Assembly (NCBI GenBank): GCA_049999805.1
Contig: JBNGIO010006316.1
Location: 319,034-383,033 of the forward strand
From: Folioceros fuciformis
Taxonomy: Eukaryota
Length of the DNA stretch: 64,000 bases
Direction: 5' to 3'
Made by a program: the position numbers and the translations under genes. Positions within the stretch are counted from its first letter, which is position 1, and the number at the start of each line of letters is the position of its first letter. Under the pieces are notes generated by a model, which made no database searches, was not told the DNA's origin, and saw only the letters and a program-made list of their open reading frames with translations. Positions 1-64,000 of this stretch are shown here, piece after piece.

Positions 1-520
1 CATGTGAAGATAGAGGGGCAAAGGCGAGCAGGTGAGCGGGCGGAGGGTGCGGCAGTGACCTAGAAGCGCGGTGCCCGGTGCCCGGCGGGACACGTGCTTG
101 GCCCCGCGCGCGTGACGCAGGCTGGCGTTGCTTGGGGGAAACGCGGTGCAGTCTTCCCGCTCTCTCTGCTCTCTCTCTACCTTTGTGTCTGGTGTGGACA
201 GCAGTGTGGGGCCAGGGCAGCGGAGCAATCAGCAGGGTGGGAAGCAACGAATCCCGGGCCGCTCAGACCTCCTCATCCAGGCCCTGGCTCCTCTTTCGTG
301 GCACCTTCCTCGGCCTTCTGCTCCCTTTGCTTGCTTCTAGTCCTTGGGGAGGAGGAGGTCCTTATAGGGATCCTGCCGGCAGCTCATCTCTCTGCCCATG
401 TCCCTTGTCCCTGGTCTCTGTCCCTGTTCCCGCCCCCGCCCCCGTTTCCCGTCTTTGTCTCTGTCCTCAAAGCGTCCAGGAACGCCCTTGCTCTTGGCTG
501 CCACGCTGAGTGCCCGCGCC

Positions 521-3420
521 ATGGCCGCCGAGGGCCATGTCCCCGCGGCTGCGGCCGACGCCTCTTCTCCGGGGCAGGCTCGCCGCCGGCATCGCCATCG
601 CCTTCGCCTCCGCCTGCAGCAGCTGGTGGAAAAGGTGGACTGGGCTTACGCTGTGCTGTGGGAGCTCTCTCCAGATTTCCGGTACACTAACTGTGCAAAC
701 AACGAACGACATGGGAGTGTGCTGCTGCTGCTGCTGCTGCTGCTGCTCCTGCTGCTCCTGCTCTTTTCTTTCATCTTCTTCTCAACGTTGTGTACCCATG
801 CATTCTCATTGCGTTGACCAGCCCAGCCGGCTAAGTAGGATCGGGAGGAGGATTATATATGCGTGCTGCTGCTGCCATGCAAGTTTGCAGCGTCGTTACC
901 AGGCTTGCACTTACGATTGCATTTGCCTCCGCATTGCAGCAACGTTGTGTGGGGAGACGGGTACTACAACGGACTGCCCTCCTCGCTGCCTGTGCCGTGG
1001 GCGCAGCGGGCCGCCAGGCGACAGGTGGTGCAGGAGGTGCAGGAGTCGTGGCCCGGGCTGGCGCAGACGCACTTAGGCAGCCTCAGTACCGCCGAGTGGT
1101 TTTTCCTCACCACTGCCAACCTCTCCTTTCCCTTGGGGTCTCAGGGGTACGTAACGCTCCCTCTCTCCCGCGCTCCTCTTGTTTGCTTTCCTCTCGTCTT
1201 TTACTGGAGATCGCATGCGCGGATCCGATGCATCTGCTGCTGTTTTGTAATGGAACGCAATGCAATGCGAATGCCTCTCTCACACCCGGTAGCTAGGTTA
1301 ACGCAGAACGCCAGGGCAGACCATGATGAGCGGGACCTATGACTGGATGTGCGACGCCAGCTCGCAGCACTCGGACTGCCCTCTGCATTTCACCCGCGCC
1401 AAGGTCCTTTCAAACCGCTGTCTCTTTCAATGCCGTCTTCCCTGTCTGTTTGCTCGCCCAAGTTCTCTGCGTCTGAACTGTTCTTCACCTGCATCTCGTG
1501 GCCGGGACGGTGGTCTGAACTGCACTGCACGCTGCTACTCCACCTGCTCTATCGTGGACAGGCAGCTGGAATGAAGGTGCGGCTCGGAACGGAAAGCCTT
1601 TGATTTGCTCTTGGATCAGGGCTGCATGCTTATTTATGCCTCTGTATATGGCTTGGCCTCCTCGCTCTACTAGCTAGCTAGCTGGTGCCTGATAGTGCTC
1701 AGTTCCTGCCTCCGCTGCAGACTGTACTGTGGGTTGCCACCCACGCTGGCGTGGTGGAGATGGGAAGTATCGAGGAGCAGGCCGAGGACGTGTTCCTGGT
1801 GGAACTTGTGAGGGACGCATTCAGCACTTGTAACGCGGGAGCGGTGGCCGGCCCGGCGCCGGCGTTGGAATTGTCGGCCGTGAGCGGCACAACCTTCTGC
1901 AGCACGCTCTCGGGCACCGGAGCGGATTCCGCCTACACATCGCCGCTGAGCGGGGACATGGTGGGAGAGCCGTCCACCTCCTCCTTTGGCGACGGCCATC
2001 GGGGCCTGGACGAGCAGCTGCAGGAACAGATATCGCAGGACCGGATGAGGCAGCAGCAGCAGCATCGCCTGTGGGCGGGGCCTCACTTCCTGGACGCGGG
2101 CTACGCGGACGGAGACGCAGATGCGGACGCGGATGCCGCATCTGCGTCTGCCTCTGCGTCCAATCATGGACACCACAGGTTCCAGGAGCTGCAGCTGGTG
2201 CAGCAGACGTCCCCCCCGCCGTCCCTCAACGGCTCCAGCCTGCTCACTCTGGAGGAGCAGGAGGGGGTGGAGGTGTACACCCGGGGGTGCAATTGGCGCG
2301 ACGCAGACGGGGGGACCTGCGCGTCTGGGTCGGGGTCGGGATCGGCATCCGGGTCCGGGTCTGGGTCTCCTCCCGGCCCGCTGGACCAGATGCAGCTGGA
2401 GTGCGTGGGTGGGAAGCGTGCGCACGAGTGGGACGCTCAGTTCGGGGGCCGCGCCAGGAAACGAGGGCGATCGGGTAAGAGGAATAGGGAGCCTGCTGTG
2501 GCCGGCACCAGCATCACGCACGACTTCATGGTGGTGAGGAGTTGTGACAAGGAGTGCGCCATCAACGATTCCAGCAACAACGGTGTTGCCGCTGCAGCTG
2601 CTGCGGCTGCTGCCGCTGCTGCTGCGAAGTGGGGGGCTGGAAGGCTTGTTTCCCATGCAGTAGGAGCAGGGGCGGGATCGTTGTCGGGAGCGGGATCGGG
2701 ATCATCATACACGCATGCTCCCAACGGGATGTTGCAGCTCCTGCCGTCCATTGAGAATCAGCTAGACGGGCGTCAGCACCACCCGGAGCAGGAGCAGCTC
2801 CCGCTGCCGCTTCCGGTTCCACACCCGGAGACTGAGGAGGCACTGGACCTGGCTCTGGCCCCCGCCCCTGACATGGAAGTGCGTATGGTGGATGCAGACC
2901 TGGTGGTGATCAAGTTACACTCCAGGAGCCGGCCGGGCCTCTTCGACGACATCATGTGTGCCCTTCAGGAGCTGAGAGTACAGGTGCGGGAAGCCAACAT
3001 GGGGTCCGTGGTGGGCACGCTGTTGCAGGAGTTCACTGCCAAGGTCGCCAGCTTTCTCACTCTTTCCTGTCCCGTGTCCCTGTGTCTCTGTGTCCCTGTG
3101 TCCCTGTGCTGTGTCCTCTTTCTCTCCTCTGTATCCTCTGTCATCGTGTCTCTTCGTCACCATGCTTTTGTTTCTGGGTCCATCTAGAAAGAAGTTGCTT
3201 GCCGCCGATCTGACTAACACTGGCCTGGCCTGTCCTGCCCTGGGTCCCGTCCCCCCTTTGCGTGCAGGTGCACATCTCCTTTGCGCAAATGCTCACCACG
3301 GAGGTGATAGCGGCTGCTCTCCACCTGGCCGTGGAACGGGGCAACAGACAAAGCTTGTCGCCGCACTCTGTGCCCATCTTCAAACACATACCGTCCATGC
3401 ACTCCATCCAAAGCTTATAG
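521..3420 (+). CDS. bHLH-MYC_N + C-terminal ACT-like protein (TT8/GL3/R, subgroup IIIf-like), bHLH degenerate
   Basis: Exons 521-681, 940-1146, 1307-1403, 1562-1576, 1721-3043, 3268-3420 join in frame over GT-AG introns. MYC_N motifs: LQQLV..WAYAVLW, WGDGYYNG, AEWFFL, GVVEMGS. ACT-like end: VIKLHSRSRPGLFDDIMCALQELRVQV. Confidence 0.8.
720..762 (+). repeat. (CTG)n microsatellite in intron 1
   Basis: Run of gctgctgctg, partly interrupted by ctc. Confidence 0.85.
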
Positions 3421-4122
3421 CTGCAGTCTTCTGCTGCTGCTGCACCCACCAACTTTTTCAGCGCACTGCAAGGCCACTTTTAACTCATGGTCTTCTCCTC
3501 TTTTTTGATCACCGCTCAGCATCGGCCCAGCCATTTGCGTGTAGCATATTCGGAAATTGGTTTCCGTTTCAGCCGTGAGTCGGTGACCAAGCCACTCTGT
3601 GGAAGCTACCTGCGTCTGCGTCGCCTTGACTCGTGCCATTGGTAGCTTCGCCCGCAACATGGCAAGTCACGACACGAAGCGGACCAGACCATGTACTAAC
3701 GACGACGCGGGAGGAGAAGCAAAGAAAAAATGGCTTCCATCACTCCTCAGGCTCCGGACCCGACCCTGGACCCGGACTCCCGGATGTCCCCACCTGCCTG
3801 CCTGCGGGCCGGGAGCTCTTCTCCCGACAACATCTCAACAACTCATACTCTGGCAACTTATGTACCTTGACACAAAGCAACCTAAATTTAGCACTATTTG
3901 TATCAAGGTTCATCTAATTTTTCAATCTCTATGTATGTACTATAATTCATTGCTCCATGCTTTAGCTTCTTTGCCTGGAGCCAAAAGCCTGGATATGGAC
4001 AACATGTGTAAGTATATATCGATATGTAGGTATCTCATAAATTTTTCATATAATTTTTATTTATTTTAATGTAGAAAAATAAAATTAATATATTAAATAT
4101 TTTACATATAATAAGTAATATA

Positions 4123-4222
4123 NNNNNNNNNNNNNNNNNNNNNNNNNNNNNNNNNNNNNNNNNNNNNNNNNNNNNNNNNNNNNNNNNNNNNNNNNNNNNN
4201 NNNNNNNNNNNNNNNNNNNNNN
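4123..4222. other. assembly gap (100 N)
   Basis: N run in AT-rich flanks. Confidence 1.
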
Positions 4223-5512
4223 ATCATAATCTATGTAAATAGAACTCATAAAACCTTAAGGATTCCTCTTAACGTCCAATGATTACAAGTTTTTGCAATG
4301 AATAAAGAGTATATTCCCTAAACAGATTTGTCTAATCATTACTTGTTCAATAAAGTGTTTAATCTATTCTCATTTTTATTAATTAAATGTAATCTATCAT
4401 ATTTATTTAATGATATAATATGGACCATTTTTTTTTTTATTACAAATAAAACATGGTGCGTTTGGAGAAGCTCCAAACACCAATGCAATGTTGCGGTTTT
4501 GTGTTGAATCAAACTTAATAGTATATTTTATGAATAGAATAAAATCATCAAATTTATAAAAAATAATATCAAACAAAGACATGAGACTATATATTCATGT
4601 GATGCATATTACGCAAAGAATCGAAGAAAGCACTAGTCTAATGCAACAATGCTGTTGTGCACAATGGTAGCTAATGTGAAGCCTAAGAGACGGTATGTTA
4701 TTGTGCACAACACCAGTCAATGTGAAGCATACTAGAATGTTGCATGACTATGTGTTTGAGTGGATTTGGCTCACCTATTCTACACTAAAATAAAATGCAC
4801 AAGTTAGATAAGCTTCACAAATTTAAGGGTGAACTTGAAAGATGGGCTTGCAATAGAATTGCTCTAACAAAACCCAAACCGTTAAGCGTCTTGCAACTGC
4901 AAATGAGATACCAAACACTCCACCAAGGAAGCATCCGTGTCTACTAAAGGAAGGTATCCAAGATCTTCTATGTAAGATTTACAAATACAAACATTGTCTT
5001 TTGTAAAGAGCAAATATTGTTTGTTTACAAAGCCATGCATTAGTGAATTACATAACTCTAAAACCCAACATAGGAATGCGACAAACAAACATTCCGAACA
5101 TTCCAAACATGGTATTTGAGGGCCTCTTTGAGAGCAAAGGAGATTGGAACTGATTGTGATTAGGTTTGTGGAATGAGGATGGAATCCAATGCCGCAAAAT
5201 AGTCCGGACACATGTGAGGACGGGTAGGAGCAGGGAAAGAAGCAGGGGGTCCGGGAGAGGTGTGTACAGCACGGCCCGTGGGGCATGTGCATCGGGTCAC
5301 CGGCGTTTACGGGTCGTGGGTGGCCGGGCCCGTGGGCGACGGACCCTGTGCACGAGGTTGCCCGCTGCGTAGCTGCCTCGTTTTTCGGATTTGCGGATTT
5401 GCGCCGGCGGCAGGCAAGCAGGCAAGCATGCAGTCCTGCAAGTATGCGTGTGAAAATATCGAGGGGCAACATCACTGTTTACTTCCTGCAACTTGCAAGT
5501 GGAAGGCGGAGG

Positions 5513-6742
5513 ATGCGGGAAACAGCCTGCAGCCCCTGTGCCCCTGCGCGCGGCTATGGGCGGTGGCGTCTTGTCTTGCTCTTTGCTCTCGCTCTCGCTC
5601 TCGCTCTCGGCGAGTACTAACTCCTGCACCGGTTGTGCAGTGAATCATATTTTAAAGCTTTGTATATGATTATGTGCATCTGTGGCAAGAAACTAGAAGC
5701 AGGCTGTTGCGTTTCTGGAACTCATTGCCTTGTCCTGTGTGCTTGCTTGCCCGAGATGTAATTGTAACGCGCTGACGTCTGGAAGGAAGGGAGGGACGTC
5801 GCTCAGCTCCTGGTATCTATGTACTGTACTATGTTTTGCTTTCGGGTGCTCTATGCCTCGTCTCGAGAGTAACAATGTTATGAGTGCACGGTTGCTAGGA
5901 TGTTGAGGCTACCTGACAACACTTGCACAGGCTCAGGCCCAGTAGACTGGCTTCTTTTACTGGTGTCATGTTCAAGTTGGAAGCTTCTGACATGGCGTGT
6001 AAATTGTATGTACAGTATGTAGCTCCACACCAACGTTGTGTCGTTGACCAAGGTACCTGTGCTGGCGGAATGCTAGGAATATCTGGCCAGCCCCGTCAAG
6101 TTTCTCGGGCCGCGATTTCTATTCAGACTCTTCAGTCGAGAGCAGAGCAGAGCGTCGACAAGAGGATGACAAACAGGAGGTGGTCATCTGTTGAACATAC
6201 GGTACATGTAGCTGCCGTATGCGAAGGAAATATTGGCTGTCAAGCATACAGTACGCTGAATTTGAGATGGCACATGAGCAATCAAGCGTCCCAGGCCAGC
6301 CAACAGTTGGAAAGTGAGGCCTACAAGGCTGGATGACCGAACGGCGGGGGAGAGGTGAACATGAACCATTTCTCGATTCGTGGAAGACATCCCTGCGGAG
6401 GGCCACGCTGAACATGCGGGGTGCTCTGGGATCTGTGGCAGCTGGTTTCAGATAGATGCAGAAGAGTCCAAAGCACGTCGTGTTGCCAGTTCGGTCATGT
6501 TCGAGGCAGCTATTTCGAGTGTTGAACAAACCCTGGTGGTTGCTAGTGTCCTCAAGGACTACCTTCCTGGAAAAGGTTGGCTCCGTTTGCTAAATATGAT
6601 GCACGCGCCAAGTGTGAGCCTCAGTATGGAAATACGCTCTGGAAGATCTTTCCGTACAGGCCAGTGCGAAGCTCTTAATGATATCCGAGAGACGCCTTCG
6701 AAGCACATTGGATCTTCACGACCTACTCAGGATGGGGGTTGA
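5513..6742 (+). CDS. possible spliced secreted/small protein of unknown function
   Basis: MRETAC...WRLVLLFALALALALG looks like a signal peptide. It can be joined in frame to exons near 6053-6201, 6451-6575 and 6660-6742. The model is tentative and no family is recognised. Confidence 0.25.
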
Positions 6743-8579
6743 AGACAGTGTTTGTTTCATAACTCCCCAGGGCTGAGCTCGTTTCCTCGAAGATTACATG
6801 TCAAGAGCGTCCTCCAAGAGAATCCTACACCTCGAATCGTTTTGCAAACCACTCAATGTTCAGCAGGTAAGTCCTAAAAGCCATATACAAGCTCCGTTTT
6901 CCGTTATGTCATACCCCCACTTAGGAAGCAAGGTTTTCTGCTACATCACACTCTCAGGTAGGAAGCAATAGTATGCAAACCAAGCTACACTTATACCTGA
7001 CTTATCTGGTCCCGTGATCCAAACTTCTGATCCAACATACTTGTTTGCAAGAAACACACGCAAGCTAACGCCTGCCTCGTCTGGCCTGTCATCAAAGGTC
7101 TTACCAAACATGCCAGGTACTTAAAGGACACTGGGTACTTCAGTAACAAAATCTTGGGTGTGCAACGGAACAGTAGACAAAGATACATGCTGTCAAGCAA
7201 ACAGCATAAGTTCTACTCGAGGTACGAAATGTACAAAACCAAAATCTGGTGGATTACACGTAAATAGGGCGACCCTCTCTTCTGCTTCAGAGTCCTCCTG
7301 CTAGTCTGAACTACCGATATTTCAAAACTGTAACAGCAGTCCTGCAAAACATGCCTGCCCATATTCAACCATCTACCAGCCCTTTTCTCCCTCTTCCCGG
7401 ATTTCCGTGTGAAGATGTTGACCAGCCAAAAGAGCTCTTTAACAGACTACGATGCAAAGGCATGAAGATCGACAGATCAGTGAGACAACGAAACTAGGAA
7501 CGGACAAAAACTTCCGTCAACTTCGGTCCGATCGGTCATTCTCGCTGCGTTCGTCCATGAGCTACTTCGAGAGGCAGAAGTCCTGTGTGTGACCTTCATA
7601 TCCCTCCTGGTTGAATCACTTTCTCTGGCCAGAAACGAAAGAGACCTCAGATGAGGTGGCATCAGGCTCCTCCTGTGAAGACAAAAGCTCATCTAGTATG
7701 CCTCATCGTCAAGAGGCCGGTGCAAAATTTCAAGCATTTGACGTAAGATGGGCACATTAACCCTCGTCATACAGTCCACTTTTGGGGCTGGTAAAGAACG
7801 AGTGATATTCCCTCGAAATGCCCCGGGAACTTCCATGCAAGCTGGCAAACATCACATCCCTGCCACAAACGTACATTTGAAACTTCGACGTTACATATGC
7901 GACAAGGCACCACAGGAACCTGCTACTCGCGCTGGAAGAAAAGCAAGGATCCATGCTACTGTCCTGGCTAGGAAGTTGGAGATTACCTGAAATACATACT
8001 GTATGTACATGTAAGTGGTGGCGTGACACACACCTAGATAGAACTTGTGCTTGCTCAAATGATCCAAATAAGCCGTGGACCAATTGGCGCCGTAGCATGC
8101 ACATATGCGCCGAGCCATAAAACTGGGAACCATTGCATCCTGGATCCCAAATCTCAGGTCGTCCGTAAGGTACCCGTGAGTGAGATTTCTACAATGGCAC
8201 CTGGAACAAGTAGAGATGAGCAAGGGCCATGGAGCGCTGTGCAGCTCTGCAAGACGACTCTCGTTGACGCTGCAATTGCGCTTCCTTTCTGAAAGGACAA
8301 GAGGCACCAAGATGACGTCCTGTCCCACCTGGTTCTGCAGCACTTACCTGCAGCACCAGGGAGGTAGTGAAAAAGTCTGCGAGGATAAAGACACAAGAGC
8401 TTTGAAGTTTAAAGCACACCTCTGGCGACCGATTTGATGATCCCCACAGGTCTGAGAGAGATGGCCGTCGCTCCTTCGCGACCAGCCATTGTCTTTGCAC
8501 TTGCTTTCCAATCATCCTGCAAAGGAACAGATGATGGCTCATCGTGAGCTCGAGGCTTGGGTGGAAACGGCCGGCAGGA

Positions 8580-10856
8580 TCAACCTCCATGACCCGTCCC
8601 GTACCTGGGAGCAACCACACAGGCGTTTGGAACGTCGGAAACTGAACATAAGTGCCGATACTGCCGTGCCGTTTCAGATGGACAATTGCCCCCGGATACA
8701 TCCTTCAAGCTGGCATTAGTTCGATTGTGGAGATCGTGAGACACAAGTGCGCGCAGCGCTGTCACAGACTGGGAGCACTCCTTTTCCACATCGACAAGCA
8801 CGTCTCCATATTCGACCGACGCATTAACCTCTGGAAGGTTGAGTCCTGTCGCAGATTCTGGCGCCCCGCCCACGCCCCTACCACCACCGACAACTCCCCG
8901 TTGGCTGTTTGTGAACGTTGCCGTCTTCCGTCTGTCCAGTCCAGACCTGAACTGGTGTCCGATACTCCTCTGACAGGTTTCTGTGGATGGTGGCGGGTCC
9001 CTCGAGACCCTCGTGTCCCTGCAGTGCTGAAAGTTTGAAGCAAAGTGCTGTCTGGTTCGGTCTCCTCCCCTGGGAAAAGAGGGGTCGTATTTCTGCTGTG
9101 GCTGGTGAGAGGCTTTCCCCCTGGCAGGTCCGGGAGCTGGCTGGGTACGCTGGTAGCTTTGGGGGGTATTAGTGTGTACAGATTGCAAGGGAATCCTGGT
9201 TCTACATGTTTTCCTCCTTGGCACACAGGGAACTTCACACAATGACTCAAACCCGGAGAGGTCACCCCTGGAATTCTCCTTGCCGCTCAGGTTATTACCT
9301 CGGTGATACCTTGGCGCACATAGGTTCTCCTGAACAGTCAAGCTTACCTGCCTTTTGTGGGACCGGACAGCCATTCCACTGGTCATGCTTTGGTCAGCCC
9401 CTATTAATTTCCTGCACCCACTTTTGGCATCCTCCTCCTCTCCCCTCATGAAGCCTCTTCCAGAACATTCATGACCCTGGCCCAGTTGCACAGTGGTCCC
9501 ACCTGCGGCCTCCACTTTCTGATTGCGATGGAATGACAGCAGATGAGCTTCTGGCCCATCCCACGTGCCTACCAGCAGAATTCCAGCACTGAGCTCCCAA
9601 CACGGGCTTCTTCCGCTTTCCACGCTCTTCTCATAGCTTGGGGGCCGATAGAAGAGGCAAGAGATCAATTTCGATTTCAGCTCAATGCTCGCCAGAGAAA
9701 CCCAAGATTCCGTGTCGTAGACCACAATAATGTCGCGACAGCTCGAGGCCAGGGCCCGACTGGCACCATCGTAGGATACCCCTGCCGCCAGAATACTTCC
9801 GTCGGATCGGAAGCAAAGGCCAACAACCGAGGCGGTAGCCTCAAAATAGACACTGTGCACCAGATCAAATTCACACAATGTCTCATCAAACCTCCAAACC
9901 CCAAGTCCCCCGACCCTAGACCCCGCTGCAACCAAAGCCTCAACCCCGCGGTCATCTAGGGCAGCTGCAGGGAAGTGGAACGCAAGCGCTGACACAGGGC
10001 TGTGGAGGGACACATCAGGCACCGACCGCAGGTGCAAAGAAGGGGTACTATCCTTAACTTCCCACATCTTCACCTCCCCGTTCCCACACCCCACTGCCAT
10101 GCCTACTCGTCCGTAGAACATCAGCCTACTGCCACTATATTCATCCCTAGACTGGAAACCCCAAGGCAAAAGCTCCGAAGCTTGTTTTGCCAGCAAGACT
10201 CCGTCCAATAGCCTCCAAATGCATAGCGACCCATCCGCGGCTGCGGCCGCCATGGCCACCCCATCGTCCCTCACTGCCATACAAACCAGCGGAGCCGATT
10301 GCTGACCCATGCAAGACACCGTAGTTCGCAGAAGAGGCACATCCGCAACAGGAACAGCACCCGAACCTCTGCCACCCATTGCACATGCTCCATCTCCTCC
10401 CTTCCACCACGAGCGAGCCTCGAACCGGCCGAAGCAGAGGGGCCGAGGGCTGCCTCCAGGGAGGCGGGCAAGCAGGATGCGCGGGGAGCCCGCCTGGAAA
10501 AACACTATCTCATTCGGCCTGCTTGGTATGAAGGACAAGGAGCCCCAGGGAAGGGCTAGCGCTACCAGGCCTGGCCGCGCCTCCAAGCCATCATTGCCGC
10601 AGTCTACCGGAGCGGACATCTGCCAGTGAGAGCAGTAGGAGAGGTGGAGCTGGAACTGCGCACACAGAGACAGGTGAGGCTGGATGCCTCCACCTCGAGT
10701 TTCCATTACGTAGGTGCGAAGAATGCCCGTAGCCGTGCAAAGGGCCAGGTGGAAGGGGTGATTCGGGTCCCAAATCGCCTCCCCGCCGCTTCCATGTGAG
10801 TGCTCGGTTGAATACTCCGGCATCAGGCGAACCAATTCCAATTCCGGACTCGCCAT
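8580..10856 (-). CDS. WD40/beta-propeller-like protein with a long low-complexity C-terminal region
   Basis: About 760-codon ORF with WD-like repeats (ADGSLCIWRL, GNGEVKMWEV, VGGLGVWRF, IVVYDTESW). It probably splices near 8699/8643 into further exons toward ~8420. Both ends are uncertain. Confidence 0.55.
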   Translation of the reverse strand: MASPELELVRLMPEYSTEHSHGSGGEAIWDPNHPFHLALCTATGILRTYVMETRGGGIQPHLSLCAQFQLHLSYCSHWQMSAPVDCGNDGLEARPGLVALALPWGSLSFIPSRPNEIVFFQAGSPRILLARLPGGSPRPLCFGRFEARSWWKGGDGACAMGGRGSGAVPVADVPLLRTTVSCMGQQSAPLVCMAVRDDGVAMAAAAADGSLCIWRLLDGVLLAKQASELLPWGFQSRDEYSGSRLMFYGRVGMAVGCGNGEVKMWEVKDSTPSLHLRSVPDVSLHSPVSALAFHFPAAALDDRGVEALVAAGSRVGGLGVWRFDETLCEFDLVHSVYFEATASVVGLCFRSDGSILAAGVSYDGASRALASSCRDIIVVYDTESWVSLASIELKSKLISCLFYRPPSYEKSVESGRSPCWELSAGILLVGTWDGPEAHLLSFHRNQKVEAAGGTTVQLGQGHECSGRGFMRGEEEDAKSGCRKLIGADQSMTSGMAVRSHKRQVSLTVQENLCAPRYHRGNNLSGKENSRGDLSGFESLCEVPCVPRRKTCRTRIPLQSVHTNTPQSYQRTQPAPGPARGKASHQPQQKYDPSFPRGGDRTRQHFASNFQHCRDTRVSRDPPPSTETCQRSIGHQFRSGLDRRKTATFTNSQRGVVGGGRGVGGAPESATGLNLPEVNASVEYGDVLVDVEKECSQSVTALRALVSHDLHNRTNASLKDVSGGNCPSETARQYRHLCSVSDVPNACVVAPRYGTGHGG

Positions 10857-11199
10857 GTTGAAGGCGTGGAGGAGTAGGACCAAACGTCGGTGTACATTCT
10901 ATCGCTTCCTTGCCGGATTGAGCAGAAAGAAACATGCCCGTACCCGGCAAGAACCGACGTTCAAATTTGGAGCTTCACACCATTCTCGAAGCTCGTGAGC
11001 CTAATTTCCTACGCAGGCTTGCTCTACGCCTGTTGATGTTCATCCAGCCTAACTCGTTCACATCTGGTAGTCGCTAGTCTGGTTGCGTATAAACGAAATA
11101 AGATTGCATTATTTAAACCAAAAACTATCTATCTTCGACTACAAAGAGGAAAATAGAGATAGACGACGGTCCATCTACTCCGGGTTTTGGTTGTGCCAA

Positions 11200-14050
11200 A
11201 ACCTAGCTATTCCCCGGTGATTGTTTGTTCTACAAAATATTTGTTTACAAATGTCTTGTTGATCAAATATAGGCCTTGTTGATAACCTGCTCTAGCTTAG
11301 GGACTTCAATGAAATTTACGAGTCAGAGAAACTATCAGGAAGTTTGCTAAGGACTTATGTTGATGTATTCATCACAAGCAAGCATGAGGCTTGAAGTTCA
11401 GCCTAAAACTGCTATTCTTTTGTTCTCTAAGATGCTTATGAAGTAGCTTCTTAATCTCCAAATTAGCTTTGCCTATTGTGGAATGGAAAAGTTTGGTAAT
11501 GGGTCTACGAAAGTCTAACTTGGTTTCTTTGTCTTCAAAAGAGTTCGAAGGGAGGCTTGTGGAAGGTAGGTTTATGGGCAAACTTGCCCATGGTACGTAG
11601 TAAGCGGCCGGTGAAGGTTTTTATGGTAGGTTAGCATAAGAAGATATCTACGTAGTAGGATGTCTACCTACATACGTACATAGGGAGAGTACCTACATGG
11701 GGAAAAAAAGAAGATATCTACATAGGTAGGGAAGGTACTTATACGGTAGATACCGCACCTATGGCAATGGAGTAGACAGCCTACCTACGACAATGGGTGG
11801 GAATGGCAAGGAACCTACCTACGAAGGGGACATCCTCACCCTCTGTAGGGAAGGAGCCTCAAGTTAAGGAACAAGTGGATCCTTTTCCTACTGAACCTCC
11901 TGTAAGTGGTGGTGAAGGGATACCCCAAGAGATCCAAGAGGTACTGTGGAAGTTCATGGATCCAAGAGAAGACGGATCCCAATAATGGAGGGGGGCCAGT
12001 AACTCAACCTTCAAACTTTGCCTCCCTTCAGGCGCAGTCCTAGCCACACCTTTTTGGAGAGAGGGTCAACGAATCTTCTATGGTAGCGCCAACAGTCCTA
12101 GTCTTTAGCGGCACTCACTACCCTAGCAATTATTGGTAGGACTTAGCCTCTTGGTAGGTGTGTGCAATTAAAGTTGGTGGCGCCTAGTGTGAGAGAAGGG
12201 TAGCCCACCACGTACATGTAGGAGAGGGTTCATGTGTCGATCTCTCCTATAAGGAGGGGCTACACAAAGAAATATGCACTCTTCTCATGGTGAGTTCTCA
12301 TGCTCAATAGAGCGTAGGAATCTCGTTGCCAGCTGTGTGTCATCACAGTGCCTAGTTGTGGCTAGAGTTGCAGTGGTCAAAGTGCTTGGCGGAGGGCTCA
12401 TATTCTTCCATGGGCATCCTTGCAAGTTGCTTCCCTATTGAATGGTTGTTGTGTTGTTGCGAGTGTGTGGTGAGACCTATGTGATTGTTGGCTTGAGGGC
12501 AGACTCCAAGGAAAGACTCCGTGGAAGTTCTCGCTAATAAGCACAAGCACGCAACAACCAGCCCAAGGAAAAACTTGTTGGTCGTTGGATGTAGGGTGGT
12601 CGTTGGACGTAGGGAGACGAGTAGCTAGATTGTTACAAGGAAAAACTTGTTGGTCGTTGGACGTAGGGAGACGAGTAGCTAAATTGTTAGGTTGAGGAAG
12701 GCGTCGTAGGGAGCCTTGTGAGGAAAGGATATTGAGTGTAAGGAGGTAGAAATCAATAGGGGGGAGTACTGGGGNNNNNNNNNNNNNNNNNNNNNNNNNN
12801 NNNNNNNNNNNNNNNNNNNNNNNNNNNNNNNNNNNNNNNNNNNNNNNNNNNNNNNNNNNNNNNNNNNNNNNNNNGTCGTAGGGAGCCTTGTGAGGAAAGG
12901 ATATTGAGTGTAAGGAGGTACAAATCAATAGGGGGGAGTACTGGGGTCCTTCTAAATGGGGGAATGGTGCCCGTTGACTATTGTAGGGGAACGACAAACG
13001 TAGCTGACCAAGCTCGGAGGAGAGCGATTCTGGGGAAGCCTACAACGACCGTGGGATTGATGTGGCCACGATACATGTGAGCGGGTGCTTAGTAAGGGTA
13101 CCATACCCGCTTGCCCACACCCATACTGACTCATACTTGCATAAGGTAAATAAATGTTCCAAAACTTGACATGATTATACGTTGTCTTCTGCATAGCATT
13201 CAAAAGGCAAAGGGCATTCCTAGCCTTCTAAGAAAACATGGTTGTCAAGGCATGCCAAAAAAATATTTTTTTTTGTCAAAGTTAATGGAACACACCCTTC
13301 GCATCCTCTATGTTGCCAGACTTCACACTTGTAAATACTAACACTTTACATAAATAAATACTAAGCTATTAGTAATAGAAAGTTCATGTTGTTGTAGTTT
13401 TTGTGAGTCATGCTCTAAAGCTTAAACCCAAGGTTTGGAAGACCCTTGCACAAACAAATCACACTCAATAATGCGTTGAATTCGTCCAACAATAAGTTGA
13501 TGTCAAGCATCTTTAGCTAGGGATACAAGAAAAACAGCAACCTTTGCACTTGTGGTGACGCCTTTGTCATGGTGACACTTTTGGTGATAGACACTTCTAA
13601 TGACACATGCACTCTTGTGGAGACATTGATAAAGCATATCCCTTACATTTTATGGAAGGCACCCTTTGCAACAAGACTGTAAGAAGAGCTTCACATGTAA
13701 TCTTGGCTATTAGAAGACCTAGAAAGGTGAGACAAATGTTGACATGGAGAACATCCAATATCCTTCCTAACTATGATGGTTCTTGTTTGCTATGTAGTTG
13801 CACCGCTTTCTGGTATGCACATAACCAAGAACACCAATGTGAGAAGGGTGTTGCTTTGGTGTTAGATAGGTTGGGTAGAGGTCTTACCTTCACTCACTAT
13901 AAAAGATAGTCTTCATCTCTTTTGTGTTTGAGCTAAGAGCTTTACCATCTCAATGTTAGTGAATTTTTATAATTTTCTTATCTTTATGATATCCTTTAAC
14001 CTGGTTGTCTCTATGCTTTGTGGGTTGTCTAGTTGACTTGTCTTAATCTT
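11200..14050. mobile_element. decayed retroelement-like / repetitive intergenic block
   Basis: Lower GC, no spliced gene, internal tandem repeats at 12565-12681, and an LTR-like TATA/T-rich segment at ~13890-14050. No intact domain is recognised. Confidence 0.35.
12775..12874. other. assembly gap (100 N) with ~72-bp sequence duplicated on both sides
   Basis: 12703-12774 is nearly identical to 12875-12946. Confidence 0.95.
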
Positions 14051-15143
14051 AGGCTTTCAGGCTCAATTTTGCAAGGGTACGCTTATAAAATCTGTGGCGT
14101 GGAGGGTAAAGGGTGGAGGTTGGAGTGGGTACAGGCATATGAGGTGTGAGGCACGTGGCAAAGGGTTTTAAGGGAAAAGCGGCGCAGGATACATGTACTG
14201 TACCGGGAAGAGCCGGTGGCACGGTGGCCGCGGTGCCGGGGCCCGGGACCCGGAGCCCAGGCCAGGCCAGGCCAGGCCAGAAGGGAGTGCAGTACAAATG
14301 AGTAAAAAGAAAGGGGAAGGGGGGGAAGGCGGTTGCGGCTCATTTATGGGGCGTGTCATGATTGCTGTTTTTGCGTGGGATGGCGTCGTCGCCGTCGCCG
14401 TCGCCGTCGCGTAGCTGCTGTCCTGACGGCGGCCCAGTCCCATTGCCGCTTTTATGACCCGACCCTCTCGTCGCTCGCCTTCTCCCATCCCATCCCTGTA
14501 CACCACCAGTAGTACCCTTCTCTACCTACGCTCATACATACGGGTGGAACTAAAGATAGTAAATCCGCCGTAATCGTACCTACTGTAATGAGGCGTGAAA
14601 TGATCATCTCTTGTCCAGTTGAGCATCGTTACCTCCCCTTTCCTCTATATATATTTGTATATGTATATCCGTAAGTACAGTCTCCTCCTTACGCCCCACA
14701 AGACAACACAACATAACACAGTCTGTCTGTCCCGGACTTCCGCTGCGTTATACGGAATAAAGAGGCAGCCAGGCCAGGTCAGTCCAAGCCAGCCCGGCCC
14801 AGCGCAACCTCTGCCGTCTCCCTTTCTACTCCTCCCCTCTCTCCCTGCTGGGGCCTTGGCTGGGCCCTCTGCTGCTGCTGCTGCTGTTCCTGCTCCTACT
14901 CCTGCTGTTCCTGCTCCTGCTCCTGCTCCTAGGCGCCAAAATCTGCTGCTCTTCCCCTGTTTCCTCTGTTCTGTGTGTCCCAGTTTCTGTTTGTTTGCTT
15001 GTGCTTCGGAGCTCTGGAGGCGAGCCCAGCATAGTGCACCCTCAGACGTCACAGCCCGTCTGCACCCGTATGCTCCTGCGTAGTGGTCTAGCGCTCTACC
15101 CCTCCTCCTCCTCCTCCTCCGCGCTTCCGCCGCGCTGCTCGTG

Positions 15144-18100
15144 ATGCCTAGGCGCCGCAAAACCGGCAGGGTAGGGGAGACGGAGCGGCAGGATGTCCCT
15201 CCTCCTGCTCCCGTCCCCGCTTCCTCTCCTACAGCATTCGACCCGGCGATGGCTGGGGAGGAGGCGCCGCCGCCGCTGCCTCCTCCCTCGCGCTACCAGC
15301 CTCCTCCTCCTCCTGCTCTTGGGAGCGGGGCCGCCGCCAGGCCGATATTCGTGTCTCGTCCCTTCAATGCTGCGGCCGTTCCTTATTCCCCGACGGCAGG
15401 CGACCCTACGCAGGTTCAGCAGCACCTACAGCCGCGCCGCTCGGTGCAGCGGTATGTGCAAATCGGGGCTCAGCCCCCACCTGCTGCCCCTCTCCATTTC
15501 GCGCCGCCGGCGGAGCCGCCCGTGGCCACATTCATGCAGCAGCTTCAATTGCAGCCTGCGGAAGCCGAGGTTGCTGTGGTGCCGCCTCCAGTCTCCACCC
15601 GCGCGCTCAGGTACCCCAGGCGGCCCGGGAAGGGAGTCCTCGGCCGCAGATGTATCGTCAAGGCTAATCACTTCTTTGCCAACCTGCCCGACAAGGACTT
15701 GCATCAGTATGACGTATGCTTCTGTGCCATACTGTGCTCCAGGCTCCCATGGTCTTTTTTTTTTTTTGGTTTCTCGCCAATTCTCGTGCTCATTGTTGAT
15801 GTGGACGTTTCGCAGGTAGCAATCGTACCGGAGGTTGCGTCCCGCGGCGTCAACAGAGCGGTCATCCGGGAGCTCATCAGCGTGTACAATGCTGACATGG
15901 GAACCAGGCTGCCAGTCTATGATGGGAGGAAGAGTCTCTACACAGCTGGCCCTCTCCCTTTTCAGCACAAAGAATTCGAAGTTAGATTAGTGGACGATGC
16001 CGAGTCTGGCAGCATGGGCAAAGCGTGAGTGAGATTTCAGCTGCTGGCTCTAGTTTTTTTCGTCTTCTTGCTTCTGTTGCTTGCTTCGTTTTTCGTTTTA
16101 GGCATTCTACGGCTTGGCAGGCCCCGGGAGAGGCCGTTTAAGATCACCATCAAGTTTGCAGCTCGGGCGGATCTCCACCATCTTGGAGAGTTCTTGAAGG
16201 GCAAGCAAGCGGACGCCCCGCAGGAAGCGTTGCAGGTTTTGGACATTGTGTTGCGGGAGCTTCCTACCACCAGGTGCTTTGCCTTTTCTTTCCCCGTTTT
16301 CTCCCTAGCCTTTTATTTTATGCTCAAGTAGGTGAGTGTTATCCAGCAAGTACGTTCACACGCGACGGAGATCCTACTTCTCTGCGGCCACTGTTGTCTG
16401 ATTATTACTTATTAGTACATTCATCTCACTGTCACTCTCTCTCCTTCTCGACCGAAGTAATCGGCTAATGTTGATGGTCCGCCTCAAGGACATTGACTGA
16501 CATATTCTTCTCAGGTACACACCGGTTGGACGATCTTTCTACTCGCCTAACCTCGGTCGCCGGAGTCTAGGAGAAGGGCTTGAAGCATGGCGAGGATTTT
16601 ACCAGAGTATTCGGCCAACCCAAATGGGACTGTCCCTCAACATTGGTACAGAAAGCCAACTCCAAAAAGTCCTGCAATGGCGATGAGTTTTGCATGGGCT
16701 AAGATTGCAATCCAAGCGGGCACTCAACAAACCACGCCGTGCTTAGAGCAGTTTTCCTTTTCGCAGATATGTCTGCCACGGCATTTCTCGAGTCCCAGCC
16801 GGTCGTTCAGTTTGTTGAGAAGCTTTTGGGGAGGCCGCTTCTTAATCGACCTTTATCTGATGTGGAGCGTGTCAAGGTAAGGCGTAATTTTCCTTGCACA
16901 CTTCAGTTCCAAAGGAGGAGCAACACTAACTCCGCAAAATGCAACTCCACCAGATCAGAAAAGCTTTACGAGGGATCAAGGTTGAGGTGACACACAGGGG
17001 CACAATGAGGCGCAAATATCGGGTTTCGGGCTTGACGATTCAAACAACCGCTGATTTGAGGTCCTCATGCCGTTGCCACATATGGTGTGATGAAGAGTAT
17101 TGATAGTAATGGGTAACTGAGTCAATCGTATTGTCTTGTCCTGTAGGTTCCCTGTGGATCAAGACCAAAATATGATGTCTGTGGCAGACTATTTTTGGCG
17201 TACGTACGAGTACAGACTCGAGAGGCTGAACCTTCCCTGTCTCCAGGTTGGCAATCAACAACGGCCGAATTACCTACCCATGGAGGTGAGCTTTTGTTCG
17301 CATCTGGTGGCAAGACGGAAGTGATCCTTAGCCGAACCACTTCTAACGCCATTATTCCCCTGCCTACAGGTTTGTAAAATCGTGGAGGGGCAGCGCTTTC
17401 CGAAACGTCTGAATGAAAAACAGATTACTGCTCTTCTCAGTATTACATGTCAGAAGCCTTGTGATCGTGAGAGCGACATCCGGAGAGTATGCCCTTTGAG
17501 CAGCGCTTTTCATTGCTGCTTGCGTTTTCAAAAAATTCAGTGCTGTATGTCCATTCCACACCTAACGCTAGTGAGTGTTCCCACTTCCCCCAGACCGTTC
17601 AACAGAACGACTACGATCGTGACAGGTTTGCTCAGGAGTTCGGTATTAAAATCAGTAGGGACTTGGCTACTGTCGAGGCACGTATATTGCCGGCCCCATG
17701 GGTTAGTATCGTCGAGCACCACAATTTTTTCTCCAACGCAATTGTCATTCACTCTGACAACATTTTCGGTGTGTAGCTGACTTACAACGATTCTGGAAAG
17801 GAGAAAGAGTGTCAACCCGCAGTTGGACAGTGGAATATGTTGAACAAAGTCTGTAATCTTGTTGCCAGCTGTTTTTTCATTTTTAGAATCCTTTTCTTGG
17901 TGTATGTGGTTTATTCATTGGCCTTGCGGTTTTGCTCAGAAAATGGTGAATGGCGGCAAAGTTGCACACTGGGCGTGTGTTAATTTTTCACGGAACATTT
18001 CTACTTGTGTAGCATCTGACTTCTGCAAAAGGCTGGCTGATATGTGTGAAATATCCGGCATGGTACATATCCCTGAGCTCTTGCTGGTCACAGTTGCTGA

Positions 18101-20232
18101 TTTGCTCCTAGTTTTGTCCTGTGGCTTGACATGCCTCCATGCTGCAGCAATTCAGTGGAGAACCTGTGGTGAGGATCGCCGATCCTTCTCGCCCGGACCA
18201 GGTGGAGAGGGCTTTGAAGCAAGTGTGGAAGCTGTGCAATGCTAAACTTCCCACCGGAAAAAATCTGGATCTCCTGATAGCCATTCTTCCAGACCAAAAT
18301 GGTGCCTTGTACGGTGTGTGCATTCTACCTTACTAAGTAACTCGGCGTGACGGGTGTAAAGTGGTTGTTATGTACTTCTGCTGACTGGTGCAAAATTTTG
18401 CAGGTGATTTGAAGAGAATATGTGAAACTGACCTTGGAGTAGTCTCACAGTGCTGTCTGACTAAGCACGTGTACAAAATGAGCAAGCAGTATCTGGCAAA
18501 TGTGGCCTTGAAGATCAACGTGAAGGTGTGTCACGTCATTCCTTCGATCTCATGCTCATCTGCCAGTTCCCAGTTTCAAATGGTTGAATTGTGAATACGG
18601 ACCTCGTTTGCAGGTTGGAGGGCGGAATACGGTTTTAAGGGATGCGCTGGCAAAGAGGTTACCCATGATTGAGGATACTGCCACCATTATTTTTGGAGCA
18701 GATGTGACTCACCCTCATCCCGGAGAAGATTCGAGTCCATCAATAGCTGCGGTTGGCGTCCATCTTTCGTACGCTCTATTTAAAAGTCCTTCTAGCATCC
18801 ACTTGCGCTTGACTTCAACATGTCATGCTTGCGCAGGTCGTTGCGTCACAGGACTGGCCTGAAGTTACTCAGTATGCTGGCCTTGTTAGCGCTCAGGCTC
18901 ACAGGCAGGAGTTAATCCAGGATCTGTACACGGAAAAGACAGATGGCCAACGAGGGAGCGGTGGAATGATTATGTATGACCAGTGTGGCCTGATTGCGCG
19001 GCATCCACTAGTCTGGTGGAGTCTGAATTTATGCATCATAACGTGTGGCTCTGTTGGTGTAGTGACCTCTTGAAGTCCTTCTATAATCGGACTCGACTGA
19101 AGCCTCGGCGGATCATCTTCTACAGGTGCCCTTGAGTGTTTGTCGTCCTCATTCCAAATTACGGAATGCTGAAACACGTGTTGTCTTCAGGGACGGAGTT
19201 AGTGAGGGTCAGTTTTATCAAGTACTCTTCTTCGAGTTGAATGCCATACGGAAGGTGCAGCTGACTAGTCCACCGTCTCCATGTGCTGTGTACTTTGTTT
19301 TACCTACTGTTGACCATTCGCCCTTACGCGATCAGGCTTGCTCCACGCTTGAGGAAGGATATCAGCCTCCTGTCACATTCGTCGTTGTACAAAAGCGTCA
19401 CCATACACGACTTTTTCCACACAACTACAATGACAAAAAATCCATGGATAAAAGCGACAACATCCTTCCTGGTATCATCGTTGTTCATGCCCTGTGCTGA
19501 GTCTTTTGGTGATTTGGTCGTAACAGTATGAACTCTTTTCAGGCACAGTGGTCGATACGCAAATTTGTCATCCTACGGAGTTCGACTTTTACCTATGTAG
19601 TCACGCTGGTATCCAGGTTAGAATCTCCTTGCGTCTGCCTCAAACCGCGGATACGCCTTGTGGGGTAATTTGATGGTCATCGCATCCACGTGGTAATGGA
19701 GCAGGGCACTAGTCGGCCTGCTCATTATCATGTTCTCTGGGACGAGAACAAGTTCTCCGCCGATACTTTGCAGACATTGACAAATAACCTGTGTTACACG
19801 TGAGTATCTCCCTACTGTGTCCTTCAGTTAAGCAGCCCGCAGCTGCAGATGGATCTGTTCACTCAGTGCTCTCTTATCGGTTGCAGATATGCCAGATGTA
19901 CACGATCAGTGTCTATCGGTAAGTTCTCGCAGGTTCTTTGTTTGATCGTCCCTTCTACATCTCAGCCTGACTTAATCTTTTACTTCGCTGCTCCTGGGTT
20001 TGCAGTGCCCCCGGCTTATTATGCGCATCTAGCAGCTTTCCGAGCCCGATTTTACTTGGAACCGGATAACTCGGATAGTGGATCCTTCACTAGTGGGGGA
20101 GGCGTGCCTGGAAGGCAAGCAAGCACTGAGAGTGGAGGGTCGAGGAGTACAACACGTGCAGGCGGAGCGACCGCGATCCGTCCTCTCCCTTCTTTGAAGG
20201 AGAGTATTAAGAGAGTCATGTTCTTTTGTTGA
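15144..20232 (+). CDS. AGO1: Argonaute, AGO1/5/10 clade
   Basis: About 20 exons. Motifs: [94 protein letters not shown] and the C-terminus KRVMFFC. The DEDH tetrad is intact. Confidence 0.95.
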
Positions 20233-22520
20233 TGCTTTCGAGATGGAGGACAGCACAGATACACAGTGCAGAATAGGGACTGATGTATATACCGGCGGTA
20301 CATAGTAGGCTTCTATCGACAGGACAATTTTTGAAGACTGTAGACATTGGACTCCGGCTCATGCCAAATTCCGTACATGCGTACCGGTTTTATCGTGTAC
20401 GGGCATTCCCACATTCCTCAGCAGCCCCCAGCATGGCCAGTATGTTTCACGCATTTAATTGATGCTCGTTAATGCATGTCGTATGACTTGGATAATACTT
20501 CTGCTTCTGTACATGACCACCTCGATGAAGCTGAGTCTCCAATCCCAAAATTTGGAATGGCACTTCGAGTGCACTCCAACGATGAGAATATTGAAACTGT
20601 GAATAATGGGGTTACAGTCAGTTGTCACTTCTCCTCTAACAACAATGGGGCTGGAGTCTGGTGTCCCTCGCGTCTTTCGATGCCCGCACAATCCAATTCG
20701 TCCGATGCCCGCACAATCCAATTCGTCAGGTAGTTGTCATTTGACACTCCCTAACTAATGTAGAACATTGTTTGAGACATGTACACCTACATAGATTCGG
20801 GCTCCATACCAAGATCAAAACTAACTACTGAAGTAAGTGATCCATCTTTGCGTCTCCACTTACTCTAAAGAGGTGAGACAAACCACCAAACTAGGGTCTA
20901 GCCCTAGGAACTGGCTATTATTTGAGTATGCAAGGCTGCATCTCATGCCATTGTCGTTATCTTTTATATAGGATGTAAAATCCTGTTATAGTGCAAAGGA
21001 AACATTCATGCCAAAAGAACGATACAATACACAAGAGAGAAACACCCATTTTCCTATTGCAAACCACCTTGGCACAAGTCTTCAAAAACCCTGCAGGTCT
21101 CAATGGCATGGGGAAAGAGATGTGTCTAAGTTCCAATCATACGTACTTGTGAATCGTGGTCTAGGCGCTCCTCTTTGCTCTTTGCTGCCCAACCCAATCA
21201 GGTGAGGACAACGTGCTCGCAGAGAAAAACTTGGTACAACTATAGAAATATCTGCTCCCTTGATGAGAAAAAGGTTAGCTCGGACAGAAACACCATCAAG
21301 ACCATCAAGCATAGTCTAAAGGCCCTCCTTGAAAGGACAAGACATCGGCCAAGGAACACATAACATTATGCAAAGCACTTTGTATAGCAATGCGTTGTAC
21401 CCCAAGATACGAGCCAAAACGGCCTAGGTGCTTAGAAAAACTACCGTTGCCAATATCTTTGGCCCAAGCAAGCATTGCAATGCCTTCGAATAAGATCCAA
21501 TCTCCTTACCTCATGCCTTTTACCGAATTACGCACCAAAACCCCCTCCATTACCAATCCATCCTATTAAGTGGTAACATAAAGTCTTTTAGTGCTGCTCG
21601 TTGTAAAGCAACCATGTAGAGAACTTGCTTATTTTAGATTCGAATCCTACTGTAGCTCACTACACGAGCAACCCGATCTTCCTTCTCTTCGCTCTGCTTC
21701 TGTTCCCAGATCGAAGAAAGCGTGATATACACTATAGCGTGGCTACTATTATAGGGCATACTGGCTCCTGGCGTGAGACCAACGGCAAATATTCAACAAT
21801 CCTTTTGGCTGGTCCGTCGTGGTGTCTTTGGGAGTGGACTTGCTGCTGGAGAGTTTGTCCCGAGAATTTCCTCAAGCCACTGCTGGTCCCGGCCCTTACT
21901 CAAGACGCATCACCTTGCTTCACAACCTCAGGCCCGGTGTCTTCGTCCCTCAGCCAACTCGATACCAGAATTGAACCACTGCAAACAATAACCCTAACAT
22001 AAGCTGATCCACGTGTACCTTTCATGTGCTTCACCTGCTAAATAGCCGCGTAAATCTTGCGCAATGCTCAATCCCATTCCGTTGGCCAGCTAAAATTCCA
22101 CCCGCAGTGAACACTGTGAAAAGAACTTGAGAACGTACAGGCAAGTCTGCAGTTGTGTACCAGACGCTGGGCCAGTGATGTCCTCCATACTATGCCCTTA
22201 CCCACATCAAAAACCCATTTATCATCTTCACGAGGAAATCAAACGATGACCTGCCAAGGCACGTTCTCCCCTGTTCTCAAAGTACATTTCCTCTAACCCG
22301 GCATGACAGAGCACCTCCTGCAGCGCTCTCTCTGGCCACCAGCTCGAAGCAGACGGACGGCACCAAGCGCCAGTGACATGGTAGGCCTTTCACGTCGCTG
22401 CTTAAAGCAAATCATGCAGCACAAGGAACGAGATCGTGGCACCAAGAACAACCGTGAAGTCGAACAAGTCTTTCTGTGGCCAGGTGCAGGATGTGAGGAA
22501 GGTCGACATGGAGACTGCAC

Positions 22521-25032
22521 TCAATCCTCACATACACGGAGGTCTGGAGACTGCGGGAGAGCCACATAACCTATGGCCTCCAACTCTGCAGACACTCTCT
22601 CAAGTTTGGTGTAAACCTCTTTAACTTCTGGGTGCGAAAGATCATCTGCATGAAATGAGTGTACCAGGTTGTGCACCTCGATCCAGCTGCGACCAGGCTC
22701 CTTCCGCAACCCTGCTTCCTTCATCAGCTTTCTCACTCGTCCTACTTCATCCAGCCTCCCAGCTCCTGCGTAGAGATTTGATAACAACACATACACAGCA
22801 GGGTTCCGTGGCTGTAACTCGAGAGCACGTTGTGCCGCATAATTTCCTAAAAGTATATTGCCTCGAGTAGTACAGGCACCAAGCAAGCCCCTCCATATGA
22901 CATCGTTTGGTCGAAACGGCATCTGATTGATGAAATCCAACGCTTCTTCAAGGTGCCCTGCACGACCAAGTAGGTCCACCATGCAGGCATAATGCTCCAT
23001 CTGAGGAATAAGTTCATGGTCTTTTATCAATAAGTCGAAGTATGCACGGCCTAAATCCACAAGACCACCATGGCTGCATGCAGATAGTACAGACACAAAT
23101 GTTACTTGATCTGGCTTCATTCCTTCCAGCTGCATCTGCTTGAAGAGAGAAAGGGCAACCTTCGCCCTGCCGTGCTGTGCATACCCTAAAATCATTGCAT
23201 TCCATGACACCAGGCCCCGTGCTGGCATTGCATCAAACACCTGTCGTGCATGATCAATGCTCCCGCATTTTGCATATGTGTCCAGCAGAGTCGTCATCAC
23301 TGTTACATTGTTCTCGAAACCCTTCGAGAGCACTGCCTCATGGATTCCTTTCACCTCTTCAAGAGCCCAGAGCTCAGTGCAAGCTCGAAGGATTCCGATA
23401 AAAGTCACTTCACTCTCCGTTACACCTGTGTGCTGCATTTCTTTGTAAAGATGCAAAACCTTTTGGGCATGCCCTAGCCGACCATACCCCATGATCAAAG
23501 AATTCCATGATACCACATCTTTTTCACGAGCAGAGGTGAACACCAGTTCTGCATCCTCCACGCTACCACATTTCACGTACATGTCAATCAGTGCATTGCT
23601 CACAAAAAGATCTGACCCATTTTCCGCCCGACCTATACGTGTATGAACCCTCTTGCCCTCTTCCAATGCTGCTAAACTTGCACATGCTTGAATAGCTGCC
23701 ATCACAGCGACCTTCTCTGGAGTGACACCTTCTTGTTCCATCGCATTAAACAATTCTAGGGCCTGCTGCCCAAGTCCATGCTGTGCATATCCTGCAATCA
23801 TCACAGACCAAGAAACGAGGTCCTTCTTGTGAAGCTTGTCAAACACTTGACGAGCCGAGACAATACAGCCACACTTGGCATACATGTCAATTAGAGCATT
23901 GCTCACAAAGTCGCCTGCCTCCACACCAGCTTCGACAGCTAGAGAATGTATCCACTTCCCATCCTCAAGATCTGTTTGTTCGACACAAGAAGAAATAGCA
24001 TTGAGGAAAGTCACCCGATTGGGTCTCACTCCATCCTCAAGCATTCTTCGGAACAGCATCCGGGCTTCCTTGTAAAGTCCCTGCGAAGCATAAGCTCCAA
24101 TCAGACAGCTCCAGACTACCACGTCTCGTATCTGCATTTGCTCAAAAACTTCTAGAGCATCCCGTATATTCCCACATTTTGCATACATGTTCACAAGATT
24201 GTTTCCAACGAAGTTATCTAGCTGTAAATCCCTTTGTCTAATCTGGTCATGGATCCTTCTGCCCTCTGCCAAAGCCTTGTTGCTGGCACACACACAGAGA
24301 ATGTGAGAAAAAGTACATCTATCAGGAACGACCTGGTCCTGCTGCATCCTGTCAAACAGTCGGAAAGCCTCCTCGCCATTCCCAGCCTGTTCATATCCAT
24401 GTATCAATGCATTCCACGTGACAACATCTCTCGTAACCATCCCGTCAAACAACCTCCGAGCCTCATCTACTTTTCCACATTTCACGTAAAGAGTGATGAG
24501 GTGATTGCCTAATTCAGCATTCAGCTCGACTCCGTGTGTCCTGATGCGAGCATGAACTCTCCGGCCCTCTTTCAAAGCTCTCACTTTGATGCACCATCTC
24601 AGAAAAGAGCCACAAATCTGTCGATATGTGTCCTGACTCTTGGATTTCATGCACTCTAGACATGCCAAAGCCTCCTCAAATCTTCCATCTTGACAAAGTG
24701 AGCTCACATCCTTCGAATGCAAGGAAGGGTCACCATCATTCTGAGGCCTGCAATGATCACGTACTACCCGTTCACAAACTTCAACACAATGTATGCGACC
24801 ATCAGGATACTAATCTCGATTTCCCACAGCACCATAGGTAAATGCATGCAATTGCTCTCGCAATTGCGACTGTAAGAAAACGGTACCCGTCTTCCGCCAG
24901 GGATACAGACCCGTTATTTCTAAGGCCGTTTGCTTTGACCACAGCCAGAACAACACCCCGACTTTCTCCCCGTCCAGACCTCATCGAACCTAGACTGGAA
25001 CACGTTGAAATTGGACACGCGTTTCTCAGCAT
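22521..25032 (-). CDS. PLS-class PPR protein, E1-E2-E+ (PG box), truncated DYW; organellar RNA editing factor-like
   Basis: Exon 1 at 25032-24887 (transit-peptide-like) splices in frame to 24747-22521. PLS repeats (LIDMYAKCG, DVVSWN), E domain HYACMVDLLGRAG and PG box KEPGRSWIEV...SHP...GYV. Confidence 0.92.
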
Positions 25033-25253
25033 CCAGCAGCTCAGATCTGCACTGTGCAGCCAATCCTGCACAGTTTCACGACGTCAGCACCGGGGAACTC
25101 AGTTCCCAAAAGCGTAGGCGGCAAAACCCCAGACACTGTGAGGAGAGGCAGAAAAGGATCCACCTGAGCATGCCACCAGTAGAGCCGTTGAAGAAGACTC
25201 TTCACAGGGGCTTCCATTGCCGTCAAATACAGCATTCAGCTAGTCCTCCCCCC

Positions 25254-25449
25254 GAAGTGACGTCGGCCCAACCAGTTCCTGGCTCCCCTGGACGAGCAGT
25301 CGTCCAAGCAGTTCCTGACTACCCTCGGCAAGAAGTCGTCCAAGCAGTTCCTGACTCCCCCCAACGGGAAGTCGTCCAATCGGTTTCTGGCGCCTCGCGA
25401 CGGGAAGTCGTCCAATCGGTTTCTGGCTCCTCGCGACGGGAAGTCGTCC
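25254..25449 (+). repeat. 36-bp tandem repeat, about 5 copies
   Basis: Units like gaagtcgtccaatcggtttctggcgcctcgcgacgg, between the divergent PPR and RPL7 genes. Confidence 0.9.
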
Positions 25450-25599
25450 GCGTTCACACTTGGTAAGTTTTTGCGTTGTTTTTAGTAGCCCTAGGAATTA
25501 GGTTTTTCGTCCCCTACTATGTTATTGTGCGTCGCCTACATACCCTTCCTTTCGACGCATCTAGCTGAAGAGAGCATTTCGCCGTCGAGCGCTTCAGCG

Positions 25600-26928
25600 A
25601 TGGACACAGACAAGGTTGCTGCCCCTGTCGCGACGGTGCCAGAGACGGTGTTGAAGAAGCGAAAGAGGGAAGAGCAATGGGCTTTAGCTAAGAAGGAGCA
25701 GCAGCAGGCAGCCAGGGTCAGGAGCGCTCGTGATCGCAAGATCATCTTCAAGAGGGCGGAGCAGTACATCAAGGAGTACCGGCAACAGGTAGGGATTTCT
25801 GTGGTCGCTGGTCAAAATTTGTTGAGGCAGGTCTCAGCGTCCATATCTTCGGTACCTTTTTATTGGACTCTGATGGATCTGAACTGCTGAACGCTGAATC
25901 TGATAAGCGTGGCGTAGTAGGTCTGAGATTTGTTTTTCGGAATCCGAGGGCGCCGACTGTGGTCGTCGACTCTCAGCTCCTCGTCTCTCTAATTGAAAGG
26001 TTGTGCCTGTCGGTTGAACTTGTAGGAGAATGATCTGATCAGGCTCAAGAGAGAGGCCAAGTTGAACGGTGGATTCTACGTGGAGCCCGAAGCAAAGCTA
26101 CTGTTCGTTGTCCGCATACGGGGGTATTTCGATCTTTTTGCTTCTATCGTTTCTTCCGATTGATGACGTCGTGTTTCAGTAGCATGCCAATAACTCCTGG
26201 ATTTTGCGATGCAGTATTAATGATATGCACCCTAAAACACGGAAGATTTTGCAACTTTTGCGGCTGAGGCAGGTAAGTTCTTTGAGCTGCCTCAGTTTTG
26301 ATTTGAATTATGTTACTCTGCTTGATAGAGACCGTCCGCTGTTGCTAATCGTGCTTGCCCGCCCCAGATATTCAACGGAGTCTTTATGAAGGTCAACAAG
26401 GCTACTGTCAACATGTTGCAGAGGGTGGAGCCGTACGTGACTTACGGGTGGGTATCTTTGTTTTGCGCAAGTCTTTCCTTGCGCTTGGCATGTCATCCTA
26501 GCTGGTGTCAAGTTGTTTGAATTGCTTATTGCTGTCAGCTACCCCAACTTGAAGAGCGTAAGGGAGTTGATATACAAGCGTGGATATGGGAAGTTGAACA
26601 AGGCTCGAACTGCACTTACAGACAACTCTGTCATTGAAGAGGTTTGTGAAAGTTATCCTGTGTGTCCCGAGCTAGGAGCCAAATCTTCCACTCATGGAGT
26701 GCCGGTCTGCAGGCTCTCGGTAAGTACAACATTATATGCGTGGAAGACTTGATCCACGAAATCTACAACGTGGGTCCCCATTTCAAGGAGGCCAACAACT
26801 TCTTGTGGCCTTTCAAGCTGAGCTCGCCGCTGGGTGGTCTGAAGAAGAAGCGCAACCACTACATCGAAGGTGGGGATGCTGGCAACCGGGAGAACAAGCT
26901 TAACAACCTTATCAAACAGATGATCTAG
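25600..26928 (+). CDS. RPL7: 60S ribosomal protein L7 (uL30)
   Basis: Spliced motifs [81 protein letters not shown]. Confidence 0.97.
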
Positions 26929-27663
26929 AAGACGTTTAAAACGTGAAGAGGTAGCAAATTTTTGGTAATCCGACACTAGGATTCCCCAGGATGCCTTCGA
27001 TTGCGCGTCCTTTCTGTATTCGATCCAACGGTGTCGGTGCGTTAGCCGGCTGATGCTATAAAGCAATTTGAGCAATTATGTCGGCTCCTTCTCGCTCTTC
27101 CAAAGTTTGCTAATACCCCGGTCTAGATGCGCAAGCTAGAGTGGTCGGGGCCACACCGTGGCACCTTCTTCCCTTGTGGACATGTCGTAGGGTATTCATG
27201 TCATCAGTTATTGATGTCGGACTTTTAAGCAAGCGTGCCTGACATCACAGTGAAGGAACGAGATACGTGCACCGCTAGAATATGAGAATCCCTTTACTTG
27301 AATACTGGGCATGCTTTCTTTTAGATGTCAGACTATGCTAACATAGTGGAACACAGGTGACCAACAAGGCAGCGCGTCGGCCTAGGTGAAGGCCATTTGT
27401 AGACAAGGGCACGGCGTTAGAGCGAACACGTTGTCCGTAATATCCATAACAAAATAAAATTTAAACAAAAGAATCAGGATGAAATTAATAAAAATAATGA
27501 ATCCAACTTCAAAACTGAAGACTAAAACCCCACTTCGGATTTCACAAGTCCTACCAAAAAAAAGAAATGGATCCAGGGAGCGCCATTCCACTAAATTGAG
27601 TACGGTACACAGCAGTGGCGCAAGGTATAACAAGGGAGTGGCAAGCACCGGTGAGAAGCACTT

Positions 27664-31976
<4,313 letters not shown>

Positions 31977-33094
31977 ATTGTCGTTGTCTCTCGAATTCAA
32001 AACCACAGGCCTTCAGCCCCACAGATCTACCGCCGGCCTGCCTCCACCTCGTTCTCTCTCACCTGGGCTTGCCTTACGCAGTCAACACCCGCCCCAGCTT
32101 CACACAATTCCTTCCCAGCTGCGTACTCTTGCCCGTGCTCCAGCTTATAAGCTCTGTGGGTCGTAGAGGATCTTTCCAAGGCGAATCTATGATGCCCAAC
32201 GCACTCGCAAGCATTTGGATGTGAAGCACTTCATGTGTGTGGTATTTTAGAAGGGTAGCAGTAGTTAAGTCTTCCGTTCTTATTAAGTAATTATGTATAT
32301 TGCAAGTCTAGAGTTGTGGTTATTATAAATCACGGGGAACGAGTACCGTCTTTTTGGCCTGGACTTGGAAGCACGCTAAGGCTCCGGAGCCAAGGCGTCT
32401 GGAGAGAACAACGCTTGATGCTGTTGTTCACGTCTATCAATGAAAGGAAAGACGTTGAAATGCATTGTGGAAGGAATTGTATTGATCACTTGGAAAGAGG
32501 TGTTAAGAGTGAGGACCAAAAGCGCCTGACAGGACGACCATCCGTAGTGTGCCTTTTCAATCTAGGCCATATTATATAACGGAGACCGTTATTTCTAGCA
32601 TGCCCCTTAAGCGAGACGTAAAAAAAAGCTATGAATCGTCAACAAGAGTAACAAGGCCACTACAACAAACTTAATGCTTGAGCTTTGGTACGGCTTTAGT
32701 AAGGACTATCAGCCCATTGATCATTTGTAAGAGTGTATGATGAAGATAATTCTCTAGCCACCATCTTCTCATGAAGGAAGTGAAACGTAGTAATATGTGT
32801 TTAGATTGATTTCATGTCTCACAAAGGAAGTAAAAACGCAGTAATATGTGTTCAAAGCAAGCATGGAATCGTGAAAACGCAGCACTATGTGTTCAAAGAA
32901 ATCATGGAGTTGTGAATTATGAGAAAGTGCGATTGTGGATTGGTTGTCACAAAGTAAGCGAATGTGGCTAGAGTAGGGAAGCCTATGTCATATAGTAGGT
33001 TGTGTAGCTAGATAGATCCTATGGCAACAGGCAACATTTGCTGTATATTCATGCTCAATTGAACTGAAAGCAAACATGTTCTCCTTTTATAAGA

Positions 33095-33490
33095 TTGCCA
33101 GATTATAGTGCTACCCACTATATTAAAAGCATGACCAGCATACGATTGTTAAGAATGTGGATCGCCCACCCAATCTGCATTAGTTTGCCAGCTTATAGTG
33201 CCACTAGCTATACTAAAAACATGACTAATGTACATTGCCAAGAATCTACACCACCCGCCAATGTGCCTCAAGTTGCCAACTTATCGCCCACCCAATCTGC
33301 ATCAGTTTGCCAGCTTATACTGCCACTAGCTATAGTAAAAGCATGAATAGTGTACATTGCCAAGAATCTACACCACCTGCCAATGTGCCTCAATTTGCCA
33401 GCTGATAGTGCCACCAGCTATAGTACAAGCAATGATCAGTGTGCAGCTATCAAGAACTTGGATCTTTTGCCCAATTTGCATCAGTCCAAG
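33095..33490 (+). repeat. degenerate tandem repeat, about 4 units sharing ttgccagcttatagtgccactagcta
   Basis: Recurring blocks visible by eye. Confidence 0.75.
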
Positions 33491-33599
33491 CACAACGATC
33501 ACGTGCAAAATGGTTCTCGTAATAACGAATCCCACTTTGTCAAGTAGACCAAAGATAATGTAAACTCACTTTATAGAGGACTAAGGTCAAACATAAATT

Positions 33600-36106
33600 G
33601 TGCAGTATGAGACCCTAAGAATGCAATATCTAGTTGTGAATTTTGAGCAAGATGCTAAATAGAGCCAATAACTTGATTGTAATGTTGTGCACGCATTTTG
33701 ACTCTGTTAGCATGATTTTGAGGTGATATAGGCTTTTGTCAACTTTGAACTAGCTTGTGCAAAACTATTAATGGTCTTACACTTCTCCATTTTAAACTTG
33801 GTGAGAACATTATCGAATTTCACATCATACGTAGTAATGGTTTGCTTTTGAACCTTGTGCTAGACTTGAATGCTCAAAAAATACTTTAAGGTATCACTGT
33901 CAATCATGAGAAACTCTAAGTTCAATTCAAAACTGCCATATTAAGATTAAAGATCTTAAGTTTATTCTCAAGTTTATCGGTAAAGATACCTAAGTCGCCA
34001 ACATATAAGGCTATGATCACAAGTCTGAAAGTTGAACTCCTTCCTTAGATGTTGCCATCAACAAAGATCTTATGATAGCTAACTTTTATCATGCAATCAT
34101 CATCTTGATCATAACATGCTCTAGGTGACTATTGTCACTACAACATTTCCAAGACATCAAACGCCACTACCACACCTCTTTATGATCTCTTATCACTATG
34201 TCTTTACTTAATAATTCACCGAAGTCGAGCTTGATCCCTCGAGTTTAGGGTTGTGACAGAGCGTTTTTCATCTATCACTGTTACCCTATACTATGCATAC
34301 GGATCCTAGTCCATCCATCTCCCACCGTTGTAGGGCTTCTTATCTCCCTCAGGTCCTGTCTTTAACAATACATCAAGTGTTCCTCTACTTCATAATCGAA
34401 GCATCATCCTTTCATGTGCCAATCACTCTAGTGCTACCACAACTTCTCTCTCATGCCAATCACTCTAGTCCCACCACAACCTCCGTCTCATGTTGATCAC
34501 TCTAGTCCCACCACAATCTTTATCTCATGTCGATCACTCTAATGTCACCACAACCTCTGTCTCATGTCGATCACTTTAGTGCCACTACAACCTCTATTTC
34601 GTGTCAATCACTCTAGTACCACCACAACCTCTGTTTCATGTCAATCACTCCAGTCCTACCACAACCTCTCAATTTCTCTAACAACAAACTTGCTCATAAA
34701 TAGAATATTTTTCCTCTAAAACCCTAGTCTTTTAAGAACACAATAACAACTTACACACCCACGTACACGCACTCACTCACAGCGGGGACTTTCTTTTAGT
34801 CTCTTTGGAGATATGCTCTACCTACTTATAATAGATGCTACTTAATGTATTATGCCAGCCCCCAATTCTTTCCCTAGAGCATAATTGCCGTTACTTCTGC
34901 AAATTTGAAGGTTCGGTTGGTGTAGAAGAAATCTGAGAAGAGTCGACCGCACAGGCCAAATCCTTCCTAGTTTCACACGGCTCTGCATGGCTCCGCCTTC
35001 AAAACACAGACCTTCTGTTGAGCAACCTTTTCAGCCACCTGCGAAGTCCTCAATTTGGCTCAAATCTCTTCCACTTGCTCAAATAGCCTCTGCCAACTTC
35101 GAAAGGCCTCCTTCTCGAACTCGAGGGCCCGATTGCGCTCTTTCCGATACCAGTACCAGTTGACGACGAGTTTGGCTACCCCTCGGATCTTGGGGTCTAG
35201 AATGTCGTAAATCAACCATCCGTTGGTGGCTTTTGCAAAGTCTGCCTGTAGGAGTGCCGTCGCTGCCTCCTTGACATTGTCTTTGCTGGGCTGTGAGTTG
35301 AGGTAGAGCCCACCGCGCTCCTTCGATGGTCACCTATACACGTCCCTCATCATTTGCTCAGTCTATAGCATGTGGTTGTCTCGAACCCTAGCCAAAACGA
35401 CTTTCCCCCGAGCGCATGACAACATCGTCTTGGCGAACTCCCAGACGGTAGCAGGGGAATTGATGCCCATGGAAATTGGAAGACCCCGAGGTCCCACTGC
35501 TCCATCAAATTGCTAGCTGTAGCAATCCAGGGCGCTAGATTGGGGTAGGACCTGGTCTGGATGTGCTCGACGTTGAGCTTTCATGGGCTGTCGATCTCCA
35601 AGAATTGCCCAAGCAACATGGCGGTAGCTGAGGAAGGCGCTGAGGGTGTAGGCAAGGGGGAAAACGAAGGGCACTGGGACACGACAGAGAGCGGCTGGGG
35701 AGAGGTTGCGCGAATAAGAAGAGCGTGGAGAGTCGGAGTGACAAAGTGAAAGAAGAGTGGTGGGCGGGGAGCGAGAAGGAGGTGAAGGAAGATGGGGCGT
35801 ATCGGCCAATGTTAGCAAGAGTAAAGCAAGAGTAAGCACTTTCGCTTCGAGTCTGGTATGCCTCCAACCGTTTGTGGCGGTTACGCCCCGCCATCTGCAT
35901 GATGTCAAAGTACCCGTTCTTGATCGGAGTGGCCTGACAGTTAGTCCTGTGGCTGATTCGGCGGAGCAAACTCCGGCATGCCAATTACTCCGAAGACTTG
36001 ACTCCGCTGCTACTTCTCTGTAGTCTGCCCTGTTTGGTCGGACTCCGGAAAATTACTCTGGTGTACTATTGGAGTAGAGCTCCAATAGATATTTTGGGGG
36101 CTGACA
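33600..36106. mobile_element. LTR-retrotransposon-derived remnants (tentative)
   Basis: LTR-end-like motifs gggttgtgaca (~34258) and ttttgggggctgaca (~36106) plus an embedded minisatellite. No intact coding domain. Confidence 0.3.
34412..34670 (+). repeat. 37-bp minisatellite, about 7 copies
   Basis: Consensus tcatgtcaatcactctagtcccaccacaacctctgtc, head-to-tail with no spacers. Confidence 0.92.
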
Positions 36107-36506
36107 TGCCTCATGACTTTGCCATCTTTGCTTAGTCTAGACAAACCCAAGGCTCTTGTAACACTCCCTATTAGGCTGGTTGTAGATAAAATAAATGGTG
36201 TCTTACAATATCACCCACGAGCATAGCTTGTTTTTCAATCCATGCAAATGAAGATGCGCCATTCTACGGACTTAAGCATTCACTTCCTCAACTTTGGTGG
36301 ATATTCGTGTTCTTCAACGGCCGTGCGATACGGGGATAAAAATGCGTTATGGGTGGAAGAAATAATTTTCATTCTTTCTCCACGTCGTATTGTACCTATT
36401 GTTTTAGGTATAGAAAATCTTCCTACAAACACGTGCTGGGGAGAGGAAGAAGATGTGGAGAATTTCCAGGAGACGGCGATTACGCAGTCGGAGTGACACA
36501 CGGTGT

Positions 36507-36570
36507 GCTGGATCCCTTGGTCGGGGTGTTGGATCCCTTGGTCGGGGTGTTGGATCCCTTGGTCGGGGTG
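36507..36570 (+). repeat. 21-bp tandem repeat x3
   Basis: tggatcccttggtcggggtg(t/c) repeated three times. Confidence 0.92.
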
Positions 36571-36873
36571 CCCGTACCCAGCCGAGGTGTCGGAGGCTGC
36601 GAAGGGACGGACGTCGGGGACGGAGAAGGGGGAGGATATCCTGCGAGGCCAGCTGCGCCCGTTTTGTGTTCCACCTGGGCAGCGCCTGGCTCGAGAGCAG
36701 ATTATTCGTGGCCAATAGAAGGTCTCCCAAACCATTCCTGAGCTGTTGTTGAGCAGCTTCAGGTTCCCAGACTCGAAGAACCTGGCCTCTACCACGCCGT
36801 CCACCTTAGTGTTGCTCTTTGACGACCTACGTACATATTTTGGCCGTAAAGCCTACAACTAAGCCAAAGAACC

Positions 36874-37811
36874 ATGACCAAGGAAAGTAAAGAGATCGCT
36901 GTTCGCCGGCGAATCACCAACATGTATGGTGACGGGCTTGCTCATGGCAGTTGCGACCTCCTCAGCATGGTATGGCTGTGATACTGATGATCGATATGCT
37001 CCAGATACAACAAACAAGGGGAGGATTTTTCTTCACTGAAGGAGTATAATGACTACCTGGAGTACGTTGAAGATTTGAGTAAGTGTCTCTACCGTCTGCA
37101 CTGTACTTTCGGTTTCCTTTTTCCGCTATCCAAGCTGAGAGCTCCTGTGCAAGGCAGTTTTCAATTTGATAGAGGGAGTCAATGGTCCGGCCCTTGAAGC
37201 AGAAGTTGCCAAGTATAAGGAAGCGAATGCTGAGCAGATAGTTGCTTCAAAGGCGAAAAGGGTAGGTTTTCTTGGATGCAAACTGGCCTGATACTTCTTG
37301 AGAGATGTCCCCTTCGAAGCGTGAGGGATTCCTGTGCAGGCTGAAGAACTAGCGGCAGCCTTACGGGCACAGGATGGACCTTCAGGAGGACACCCTGATC
37401 AGGTAAGTGAGGATACCAGATATCTGTAAGTTTTGTTGTTTGCCAAGTCCTGGCGGATCGAGTTTGCAGAAATGGTCATAAGAACGTGGGTTGACCTGCT
37501 CTCTGTGTACCACTTAGCAGATAGAGGAGGTAAAGACAACGCAGGGAGATGAGACTGTAGCGCTAGGCGCAGCGACCCACTACACACCAGCCATCGCATC
37601 GAGTGGGTCTTATATGCAACCTAGGCCAGCAGGACCAACATCACAGCCTGTTCCTCTTGGACAGAACCACTCCAGTTATGAGGAAATGCCAGAGGATGAG
37701 GAAACACGAAGGATAAAGAAAGAGAAAGCAGCAAAGGCTGGAGGGTGGACGCCTGACATTGGGCGGAAACGGGCTTGTGAAGAAGCTTTTGCCAGTCTTT
37801 GGTTAGAATAA
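36874..37811 (+). CDS. MAT1: CDK-activating kinase assembly factor MAT1 (plant short form, no RING)
   Basis: Spliced: KEIAVRRRITNI|YNKQGEDFSSLKEYNDYLEYVEDL|FNLIEG...AGGWTPDIGRKRACEEAFASLW. Confidence 0.9.
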
Positions 37812-38454
37812 TGGACCACAAGGTGCTTTGATGAGTAACTAGTAGCTACGGAAAGGCGTAGTTGTGGTCTTTGCCCTCCGACGTTGCTTACCGATGAACA
37901 GCTCAGCTGCTTCCATTTCCCTCCGAGCATAATGCTTCAGGTCTTCCAGTTATCTATTTTACACTGTACTGGAGAAGTTCGTGGGGAAGAAGGATCTCGT
38001 TCTGAGCCTTTGTGTGCATGCCCTGACGACGAAGGAGGGAATGCTTCAGATTTTTGCGTAACCATACCGTTGGCGCATGTATGTGGCTCATGGCAGGTTG
38101 CCAAAAGAGATGGATGTTTTCATAGCTGCTGAACCAGCCTTCATTTCTGCGCATGCTCAGCTCTAAGGACAGGCTAAGCAGGCCATACTGCTCTATTATC
38201 TCCGCAAGTCAGGTGTGAGGCCGATTATTCGGATGTTAGGAGCTGTCCTGCAGCCTGGCGGAAGGGGACAGACCTGTAGACTTGGCTTCAGGTGCGTGCT
38301 GGCGTGTTGGCAAGTGGGGTTGGGTTCCATCTGTTTGTTTGTCGTTGCTTGGTGCACATGTATGCCATGTGTGGCAGCTACGATGGTGGCCAAAGACGGC
38401 TTGCCCCAGTCCCTCGACAGAATGTGATGGTGTGAGGTGTATAACTTGCGGAGC

Positions 38455-38660
38455 ATGGGTCAGGAGACCCGTGTGACATTTGTGTCCCTCTTGCAGTCAT
38501 GTGCATGTGTTTGCATCATGGCTTTAATAAGGGAAAGCAACTTAACGCACTGCTTGATGAAAGACAGCCTCAAGGGCATCGAGCAATTTGATACAAATGT
38601 ATGCAACAAGGGCGAGGGATCCCTCTGCCTATATATGGCCCTGCAGGAAGAAGAGATCAA
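38455..38660 (+). pseudogene. PPR motif fragment
   Basis: RVTFVSLLQSCA resembles the L-motif ends in the neighbouring PPR genes. The fragment is degraded. Confidence 0.4.
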
Positions 38661-39206
38661 AGACGCCCCCTCCGCTCCTCCACTTTTCACGTAGTGAAGC
38701 CACGCTAAAAGGACGCGTCAAAGTCTAGCATTTATGCCAGTGCTTCCTTCTGGGAGGAGACGCAGGCGGTTCACGTGAGGAGAGAAGGAGCTGGTGTATG
38801 GAAGTAGCCAAACACTGACGGATTCATGTATGTACACCTTTCGGGGCTGGAGTGTGAAATTCATGCAGAGAGTAAGGATGGAACTTCAGGATTGTTTTTG
38901 AGGGACCTCCTGTTCACTATGGGAGTTTTGACGGCCTAGGTCTAGGTTAAATTCCTTTGCGATCGCATTAAGTTAATTGACGAAAGATGGATTGCATCAG
39001 GACAGCGACACCCGATGTTGAACTCAACCATCCCGGTGTTGAATTCGGCGTACTTCGCTTTCGCCGGGGGGCAAGGCTTCGTAGTGCCGGCCGGGCCAAT
39101 GCAGCCCGGTAAGTAATCAGCTCCTACAAGCAATCCCAGAGGTGACGGATGTGGCAGGACAACACTGCAGCTCGACGAGGTCGGTCACGAGTTCTCCAGC
39201 AACACC

Positions 39207-39499
39207 TCAGTTCACCGGGCAGTCGGCGGAGTAGAGAGAAGACGTGAGGCAGGCGGTGTCGCCGCTCGTTTTAGGAATGAGGTTCTAGAACCCTTCTCCA
39301 ACATGTGGAACCCAGGAGCATAAGTCTGGCCCGACATGCCGCGGACAGAGGTGGTGAGTTTGTCAAACTTGAAGCTCACGTCCACATGTACCACGCAGTC
39401 GGCCTCCTAGTCCACACCGTAGTTGTGGATTCTGTTCTCCTTCTCGGATACCGGCACCACCTTGGTCAACGTTGCCACGACTCCGTCCACCGTATATGA
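39207..39499 (-). pseudogene. root cap (LEA-related, Root_cap family) C-terminal fragment
   Basis: VVPVSEKENRIHNYGVD*EADCVVHVDVSFKF...GQTYAP, then TSSLYSADC after a frameshift. Contains an internal stop. Confidence 0.75.
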
Positions 39500-40911
39500 C
39501 TGCTTGTTCACCTCCATGGTCGCCACTGCAGCGTTCTTGTTAGTTCCTGCTATCTGTCTCTGAGTTTCAATCCTGTCTACATCGCTCCACCTACCTGCAT
39601 CTGCGTAGGCATTGGCCATGAGCACATGCTCTGACGGGTTGTGAAGGCCCAGCATAACTATGCTTCCAAAGCACCACATAGCCCTCTTCGTACCCCTGTG
39701 ATTTTTGCATGCACTCAGCAAAGTTTTCAAGCCCACCGCATTACTTTCGACCTCACATGCCAGCAGCGTCTTCTCAGCCTCATCTAAGTCGCCTGCACGC
39801 CCAAGAAGGTCCATCATACAATTGCAATGCTCGAGAGTAGGTGTGATGGCGTGCTGTTCAGGCAAGGAATCAAGTTGCTTGCGACCCTCTTGGACCAGAC
39901 TGTCCCTCGTGACTGCATGCTACCAAAAGGAAGTAGACGAAGCCCCATGAGGCTGGATGCCGGCAATTACCAGACTGCCTTGTGAACGTGACACGTACCA
40001 TACCCAGATAGTAGGGCGGTACATGTCACCAGACCAGAGTGTCCCTCGTGACCGCATGCTACCAAAAAGCAAGTAAACGAAGCACCATGAGGCTGGATGC
40101 CGGCAACTACCAGACTGCCATGTGACCGTCACGCGTACCATACCCAGACGGTAGGGCGGTCCATGTCACCACATTCTTTGTGTTCATGCTGTCAAAACCT
40201 GTCGTGCGTCTCCCGGTTCACCACGTTTCGCATACAGTCATCTCAACGTAATCCACCACAACGTAATCCAACAGACCTCTTTCGGCAATCAGTGAGTGCA
40301 GCGGCCTGCCCTTCTGTAAGGCACCGATGCCTGCACAGGCCTTCAAAAGGCAAGAAAAAGTAACATGGTAAGCCAGTATCAGCCCTAAGGCTTGCTGCTC
40401 CGTTTGGCCATACACAGCTATTGCCTCCTGTCCGAACTTTTGCTGGGTGCATCCGGGAATGAGGGCATCCCATTTCACCCCATCCTTCGAGGCCACGCTG
40501 CCAAATATCTGCCCGGCACTTTCCAGTTCACCACATTTTGTGTGCGTCCACCAGACAGGTGCCCACCACTGTCTCATCCAGCAATCCTCGTTCCACAATC
40601 TGTGAGTGCAGGTGCCTACCCTTCTGCAAGGCACGGGCGCTTGCACAGGCCTTCAAAAGGCAAGCAAAATTAACATGGTCAGTCACAGGCGGGCCCTCCT
40701 GCACCATTTCTTCATAAACTACGAGTGCCTCTCGGCTGAGACCTTGTTGGGCATACCCAGCAATTAGAGTTCTCCATGTCACCCCTTTCTTTTTGGCTAG
40801 GCTGTCAAAAACGTGGCGTGCATCTTTCAGTTCACCATATTTTGCATACATGTCCACCAGGCACCGACAAGTCAGGAGGAATGCCACTGTGCAGCACGTC
40901 AGAGTGCACAT
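39500..40911 (-). pseudogene. frameshifted PLS-E PPR pseudogene, KP-like box
   Basis: Fragments in different frames: LVDMYAKYGELKDARHVFD, FACLLKACA, EHCNCMMDLLGRAG, VLMANAYADAGRW, AGTNKNAAVATMEVNKQ. Interrupted by a duplicated insert. Confidence 0.85.
39902..40171 (+). repeat. ~138-bp tandem duplication inside the PPR pseudogene
   Basis: gtccctcgtga...catgtcacca occurs at 39902-40031 and 40040-40171. Confidence 0.9.
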
Positions 40912-41380
40912 TTTCTACCAGATTCTAAGTCCGCGGCAAATTTGCAAGCCTGAAGGGCAGCTTCAAAGGAGACGATCCTGCCCCTTCACGGCTTGTACTC
41001 TGTTGTTTTTGTGTACATGGTTTCTACGTCTTTTTTATAACAAAGTCAACAGTTCTTCCATTGTACGCCTCTTTCCTAGCGAGCATAGCATGCACCGCAT
41101 ATGATGTCATGCCGTGTCATGCGTGGACAGGACACTTGTTGCATCGCATATACACGCTGGCCACTAACTCGATTCATAGGAGTCATCGGCAGGCGAGTAA
41201 AGAAGGAAGAGGATGCATCTCCTAGAGCTGGAAGCGGATATTGTGGCGACAAATTGCTCTGGACCCCGGAATCCGGTGGAATCACAGGCGGTACGGAAAA
41301 GGAAGGCTCTGTCTGCCTGACTTCCGACTAGGGGAACCTCAGCACGTCCTCGCCGAACAGGGTTTTGTTTGGATGTGGAG

Positions 41381-44146
41381 ATGGATGACCCCCCCGGGTC
41401 TGCAGGATGCGTAAGGATAACATCTGGCACCGTGAGCAGGCTATGTCGTGAAGGAAATCTCATTGAGGCTGTGGAGGCTCTGGGAGTTCTGGTGCAGACA
41501 GAGTGTTGCATTTCCAAGCCCGTGTTTTACTCTGTGCTGAAGAAATGTGCATTGGAGAAGGACCTGATTCTGGGCCGCCGCGTCCATGCTCTCATGGTGA
41601 GAAATGGATACCAGTCTGACAACTTCTTGTGCAACCACGTTCTGAGGATGTATGCTTCCTCTGATAGGCTGGAAGACGCGATGGATGTGTTTGAAGGCTC
41701 TCCTGAACCAGATGCCTTCATGTGGTCTTCCATAATTTCTGCGCATGTTAAACGGGGGATGGACAAGCAGGCCTTGCAGCTGTATCATCAGATGCGCAGG
41801 TCAACTGTGACGCCGGATGGCCACGTGTTTGTGGCAGCCCTTCAAGCTTGTGGAAGGGGATCAGATTTGGCGGCTGGGCAGCAGGTACATGCAGATGTGT
41901 TGGCAACTGGAGTTGAACCTGATTTATTTGTCTGGAATTGTTTGGTGGATATGTACGCAAGATGTGGCAGCTTGGAAGACGCTCGAAGATTGTTCGACGG
42001 AATTGGTCAGAAAGATGTGGTGACGTGGAATGCCATGTTCGCAGGGTATTCCCAGCAGGGCATGGGACAGGAAGCCCTTCTCCTTTTCAGTGCTATGGAA
42101 GAAGAAGGCATCTCTGTACCTACTGCCGTAACATATGTTTGCCTCCTCCAAGCGTGCGCAATTGTCGGCACCTCAGCTTTGGAGACGGGGAAGGGGATTC
42201 ATAGACAGATTCGAGAACGAGGACATGAAGGGGATGAGTTTCTTGGAAACAGTTTGGTGAACATGTATGCTAAGTGCGGAAGCTTAGAGGAAGCTCAGAG
42301 AGTGTTTGACAGGCTTGCTAAGAAAGATGTAGTGACATGGACCGCCATGATAGCAGGGTATTCCCAGCAGGATATGGGCCAGGATGCCCTTTGTCTTTAC
42401 AATGGTATGCAAAAGGAGGGCATCGCTGTACCCAATCCCGTGACATTTGTGTGCCTCTTGCAGGCGTGTGCAAGTGTGGGTGCTCAAGCCTTGGACATGG
42501 GGAGGCAACTTCATGCGAAGATTAGAGAGCGAGGTCATGAAGATGATGTGTTTGTTGCCAACAGTTTGGTGAACATGTATGCAAAGTCTGGCAACTTGGA
42601 AGAAGCTCGCAGAGTATTCGACGGCATATGTCAGAAAGATGTTGTGACGTGGAATGCCATGATAGCTGGATATTCCCAGCAGGGCCTTGGCCTCAAAGCC
42701 CTCTCTCTTTACGGTGCTATGCAAGACGAAGGGATCATTGTGCCCGATTCTGTGACATTTGTGCGCCTCTTACAGGCATGTGCAATTGTGGGTACCACAG
42801 CTTTGGAAAATGGTGAACAACTTCATGCACAAATTAGGGCACAAGGACTTGAAGTTAATACATTTGTAGCGAGCAGTTTGGTCCACATGTATGCAAACTG
42901 TGGCAGCTTGGACCAAGCCCATAGAGTGTTTGACGGACTATGTCAAAAAGATGTGGCGACGTGGAATGCCATGATATCAGGGTATTCCCAGCAAGGTATG
43001 GGCCAGGAAGCCCTTCGTCTTTACTGTGCCATGCAAGAAGAAGACATTGTAGAGCCTGACAACGTGACATTCGTGAGTCTCCTGCAGGCATGCGGAAACC
43101 TGGCAGCTTTGCATCTAGGAAGGCAGCTACATGCAGAGATCAAAGGAAAGGGGCTTGAAGCTGATGTGTTTGTAGCTGGCAGTCTGATAAACATGTATGG
43201 TAAATCCGGGAGCGTGGGTGATGCACAGCAGGTATTTGATGCGCTGAAGGAAAGAGATGTTTTTGCATGGAGTGCACTTATTGCAGGTTACACCAGCAAA
43301 GGAGACAGTGAAGTGGTCTTCAATCTATTCCGGAGAATGAAGGACGATGGAGTCCACCCAGTCGGCATCACCTTTCTCAGCATACTAACAGCATGCAGTC
43401 ATGCTGGGCTGGTGAAGGAGGGGAGAGAGTATTTTGAGAGTATGAGCAGACACTACAGCGTCGCTCCTACGGTGGAGCATTACACATGTATGGTGGATCT
43501 CCTCGGTCGTGCAGGCCGCGTGGATGAGGCTCTAGGTTGGATAAGGACAATGCCTATACCTCCTAATGTTTCAGTTTGGCACGCTCTGTTAGGTGCTTGC
43601 CGAAAGTGGAGCAACGTTGAAGTTGGGCGGCATGCTTTTGACCAAGCAATTAAGCTAGACAAGACAGGAGCGGCAGCATATGTGTTGATGACAAATATTT
43701 ACACAGCCGCGCAGATGTGGGAGCAGGCACAGGAGATCCAGGCCAGGAAAAAGGAAATTAGGGCATGGAAGCAGCCGGGGCAGAGTTGGTGGACAGGCGT
43801 GGAAGGACTAGTTCATAGCTTTATGGTTGGAGTTAAGAAGCTTCCTAAGAGTGAAGCAAGGGAGATGGAAGTGGTTTCCAAATTGAAGAGAAGCCAACGT
43901 GTCTCACATTCGTATATATCATCGCCGGCTCACGTACCTGATTGGAGGAAAGGCGGTGTATTTGGGGATAGCAGCGGAAAATTCTCTGTGCATAATAAAA
44001 TGCATACACCGGAGGCTTCTTACATGATTTTTGTGAAATTTCTAAGGCTTTCCTTCAATTGTCTAAGAGGAACCAAGTTTGTATTCGCAGTGCAAAAGAC
44101 TTCGCGACTTTCGTTGCTAACATTGGCTGTGCTTGCCGCTATCTAG
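41381..44146 (+). CDS. PLS-class PPR protein, E1-E2, WW-type box, degenerate DYW domain
   Basis: Intronless ORF of ~920 aa with highly similar tandem PLS triplets, HYTCMVDLLGRAG and WKQPGQSWWTG. The start may lie further upstream. Confidence 0.93.
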   Translation: MDDPPGSAGCVRITSGTVSRLCREGNLIEAVEALGVLVQTECCISKPVFYSVLKKCALEKDLILGRRVHALMVRNGYQSDNFLCNHVLRMYASSDRLEDAMDVFEGSPEPDAFMWSSIISAHVKRGMDKQALQLYHQMRRSTVTPDGHVFVAALQACGRGSDLAAGQQVHADVLATGVEPDLFVWNCLVDMYARCGSLEDARRLFDGIGQKDVVTWNAMFAGYSQQGMGQEALLLFSAMEEEGISVPTAVTYVCLLQACAIVGTSALETGKGIHRQIRERGHEGDEFLGNSLVNMYAKCGSLEEAQRVFDRLAKKDVVTWTAMIAGYSQQDMGQDALCLYNGMQKEGIAVPNPVTFVCLLQACASVGAQALDMGRQLHAKIRERGHEDDVFVANSLVNMYAKSGNLEEARRVFDGICQKDVVTWNAMIAGYSQQGLGLKALSLYGAMQDEGIIVPDSVTFVRLLQACAIVGTTALENGEQLHAQIRAQGLEVNTFVASSLVHMYANCGSLDQAHRVFDGLCQKDVATWNAMISGYSQQGMGQEALRLYCAMQEEDIVEPDNVTFVSLLQACGNLAALHLGRQLHAEIKGKGLEADVFVAGSLINMYGKSGSVGDAQQVFDALKERDVFAWSALIAGYTSKGDSEVVFNLFRRMKDDGVHPVGITFLSILTACSHAGLVKEGREYFESMSRHYSVAPTVEHYTCMVDLLGRAGRVDEALGWIRTMPIPPNVSVWHALLGACRKWSNVEVGRHAFDQAIKLDKTGAAAYVLMTNIYTAAQMWEQAQEIQARKKEIRAWKQPGQSWWTGVEGLVHSFMVGVKKLPKSEAREMEVVSKLKRSQRVSHSYISSPAHVPDWRKGGVFGDSSGKFSVHNKMHTPEASYMIFVKFLRLSFNCLRGTKFVFAVQKTSRLSLLTLAVLAAI

Positions 44147-44650
44147 TATCTTTTCACTTGCAGCGTTCCACTCAACTCTCAAGGTTTGATGATAGCATCT
44201 TCAACTACCCCAAAACGTTCGCATACGTCAATTAATCGCCGATGACCGTAAACGACGACCACTGAAAAAAGTGGCACTGCAAGAATGACGCAGATCACGG
44301 TCATCAACTTTCCAAAGCCACATTCCCGTACAGGACCTTCGATCCCCTGGAATTGCATCTTGGTTGCTAGACATCGACTCACAGCAAGACTTCCTACAGT
44401 TTGCTGACTAGGAAGGAAGCCAACACCTGGGACAGCGAGATTTCCTGAAACACCGTCCTTTACCTTCTAGCAATTTCTGGAGTTCATTCCTAAGCTACAA
44501 GTAGTATACACAACAGGAGGAGCAGGAGGCGGCCAAATCAAAGACCAAGCATAGCCCCCTGGAATAAGAAAGTCAGAATGGTCACTTCGAAAACCGGTGA
44601 GGAGTCGTGATTCAAGACCGCGAACCGCATGCTCCGTCACCCACGCACCG

Positions 44651-46688
44651 TCAACGGTTCACTTTCAACCTGACAGCCTCGGTCTCGAGTGCATGCAGAT
44701 CCCTCTTCAGTTTCTGAATATGGGCCTGCACCTGATTGTGCATGGCGCAAGGCAGTAGCAGGTTAGAGACGGAAGAGTGGAAAATCAATGTTCTCACCAA
44801 GCCACGTTGTCGTAAAGCCCATTGCACGGATTACTGTCATGAACTAGAGTAACCCGATGGAAGGCAAATGGAAGGCGAAGCCTTGAGACTGGCATACCTG
44901 TTGACGGGCAGCGGCCAACGCAGGAAGTTCGCCACTGTCGACATGTTTCAGAAACCATTGACCCAAAGAGTGATCTTTCGTGTCCCCCTTGGACTTGTCA
45001 TTGTCACTCCCAACCCCTACAAATCCAAAAGACGTTACAGGATAGGTATTCAACAGCAGCGCATCGGAGCAGATCAGCCAAGAAACAAGGGAACAGAACC
45101 CGAGACGTGCAATTTAAATACCTGAATTCATCTCAGCATTCAACGTCGCTGACCCCGGACCTGTCACTACAACAGCTGGGTGTGAATGAACGCGGTTGAA
45201 AAAGGCCTCGGAAGGCTCGGTGAAAACTATTTCATCGTATGCCTCCACCACAACTGGTTTTTTCGTGTTCTGAGGGCCAGATTCATCCTCCGGATACAGC
45301 TTGAGGTGATGGAACCTGCACCACGAAAGCAATTCGTCAGCCCAGACAAGGAGAAGCTGCAATCCATTGCCAGCATGCCAACCACCGATTGAACAGCTCA
45401 GAAAGGACGCAGCATTCCACCTACATCTCAATGGGTTTCTCGGCAACATCACCATGGAAAAAAATGGTGATGCCAATCTCAAACTCGCCCCACCCCGTCT
45501 CAGTCAGCTCAAACGGGGCTGTCTCCACGATCCTGGTAGGATTGTTGAAGCTCGGATGCAACTGAAAGACAACCCTCTTGATCACAACTCCAAGGTCCTC
45601 ATTGCCAGCGCCTCGGACATAGACAGTCCACTTGTGGGAATGATACCTGCACAGATATAGTGCAAGAGGAAAATGTACAAACCTCTGCCGACACAATTTC
45701 GTTGAACCTCAACAATCAGCTGAACCCGATGACGGCACCTAAAAAACGCCCGCAATCAACAGAGCCGGAAGGGGTGACAGACACATACTCGTCTGCCTTC
45801 TTGCCAAGCCAGAAAGATATAGTCCCGAACGCTATTGGGATAGTTAACTCCACATCCTTCACTCTTTTCACAGGGTTCTGAACACTTCCGACGACTCTAC
45901 ACAATTAGTCCAGAATTAGTGAGGTCGTAACCAAGAAGCCGAAGCTGGGAAAGCAAAATGCAGCAAGGGCTCGGGTTCCCCAAAAAACCTAAAGTTTGAG
46001 AAGGCGCCACAAAGGCTACCTTTTTCTCATGGTCGTCCAGCAGGCGCGCGGTTTTAGCCCGCTGAAGTCTTTGGATGGCACTGACTTCCGTCTGCTCAAT
46101 TCCAAACTTTTTCCCCACGACGGCCTGGGGCATCTTCCCCCTCAGGGCCACAATCTCATTGATCTGCAGCAGCAGTAGCCGGGAGCAGATACAGGTTAGC
46201 CGACATGACGCGGCGAGGAGTGGTGAGCAGTGGAGAACAAGAAAGTGGGCGGGACACAACTAGGTCAGAGACAGGAAGAAATGGATAGGAGGGAGGTTGG
46301 CAGGGTGAGGGGAAGGGGACGCGGGGCCCGGGCGGGTCCTGGGCCGGGATCTGGGGCTGGGCGTGGTCCCTGGTCCTGGGCCTGGGAACCCCGGCAACGG
46401 CAAGGGAAAGGGCAAGAAGAGAGAAGAGGCAGGGCTTGGGTACCTCACCTCCTCGGGCGAGAGATCGGCGAGTTTGCGTTTGATGCGCTTGACGGGCGGA
46501 GGTGCAGCAGGCACAGATGAATTGCTGGCAGCTGCTGCACTCCCTGTGGCTGCGGCTGCCGCTGCGCCAGAGGCAGCGCCAGCGGCGGCCATAGCCTGGC
46601 CAGCCCTATTCCCGCTAGCCTTCGGCGGCCTCCCCCTTGGCCTGGTCCCCGTCCCGCCGCCCTCACTCGCCCTCTCTCTCTCTGGCAT
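44651..46688 (-). CDS. YAF9: YEATS-domain protein YAF9/GAS41 with an N-terminal extension
   Basis: [49 protein letters not shown] and a C-terminal coiled coil. The upstream exon 46688-46449 splices in frame to 46163. A shorter start at MPQAVV and an alternative 3' exon are possible. Confidence 0.9.
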
Positions 46689-46949
46689 CGCTGGCACCTA
46701 TCCCGTGACGGGTCCCGTAACACACTCTCTCTCTAGCTCCTTCCGCCCCCTTCACCGCGCCATCACCTCCGATATCAAACTGCTTGGTTGGCGCGCCGGT
46801 TACACCAAGGTCAATACCTGCATGCGATCATCTCACTGCCCGCTTGCCGCTTGCATTGCCGGACGCGCCTATAAACACCATTAATATATATACTAGTTCG
46901 ACGCGCCTAGGCCAATACACAAATGTACTTAGTTAGCGTTTAGTTTCAG

Positions 46950-49900
46950 ACTTATCCATCAATGCTTGTTATTGCAAGCCCACCGTTTTCCTTCTTGTTT
47001 GGAGAAGGGTTCCCTATAGGAGTTTGGAATCGTTGCCTTCTTGACTTCTCGTTTCCCGGTCCAGGATTTCTAGTGGAGGGTTTGGTCCCCTAATAGGATT
47101 TTACCTCGTTTTGTATATCCAAAGGGAGTGAAATTGTTTCTCCATGCCCCTAATAGGACATTACCTTGTTTTGTATACGCAAAGGAGGCGAAATTGCTTC
47201 TCCATAGGGCCTTCGGGCTATGAGAATCTCAGTAGAGCCTTCAGATTTTGGAAGTTATGGGAGTAGCAATCGAGCCTTCAGATTTTGGAAGTTGTACCTT
47301 CATATTCTAGAAGTTGTAGTGGAGCCTCTTGTCTTCATCGAAGGCTTTGCGAATGGCTTTGGGCATCGTGACCTGGCTTATTCGACATTTTTCTAGTTTA
47401 GGGACTCGCAGGTGGCTTTGGCCATCCTCTCCTCATGCTTTGCGCACCGTCTAAGGTATCTTCTCCAATCTTTGCACGTTGTCTACAGTATCTTATTTAG
47501 AATTCCTAGCAAATTTAAGGAGCTTTGGCCATTCTCTCCTCATGCTTTGCGTACCGTCTACGATATCTTCTCCAATCTTTGCACATTGTCAACATTATCT
47601 TCTTTAGAATTCCTAGCAAATTTAAGGAGCTGAAATAATACGATCATGTAGGTTTTTGGATGTATCATTGGCCCTGGCACCTTCAAGTGCGACACCAAGG
47701 ATCTTGCAAGGCAATACATGCCACTTCCTATCTTGTTCAGACACATAGGTTTACTCACAATGAAGATTTCAACACCAACAACATTTCTTGGGAGCTAAGC
47801 CCCAACTTCCCATTTTCTCATCTTGATTCCTATTTTAGAATCTTTCGTCCTCGGTGTTGAGAATGGAGCCCTCCCTTTACACATGTTCCTACGATCGGTG
47901 AAGACTCTCTTTCTTCTATGGCCAAGGCTGCTATGCCTTAATGTTCCTCTCTACTCACAATTGGGATTGAGGGCTCTATGCTTCTCTTCTTAAGAAATAA
48001 TATGAGTAGGTGGAGCTCAATCTTCTTCGGGATTTTCTATCCCTCGACCGATTCAAGCACGTCTCTGTTCTTACTCAAGAAAGAGCTAAGGTCCTTGCCT
48101 CTTGGCTCAACCCAACATTTAGCCTTTCCATACTACTACATGCACTCTTTTACAATTGTTCGTTGCAAAGTGTGTTACAAGAGGGGGAGGCCTTACAAAA
48201 GAAGTCTCTTTATAGGTATGGGCCCATAGCCACCCAGTTTGTTACGGGAAGTTGTTTTGCTTCGGCACCCACTGTCGTGTGCACTATATAGCAACCAGCT
48301 TGTTAAGTAAGGTTGTCAACAAAGAAATGCAGTCAGTACCATAGGCCACACATTACATATTTTTTCTTATGTTAGCAACAATGGTAAACAAGTTCCTAGC
48401 ACCTTCCATCATGTGTGTATATTCGTACATGCATGGAATATTGTATTCATCGCCTTCGCCCGACGAGCCTACACGTACAGCTTTTATTCATTTACCGTAC
48501 CCTATTGCAATAGAACAGAACAAGCATGTTGCAACGGGGGGAAGTTTGCGACGAGGGCAGCTTGCATCGCCTTACCTACAAACAATGTTCAATCGTAGGC
48601 CTATTTGGTGATAGTACACCGAGAGACCTAGCAACACGCAAATGCGCAAAACAACAGGCATTCATTATAGGCATTTCTCATGGTCAGAATGACTGATTTG
48701 TATTCTTGCCTCATGACCCTATCACACTCCAATTTGGCCTTTTCTACTATCATTTAGAAAATCTCTAGCATACACCTACACATGCAAAGGCTCCACTAAG
48801 CTTCCCAAGTGGAAGAAGTAGGTATGCGACCTCCCGCCGATGAGCCCACATAGGTACCCACCAGCAAGACTGTAGTAGACCTCCACGACTAGCTCGGCAG
48901 CCTCTAGTAACTAATGACATCCCTCATCATTGCAATAGAAATCAACATACACTCAGAAGTGCTCAACTCTATTGTAATTGAACAACACTCGGGTCTTCAA
49001 TGAGAAGAAGTTGCAGTTGTCCACATCTTTATCCACTGTAACGATTTCTTTGAATTGTGTGGTTGGAGATATCAACATGGATTTGAGACCGTGCTCTAGG
49101 CCTATCCACAATAGATATTGACCTTGATCCCACTGAGGTCCTCTCTACCGCATGTATACTTGTTTCCCCCCGAAACAATTGTGATATTGAGCTTCTTCTT
49201 GCAAAGATGTGCGCACGTTTCCGAGGTGGACAAATTCCGTCCTTTGGCCCTTGTAGAATTCCCCATAATGTTGTACTTTAGGGACAACAAGGATGTCAAA
49301 GTGTTTAGCTATAAGCAAGACATCACAAAATAACTTTTCTCTAAGACTTTCCAACCTCAACACTCTGAGAGTATGTTTGTAGAGCGCCCATCTGTCAAAA
49401 AGGGCTTTAAACACCAAGAGTGCTAGCTCATGGCCCCTTCCAAGCATAGCAGCACCTAAATCCTCATGACACGCTACCAAGATTTCTGGCTCCTTCGGCA
49501 CAGGGCCTGTCCGCTGCATCGGCAATGGCCCATCATCCGAAACAGTAGCCCTCGCTCCCCAAAACCTGCGATGCATGAAATGGAGCACGCCGGCCTCCAT
49601 TTCCTGCAAAATTCATTGCCCTTCACCTTCATCGTGCCCCCAAACAAAAGCATTTTTAACTGCTCCGTATTGATATGCCCAAGCATTGGTGCGCTCTGCC
49701 CCCTCCATCCATCCCAAATCGTTGTTTGTGTTATCCTTGCTTCGTGCGAAAACTCGATAAGAGGGTCAACCATTGCATAAGAAACTAGTTGTTCCATGTG
49801 TTGGGTGTTGGAGATGGGTTGGGACAAGGTAAGTCCTCCCTAAAGTTCGCTCTCTGGTGTGTTCGCCATTTGTGCCAAAGGTGGGAGGTGGCACACCAAG

Positions 49901-51150
49901 TTGCATTCGTTTCCGGATCTTGGTCTAGCTTCCTCCTCTACAGCAACGATGAGCTGCAGCACCACAACAATTAGCGAGGCTCCCAGCATACGTGAGTCAT
50001 AGAACTTGTCATGTTTGCCACAATGCAAGCACCTTCTTGTATAGCTAGAGTCTCCTCGTTGCACCTGTAAGAGGAGACCGTAGCCCTCCCCTCTTGGTTG
50101 CTATTCCGCCCAGCTAGTCATGCCACCGTAATCACCCTATTTCTTCCCTGAATCGGCCACTAGAGAATAGCTATTTACCCCTTTCTCGATCTGTGCACCC
50201 GCCAAACGTCCTGCCCTCATCGTCTACCTGACCATTGTTGTGGTCTATTAGCCATAATTGCTCTAGTTCCTTGCCCATTATCAGGTATGCGTGCTAGTGG
50301 GCGGAGGATTCTCCCCTCCTCTTCAACAACTACACCCATCCCTATAACCAACTTGTTTTCTATAGTCCCCTGCACCCACAATTGGACAAGGCAAACGATG
50401 GATTCTATATTAAGAGCCTCCCAGCCTTCACCCACGGCTACGAAAGAGTTTATTCCACCTACAAGCGTAGACGTGGTTTGAGCCGGCATGTTTGGGCCAA
50501 CATTGGATGCAAGAGCAGCACTTGCTCGTCAATCCTGAACCCAGCCATTTGCTCCTTCCCTGGCTAGCGTCTCCCCCTCTACTTACCGCATAAGACCGAT
50601 ATGCCTTATTCACGTCAATAAGATCACAAGTTCTTTCGTTTTTTATGTAGCTTGTTCGCAAAAGTCTCTTGCCACCCTGCCATATTTCCATTAGCATGCC
50701 ATAGAGAGCAATCAGGGGATTGGCCAGGTACATGCTATGCCCCTACCCGAATATTGTTGAAAGCAATGTTCAAATTCCGGCACATATTTCTGCCCTTCAT
50801 TGCTAAGCCAATTGATCAACAGGGTTACTTCTTTTGCTCAAAGTTTAGCTGCTATTGAGTCTGCCAAACTATCAAATTAATTGCAGTTGCAGAAGCTACA
50901 CTTGGAACGTGAGAGAAAGAACCAGTTAGAGATGTAGAAGCTCATGTTAGAACATGAGATTAGGAGAAAGTCAATTCAGGTGGAGAACTAGGTTTGCATG
51001 GTAAAAGCCTTAGCTGCAGCCTTAGCTGCAAGGAGGTCTCCTAAGAAAGCAAGGGTAGGACAGAGACAACCTTGATGATAAGATTTTGTGTTCCATTTTG
51101 AGATTTGCATGCATGTTTGTGAAGCCTTCTAATTTCTCCTTACGAGTATA
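46950..51150 (-). mobile_element. decayed Ty3/gypsy-like retrotransposon remnant
   Basis: Zinc-knuckle-like CLHCGKH at ~50020, many broken ORFs, short internal duplications (47085-47206, 47237-47293, 47417-47630) and no spliced gene. Confidence 0.4.
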
Positions 51151-51319
51151 TGCCTGTATACTTCCATTTTGAAGTTTACATGTGTTGTGCTGTGCCCGCT
51201 AAACATCACACTCATGCATGGTTCATTAGTTAACAATACTCACACCACGTCATATTACACACATATTAAACACTACATGATGGTGCGGCAACCTTACTAG
51301 AGTGAAGCATTTGATTCCT

Positions 51320-51730
51320 TCAGACACCACGCATTGTCCCGACTATGTAAGGGGCCACAATCCTTTTTTCAACTTGTAATCTTGGCTTAGTCAAAATCTT
51401 ATCATCCATCATCCTTTTCCATACACTACTTTCCTTCAATATTGTTGCATCATGTACTCCTCTAGGATGTATGCAACACACATCTAGAAAGAGTTTGTTT
51501 GCATCACAAAGACCTTGCAACACAAAAGAATGCATGTCATGCTGACACCAATATGCAGCTGGGTTATCTTTCTTATTAGGTTGTTGGACTAACTTGATAT
51601 GAGATCTATCAATACACCTCACCATGTTAGGGAGTCCTGTAAGAGTTTGAAACTTGGCTGAAATAACTTGTTGCCTATGTTGGGAAGGCCATGTGATAAA
51701 ATGTAAGAATAATTTTTGTGGATTATTCAG
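51320..51730 (-). mobile_element. PIF/Harbinger transposase (DDE_Tnp_4/HARBI1-like) fragment
   Basis: ITWPS...GLPNMVRCIDRSHI...HSFVLQGLCD..LFLDV...PRGVHDATILKES...PYIVG. Truncated, and the IDG motif is altered. Confidence 0.85.
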
Positions 51731-52419
51731 TAATGTATAAAGTGTAGTGTACCATTGTAGCTGCACCAACTCCATACATATCAGCAATAATATGTGGGGA
51801 TAAACCACCAGCAAGGCTGTGAAACACCATTGCCACAGCACGACCTAGTTGTAAAGGTTCCCGTAAAGAAGACAGGACACCAAAATAGAAAGAGGGAAGG
51901 AAAACTCTATTGACTAAAATGTGTGTGAGAAGGTGACATTATATAGATACCGGCCGTATTATAAAAAGATAATTACCATTAAATCCATATTACCAATACC
52001 GGGCGTGGACGGGACGGGCGTCCTGGGTTTGGTGCCTGACCATTAAATGTAGGCCTGCGCATGTGAAACTGCGGGACACTGCGCCGTGACAGCCTAACAG
52101 CAATCCATCACCGCGCTATCGCAATTTTTCTTTGTTTAGCCTTCGTAATGGTAACTATAACCGCTCTGTTCATTTTGTCCCCTACGTTGTGAACGGTGTT
52201 TGAGCCACAGTTCCCTACAGTTTTCCTAACTTAAAAAAATCCAGTTTCCTACAGTTTTCCTACCTCAGAAAAGTCCAGTTTCCTACGTTTTCGTAACTTG
52301 GAAAAGTCCAAACTGAACTGCGCAATCTCGGCCATGTGTCGTTCCGATGTGAGAGGCCCTTGATGTGAAGGGTGTCTCACAGGTACTGTGTATGAAGTGA
52401 CAGCCGACGGTTGTTTGGC

Positions 52420-52427
52420 TTCCCGCG
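52420..52427 (+). promoter_or_regulatory. E2F-like site upstream of ORC4
   Basis: TTCCCGCG about 50 bp upstream of the ATG. It is an imperfect match to TTTCCCGC. Confidence 0.45.
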
Positions 52428-52475
52428 CAAACGCTCTTCCTTTCTTCAGCGAATACCAATGCTGACGCCCTTGCA

Positions 52476-55400
52476 ATGCGGACTCGCAGCCGAGGAGGTG
52501 ACCCCCAGCTCGATCCGATTCCTCCCCCCACGCCCAAACGTACGCGCACGGGTAGCAAGCAGCATCAGCAGGAGGAAGAGCAGCAGCCGCAGCAGCAAGA
52601 GCATCAGCTTTTGCAGCAGCAGCAGCAGCTGAAGCAACTGCGTCAGGAGAAGCAGCAGGAGCTAAAGCAGCAGCAGCAGCAGCAAGACCAGGAACAAATG
52701 CGGGATCAAGAGCAGCAAATGGCGGAGGAGCAACAGCAGGCTGTTGCGGATCCGGCGGCCGTCAGCTGGAGTGTGGAGTTCTTGCGGCGCAGGCTTTGTG
52801 CTCTCCCGGACACCGAGGATGCAGACGCGAAACACCTCCATCTGCTTGCCACTGATTTCGCTCCCGACACCTGTAGGCAACTTACCGACCTCTTAACCGA
52901 TACAATTCTCTACCGTCACAACAACTCCGCACTGCTCCTAGGCCCGCGAGGGTGTGGTAAATCCTTTGTGGTGGAGCATGTCTTGCGAGACCTCCGGAGG
53001 GGCCATATCGACCGCTTCTCAGTTGTAAGCTCGGCTCTTCGCTTTCGCCCCTCATGGCAGCTGCTTTTTTGGCTCCGGCTGGCGCCCAGGATCTCGCCTC
53101 GGCACTCATTGGCCTATTTGCTGTTCGCTGTGCGCAGGTCCGTCTCAATGGCCTTCTTCATCACGATGACCGTTGCGCATTCAAGGTCCTCCTTTTATGT
53201 CCTACGCATGTGCTTTTTGGAGATTCCCAGCACTCCACATCTTCGAAACTGATTGAAGCTGTGGGATATGCAGGAGATAGCCAAGCAGCTTTGCATGGAA
53301 CACCACTTGTCCTTCTCCAACTCGGTATTCACATCGTCGAATTTTCACCTGTGTTTGTGTGTTAGGAGTGTGTCTGCAAGTGCACCAGTTCTCTGCTAGC
53401 GATGGGTTACTGGGGTTGATGCACGCCGTCGTTGTTTGTATGCACTGGTTGCACATCTTGGTCCGCAGACTGAGCTCTACCTGGTGCTCGCTGTCTGTTT
53501 GTGCAGGCCTCGGTTGACGAAAACCGTATTTTCCTATCAGCAAGTCTCAGGCAAGGACCTTCTGTTGAGGCACTTGAGCAGAGAACTTTGTCATCCGGTG
53601 TTGCCTGTGCCGAAAAGAGATATGTTTTACCATTGCCACCCTTGCTCTCGCAGGGACTCTGCTCTTGAACAGAAAGCGGTTGTCTTCATCCTCGATGAGT
53701 TTGACCTCTTTGCGCAGGTAATTGTGACTGTAATTTGGCACGGAGAATTATCTGAGGATATACCAAACAGCTTAGCAAGTTTTCAGGCTTGCTTGCGTTA
53801 CTCTCATGCTGCTCACATTGCGAAGGTGCTATCTGACCATCTCTGTGTCCAATGTGCATCTGGTCACAGAGGTCTCAGCAATTCCTACTCTACAATGTGC
53901 TTGATGCCATGCAGTCCCCAGAATGTCAAGCTGCGATTGTCGGCCTCAGCTCCCGCTTTGTGCGTTGTGTTCCAGCCCACCATGTTTCTGTTGTTTATAA
54001 ATGATTGAAGCTCATGCCTGTTGACTTCGAACTGTATGACCAGTGACTTTGAAGGAGCCTCTTTGCAGGATGCAGATCTGCTCTTAGAGAAACGAGTGCG
54101 ATCTAGGTTTTCCCATCGCAAGTTGCTTTTATTTCCCCCGACGTTTGAAGCCTCCTTAGGGTGAGGATATGAGAATTTATGAATGTGATTTGCTACCCCG
54201 ACGTGGGGTAGTCTTCAATCATGCCGCTTAAGGTCCGTGCACCTGCACAGTCAAGGCCATCAGCTGACCCTTATCTCCCATGCTGTGATCTATTAGGCAC
54301 CTTCTTAAGTCCTTGCTGCTTCCAGTTGGGGTGGATTTTCCTCACAAGGAGTTCAGTGCCATCTTCAACCTGAATTCTGCAGTATCCTCCAATTGAGCTA
54401 GCGAGTATGAGTTGTTTACTTGTCCCGAGCGGAAGAAAGCGCTCGCGTTTGAATGCGAGCTGTCTGTTGTGAGCATGCCCTAGAAGCGTCTTTGACTTTC
54501 TTAGAGAGTACTTGAAGACAAGGGTGTGAAGCGGGCTTTACGTCGCTTCTTTGAGATGGATCTGAGTTATCAGCAAATTTTTGATCTCGCGTAAGTGATG
54601 TTTTGGTCTGCTTTTTCGGGTTTGGTTAACTATTCACTGAAACCCTCCCTTTCATTTTTTATCTGATTAGTCTGTAGCTGCACTGATGGGATTTGAGTGA
54701 AGACGTGGCGTTCAACAGATTTCGGATTGTTTCCAACATGGACCGGAATGTGGGCCTTATATCAGCCAAAGATGTTGTTGCAGCATGCTCGACTCTCAGA
54801 TGCAAGCCTAAAATGAGCTGTTTAATGGGTAAATTTTCTTGATGTGGTTATAAGAGTTCCTTTTGTGCCTGCCTGTTTACATTTCACAGTGATCCTGAAA
54901 CTGGCCGTCATCTGGGCAGGATTGTCTGTGCTGGAGCTCTACCTCCTTGTTTCTATGAAGAGGCTGGAGAGAAAAGAGCGTGAAACCTACAACTTTGAGG
55001 CAGTCTTCATTGGTATGCAAATTTTGCAGCAGACAGTGGCTTTGTCAAATGAGGAAAATCACGTTGGTTTCTGGCCCCCTTGTTTACCGTGGAAGCTGCA
55101 ATTAACCTATGCACGTGGGTTGCGGGGATGCACTTTGCTATGCAGAGTACGAGCAGCTTCGTGCGGTGCACAATACGTGTGATGTTTATTCTCGACAGTT
55201 TGCCCTAAGAGTATGTACTGATTGTTGACTGCGGATGTGCGATGCTGGCGAAGTCACCTTCTCATAATTAATTTTCTGTGCAGGCATTTGAGCATCTACT
55301 GGAGCGAGAGCTCATTGCTTTTAGTGACTCCAGAGGAAGCACCGCCAAGGAGTTTAGGGCTGTGAAGCTCATCATCTGCACACAGGAGCTTGATGAGTGC

Positions 55401-55642
55401 TTAAGAGCAAGCACATGTTGCCCGGTAGTTCTCCTCTAACCATCTTTCAATTAATTTCTATTTTATCCGAAGTTATTTTATCTCTACTATCCCCCAGTCG
55501 TTGTCCCATCCTCTCGTACGGGAAGCCTGCAGATTCGTGGGATTGCTTTAAAACTTTTCAGAGAGGGATGGGGTTCGCTAATCTGGTTTTGTGTGAACAG
55601 ACTATCCTTCTTCAGTGGAGCTCTCACGAGACGTTTAAGTAA
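52476..55642 (+). CDS. ORC4: origin recognition complex subunit 4, with a polyQ N-terminus
   Basis: Walker A LLLGPRGCGKS, VRLNGLLH, Walker B VFILDEFDLFAQ, LLEKRVRSRFSHRK, LSVLELYLL, AFEHLLERELI. About 15 exons. Confidence 0.93.
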
Positions 55643-56600
55643 ACAGAGGCTCAAACGTGTCGAGGCTCGGCCTTGGAGAAGGGTCTCTTCCCACTAGCCC
55701 AAAACACCTGCAACAGCAGTTCTCCTTGTCTTGCAGATTCCTGGAAGGTCGCTGTGAACACACGGCCCTCTAGTGCAAGCGTAGGGGTTGTATGCTGGAC
55801 CCCATCCAACACCGTTTGTTCAGAACTTGGCAGAACAAGGTGAGGTAGGCATGACGGTAACCACACATCACCTTTCCTCCTAGTGACATTCTCGGTTATG
55901 TCCAACCTCTCTGTGCATAATAGACACCGCAACCATATGCTCGACTAGTTTTGGTTGCTGGTCTTTTTCGAAGGGGAAAAGTTTGCAGTAGTCTATGGGA
56001 AGGTTTCTGCTGACAGCGTCCTGTGGTGGCAAAGCTTGCCCCTGGAGGAGGCGCTGGGAGAACTACCTTCAAGCGAAGGCTTGTGAGTTGGGCATCACAA
56101 AGCTGGCGTGGAGGCATTGTTCTGTCTGAGGACGTCCAGCTTCAGGCAAAGTGCGGCTCTGGCTTAACGAATCTTAGAACTTTAATGACTTCGGTGATTC
56201 ACGTAGATGTTAATGTATCATCAGCGGCCGTAAATATATCGTTTAGGCTGAGATGTTCTACGTCCTGAAGGAGCTCGGATTGGATATGCTCTGCCGAAAC
56301 AGAATTCGGCCGGTTCAGTTTTGTCAACCGAAGGTGGCGGACTGGCATTTGCGTGCGCATCACGGTTGAAGAGCACAAGTTGGCACGAGGACCTTACATC
56401 ACAAGATTGTCCGACAGAACTGGAGCCCACGGATAGTGGCGTTGGACACATGTCACAAGTGGGAAGAACTGATGAGACTAGGCTGAAGATTGCAGGCAGC
56501 GCTTCAGATTGGAGGCTTCTCTTCAAACAATTGCAACAAATCGTCGGCGACCTCCGACTTGTGGATTCCAGATCAGCCAGCTGCGCATTACCCGATATGG

Positions 56601-56692
56601 CGTGCAGAAGTTGTTTAGCCAGAGGACCTCCAACTCGCAGAGCTGTAGCAAAGTTGTTAAGTTGGAGGTCCTCTAGTTGAACAATTGCTACG
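56601..56692 (+). ncRNA. putative pre-miRNA hairpin 1
   Basis: agttgtttagccagaggacctccaact pairs with agttggaggtcctctagttgaacaatt over 27 bp (3 G:U, 1 mismatch). Confidence 0.65.
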
Positions 56693-56736
56693 CGTCAGAA
56701 TTGAAACCAATCTGCACGGATCACCCAAGCTGCCGT

Positions 56737-56835
56737 GCAGCAGTTGTTTGGCCAAAGGACTTCCAACCCGCAGGCTTTAGGTCTCCGGGACAGCAGACCT
56801 CAAGGTTAGAGGTCCTGTGGTTAAACAATTGCTAC
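56737..56835 (+). ncRNA. putative pre-miRNA hairpin 2
   Basis: gcagttgtttggccaaaggacttccaacc pairs with ggttagaggtcctgtggttaaacaattgc over 29 bp (4 G:U, 2 mismatches). Confidence 0.65.
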
Positions 56836-56940
56836 AGGCCACAAGCAAACTGCTGCTGGATAGGCACCGAACTCGTCTGCACATCCAGATGAAGCTGGCA
56901 GCGCCGCGTTACCCAATTTGGCTCGGACAAATTTGTGGCA

Positions 56941-57043
56941 TGTAGAAGTTGTTGAGCCAGAGGACCTCCGACCTGGAGGCGATCGAGGTCTCTGGCATAG
57001 CGGAACGCGAGGTTGGAGGTCCTCTGGTTAAACAATTGCTACA
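56941..57043 (+). ncRNA. putative pre-miRNA hairpin 3
   Basis: tgtagaagttgttgagccagaggacctccgacct pairs with aggttggaggtcctctggttaaacaattgctaca over 34 bp (3 G:U, 2 mismatches). Confidence 0.68.
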
Positions 57044-57701
57044 AGACATAAGCTACCTGCCAAAGAATGCTGACTTCGGATACATCTGCATCTCCAAGCA
57101 TCCGTCTTCGGTCACCAATGCATACTTCCCCGAACTTCCAGAGAACCTCCAACGACTGAGACAACGGGAGCCCATTTATTCCGTCCGCGAATAACTTTGA
57201 GGGCAAGCCCTAAATACCATAAAAAGACACTACCCAAATTTGGGTATTACCGTCTTTCGTCACCACAAGAAAAGACCCGTAACTGACTTCTAAGTTCTGC
57301 CATGAGCCTTCTGCGAAGATGCAGGAAGCACGACGCGACAAAATCAGCAACAGGGAAGACACTGTTGGAAGGCAGTGGCACGGTGACGACGCTACTGAGG
57401 CGTGAGGCACTGCATGTTGCAGCTGCGGCGATGGCGGCAAGCAGCAAGTAGAGCTGAAGATCCGAGAGCTGCTGATGTAGTTGCAATTCTTCTTGCAAAA
57501 CTATTCCCATAACAGTTGTTGTTTCTGCGAAGCCGCAGCCGCCCCGCAGGTGGCAGCCGGTTATCAGCGGAACACGGCGGAGAGCCGTGATGCCTTCACG
57601 AAAGCTGGTGACCCGACCAAGTCTCACGCCATCGGCACCAAGTGTAAAGCCGGAAACTGTACGGTCACCGGCCAGCTCCCGCCCTCGAAACGGTCCTGTC
57701 A

Positions 57702-57727
57702 GGCGGGAGATTTCGAATTTTGGCGCC
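57702..57727. promoter_or_regulatory. paired E2F sites upstream of TIPIN
   Basis: GGCGGGAGA (reverse complement TCTCCCGCC) and TTTTGGCGCC, 70-90 bp upstream of the ATG. Confidence 0.65.
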
Positions 57728-57794
57728 AAGTAAATACTGGCTTTAGGGCTGATGGAGACGAGGGGAGGAAGTTTATGCCCTTCGGCAGAAGCTG

Positions 57795-58749
57795 ATGCCT
57801 CAAGCTGGCACGATGCAGAGCAGGCAAAAACACCAAGAGGCAAAGCCAACAGGGTGCTTCAAGTGTGGCAAGCCCGGGCATTGGTCCAAGGATTGTCCAT
57901 CTGCCTCATCTCCCGCATCAGGGTCTGCCGTCCGCCCTGCCGCGTCTTCTCAGCCCGACAAGGGTAAATTCGCTTCCTCCAATTCCACAGGACCAGTGGC
58001 AGCGGTGCCGCGCAAGCGACCAAATTTGACGCCCGATCTGCTTCTCTCCGAGGATGGACTGGGGTACGTGCTCCAGCACTTCCCGCGGCTGGTTCACGTC
58101 CGAGGTCGCGGACATGAGGCAAGTAGCGCCCTCCTCTCCTCCTGGAATCCCGCTGGTAAGTAGGCTTCATCCGCACCAAGAATCTGACCTGGATCGACAC
58201 CTGCAGGTGGACGATTTGGAAAAGCTCTTAGAGGCTTACATGTGTTGGCATTCCCGCTTGCTGCCGTACTTTTCCTTCGATCAATTCGTGGACAAGGTCG
58301 AGAAGCTTGGAGCCACAAGACGAGTCCGGGTATGTATCACAGTGTTGCCTCCAAGTGAAGCGTGAGTTGCATCGGTGTGCCTCTCATGCAAGATGACATC
58401 AGCTGTGCATTCGGGAGCTCCGGGAGAAGGTGGAAAGGGGAGACAAAACAGGATCGCAAATGCAGAGAGACCAGGCAGCCACAGACCCGGATTCCGAAGG
58501 TTGGTGCTTTCCGGCAGCCACAGTCCATCCTGTGCCGTCAATTAGGGATCCGTTTCCAATCACTTAGCTCGGACTTCGGATTCATCTCCAGGTGCGGAGG
58601 CGGGGAATTTGTTTTCAGGTTTGGCCGTCCCCCTCCTCAACTCTTGCGAGCAGGACGATGATGACCAAGGCGAAGCGGAGGAAAGTTATCCTGACAACGC
58701 GGTGGATGATGCGGTGTACGAGGAGTTGTACCAGCAGGCAATCACATGA
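57795..58749 (+). CDS. TIPIN: replication fork protection protein Swi3/Csm3/TIPIN with an N-terminal CCHC zinc knuckle
   Basis: CFKCGKPGHWSKDC, RPNLTPDLLLSEDGL, GRGHE|VDDLEKLLEAYMCWHSRLLPYFSFDQFVDKVEKLG and an acidic tail. Four exons. Confidence 0.88.
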
Positions 58750-59230
58750 TAATTCTCTACTCAGATGTGTACTTGGATGTGTACCTCGATACCTCAGGCT
58801 TTGTACGTATGGAGAGAGAATTTTCAGGGTTCGGTTGGAAACTTGTTAACTTGTCACTAACTTGTTAACTTGTTCTTACGTGAGCCTGTAGCAGCAATTT
58901 TTTTACTAATTAAAGTATTGTTTCTGGAAGCAAAATTTAGAAGTTTTCATTTTTTGGAGAAATTTCGATTAATATGTAAGAAATTTTCATTTAGCCTATT
59001 TTTTCAACATGTGGTGGTAGGGTCGCAGATCCTGGGGAGATGGAATTCCCTTTTAGGGCGGTCCGACTGTACTTGCTAATTCTACCTACCCTTTTGCTTC
59101 GCTTCGCACTTCCGTAAATAGAAATTTCTTCTACGTGCCATGTGGACTACGTTTCTAACGTACGTTTATACTTATGGTATATGTTCATAACCTAACTTGG
59201 AGTTCGGTCTCGGTAACCAGCGTCAGGGAC

Positions 59231-59238
59231 TATAAATA
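59231..59238 (+). promoter_or_regulatory. TATA box of the WI12-like gene
   Basis: TATAAATA followed by a pyrimidine-rich leader. Confidence 0.6.
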
Positions 59239-59647
59239 CACGCCTGGCCTCCACATCCTTTCATTCGTTCGCATTTCCTTTCTCCTCTTAGGCTACAGCG
59301 GATTGCGCTGCCGAGCCCTTCGCTCTCCCTCGCGAGGTGCCTTCTCATTTCACATACCTGCCAAATGTGCCTGACATTGTCAGTGTGGTGACCCATAGCC
59401 TTCTTGAGCCCAAGGCAGGTTTAATTCGTAGTTCGCAGATTAGCTAGCTGGTGATCCTATCTGTGGGTCGGGATTTGTTGTCGTTGTAATTGGGGATGCG
59501 GTGGTTTCTAATTTGCTGTGGTGTGCCGTGGATGCAGGGTTTTGGTTAGAAGCGGGCGCGATCTTTTGGTTGGAGGCTACCTAGAATTTTTGATCCGACG
59601 CGAGCGCGATCTTTTGGTTCGAAGCGTCCGCAATCTTTCGATTCCAG

Positions 59648-60129
59648 GCGTCCGCGTAGCTACATCTAATACTTCAGAACTGGAAAAGCAGGCAGGCGTC
59701 CGGTCGGTGCTCGCGCTCTATGCAGCGCTTGCATCGGGGGATGGGGATAGTGTGACCGAGTTGGTGGACGCAGACTTGGAGTGGTGGTTTCACGGCCCAC
59801 CGGACCACCAGCATATGATGCTCCTTCTTACTGGGGTCACTTCCTGTGACACCTTCTCCTTTCAGCCTGTGCGATTAGGAGCGGTAGCGGACAAGGTCTT
59901 TGTGGAAGGTAAAGGGACTTCCCCGGGAGTATTCTGGGTTCACATCTGGACGGTGAAGGACGGCCGTATATCTCAACTCCGGGAGTACTTCAACACAGCG
60001 GTGACCGTGACCGACCTCAAGCCTGCCCAAGGCCTTCACAAGTCCAATTCCTGCCGAACTTTGTGGCAGAGCGAGCTGTGCAAGGGCCAGGGTGGAAGCT
60101 CTCTGCCCGGACTCATCGTCACCGTCTGA
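59648..60129 (+). CDS. wound-induced WI12/Wun1 (SnoaL/NTF2-like) protein; start codon unresolved
   Basis: LYAALASGD..DLEWWFHGPP.HQHMMLLLTG, FWVHIWTVKDG.ISQLREYFNT, WQS, SLPGLI. Confidence 0.9.
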
Positions 60130-61787
60130 TACCTTATCTATGTGCGCTTGAGTTTTGAGCTCTTACGTGATCTGGAGGGACTGAAGGAGGAAGCTATGTA
60201 GATCATTGGCGTACTGGCCCTTCGCCCACCTGGCCAGGCTAGGCTGCTAGGGTTTGGACTTTCTCAGTTTGTCGACGCTGACGCGAGTGTGTAGTGTGTG
60301 GTTCGGAATGAGGATCTTGATTTTTCACCTCTCCAGACATATGTTTCTTGTGTGCACCCATCCGTGTTTTCTAGTGAATAAAATGTTGGGACCAAGTTTT
60401 TTAAATACTCGTGGGCCTTCAAGATCTGAATCCAAGCCGCATCGAAAGGAAAGCTGATTTTGTTCTGGGCCAGCCCTCCGCCCAGCTGGCCATGCCAAGG
60501 CTGCTAGAGCCTGGACTTTTCTACCTACCGATGATTCTGACACCAGTGTGTGGCGTGTGTTTGGGCATGAGCATCTTGAAGTTTTACCTTTCCAGCTGCA
60601 AGTATGTCTTGTACATCGCCACTTCAACAGAAAGCCCGTATCAACCTTTTTATATGCTCCTGTCTGTTGAGGGATATGAATATGAGCCACAACCACAAGG
60701 TAGAGACAAAAACTCTGTCTATTCAGACGCCAAGTCTCCAATTCGGCCTGAACATTCCAATTCGTTCAACGGTGCATGAACCTGCTCGATTTTGATGAAC
60801 TGCTTCAATTTTAAGGAAGTTACTCAATTTTGATGAAGCTACTCTATTTTACAGACCTATTTAATTTCAACCAACCTACTCAATAAAGACGAACCTAAAC
60901 CTCCTTCATTTTGAGGAACCTAGCGTTTTGTGGTCTAGGACTTTACTAAATAGGTGAAGCAATGTATAATCGCAGGATAAAATCTCTTTGTCCAACTTCT
61001 CCTTTAATGACAATACCTGGCCCTTTAGTCTTGTGAGGGCAATTAAAATTGAAAGGGACGTCTCAAATCTATCATGGTTAGAAAGTGATGAGTAGATAGA
61101 TGCTATTGGTACACAACTAGGCTGGAGGAAGGGCTTGTCTTCAAAGTATGGAATTCACCAGGTCAATAGTTAGGATCCATGTCGAGCTTACTCATATATC
61201 ATCGCATGTCCAGCCATCAATTAGTATGTGATTTTTTATTACTTTATATAAATTTAAAAATAAATCTATTTGGAATAAAGAAAATCTTTAACTTAAAATC
61301 CCACTAAATGTAGACAAGGATACCATATGAGTAAAGACTAAAGAGTTAGACAAGTGAAGGAAACAAGAACTAGAGATCTAGAACAACCGCGAAGAAAACA
61401 AGAGCTAAAGAGCTAGATACATTGAAGAAAACCGGAGCTAAGGAAAGTGGTTAGATTTTAAGAAACAAGCACTAAAGAGCTAGACATCGCTAAGTAAATA
61501 GGAGTAAAGGGTAAGGTAATAGAAGCACCTTTTCCATATCCCTTTCGAGAAGCATAGTAAACCCATTGGCCTTCGGAATCATGGAGGAGACATTTGATAT
61601 TTTATGTTGGCCTTGGGAATCATGGAGGGGATATTTGATATTTTATGTCAAAAATGGACCACCAAGTAATGGGGTCTAAGGTCTACATGATGTTTCTATA
61701 ACATTTTATTTGGGTGGATGGTATACCACCAAGGACAGCCTTTGATGCTCTAAGCACCAGGTCACACAAAGCTGACGAGTGCTCCAC

Positions 61788-61879
61788 AGCCTAGAACGCC
61801 TGGGGTTGCAGGTGAGGATAGTGTGTAGGCTGCAGCCTAGAACGCCGGGGTCACAGGTGAGGATAGTGTGTAGGCTGCA
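61788..61879 (+). repeat. ~46-bp tandem duplication
   Basis: cagcctagaacgcc...caggtgaggatagtgtgtaggctgca occurs twice. Confidence 0.85.
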
Positions 61880-62301
61880 CCCAGTGCAAGACGGAGGCTG
61901 CACCAAGACGCTTGGGTGCCATCGGTTTTTGGTGAAAGCAAGAATAAACATCGAACGGTGGTATGCTCTGATCTAGACTGAATGAATAACTGGAATGTAA
62001 GTTTGAACATGGGTAGTATGAACGATGGTCGGAAGGACTGTGGTGTGGTAGTCGTCTTTGTACATGGGTTGGCTTCCCAGTGACGGGATGATGCGAAGGA
62101 CTTGGCCGGCGTTTCCCGGCCTTGCCTTGCATGGAATGTGTGCATTTCCAGCCGCCCTTGCGTTGCCTCTGAAGGTGCTTTGCGTTCGTTCTCAACGATT
62201 TCTGATTCTGGGTTGCGTGCGATTGTATGCAACTGTTCACACCGGCCCAGCGCAAACAGTTTTGTTTACAGGACGGATCCGCCTCAGCATTAGCTAGCGC
62301 T

Positions 62302-64000
<1,699 letters not shown>

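Follow-up and report, generated by a model that had tools for sequence, protein, structure and literature searches.

We describe an array of three paralogous hairpins on the forward (+) strand of a 64,000-nucleotide stretch of Folioceros fuciformis DNA, referred to throughout as the window. The array is plausibly a polycistronic MIRNA or proto-MIRNA cluster of recent, gene-derived origin that is read from the + strand, a reading to which we give about an even chance. The greater share of that chance goes to a canonical, precisely diced miRNA, which taken by itself is somewhat less probable than even. Newly reported here are contigs of the array type in two other organisms, a coding-like sequence family that carries the core of the hairpin arms, and two decayed arm relics upstream of the array.

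Genomic setting of the array

The array lies between an ORC4-like gene upstream and a TIPIN-like gene downstream, both on the + strand, about 1.4 kb past the ORC4_C exon and about 0.75 kb ahead of the TIPIN-like open reading frame. This placement had been proposed in the initial annotation and was borne out by domain matches to ORC4_C (33.3 bits against a cut-off of 25.3) and Swi3/TIPIN (56.6 bits against a cut-off of 25). A Pfam search returned no match for either of the two open reading frames that cross the array. The features of the locus are as follows.

54826-55182, + strand: ORC4_C domain; the ORC4-like gene ends upstream of the array
56567-56597, + strand: 5' flank of hairpin 1, which shares homology with a related family of sequences as well as with the flanks of hairpins 2 and 3
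56598-56697, + strand: hairpin 1, from the repeat search, the folds and a 38-column pair table
56731-56844, + strand: hairpin 2, from the folds and the 38-column pair table
56932-57052, + strand: hairpin 3, from the repeat search, the folds and the 38-column pair table
57753-58365, + strand: start of the TIPIN-like gene, zinc knuckle and Swi3 domain (Pfam match)
58030-58365, + strand: Swi3/TIPIN domain

A motif scan of 55901-57800 found no TATA[AT]A on the + strand and, as a poly(A) candidate, a single AATAAC at 57190; both results are uninformative.

The window is intron-containing plant DNA with about one gene every 5 kb and a GC content near 0.5. Its GC content, dense genes and intronless PLS-class pentatricopeptide-repeat (PLS-PPR) open reading frames fit the published hornwort genome description, which, in the portion drawn on here, gives a GC content near 0.5, high gene density and abundant PLS-PPR genes (PMC7027989). 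Such a density of PLS-PPR open reading frames may point to extensive organellar RNA editing in the lineage. A protein-atlas comparison of one PPR open reading frame placed it no more narrowly than Streptophyta. The window also holds a WI12 gene, with its best named relatives in the liverwort Riccia (60%) and the moss Sphagnum (59%), and a family-1 glycosyl hydrolase gene. GC content is 0.59-0.61 at 1-4000 and 14001-16000 versus about 0.48 elsewhere, and the open reading frames in these two stretches are rich in Ala, Gly and Pro. Other features of the window are listed below.

4123-4222 and 12775-12874: assembly gaps, two runs of exactly 100 N each
15084-16028, + strand: Argonaute N-terminal domain exon (ArgoN, 69.3 bits, cut-off 30.9) of an AGO gene some 40 kb away from the candidate array
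22521-24809, - strand, and 41321-44146, + strand: two long intronless PLS-class pentatricopeptide-repeat open reading frames with E (and E+) motifs
51320-51844, - strand: fragment of a DDE_Tnp_4 (PIF/Harbinger-type) transposase open reading frame (25.4 bits against 24.8), about 5 kb upstream of the array

Structure and stability of the three hairpins

The three stems were aligned in register without gaps, giving 38 homologous columns. An inverted-repeat search delimited the arms of hairpin 1 at 56598-56635 and 56660-56697 (38 nt each, 24 nt between) and those of hairpin 3 at 56933-56974 and 57010-57051 (42 nt each, 35 nt between). The own arms of hairpin 2 are missing from that listing, and its pairing was seen in the folds. 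The homologous stem corresponds to 56731-56768 and 56804-56841 in hairpin 2 and to 56936-56973 and 57011-57048 in hairpin 3, where the base is lengthened by 4-5 more pairs. Over the 38 columns the stems are composed as follows.

Hairpin 1: 30 Watson-Crick pairs, 5 G:U, 2 A:C, 1 other mismatch
Hairpin 2: 29 Watson-Crick pairs, 4 G:U, 2 A:C, 3 other mismatches
Hairpin 3: 31 Watson-Crick pairs, 3 G:U, 0 A:C, 4 other mismatches

With G:U included, 35, 33 and 34 of the 38 columns are paired in hairpins 1, 2 and 3, and the stems contain mismatches only and no bulges. The initial annotation had placed three related hairpins at 56601-56692, 56737-56835 and 56941-57043, with stems of 27-34 bp. The hairpins are indeed present, with boundaries slightly wider than those, while the stem lengths gave way to the 38 columns of the pair table.

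The 5' arms make up one family of direct repeats (86-89% to hairpin 1) and the 3' arms a second (80-85%); arms differ by 11-24% between copies (29-34 of 38 positions identical). The loops measure 24 nt in hairpin 1 (56636-56659) and about 35 nt each in hairpins 2 and 3. It had been claimed that loops and spacers are unrelated. This describes the hairpin 1 loop, which aligns poorly with the other two (12-13 of 24 positions identical, 11-13 gap columns), but not the loops of hairpins 2 and 3 (24 of 35 identical) nor the 5' flanks of hairpins 1 and 3 (17 of 23 identical). Additionally, the alignment places a conserved block ahead of every 5' arm, so the duplicated unit exceeds the hairpin.

As + strand RNA, hairpins 1, 2 and 3 fold at -57.4, -56.3 and -64.7 kcal/mol, with z-scores of -8.9, -5.5 and -8.8; for each of them, none of 200 shuffles was as stable. 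The - strand gave -44.2, -54.2 and -46.5 kcal/mol. All three hairpins are thus more stable as + strand RNA, the outcome of a both-strand folding check that the initial annotation had proposed, with an advantage of 13.2, 2.1 and 18.2 kcal/mol that is smallest for hairpin 2. Folded as 100, 114 and 121 nt, the hairpins reach -54.2 kcal/mol (MFEI 1.11), -54.2 kcal/mol (MFEI 0.89) and -64.5 kcal/mol (MFEI 1.02), respectively. In the global minimum-free-energy fold of a 521-nt stretch, the arms of hairpin 2 pair with those of hairpin 3 and the local hairpins are not formed.

Criteria for annotating plant MIRNAs, as set out in the part of the source used here, are a foldback of at most 300 nt in which no secondary stem or internal loop larger than 5 nt interrupts the duplex, a miRNA/miRNA* duplex with at most 5 mismatched positions of which at most 3 are asymmetrically bulged, and, among further points, sequenced miRNA and miRNA*, a precision of at least 75% and two independent libraries (10.1101/213314). 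The foldbacks of the array are 100, 114 and 121 nt long and free of bulges. In a guessed register, at columns 13-33 or 17-37, the duplex has 1-2 mismatches other than G:U and no bulges in each hairpin. The geometry stays within the structural limits of this list and is what one expects of a plant pre-miRNA array.

Conservation of pairing and the decay of array units

The competing explanation that survives best is neutral debris: the array would be an inverted and tandemly duplicated gene fragment, seen in its youngest, undecayed copies, that gives rise to no functional small RNAs. We regard this as rather unlikely. Pairing was maintained while the paralogs diverged: arms that stand 11-24% apart between copies still pair at 33-35 of 38 columns in each copy, which counts against debris. 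Of the 114 cells in the pair table, 89.5% are paired, and sliding the partner by 1-3 columns lowers this to 30-45%. Also against debris, pairing in columns 5-37 was preserved, gained or restored by 8 of the 12 substitution events and lost through 4 (p=0.018, a post hoc tally that assumes 0.33 of neutral changes to be harmless), and it is the + strand that folds better in each of the three hairpins. Selection for the + strand fold is suggested.

Two of the pairing statistics speak for debris instead. The initial annotation had counted 10 G:U pairs against 2 A:C mismatches; the direction of this asymmetry stands, but the count over 38 columns in three hairpins is 12 against 4 cells and is not significant (p=0.077). 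These cells are not independent since the three hairpins are paralogous and all have two G:U pairs in common, and scoring independent events gives 8 against 3 (p=0.23, not significant). Covariation above the shuffle level was not found across the three stems, with a single compensatory pair and a score that was equalled by 140 of 500 shuffles. Additionally, the locus was picked for its intact hairpins, so the tests of pairing are biased.

Searches for further copies of the arms located the following three segments next to the array.

56104-56141, + strand: decayed 5'-arm relic, 28 of 38 positions identical to the hairpin 1 5' arm (73%)
56509-56539, + strand: decayed 3'-arm relic, nearest to the hairpin 3 3' arm
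57138-57153, + strand: partial copy of the 5'-arm core, 15 of 16 positions identical, without a partner arm (fold z-score +0.4)

The 5'-arm relic has a local alignment score of 36 versus a shuffle maximum of 28, with a fold z-score of -0.5; for the 3'-arm relic the score is 39 versus 26, with fold z-scores of +0.6 and -0.1. A fourth hairpin near either relic was ruled out on these z-scores (-0.5 to +0.6). Because the two neighbouring relics no longer fold, units of the array do decay, and debris gains from the fact that both relics and the 16-nt partial copy adjoin the array.

Beyond these segments the arms are confined to the array. With up to 3 mismatches, a 25-mer arm motif has 4 matches and a 31-mer 3 matches in the 64 kb, all at the array locus, where 100 shuffles predict 0, and a blastn-short search with the arms across the 64 kb found the partial copy at 57138-57153 as the sole extra one. 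In a metagenome scan, a degenerate 24-nt pattern of the 3' arm had 0 matches. A gapped core-palindrome pattern matched 15 loci, which were rejected as relatives of the array, their flanks being unrelated in 15 of 15.

Array-type contigs in other sequencing runs

A search of public sequencing runs listed nine, all of unrecorded type and each sharing fewer than half of the query's sequence words. Contigs of four of them (X1, X2, X4 and X9), which carry no strand or level, were compared with the window. No X9 contig aligned. Run X1 evidently derives from the same organism as the window, as 4 of its 6 aligned contigs are identical to it. One of these identical contigs, 189 nt long, covers 56824-57012, from the 3' arm of hairpin 2 to the 5' arm and loop of hairpin 3. 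On the question of a single transcript, this contig bridges hairpins 2 and 3 in a run that is not recorded as RNA, and no contig spans the entire array. Identical X1 cover is absent at 56467-56823, arm cores excepted, and at 57013-57339.

Runs X2 and X4 represent two further organisms, B and C, respectively. A 356-nt contig of organism C aligns with the window over 56567-56784, a stretch comprising hairpin 1, the spacer and the start of hairpin 2, and differs from it at 28 positions and by 1 gap. An extra 3'-arm-like piece lies 43 nt upstream in this contig, and a contig of organism B has the same order, with 43 nt separating a 3' arm from the flank and 5' arm that come after it. In both organisms the contig matches begin at 56567. 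Changes in the organism C contig were counted over 56597-56754, the part of the 356-nt contig for which differences were listed.

Hairpin 1 5' arm: 1 of 38 positions changed
Hairpin 1 loop: 8 of 24 positions changed
Hairpin 1 3' arm: 5 of 38 positions changed
Spacer: 4 of 33 positions changed
Hairpin 2 5' arm, covered part: 3 of 24 positions changed

The hairpin 1 loop is more changed than the arms (8 of 24 versus 9 of 100, Fisher p=0.005), a pre-miRNA-like contrast of conserved arms and changed loop that is seen in hairpin 1 only. A second X4 contig, resembling hairpin 2, shows 5 differences from the window over 56759-56859 and lacks 5 nt of the 3' arm at 56812, a deletion that would bulge the duplex; its listed part has no substitution in loop or arm. 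This deletion favors neutral debris, as does the organism C spacer, which at 4 of 33 is as conserved as the arms at 9 of 100, while the occurrence of array-type contigs in two other organisms counts against it. These contigs show hairpin arrays of this kind in two further organisms, for which they are newly reported here.

A candidate founder family related to the arms

X1 supplies two further contigs, and X2 and X4 several, that match the arm core only, over 33-41 nt with 2-5 differences, and diverge from the window outside the core. Hand translation of these contigs in the 3'-arm orientation gives one frame that stays open from the 30-nt flanks through the core, and the 3' arm of hairpin 2 in the window translates to EVLWLNNCY in it. 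Third codon positions account for 12 of the 22 sites that vary in the flanks (p=0.033), and the amino-acid changes among the contigs are largely conservative by hand reading, a reading made from 30-letter contig ends rather than whole contigs, whose orientation is arbitrary. Two protein searches with the frame through the hairpin 2 3' arm gave no match at E<=10: one returned a single candidate above that value, the other none.

Because other contigs carry only the arm core, and in an open frame, the arms look like an inverted duplication. The 3' and 5' arms look like sense and antisense copies, respectively, of a multi-copy and probably coding fragment. By eye, and with neither Pfam nor database support, the founder motif appears leucine-rich-repeat-like. 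In hairpin 1, the homology to this family extends past the arm into the 5' flank (56567-56635, about 70 nt).

Since the 5' arm is antisense to the family, only products of the 5' arm could pair with its transcripts, and the 5' arm may be the source of the guide. The candidate guide regions are listed below, each with an uncertain register.

56611-56635, + strand: candidate 5p small-RNA region of hairpin 1
56744-56768, + strand: equivalent 5p region of hairpin 2
56949-56973, + strand: equivalent 5p region of hairpin 3

In hairpin 1, the 5p register starting at 56611, which the initial annotation had guessed, and another starting at 56615 both begin with U. The best target site inside the window had a penalty of 4.0, which is chance level.

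Proposed origin and processing of the array

Transcription, dicing, register, guide strand, targeting and the coding nature of the founder are all inferred in the scheme that follows. A short stretch taken from a multi-copy, coding-like sequence would have undergone inverted duplication and then tandem duplication, leaving three intact inverted repeats in tandem and at least two decayed ones. The array would be transcribed on the + strand, the same as the ORC4-like and TIPIN-like genes, and each unit would form a pre-miRNA-like hairpin of about 100-120 nt, in which a lower stem of some 13-17 bp leads to a duplex of about 21 bp that is closed by a loop of 24-35 nt. A DCL1-type enzyme would cut each hairpin from base to loop. 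The resulting 5p strands, starting with U and antisense to the founder family, would then direct AGO-mediated cleavage or repression of it.

A different outcome of such an origin, which we consider quite unlikely, is a hairpin-siRNA or proto-MIR locus in which imprecise dicing by several DCLs yields mixed 21-24-nt siRNAs. Homology to the founder that extends beyond the arms is the mark of young inverted-duplication loci, and stems of at least 38 bp leave room for more than one register. Young proto-MIR loci of Arabidopsis are described, in the portion of the article cited, as processed by DCL1-4 according to stem length, with products of several sizes (PMC2582634). The reach of the homology beyond the arm in hairpin 1, to about 70 nt with the arm included, is typical of such loci, and therefore products of the array may be siRNA-like. 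In contrast to the hundreds of base pairs in proto-MIR arms, the stems span only 38 columns; their mismatches are already miRNA-like, and the geometry suits a single base-to-loop cut, which favors the pre-miRNA-like processing outlined above.

We give very little weight to the idea that the hairpins are a cis element in a neighboring mRNA, acting on stability, translation or termination from the ORC4 3' UTR or the TIPIN 5' leader. The array does share the strand of both neighbors, and it sits about 1.4 kb past ORC4_C and about 0.75 kb ahead of the TIPIN-like open reading frame, but nothing links the hairpins to either coding region. To our knowledge, three paralogous 38-bp hairpins made from the sequence of another gene are not a known UTR device.

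The slightest chance of all goes to a MITE or other transposon-derived palindrome, with three insertions or amplifications behind the three hairpins. In favor of it are the small size of the elements (about 100 nt) and their long terminal inverted repeats, a perfect direct repeat of 5 nt at the stem boundaries of hairpin 2 (56726-56730 and 56842-56846), a DDE_Tnp_4 fragment 5 kb upstream and the occurrence of arm-core contigs in other contexts. Against it, those contigs hold one arm in an open frame with third-position variation rather than a whole hairpin, and the 64 kb contain no other copy. The initial annotation had suggested a check for target-site duplications, and this found a flanking repeat of at least 4 nt at one of the three hairpins (hairpin 2) and none at hairpins 1 and 3, short of what marks a MITE. 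The hairpin 2 repeat may have arisen by chance, its left copy being inside the founder-family homology. Moreover, the copies are tandem with shared flanks, which points to local duplication and not to separate insertions.

Returning to the MIRNA or proto-MIRNA cluster, its fullest form would be a lineage-specific polycistronic miRNA family in at least three related hornwort-like species, with a leucine-rich-repeat-like founder, birth and death of hairpins, and 5p strands that restrain the founder family. This full form is possible and, on balance, doubtful. If it is true, a single locus from an early-diverging lineage of land plants lets one read the founder, the target and successive stages of MIRNA birth. 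Confirmation would bring together a likely founder with intact and decayed hairpins in a lineage whose miRNA genes are barely described, and would make inverted-duplication birth and polycistronic birth and death testable by comparing the three array-carrying organisms. Lineage-specific miRNAs, polycistronic clusters in bryophytes and young gene-derived MIRNAs are already established, and a confirmed array would leave the general picture unchanged. Predicted hairpins of this sort that have not been validated frequently fall short on expression.

Comparison with known systems

An Rfam search of the locus gave no family at threshold and 4 matches with E<=1, in agreement with the initial annotation, which had recognized no family; the best match was to MIR473, at 26.1 bits versus 52. 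Membership in MIR473/MIR477 (RF00778) was rejected, with matches of 26.1, 24.3 and 23.5 bits on both strands against a gathering threshold of 52. This is the only microRNA family among the Rfam matches, three of which overlap, and it has a purine-rich stem block in common with the array. It differs in that the array matches delete 5-8 model positions in the mature region. Separately, a sub-threshold SECIS_3 match at 56008-56066 on the + strand (22.7 bits versus 63) is most likely due to chance.

The arm-core motifs, in U and T form, were found in no paper of the literature searched, and PMC8075897 makes no mention of miRNA, small RNA or siRNA. The hornwort small-RNA catalogue reports, in the portion drawn on here, 180 'novel' miRNAs whose sequences are given in the supplements and DRYAD only (PMC7027989). 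Since these 180 may include this locus, the unrecognized family cannot be called a new one.

Polycistronic MIRNA loci are nothing unusual in bryophytes: in the relevant part of the cited account, P. patens has about 25% of its miRNAs in such loci, and a single one, MIR390 with MIR11676, is given for M. polymorpha (PMC9291395). Similar to those loci as described there, the array packs several pre-miRNA-like hairpins of one strand into a few hundred bases. In contrast, the hairpins here are three paralogs known from DNA sequence, whereas the Marchantia pair belongs to two unrelated families.

MITEs are also described, in the passage cited, as a source of plant MIRNAs (PMC9641971), and the array shares with such loci a short element that is nearly all long inverted repeat. 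It differs from them in having a repeat resembling a target-site duplication at one of three hairpins, copies that are tandem rather than dispersed, and single-arm relatives in a coding-like frame.

With regard to targeting, miR482/2118 regulates NB-LRR genes, a large repeat-containing gene family, according to the part of the source used (PMC4651229). Should the founder be a multi-copy gene family, the array would resemble miR482/2118 as presented there in directing one small RNA at a conserved coding motif of many paralogs. Here the leucine-rich-repeat look of the founder motif was judged by eye, and the likeness is one of targeting scheme.

Lastly, the array can be set against the model of Allen et al. 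2004, in which, as outlined in the portion of the article cited, inverted duplication of a target gene gives rise to young MIRNAs (PMC2582634). The likeness to this model, as outlined, consists of arms that are sense and antisense to another family, with homology that reaches beyond the putative miRNA. The differences are that the founder was not recovered as a protein in searches of protein collections, and that here the arms are already short (38 columns), with the unit tandemly triplicated and found in at least three organisms.

Follow-up and report, generated by a model that had tools for sequence, protein, structure and literature searches.

Three short inverted repeats lie in tandem between two genes of the window (the whole stretch of 64,000 nucleotides analysed here), and their arms read as the short peptide (L)EVLWLNN, antisense on one side and sense on the other. 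The question raised by this locus is whether these repeats are a MIRNA-like source of small RNAs directed at the gene family from which the arms descend, or whether another kind of inverted sequence accounts for them. The three hairpins are the following:

56593 to 56703, + strand: hairpin H1, with 5' arm 56598-56635, 3' arm 56660-56697 and a loop of ~24 nt; 38-nt arms, 79% complementary
56729 to 56846, + strand: hairpin H2, from the repeat and folding analysis, with 5' arm 56731-56769 and 3' arm 56803-56844
56932 to 57052, + strand: hairpin H3, with 5' arm 56933-56974 and 3' arm 57010-57051; 42-nt arms, 81% complementary

All three fold far better than expected, the + strand reaching -57.4 kcal/mol in H1 (z -8.9), -56.3 kcal/mol in H2 (z -5.0) and -64.9 kcal/mol in H3 (z -8.4), and for each hairpin none of 200 shuffles equalled the native + strand fold. 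The corresponding energies of the - strand are -44.2, -54.5 and -48.0, which leaves an advantage of 1.8 to 16.9 kcal/mol to the + strand. Between the two arms of each hairpin, complementarity is 79-81% over 38-42 nt, and a 5' arm set beside the reverse complement of any 3' arm differs at 6-9 positions. When 38 columns of each stem are compared, 29-31 are Watson-Crick pairs, rising to 34, 33 and 34 of 38 with G:U pairs included, and the mismatches are exclusively symmetric (1x1). Among the hairpins, the 5' arms are 86-89% alike and the 3' arms 80-85%, a divergence of 11-20%.

The arms are confined to this locus. Across the 64-kb window, a 24-nt arm pattern allowing up to 3 mismatches finds 4 sites, all within 56607-57039 (shuffle expectation 0.00), and a scan with a 34-nt arm finds six strong copies (27-34 of 34 letters), all within 56603-57043 and alternating between antisense and sense. 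These six copies are paralogues of one another and, therefore, do not amount to six independent sightings of the motif. Weaker traces of the same unit lie on either side:

56109 to 56142, - strand: decayed antisense-type arm remnant, 23/34 in the arm scan, 73% repeat match; no hairpin (z 0.04)
56505 to 56538, + strand: decayed sense-type arm remnant, 22/34 in the arm scan; no hairpin (z -0.25)
57138 to 57153, - strand: antisense-type arm fragment of 16 nt, 3' of H3, 94% repeat match; no hairpin (z -0.27)

The outer remnants, with 22-23 of 34 letters kept and folds like those of shuffled sequence, illustrate the course that decay takes here in the absence of constraint.

The cluster occupies a spacer of ~2.1 kb, 956 nt past the stop codon of an ORC4-like gene and ~724 nt ahead of the RNA contig of the next gene, which is zinc-knuckle/Swi3(TIPIN)-like. 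The two genes, and the one RNA contig that touches the hairpins, are as follows:

52401 to 55642, + strand: ORC4-like gene (AAA_16; ORC4_C at 33.3 bits against a cutoff of 25.3), with its stop codon at 55640-55642
57776 to 58929, + strand: downstream gene, spliced, encoding a CCHC zinc knuckle; its weak Swi3/TIPIN match scores 21.6 bits, below the cutoff of 25
56824 to 57012, no strand assigned: contig of run X3, 189 nt, 0 differences, depth 2.4, running from the end part of H2 to the beginning of the H3 3' arm

The ORC4-like gene has GT..AG introns at ~55012-55144, 55211-55283 and 55424-55599. Contigs of run X3 skip 55211-55283, 55424-55599, 58329-58401 and 58498-58589 with GT..AG ends, and we take this run, whose label as RNA is a guess, to contain RNA because it includes such spliced contigs of both flanking genes. 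One further joint in the downstream gene, 58116>58205, has AG..GC rather than GT..AG ends, perhaps through an alignment offset.

Within the spacer, two other X3 contigs of low depth cover 56303-56466 and 57340-57532, and contig cover is absent at 56467-56823 (H1 and most of H2) and at 57013-57339. Depth is 2.4-3.6 for the spacer contigs as against 9-25 at the neighbouring genes, and the contigs carry neither strand nor end information. In addition, the RNA contig of the ORC4-like gene extends to 56264, at least 620 nt beyond the stop codon and toward the hairpins. The spacer contigs could stem from a primary transcript of the cluster, from transcription running on out of the ORC4-like gene, or from residual DNA. 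A TATA-like TAAATATAT is located at 56231-56239 on the + strand, just upstream of the contig boundary 56264/56303, and could act as promoter for an independent primary transcript.

Other features of the window were recorded along with this setting. An open reading frame with an Argonaute N-terminal domain (ArgoN, E 5.9e-19) at 15084-16028 on the + strand places an AGO gene ~40 kb from the hairpin cluster; no relation in sequence was found between this frame and the hairpin arms. Two long intronless frames encode PLS-class PPR proteins with E motifs, at 22521-24809 (- strand, also E+) and at 41321-44146 (+ strand), and a frame at 59512-60129 (+ strand) carries a wound-induced WI12/SnoaL-like domain (E 2.3e-23), its 5' part holding a 24-nt tandem repeat of 4.9 copies with 67% matches at 59540-59656. 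A further frame, at 1682-3187 (+ strand), shows weak similarity to the bHLH-MYC N-terminal and ACT-like domains of plants, and GC content is markedly high (~60%) over the first 4 kb. The window is land-plant DNA, a sequence search placing the PPR in Streptophyta, and its overall GC content (~49%), its introns of 73-176 nt and its PPR genes resemble the figures given for a hornwort genome in the excerpted text of PMC7027989.

Comparison with a related organism, here called organism B, sets the cluster apart from the rest of its spacer:

56571 to 57225, no strand: block of 655 nt collinear with one contig of organism B, 77 letters differing and 14 in gaps

Identity over this block is ~88%. On the two sides of it, alignment at a likeness of at least 85% covers only ~157 of the 922 nt upstream (spacer 55649-56570) and 277 of the 596 nt downstream (spacer 57226-57821). 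Among the gap letters listed, 13 of the 14, the indels fall at 56656, 56891, 56896, 57001, 57119, 57121 and 57125, that is, in the loop of H1, between H2 and H3, in the loop of H3 and 3' of H3, with none in the six arms; with 37% of the block taken up by arms, the chance that all 7 listed indels miss them is ~0.04. Contigs of organism B also match 56936-56969 with 3-4 differences.

These observations bear on a reading in which the locus is non-functional debris, namely a decaying array of inverted gene fragments whose hairpins are by-products, which is transcribed through read-through only and which yields no regulatory small RNA. We consider this reading rather unlikely. The visible decay of the flanking units and the low RNA depth across the spacer are in line with it, and so are the stop codon in one arm and the breaks in all frames. 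Covariation in the stems, being weak, leans the same way: among 34 main-stem pairs compared across H1-H3, 1 change is two-sided and compensatory, 5 are one-sided and preserve pairing through G:U, and 4 are broken. Transition mismatches in the three 38-nt stems, counted on the + strand, are of the G:U type 12 times and of the A.C type 4 times (p=0.038, raw), which favours a structured + strand; once positions shared among paralogues are merged by hand count the figures become 8 and 3 (p ~0.11), an excess that is merely suggestive after allowing for shared ancestry. Selection on the hairpin structure is, on these comparisons, suggested without strong evidence. Against the debris reading, however, the cluster is the sole contiguous island in a spacer that otherwise aligns poorly with organism B, its listed indels spare the arms, and the stems keep 29-31 of 38 Watson-Crick pairs (33-34 of 38 with G:U) despite the 11-20% divergence among paralogues. 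Moreover, plant Dicer-like enzymes normally dice a transcribed, near-perfect stem of ~40 bp, which likewise counts against an inert locus.

With regard to what the arms encode, the preliminary description had proposed that the 5' arms are antisense to a leucine-rich-repeat (LRR) coding motif and vary at wobble positions. The readings themselves are borne out. The reverse complement of 56610-56633 is TTG GAG GTC CTC TGG CTA AAC AAC, or LEVLWLNN, and the 3' arms of H2 and H3 read LEVLWLNNCY as had been claimed, while the 3' arm of H1 translates as LEVL*LNNCY, with an internal stop. The differences GAG/GAA, CTC/CTT and CTA/CTC among the 5' arms are all at third positions and synonymous in the motif frame, and the two other changes, CTA>CCA and TTG>TCG, are at second positions, corresponding as had been noted to A>G on the 5'-arm strand and to G:U pairs in the stem. 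One of the nominally synonymous pairs, CTT versus CTG in H2, disrupts a base pair.

The core LEVLWLNN is intact in 3-4 of the six arm copies. It departs to LEVLWPNN in the 5' arm of H2, to S at the first L in the 5' arm of H3 and to a stop in the 3' arm of H1, and beyond it the six copies continue, in the sense direction, with FCTP, CCTA, FYMP, CYAS, CYRP and CYKT. The proposed diversification at wobble positions is seen in the 8-codon core, where third positions account for 7 of 11 minimal changes (p=0.039 in a binomial test over six paralogous copies, the region having been picked post hoc), but it does not extend to the 12 codons of the stem (7 of 20, p=0.52). No open frame spanning the hairpin cluster was found, and Pfam searches of the frames across it returned nothing convincing by way of an overlapping coding gene.

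A source for the arms is found outside the window. The organism's own DNA run holds only 2 further matching contigs (3 records in all): one of 418 nt matches the 33 nt of 56598-56630, in a 5' arm, at all but 3 positions, and one of 2235 nt matches the 34 nt of 56808-56841, in a 3' arm, at all but 2. Both diverge from the window past the match, and the junctions of both recur in RNA run X3; the sister species, organism B, has a contig of 9027 nt for an external locus. Given that these external matches (2-3 differences) are closer than a 5' arm is to the reverse complement of any 3' arm (6-9), the 5' arms resemble one member of the family in antisense and the 3' arms another in sense. By hand translation of 30 letters on each side, the frame of EVLWLNN stays open in both members, with the residues S-P-D-F-R upstream and P-A-W-V-D-A downstream common to the two flanks; a comparison of 31 codons shows 10 with synonymous changes alone and 8 with non-synonymous ones, and the divergence of the flanks is on this count coding-like.

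Where the 5'-arm-like member is concerned, DNA and RNA agree over the first 11 letters of the flank and part company at what reads, in sense, as a ...CAG|G acceptor, which suggests that this member yields a spliced mRNA complementary to the candidate small RNAs of the 5' arms. The intron reading is weakened because the DNA of organism B contains the 'spliced' form contiguously, and the sense orientation of the external copies is taken from the open frame together with one acceptor-like junction. To the eye, the external flanks also bear a faint resemblance to the window sequence that precedes each 5' arm and to that which adjoins the 3' arms of H2 and H3 toward the loop. As in MIRNAs that arose by inverted duplication, the similarity between arm and gene (33-34 nt) is longer than the candidate small RNA and one arm is antisense. 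In line with this notion, the origin by inverted duplication of a target fragment put forward earlier fits the apparent extension of external homology past the arms on both sides. The two external matches had also been considered as the arms of another compact hairpin and this was rejected: 2167 nt of contig precede the 3'-arm-like match and contain no other one. The donor family was not found when 5.8 billion proteins were searched with a profile built on five arm peptides.

The same contigs weigh on whether the units could be MITEs or another transposon relic, in which case the external matches would be additional copies. With their 100-120 nt and terminal inverted arms of ~38 nt, the units are of MITE size, and one matching contig of organism B stands at about four times the usual depth (206 against ~50). 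The many dispersed copies of a MITE were nevertheless not found in the 64-kb window, with 0 further copies, nor in the own DNA run, with only 2 other contigs; furthermore, the external copies are open, coding-like and expressed, and no target-site duplication was seen by eye around the units. We hold a transposon origin to be highly improbable.

Whether the donor family encodes LRR proteins is a separate matter, to which we assign somewhat less than an even chance. The octapeptide itself fits LxxLxLxx(N/C), the preliminary description having given the core as LxxLxLxN, but Pfam gives it no backing and the external members have R or D in place of the first leucine; by hand translation they also show no hydrophobic residue at position 11. 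Pfam searches with the 6 arm peptides returned 0 families at E up to 10, a weak test with peptides so short, and a profile search of the PDB with the arm peptides gave 0 matches. In protein searches with the arm-peptide profile, the longer search scored 4030 candidates with one match (P0001, E 0.57) and the near search 396 candidates with two (P0002, E 0.18; P0003, E 2.6). P0001 and P0002 are unrelated generic LRR proteins that share the octapeptide, and P0003 is an equally unrelated, hypothetical protein with 0 Pfam domains. A metagenome pattern scan matched a contig for a bacterial 2-oxoacid oxidoreductase, discarded as chance. The downstream residues V-D-A-x-L-x-x-L could presumably belong to an LRR of the cysteine-containing subtype, provided that two residues are inserted.

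The link to NLR genes or to miR482/2118 that had been drawn for the locus finds no support: no Rfam family matches, and the encoded (L)EVLWLNN(C/F) is not the P-loop. As regards membership of the miR482/2118 superfamily, the locus showed neither a match to a precursor model nor complementarity to the P-loop.

We next consider the small RNAs that the hairpins are predicted to release. The candidates on the 5' arms are these:

56611 to 56631, + strand: predicted 21-nt 5p small RNA of H1, 5' U, 20/21 paired, antisense to the EVLWLN codons
56744 to 56764, + strand: predicted 21-nt 5p small RNA of H2, 5' U, 19/21 paired
56949 to 56969, + strand: predicted 21-nt 5p small RNA of H3, 5' U, 20/21 paired

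The predicted 5p species all start with UUGUU, ~17-18 nt above the base of the stem, where base-to-loop processing by DCL1 is expected to place them. The one from H1 falls within 56598-56630, the stretch matched with 3 differences by an external expressed locus. Among the three variants 4 positions vary, 3 of them opposite third positions of codons and the remaining one an A>G change compatible with G:U; the three jointly could therefore cover synonymous variants of the donor family.

Structurally, the hairpins measure 111-121 nt and their candidate 21-mers are 19-20 of 21 paired with partner bulges of 0-2 nt. The criteria of Axtell and Meyers (2018) reportedly ask for a precursor below ~300 nt and a duplex with at most 5 mismatched positions, at most 3 of them in asymmetric bulges, and also for precise excision, with miRNA and miRNA* reads that have 2-nt 3' overhangs and dominate the locus in replicated small-RNA libraries. 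Many 21-mers of these stems have the structure of a miRNA duplex, and the symmetry of the stem mismatches means that the structure gives no hint of a 22-nt product or of a phasiRNA trigger. An Rfam scan of the window gave no family at the gathering score and, at permissive E-values, only the unrelated generic hairpin models mir-1278, MIR473 and mir-9243 (E >=0.0025). A full-text literature search with 13-nt pieces of the arms returned only unrelated primers; it covered main texts, while novel miRNA lists usually sit in supplements. In this regard, the excerpted text of the hornwort genome paper (PMC7027989) reports 180 novel mature miRNAs, among which this locus could be included if the organism is a hornwort.

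A different outcome of dicing would be a heterogeneous set of hairpin siRNAs made by DCL4 or DCL2, as in a proto-miRNA, or a product in which the 3' sense arm is loaded, and the donor mRNAs would then not be targets. Stems of 38-50 bp have room for two dicing registers and would suit such a set; 21-mers starting with U occur in the 3' arms too (for instance 57013-57033), and the 3' arms are also conserved among paralogues, at 80-85% beside 86-89% for the 5' arms. The position of the 5p candidates above the stem base, as for base-to-loop DCL1, speaks against this outcome, which we judge quite unlikely.

Taken together, it is likely that the hairpin cluster is gene-derived and probably small-RNA-producing. 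The interpretation that we favour, with slightly better than an even chance of being correct, sees in the locus a MIRNA-like cluster of the + strand that is young, polycistronic and lineage-restricted, was formed from inverted gene fragments and would repress the family that donated them. In such a model, two fragments from a small family of expressed paralogues, one antisense and one sense, would have landed side by side, and the overlap of the staggered fragments (~38 nt, comprising EVLWLNN and 4 more codons) would have become the stem. The hairpin unit would then have multiplied in tandem, three units staying intact and the outer ones decaying. Its transcript would be diced from base to loop, most likely by DCL1, into 21-nt 5p species, and these strands may base-pair with mRNAs transcribed from the donor genes in sense, leading to cleavage or repression. 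The overall interpretation offered in the preliminary description is partly supported, in that the hairpins are real, + strand-biased, conserved in organism B and derived from a gene family with expressed complementary members; its LRR identity is somewhat less likely than not and its NLR/miR482 connection is unsupported.

A bolder version, which we deem unlikely, is an independent tuner of a gene family comparable to miR482: a three-hairpin polycistron born from two inverted LRR-type paralogues, with wobble-varying 5p strands covering synonymous variants, maybe in a non-seed plant. The excerpted text of PMC5026261 traces small-RNA control of NBS-LRR genes back only to gymnosperms. If this bolder version were true, an LRR-directed case of bryophyte grade would shift the logic of such control to an earlier date and onto another motif.

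The consequences of the favoured model are more modest. Should small RNAs confirm it, the locus would be a snapshot of MIRNA birth, with intact and decayed units, arms traceable to two expressed paralogues and retention in organism B, and would help to date and test the inverted-duplication model outside seed plants, with no new mechanism involved. If no small RNAs are made, the hairpin locus would be ordinary gene-fragment debris.

The system to which the locus had been likened, miR482/2118, targets the P-loop of NLR genes and co-varies with it at wobble positions, according to the excerpts of PMC5026261 and PMC4651229. H1-H3 resemble it in offering a small set of related guide candidates antisense to a short encoded motif, with variants mainly opposite third positions. 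They differ from it in having no sequence relation, in a motif that is EVLWLNN and not the P-loop, in only 4 variable positions and in stems that lack the asymmetric bulge giving 22-nt triggers in miR482/2118. If the donor family were LRR, spruce would offer a further likeness by description of the target, a miRNA candidate aimed at LRR-coding sequence: in the excerpted text of PMC4651229, miR3709 and miR3710 target the LRR-coding region of NB-LRR genes, miR3710 at multiple sites, and the arms of spruce MIR482 precursors still encode an NB-LRR-like peptide. As to its arrangement, the cluster finds a parallel in the polycistronic MIR482-MIR1448 cluster of Populus described in the excerpts of PMC3475693. 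Like it, the present locus holds several paralogous hairpins within ~450 nt, probably on one transcript, represented here by fragmentary RNA contigs.

With respect to origin, the comparison is with MIRNAs that arose by inverted duplication, of which MIR161 and MIR163 are examples. This origin of plant MIRNAs is the model of Allen et al. (2004), as presented in the excerpts of PMC4651229 and PMC5026261. The present locus shares with such MIRNAs arms homologous to expressed genes, similarity that runs past the candidate mature RNA, one antisense arm and restriction to a lineage. It deviates from the basic model in that the arms of H1-H3 resemble two paralogues, the unit is tandemly triplicated and the small RNAs are here predicted only. 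The two-paralogue arms fit the variant that starts from an inverted pair of related genes, a route drawn for NBS-LRR-derived miRNAs in the excerpted text of PMC5026261. Since the origin fits the inverted-duplication model and precedents exist in spruce and in MIR482, a locus of this kind is already known.
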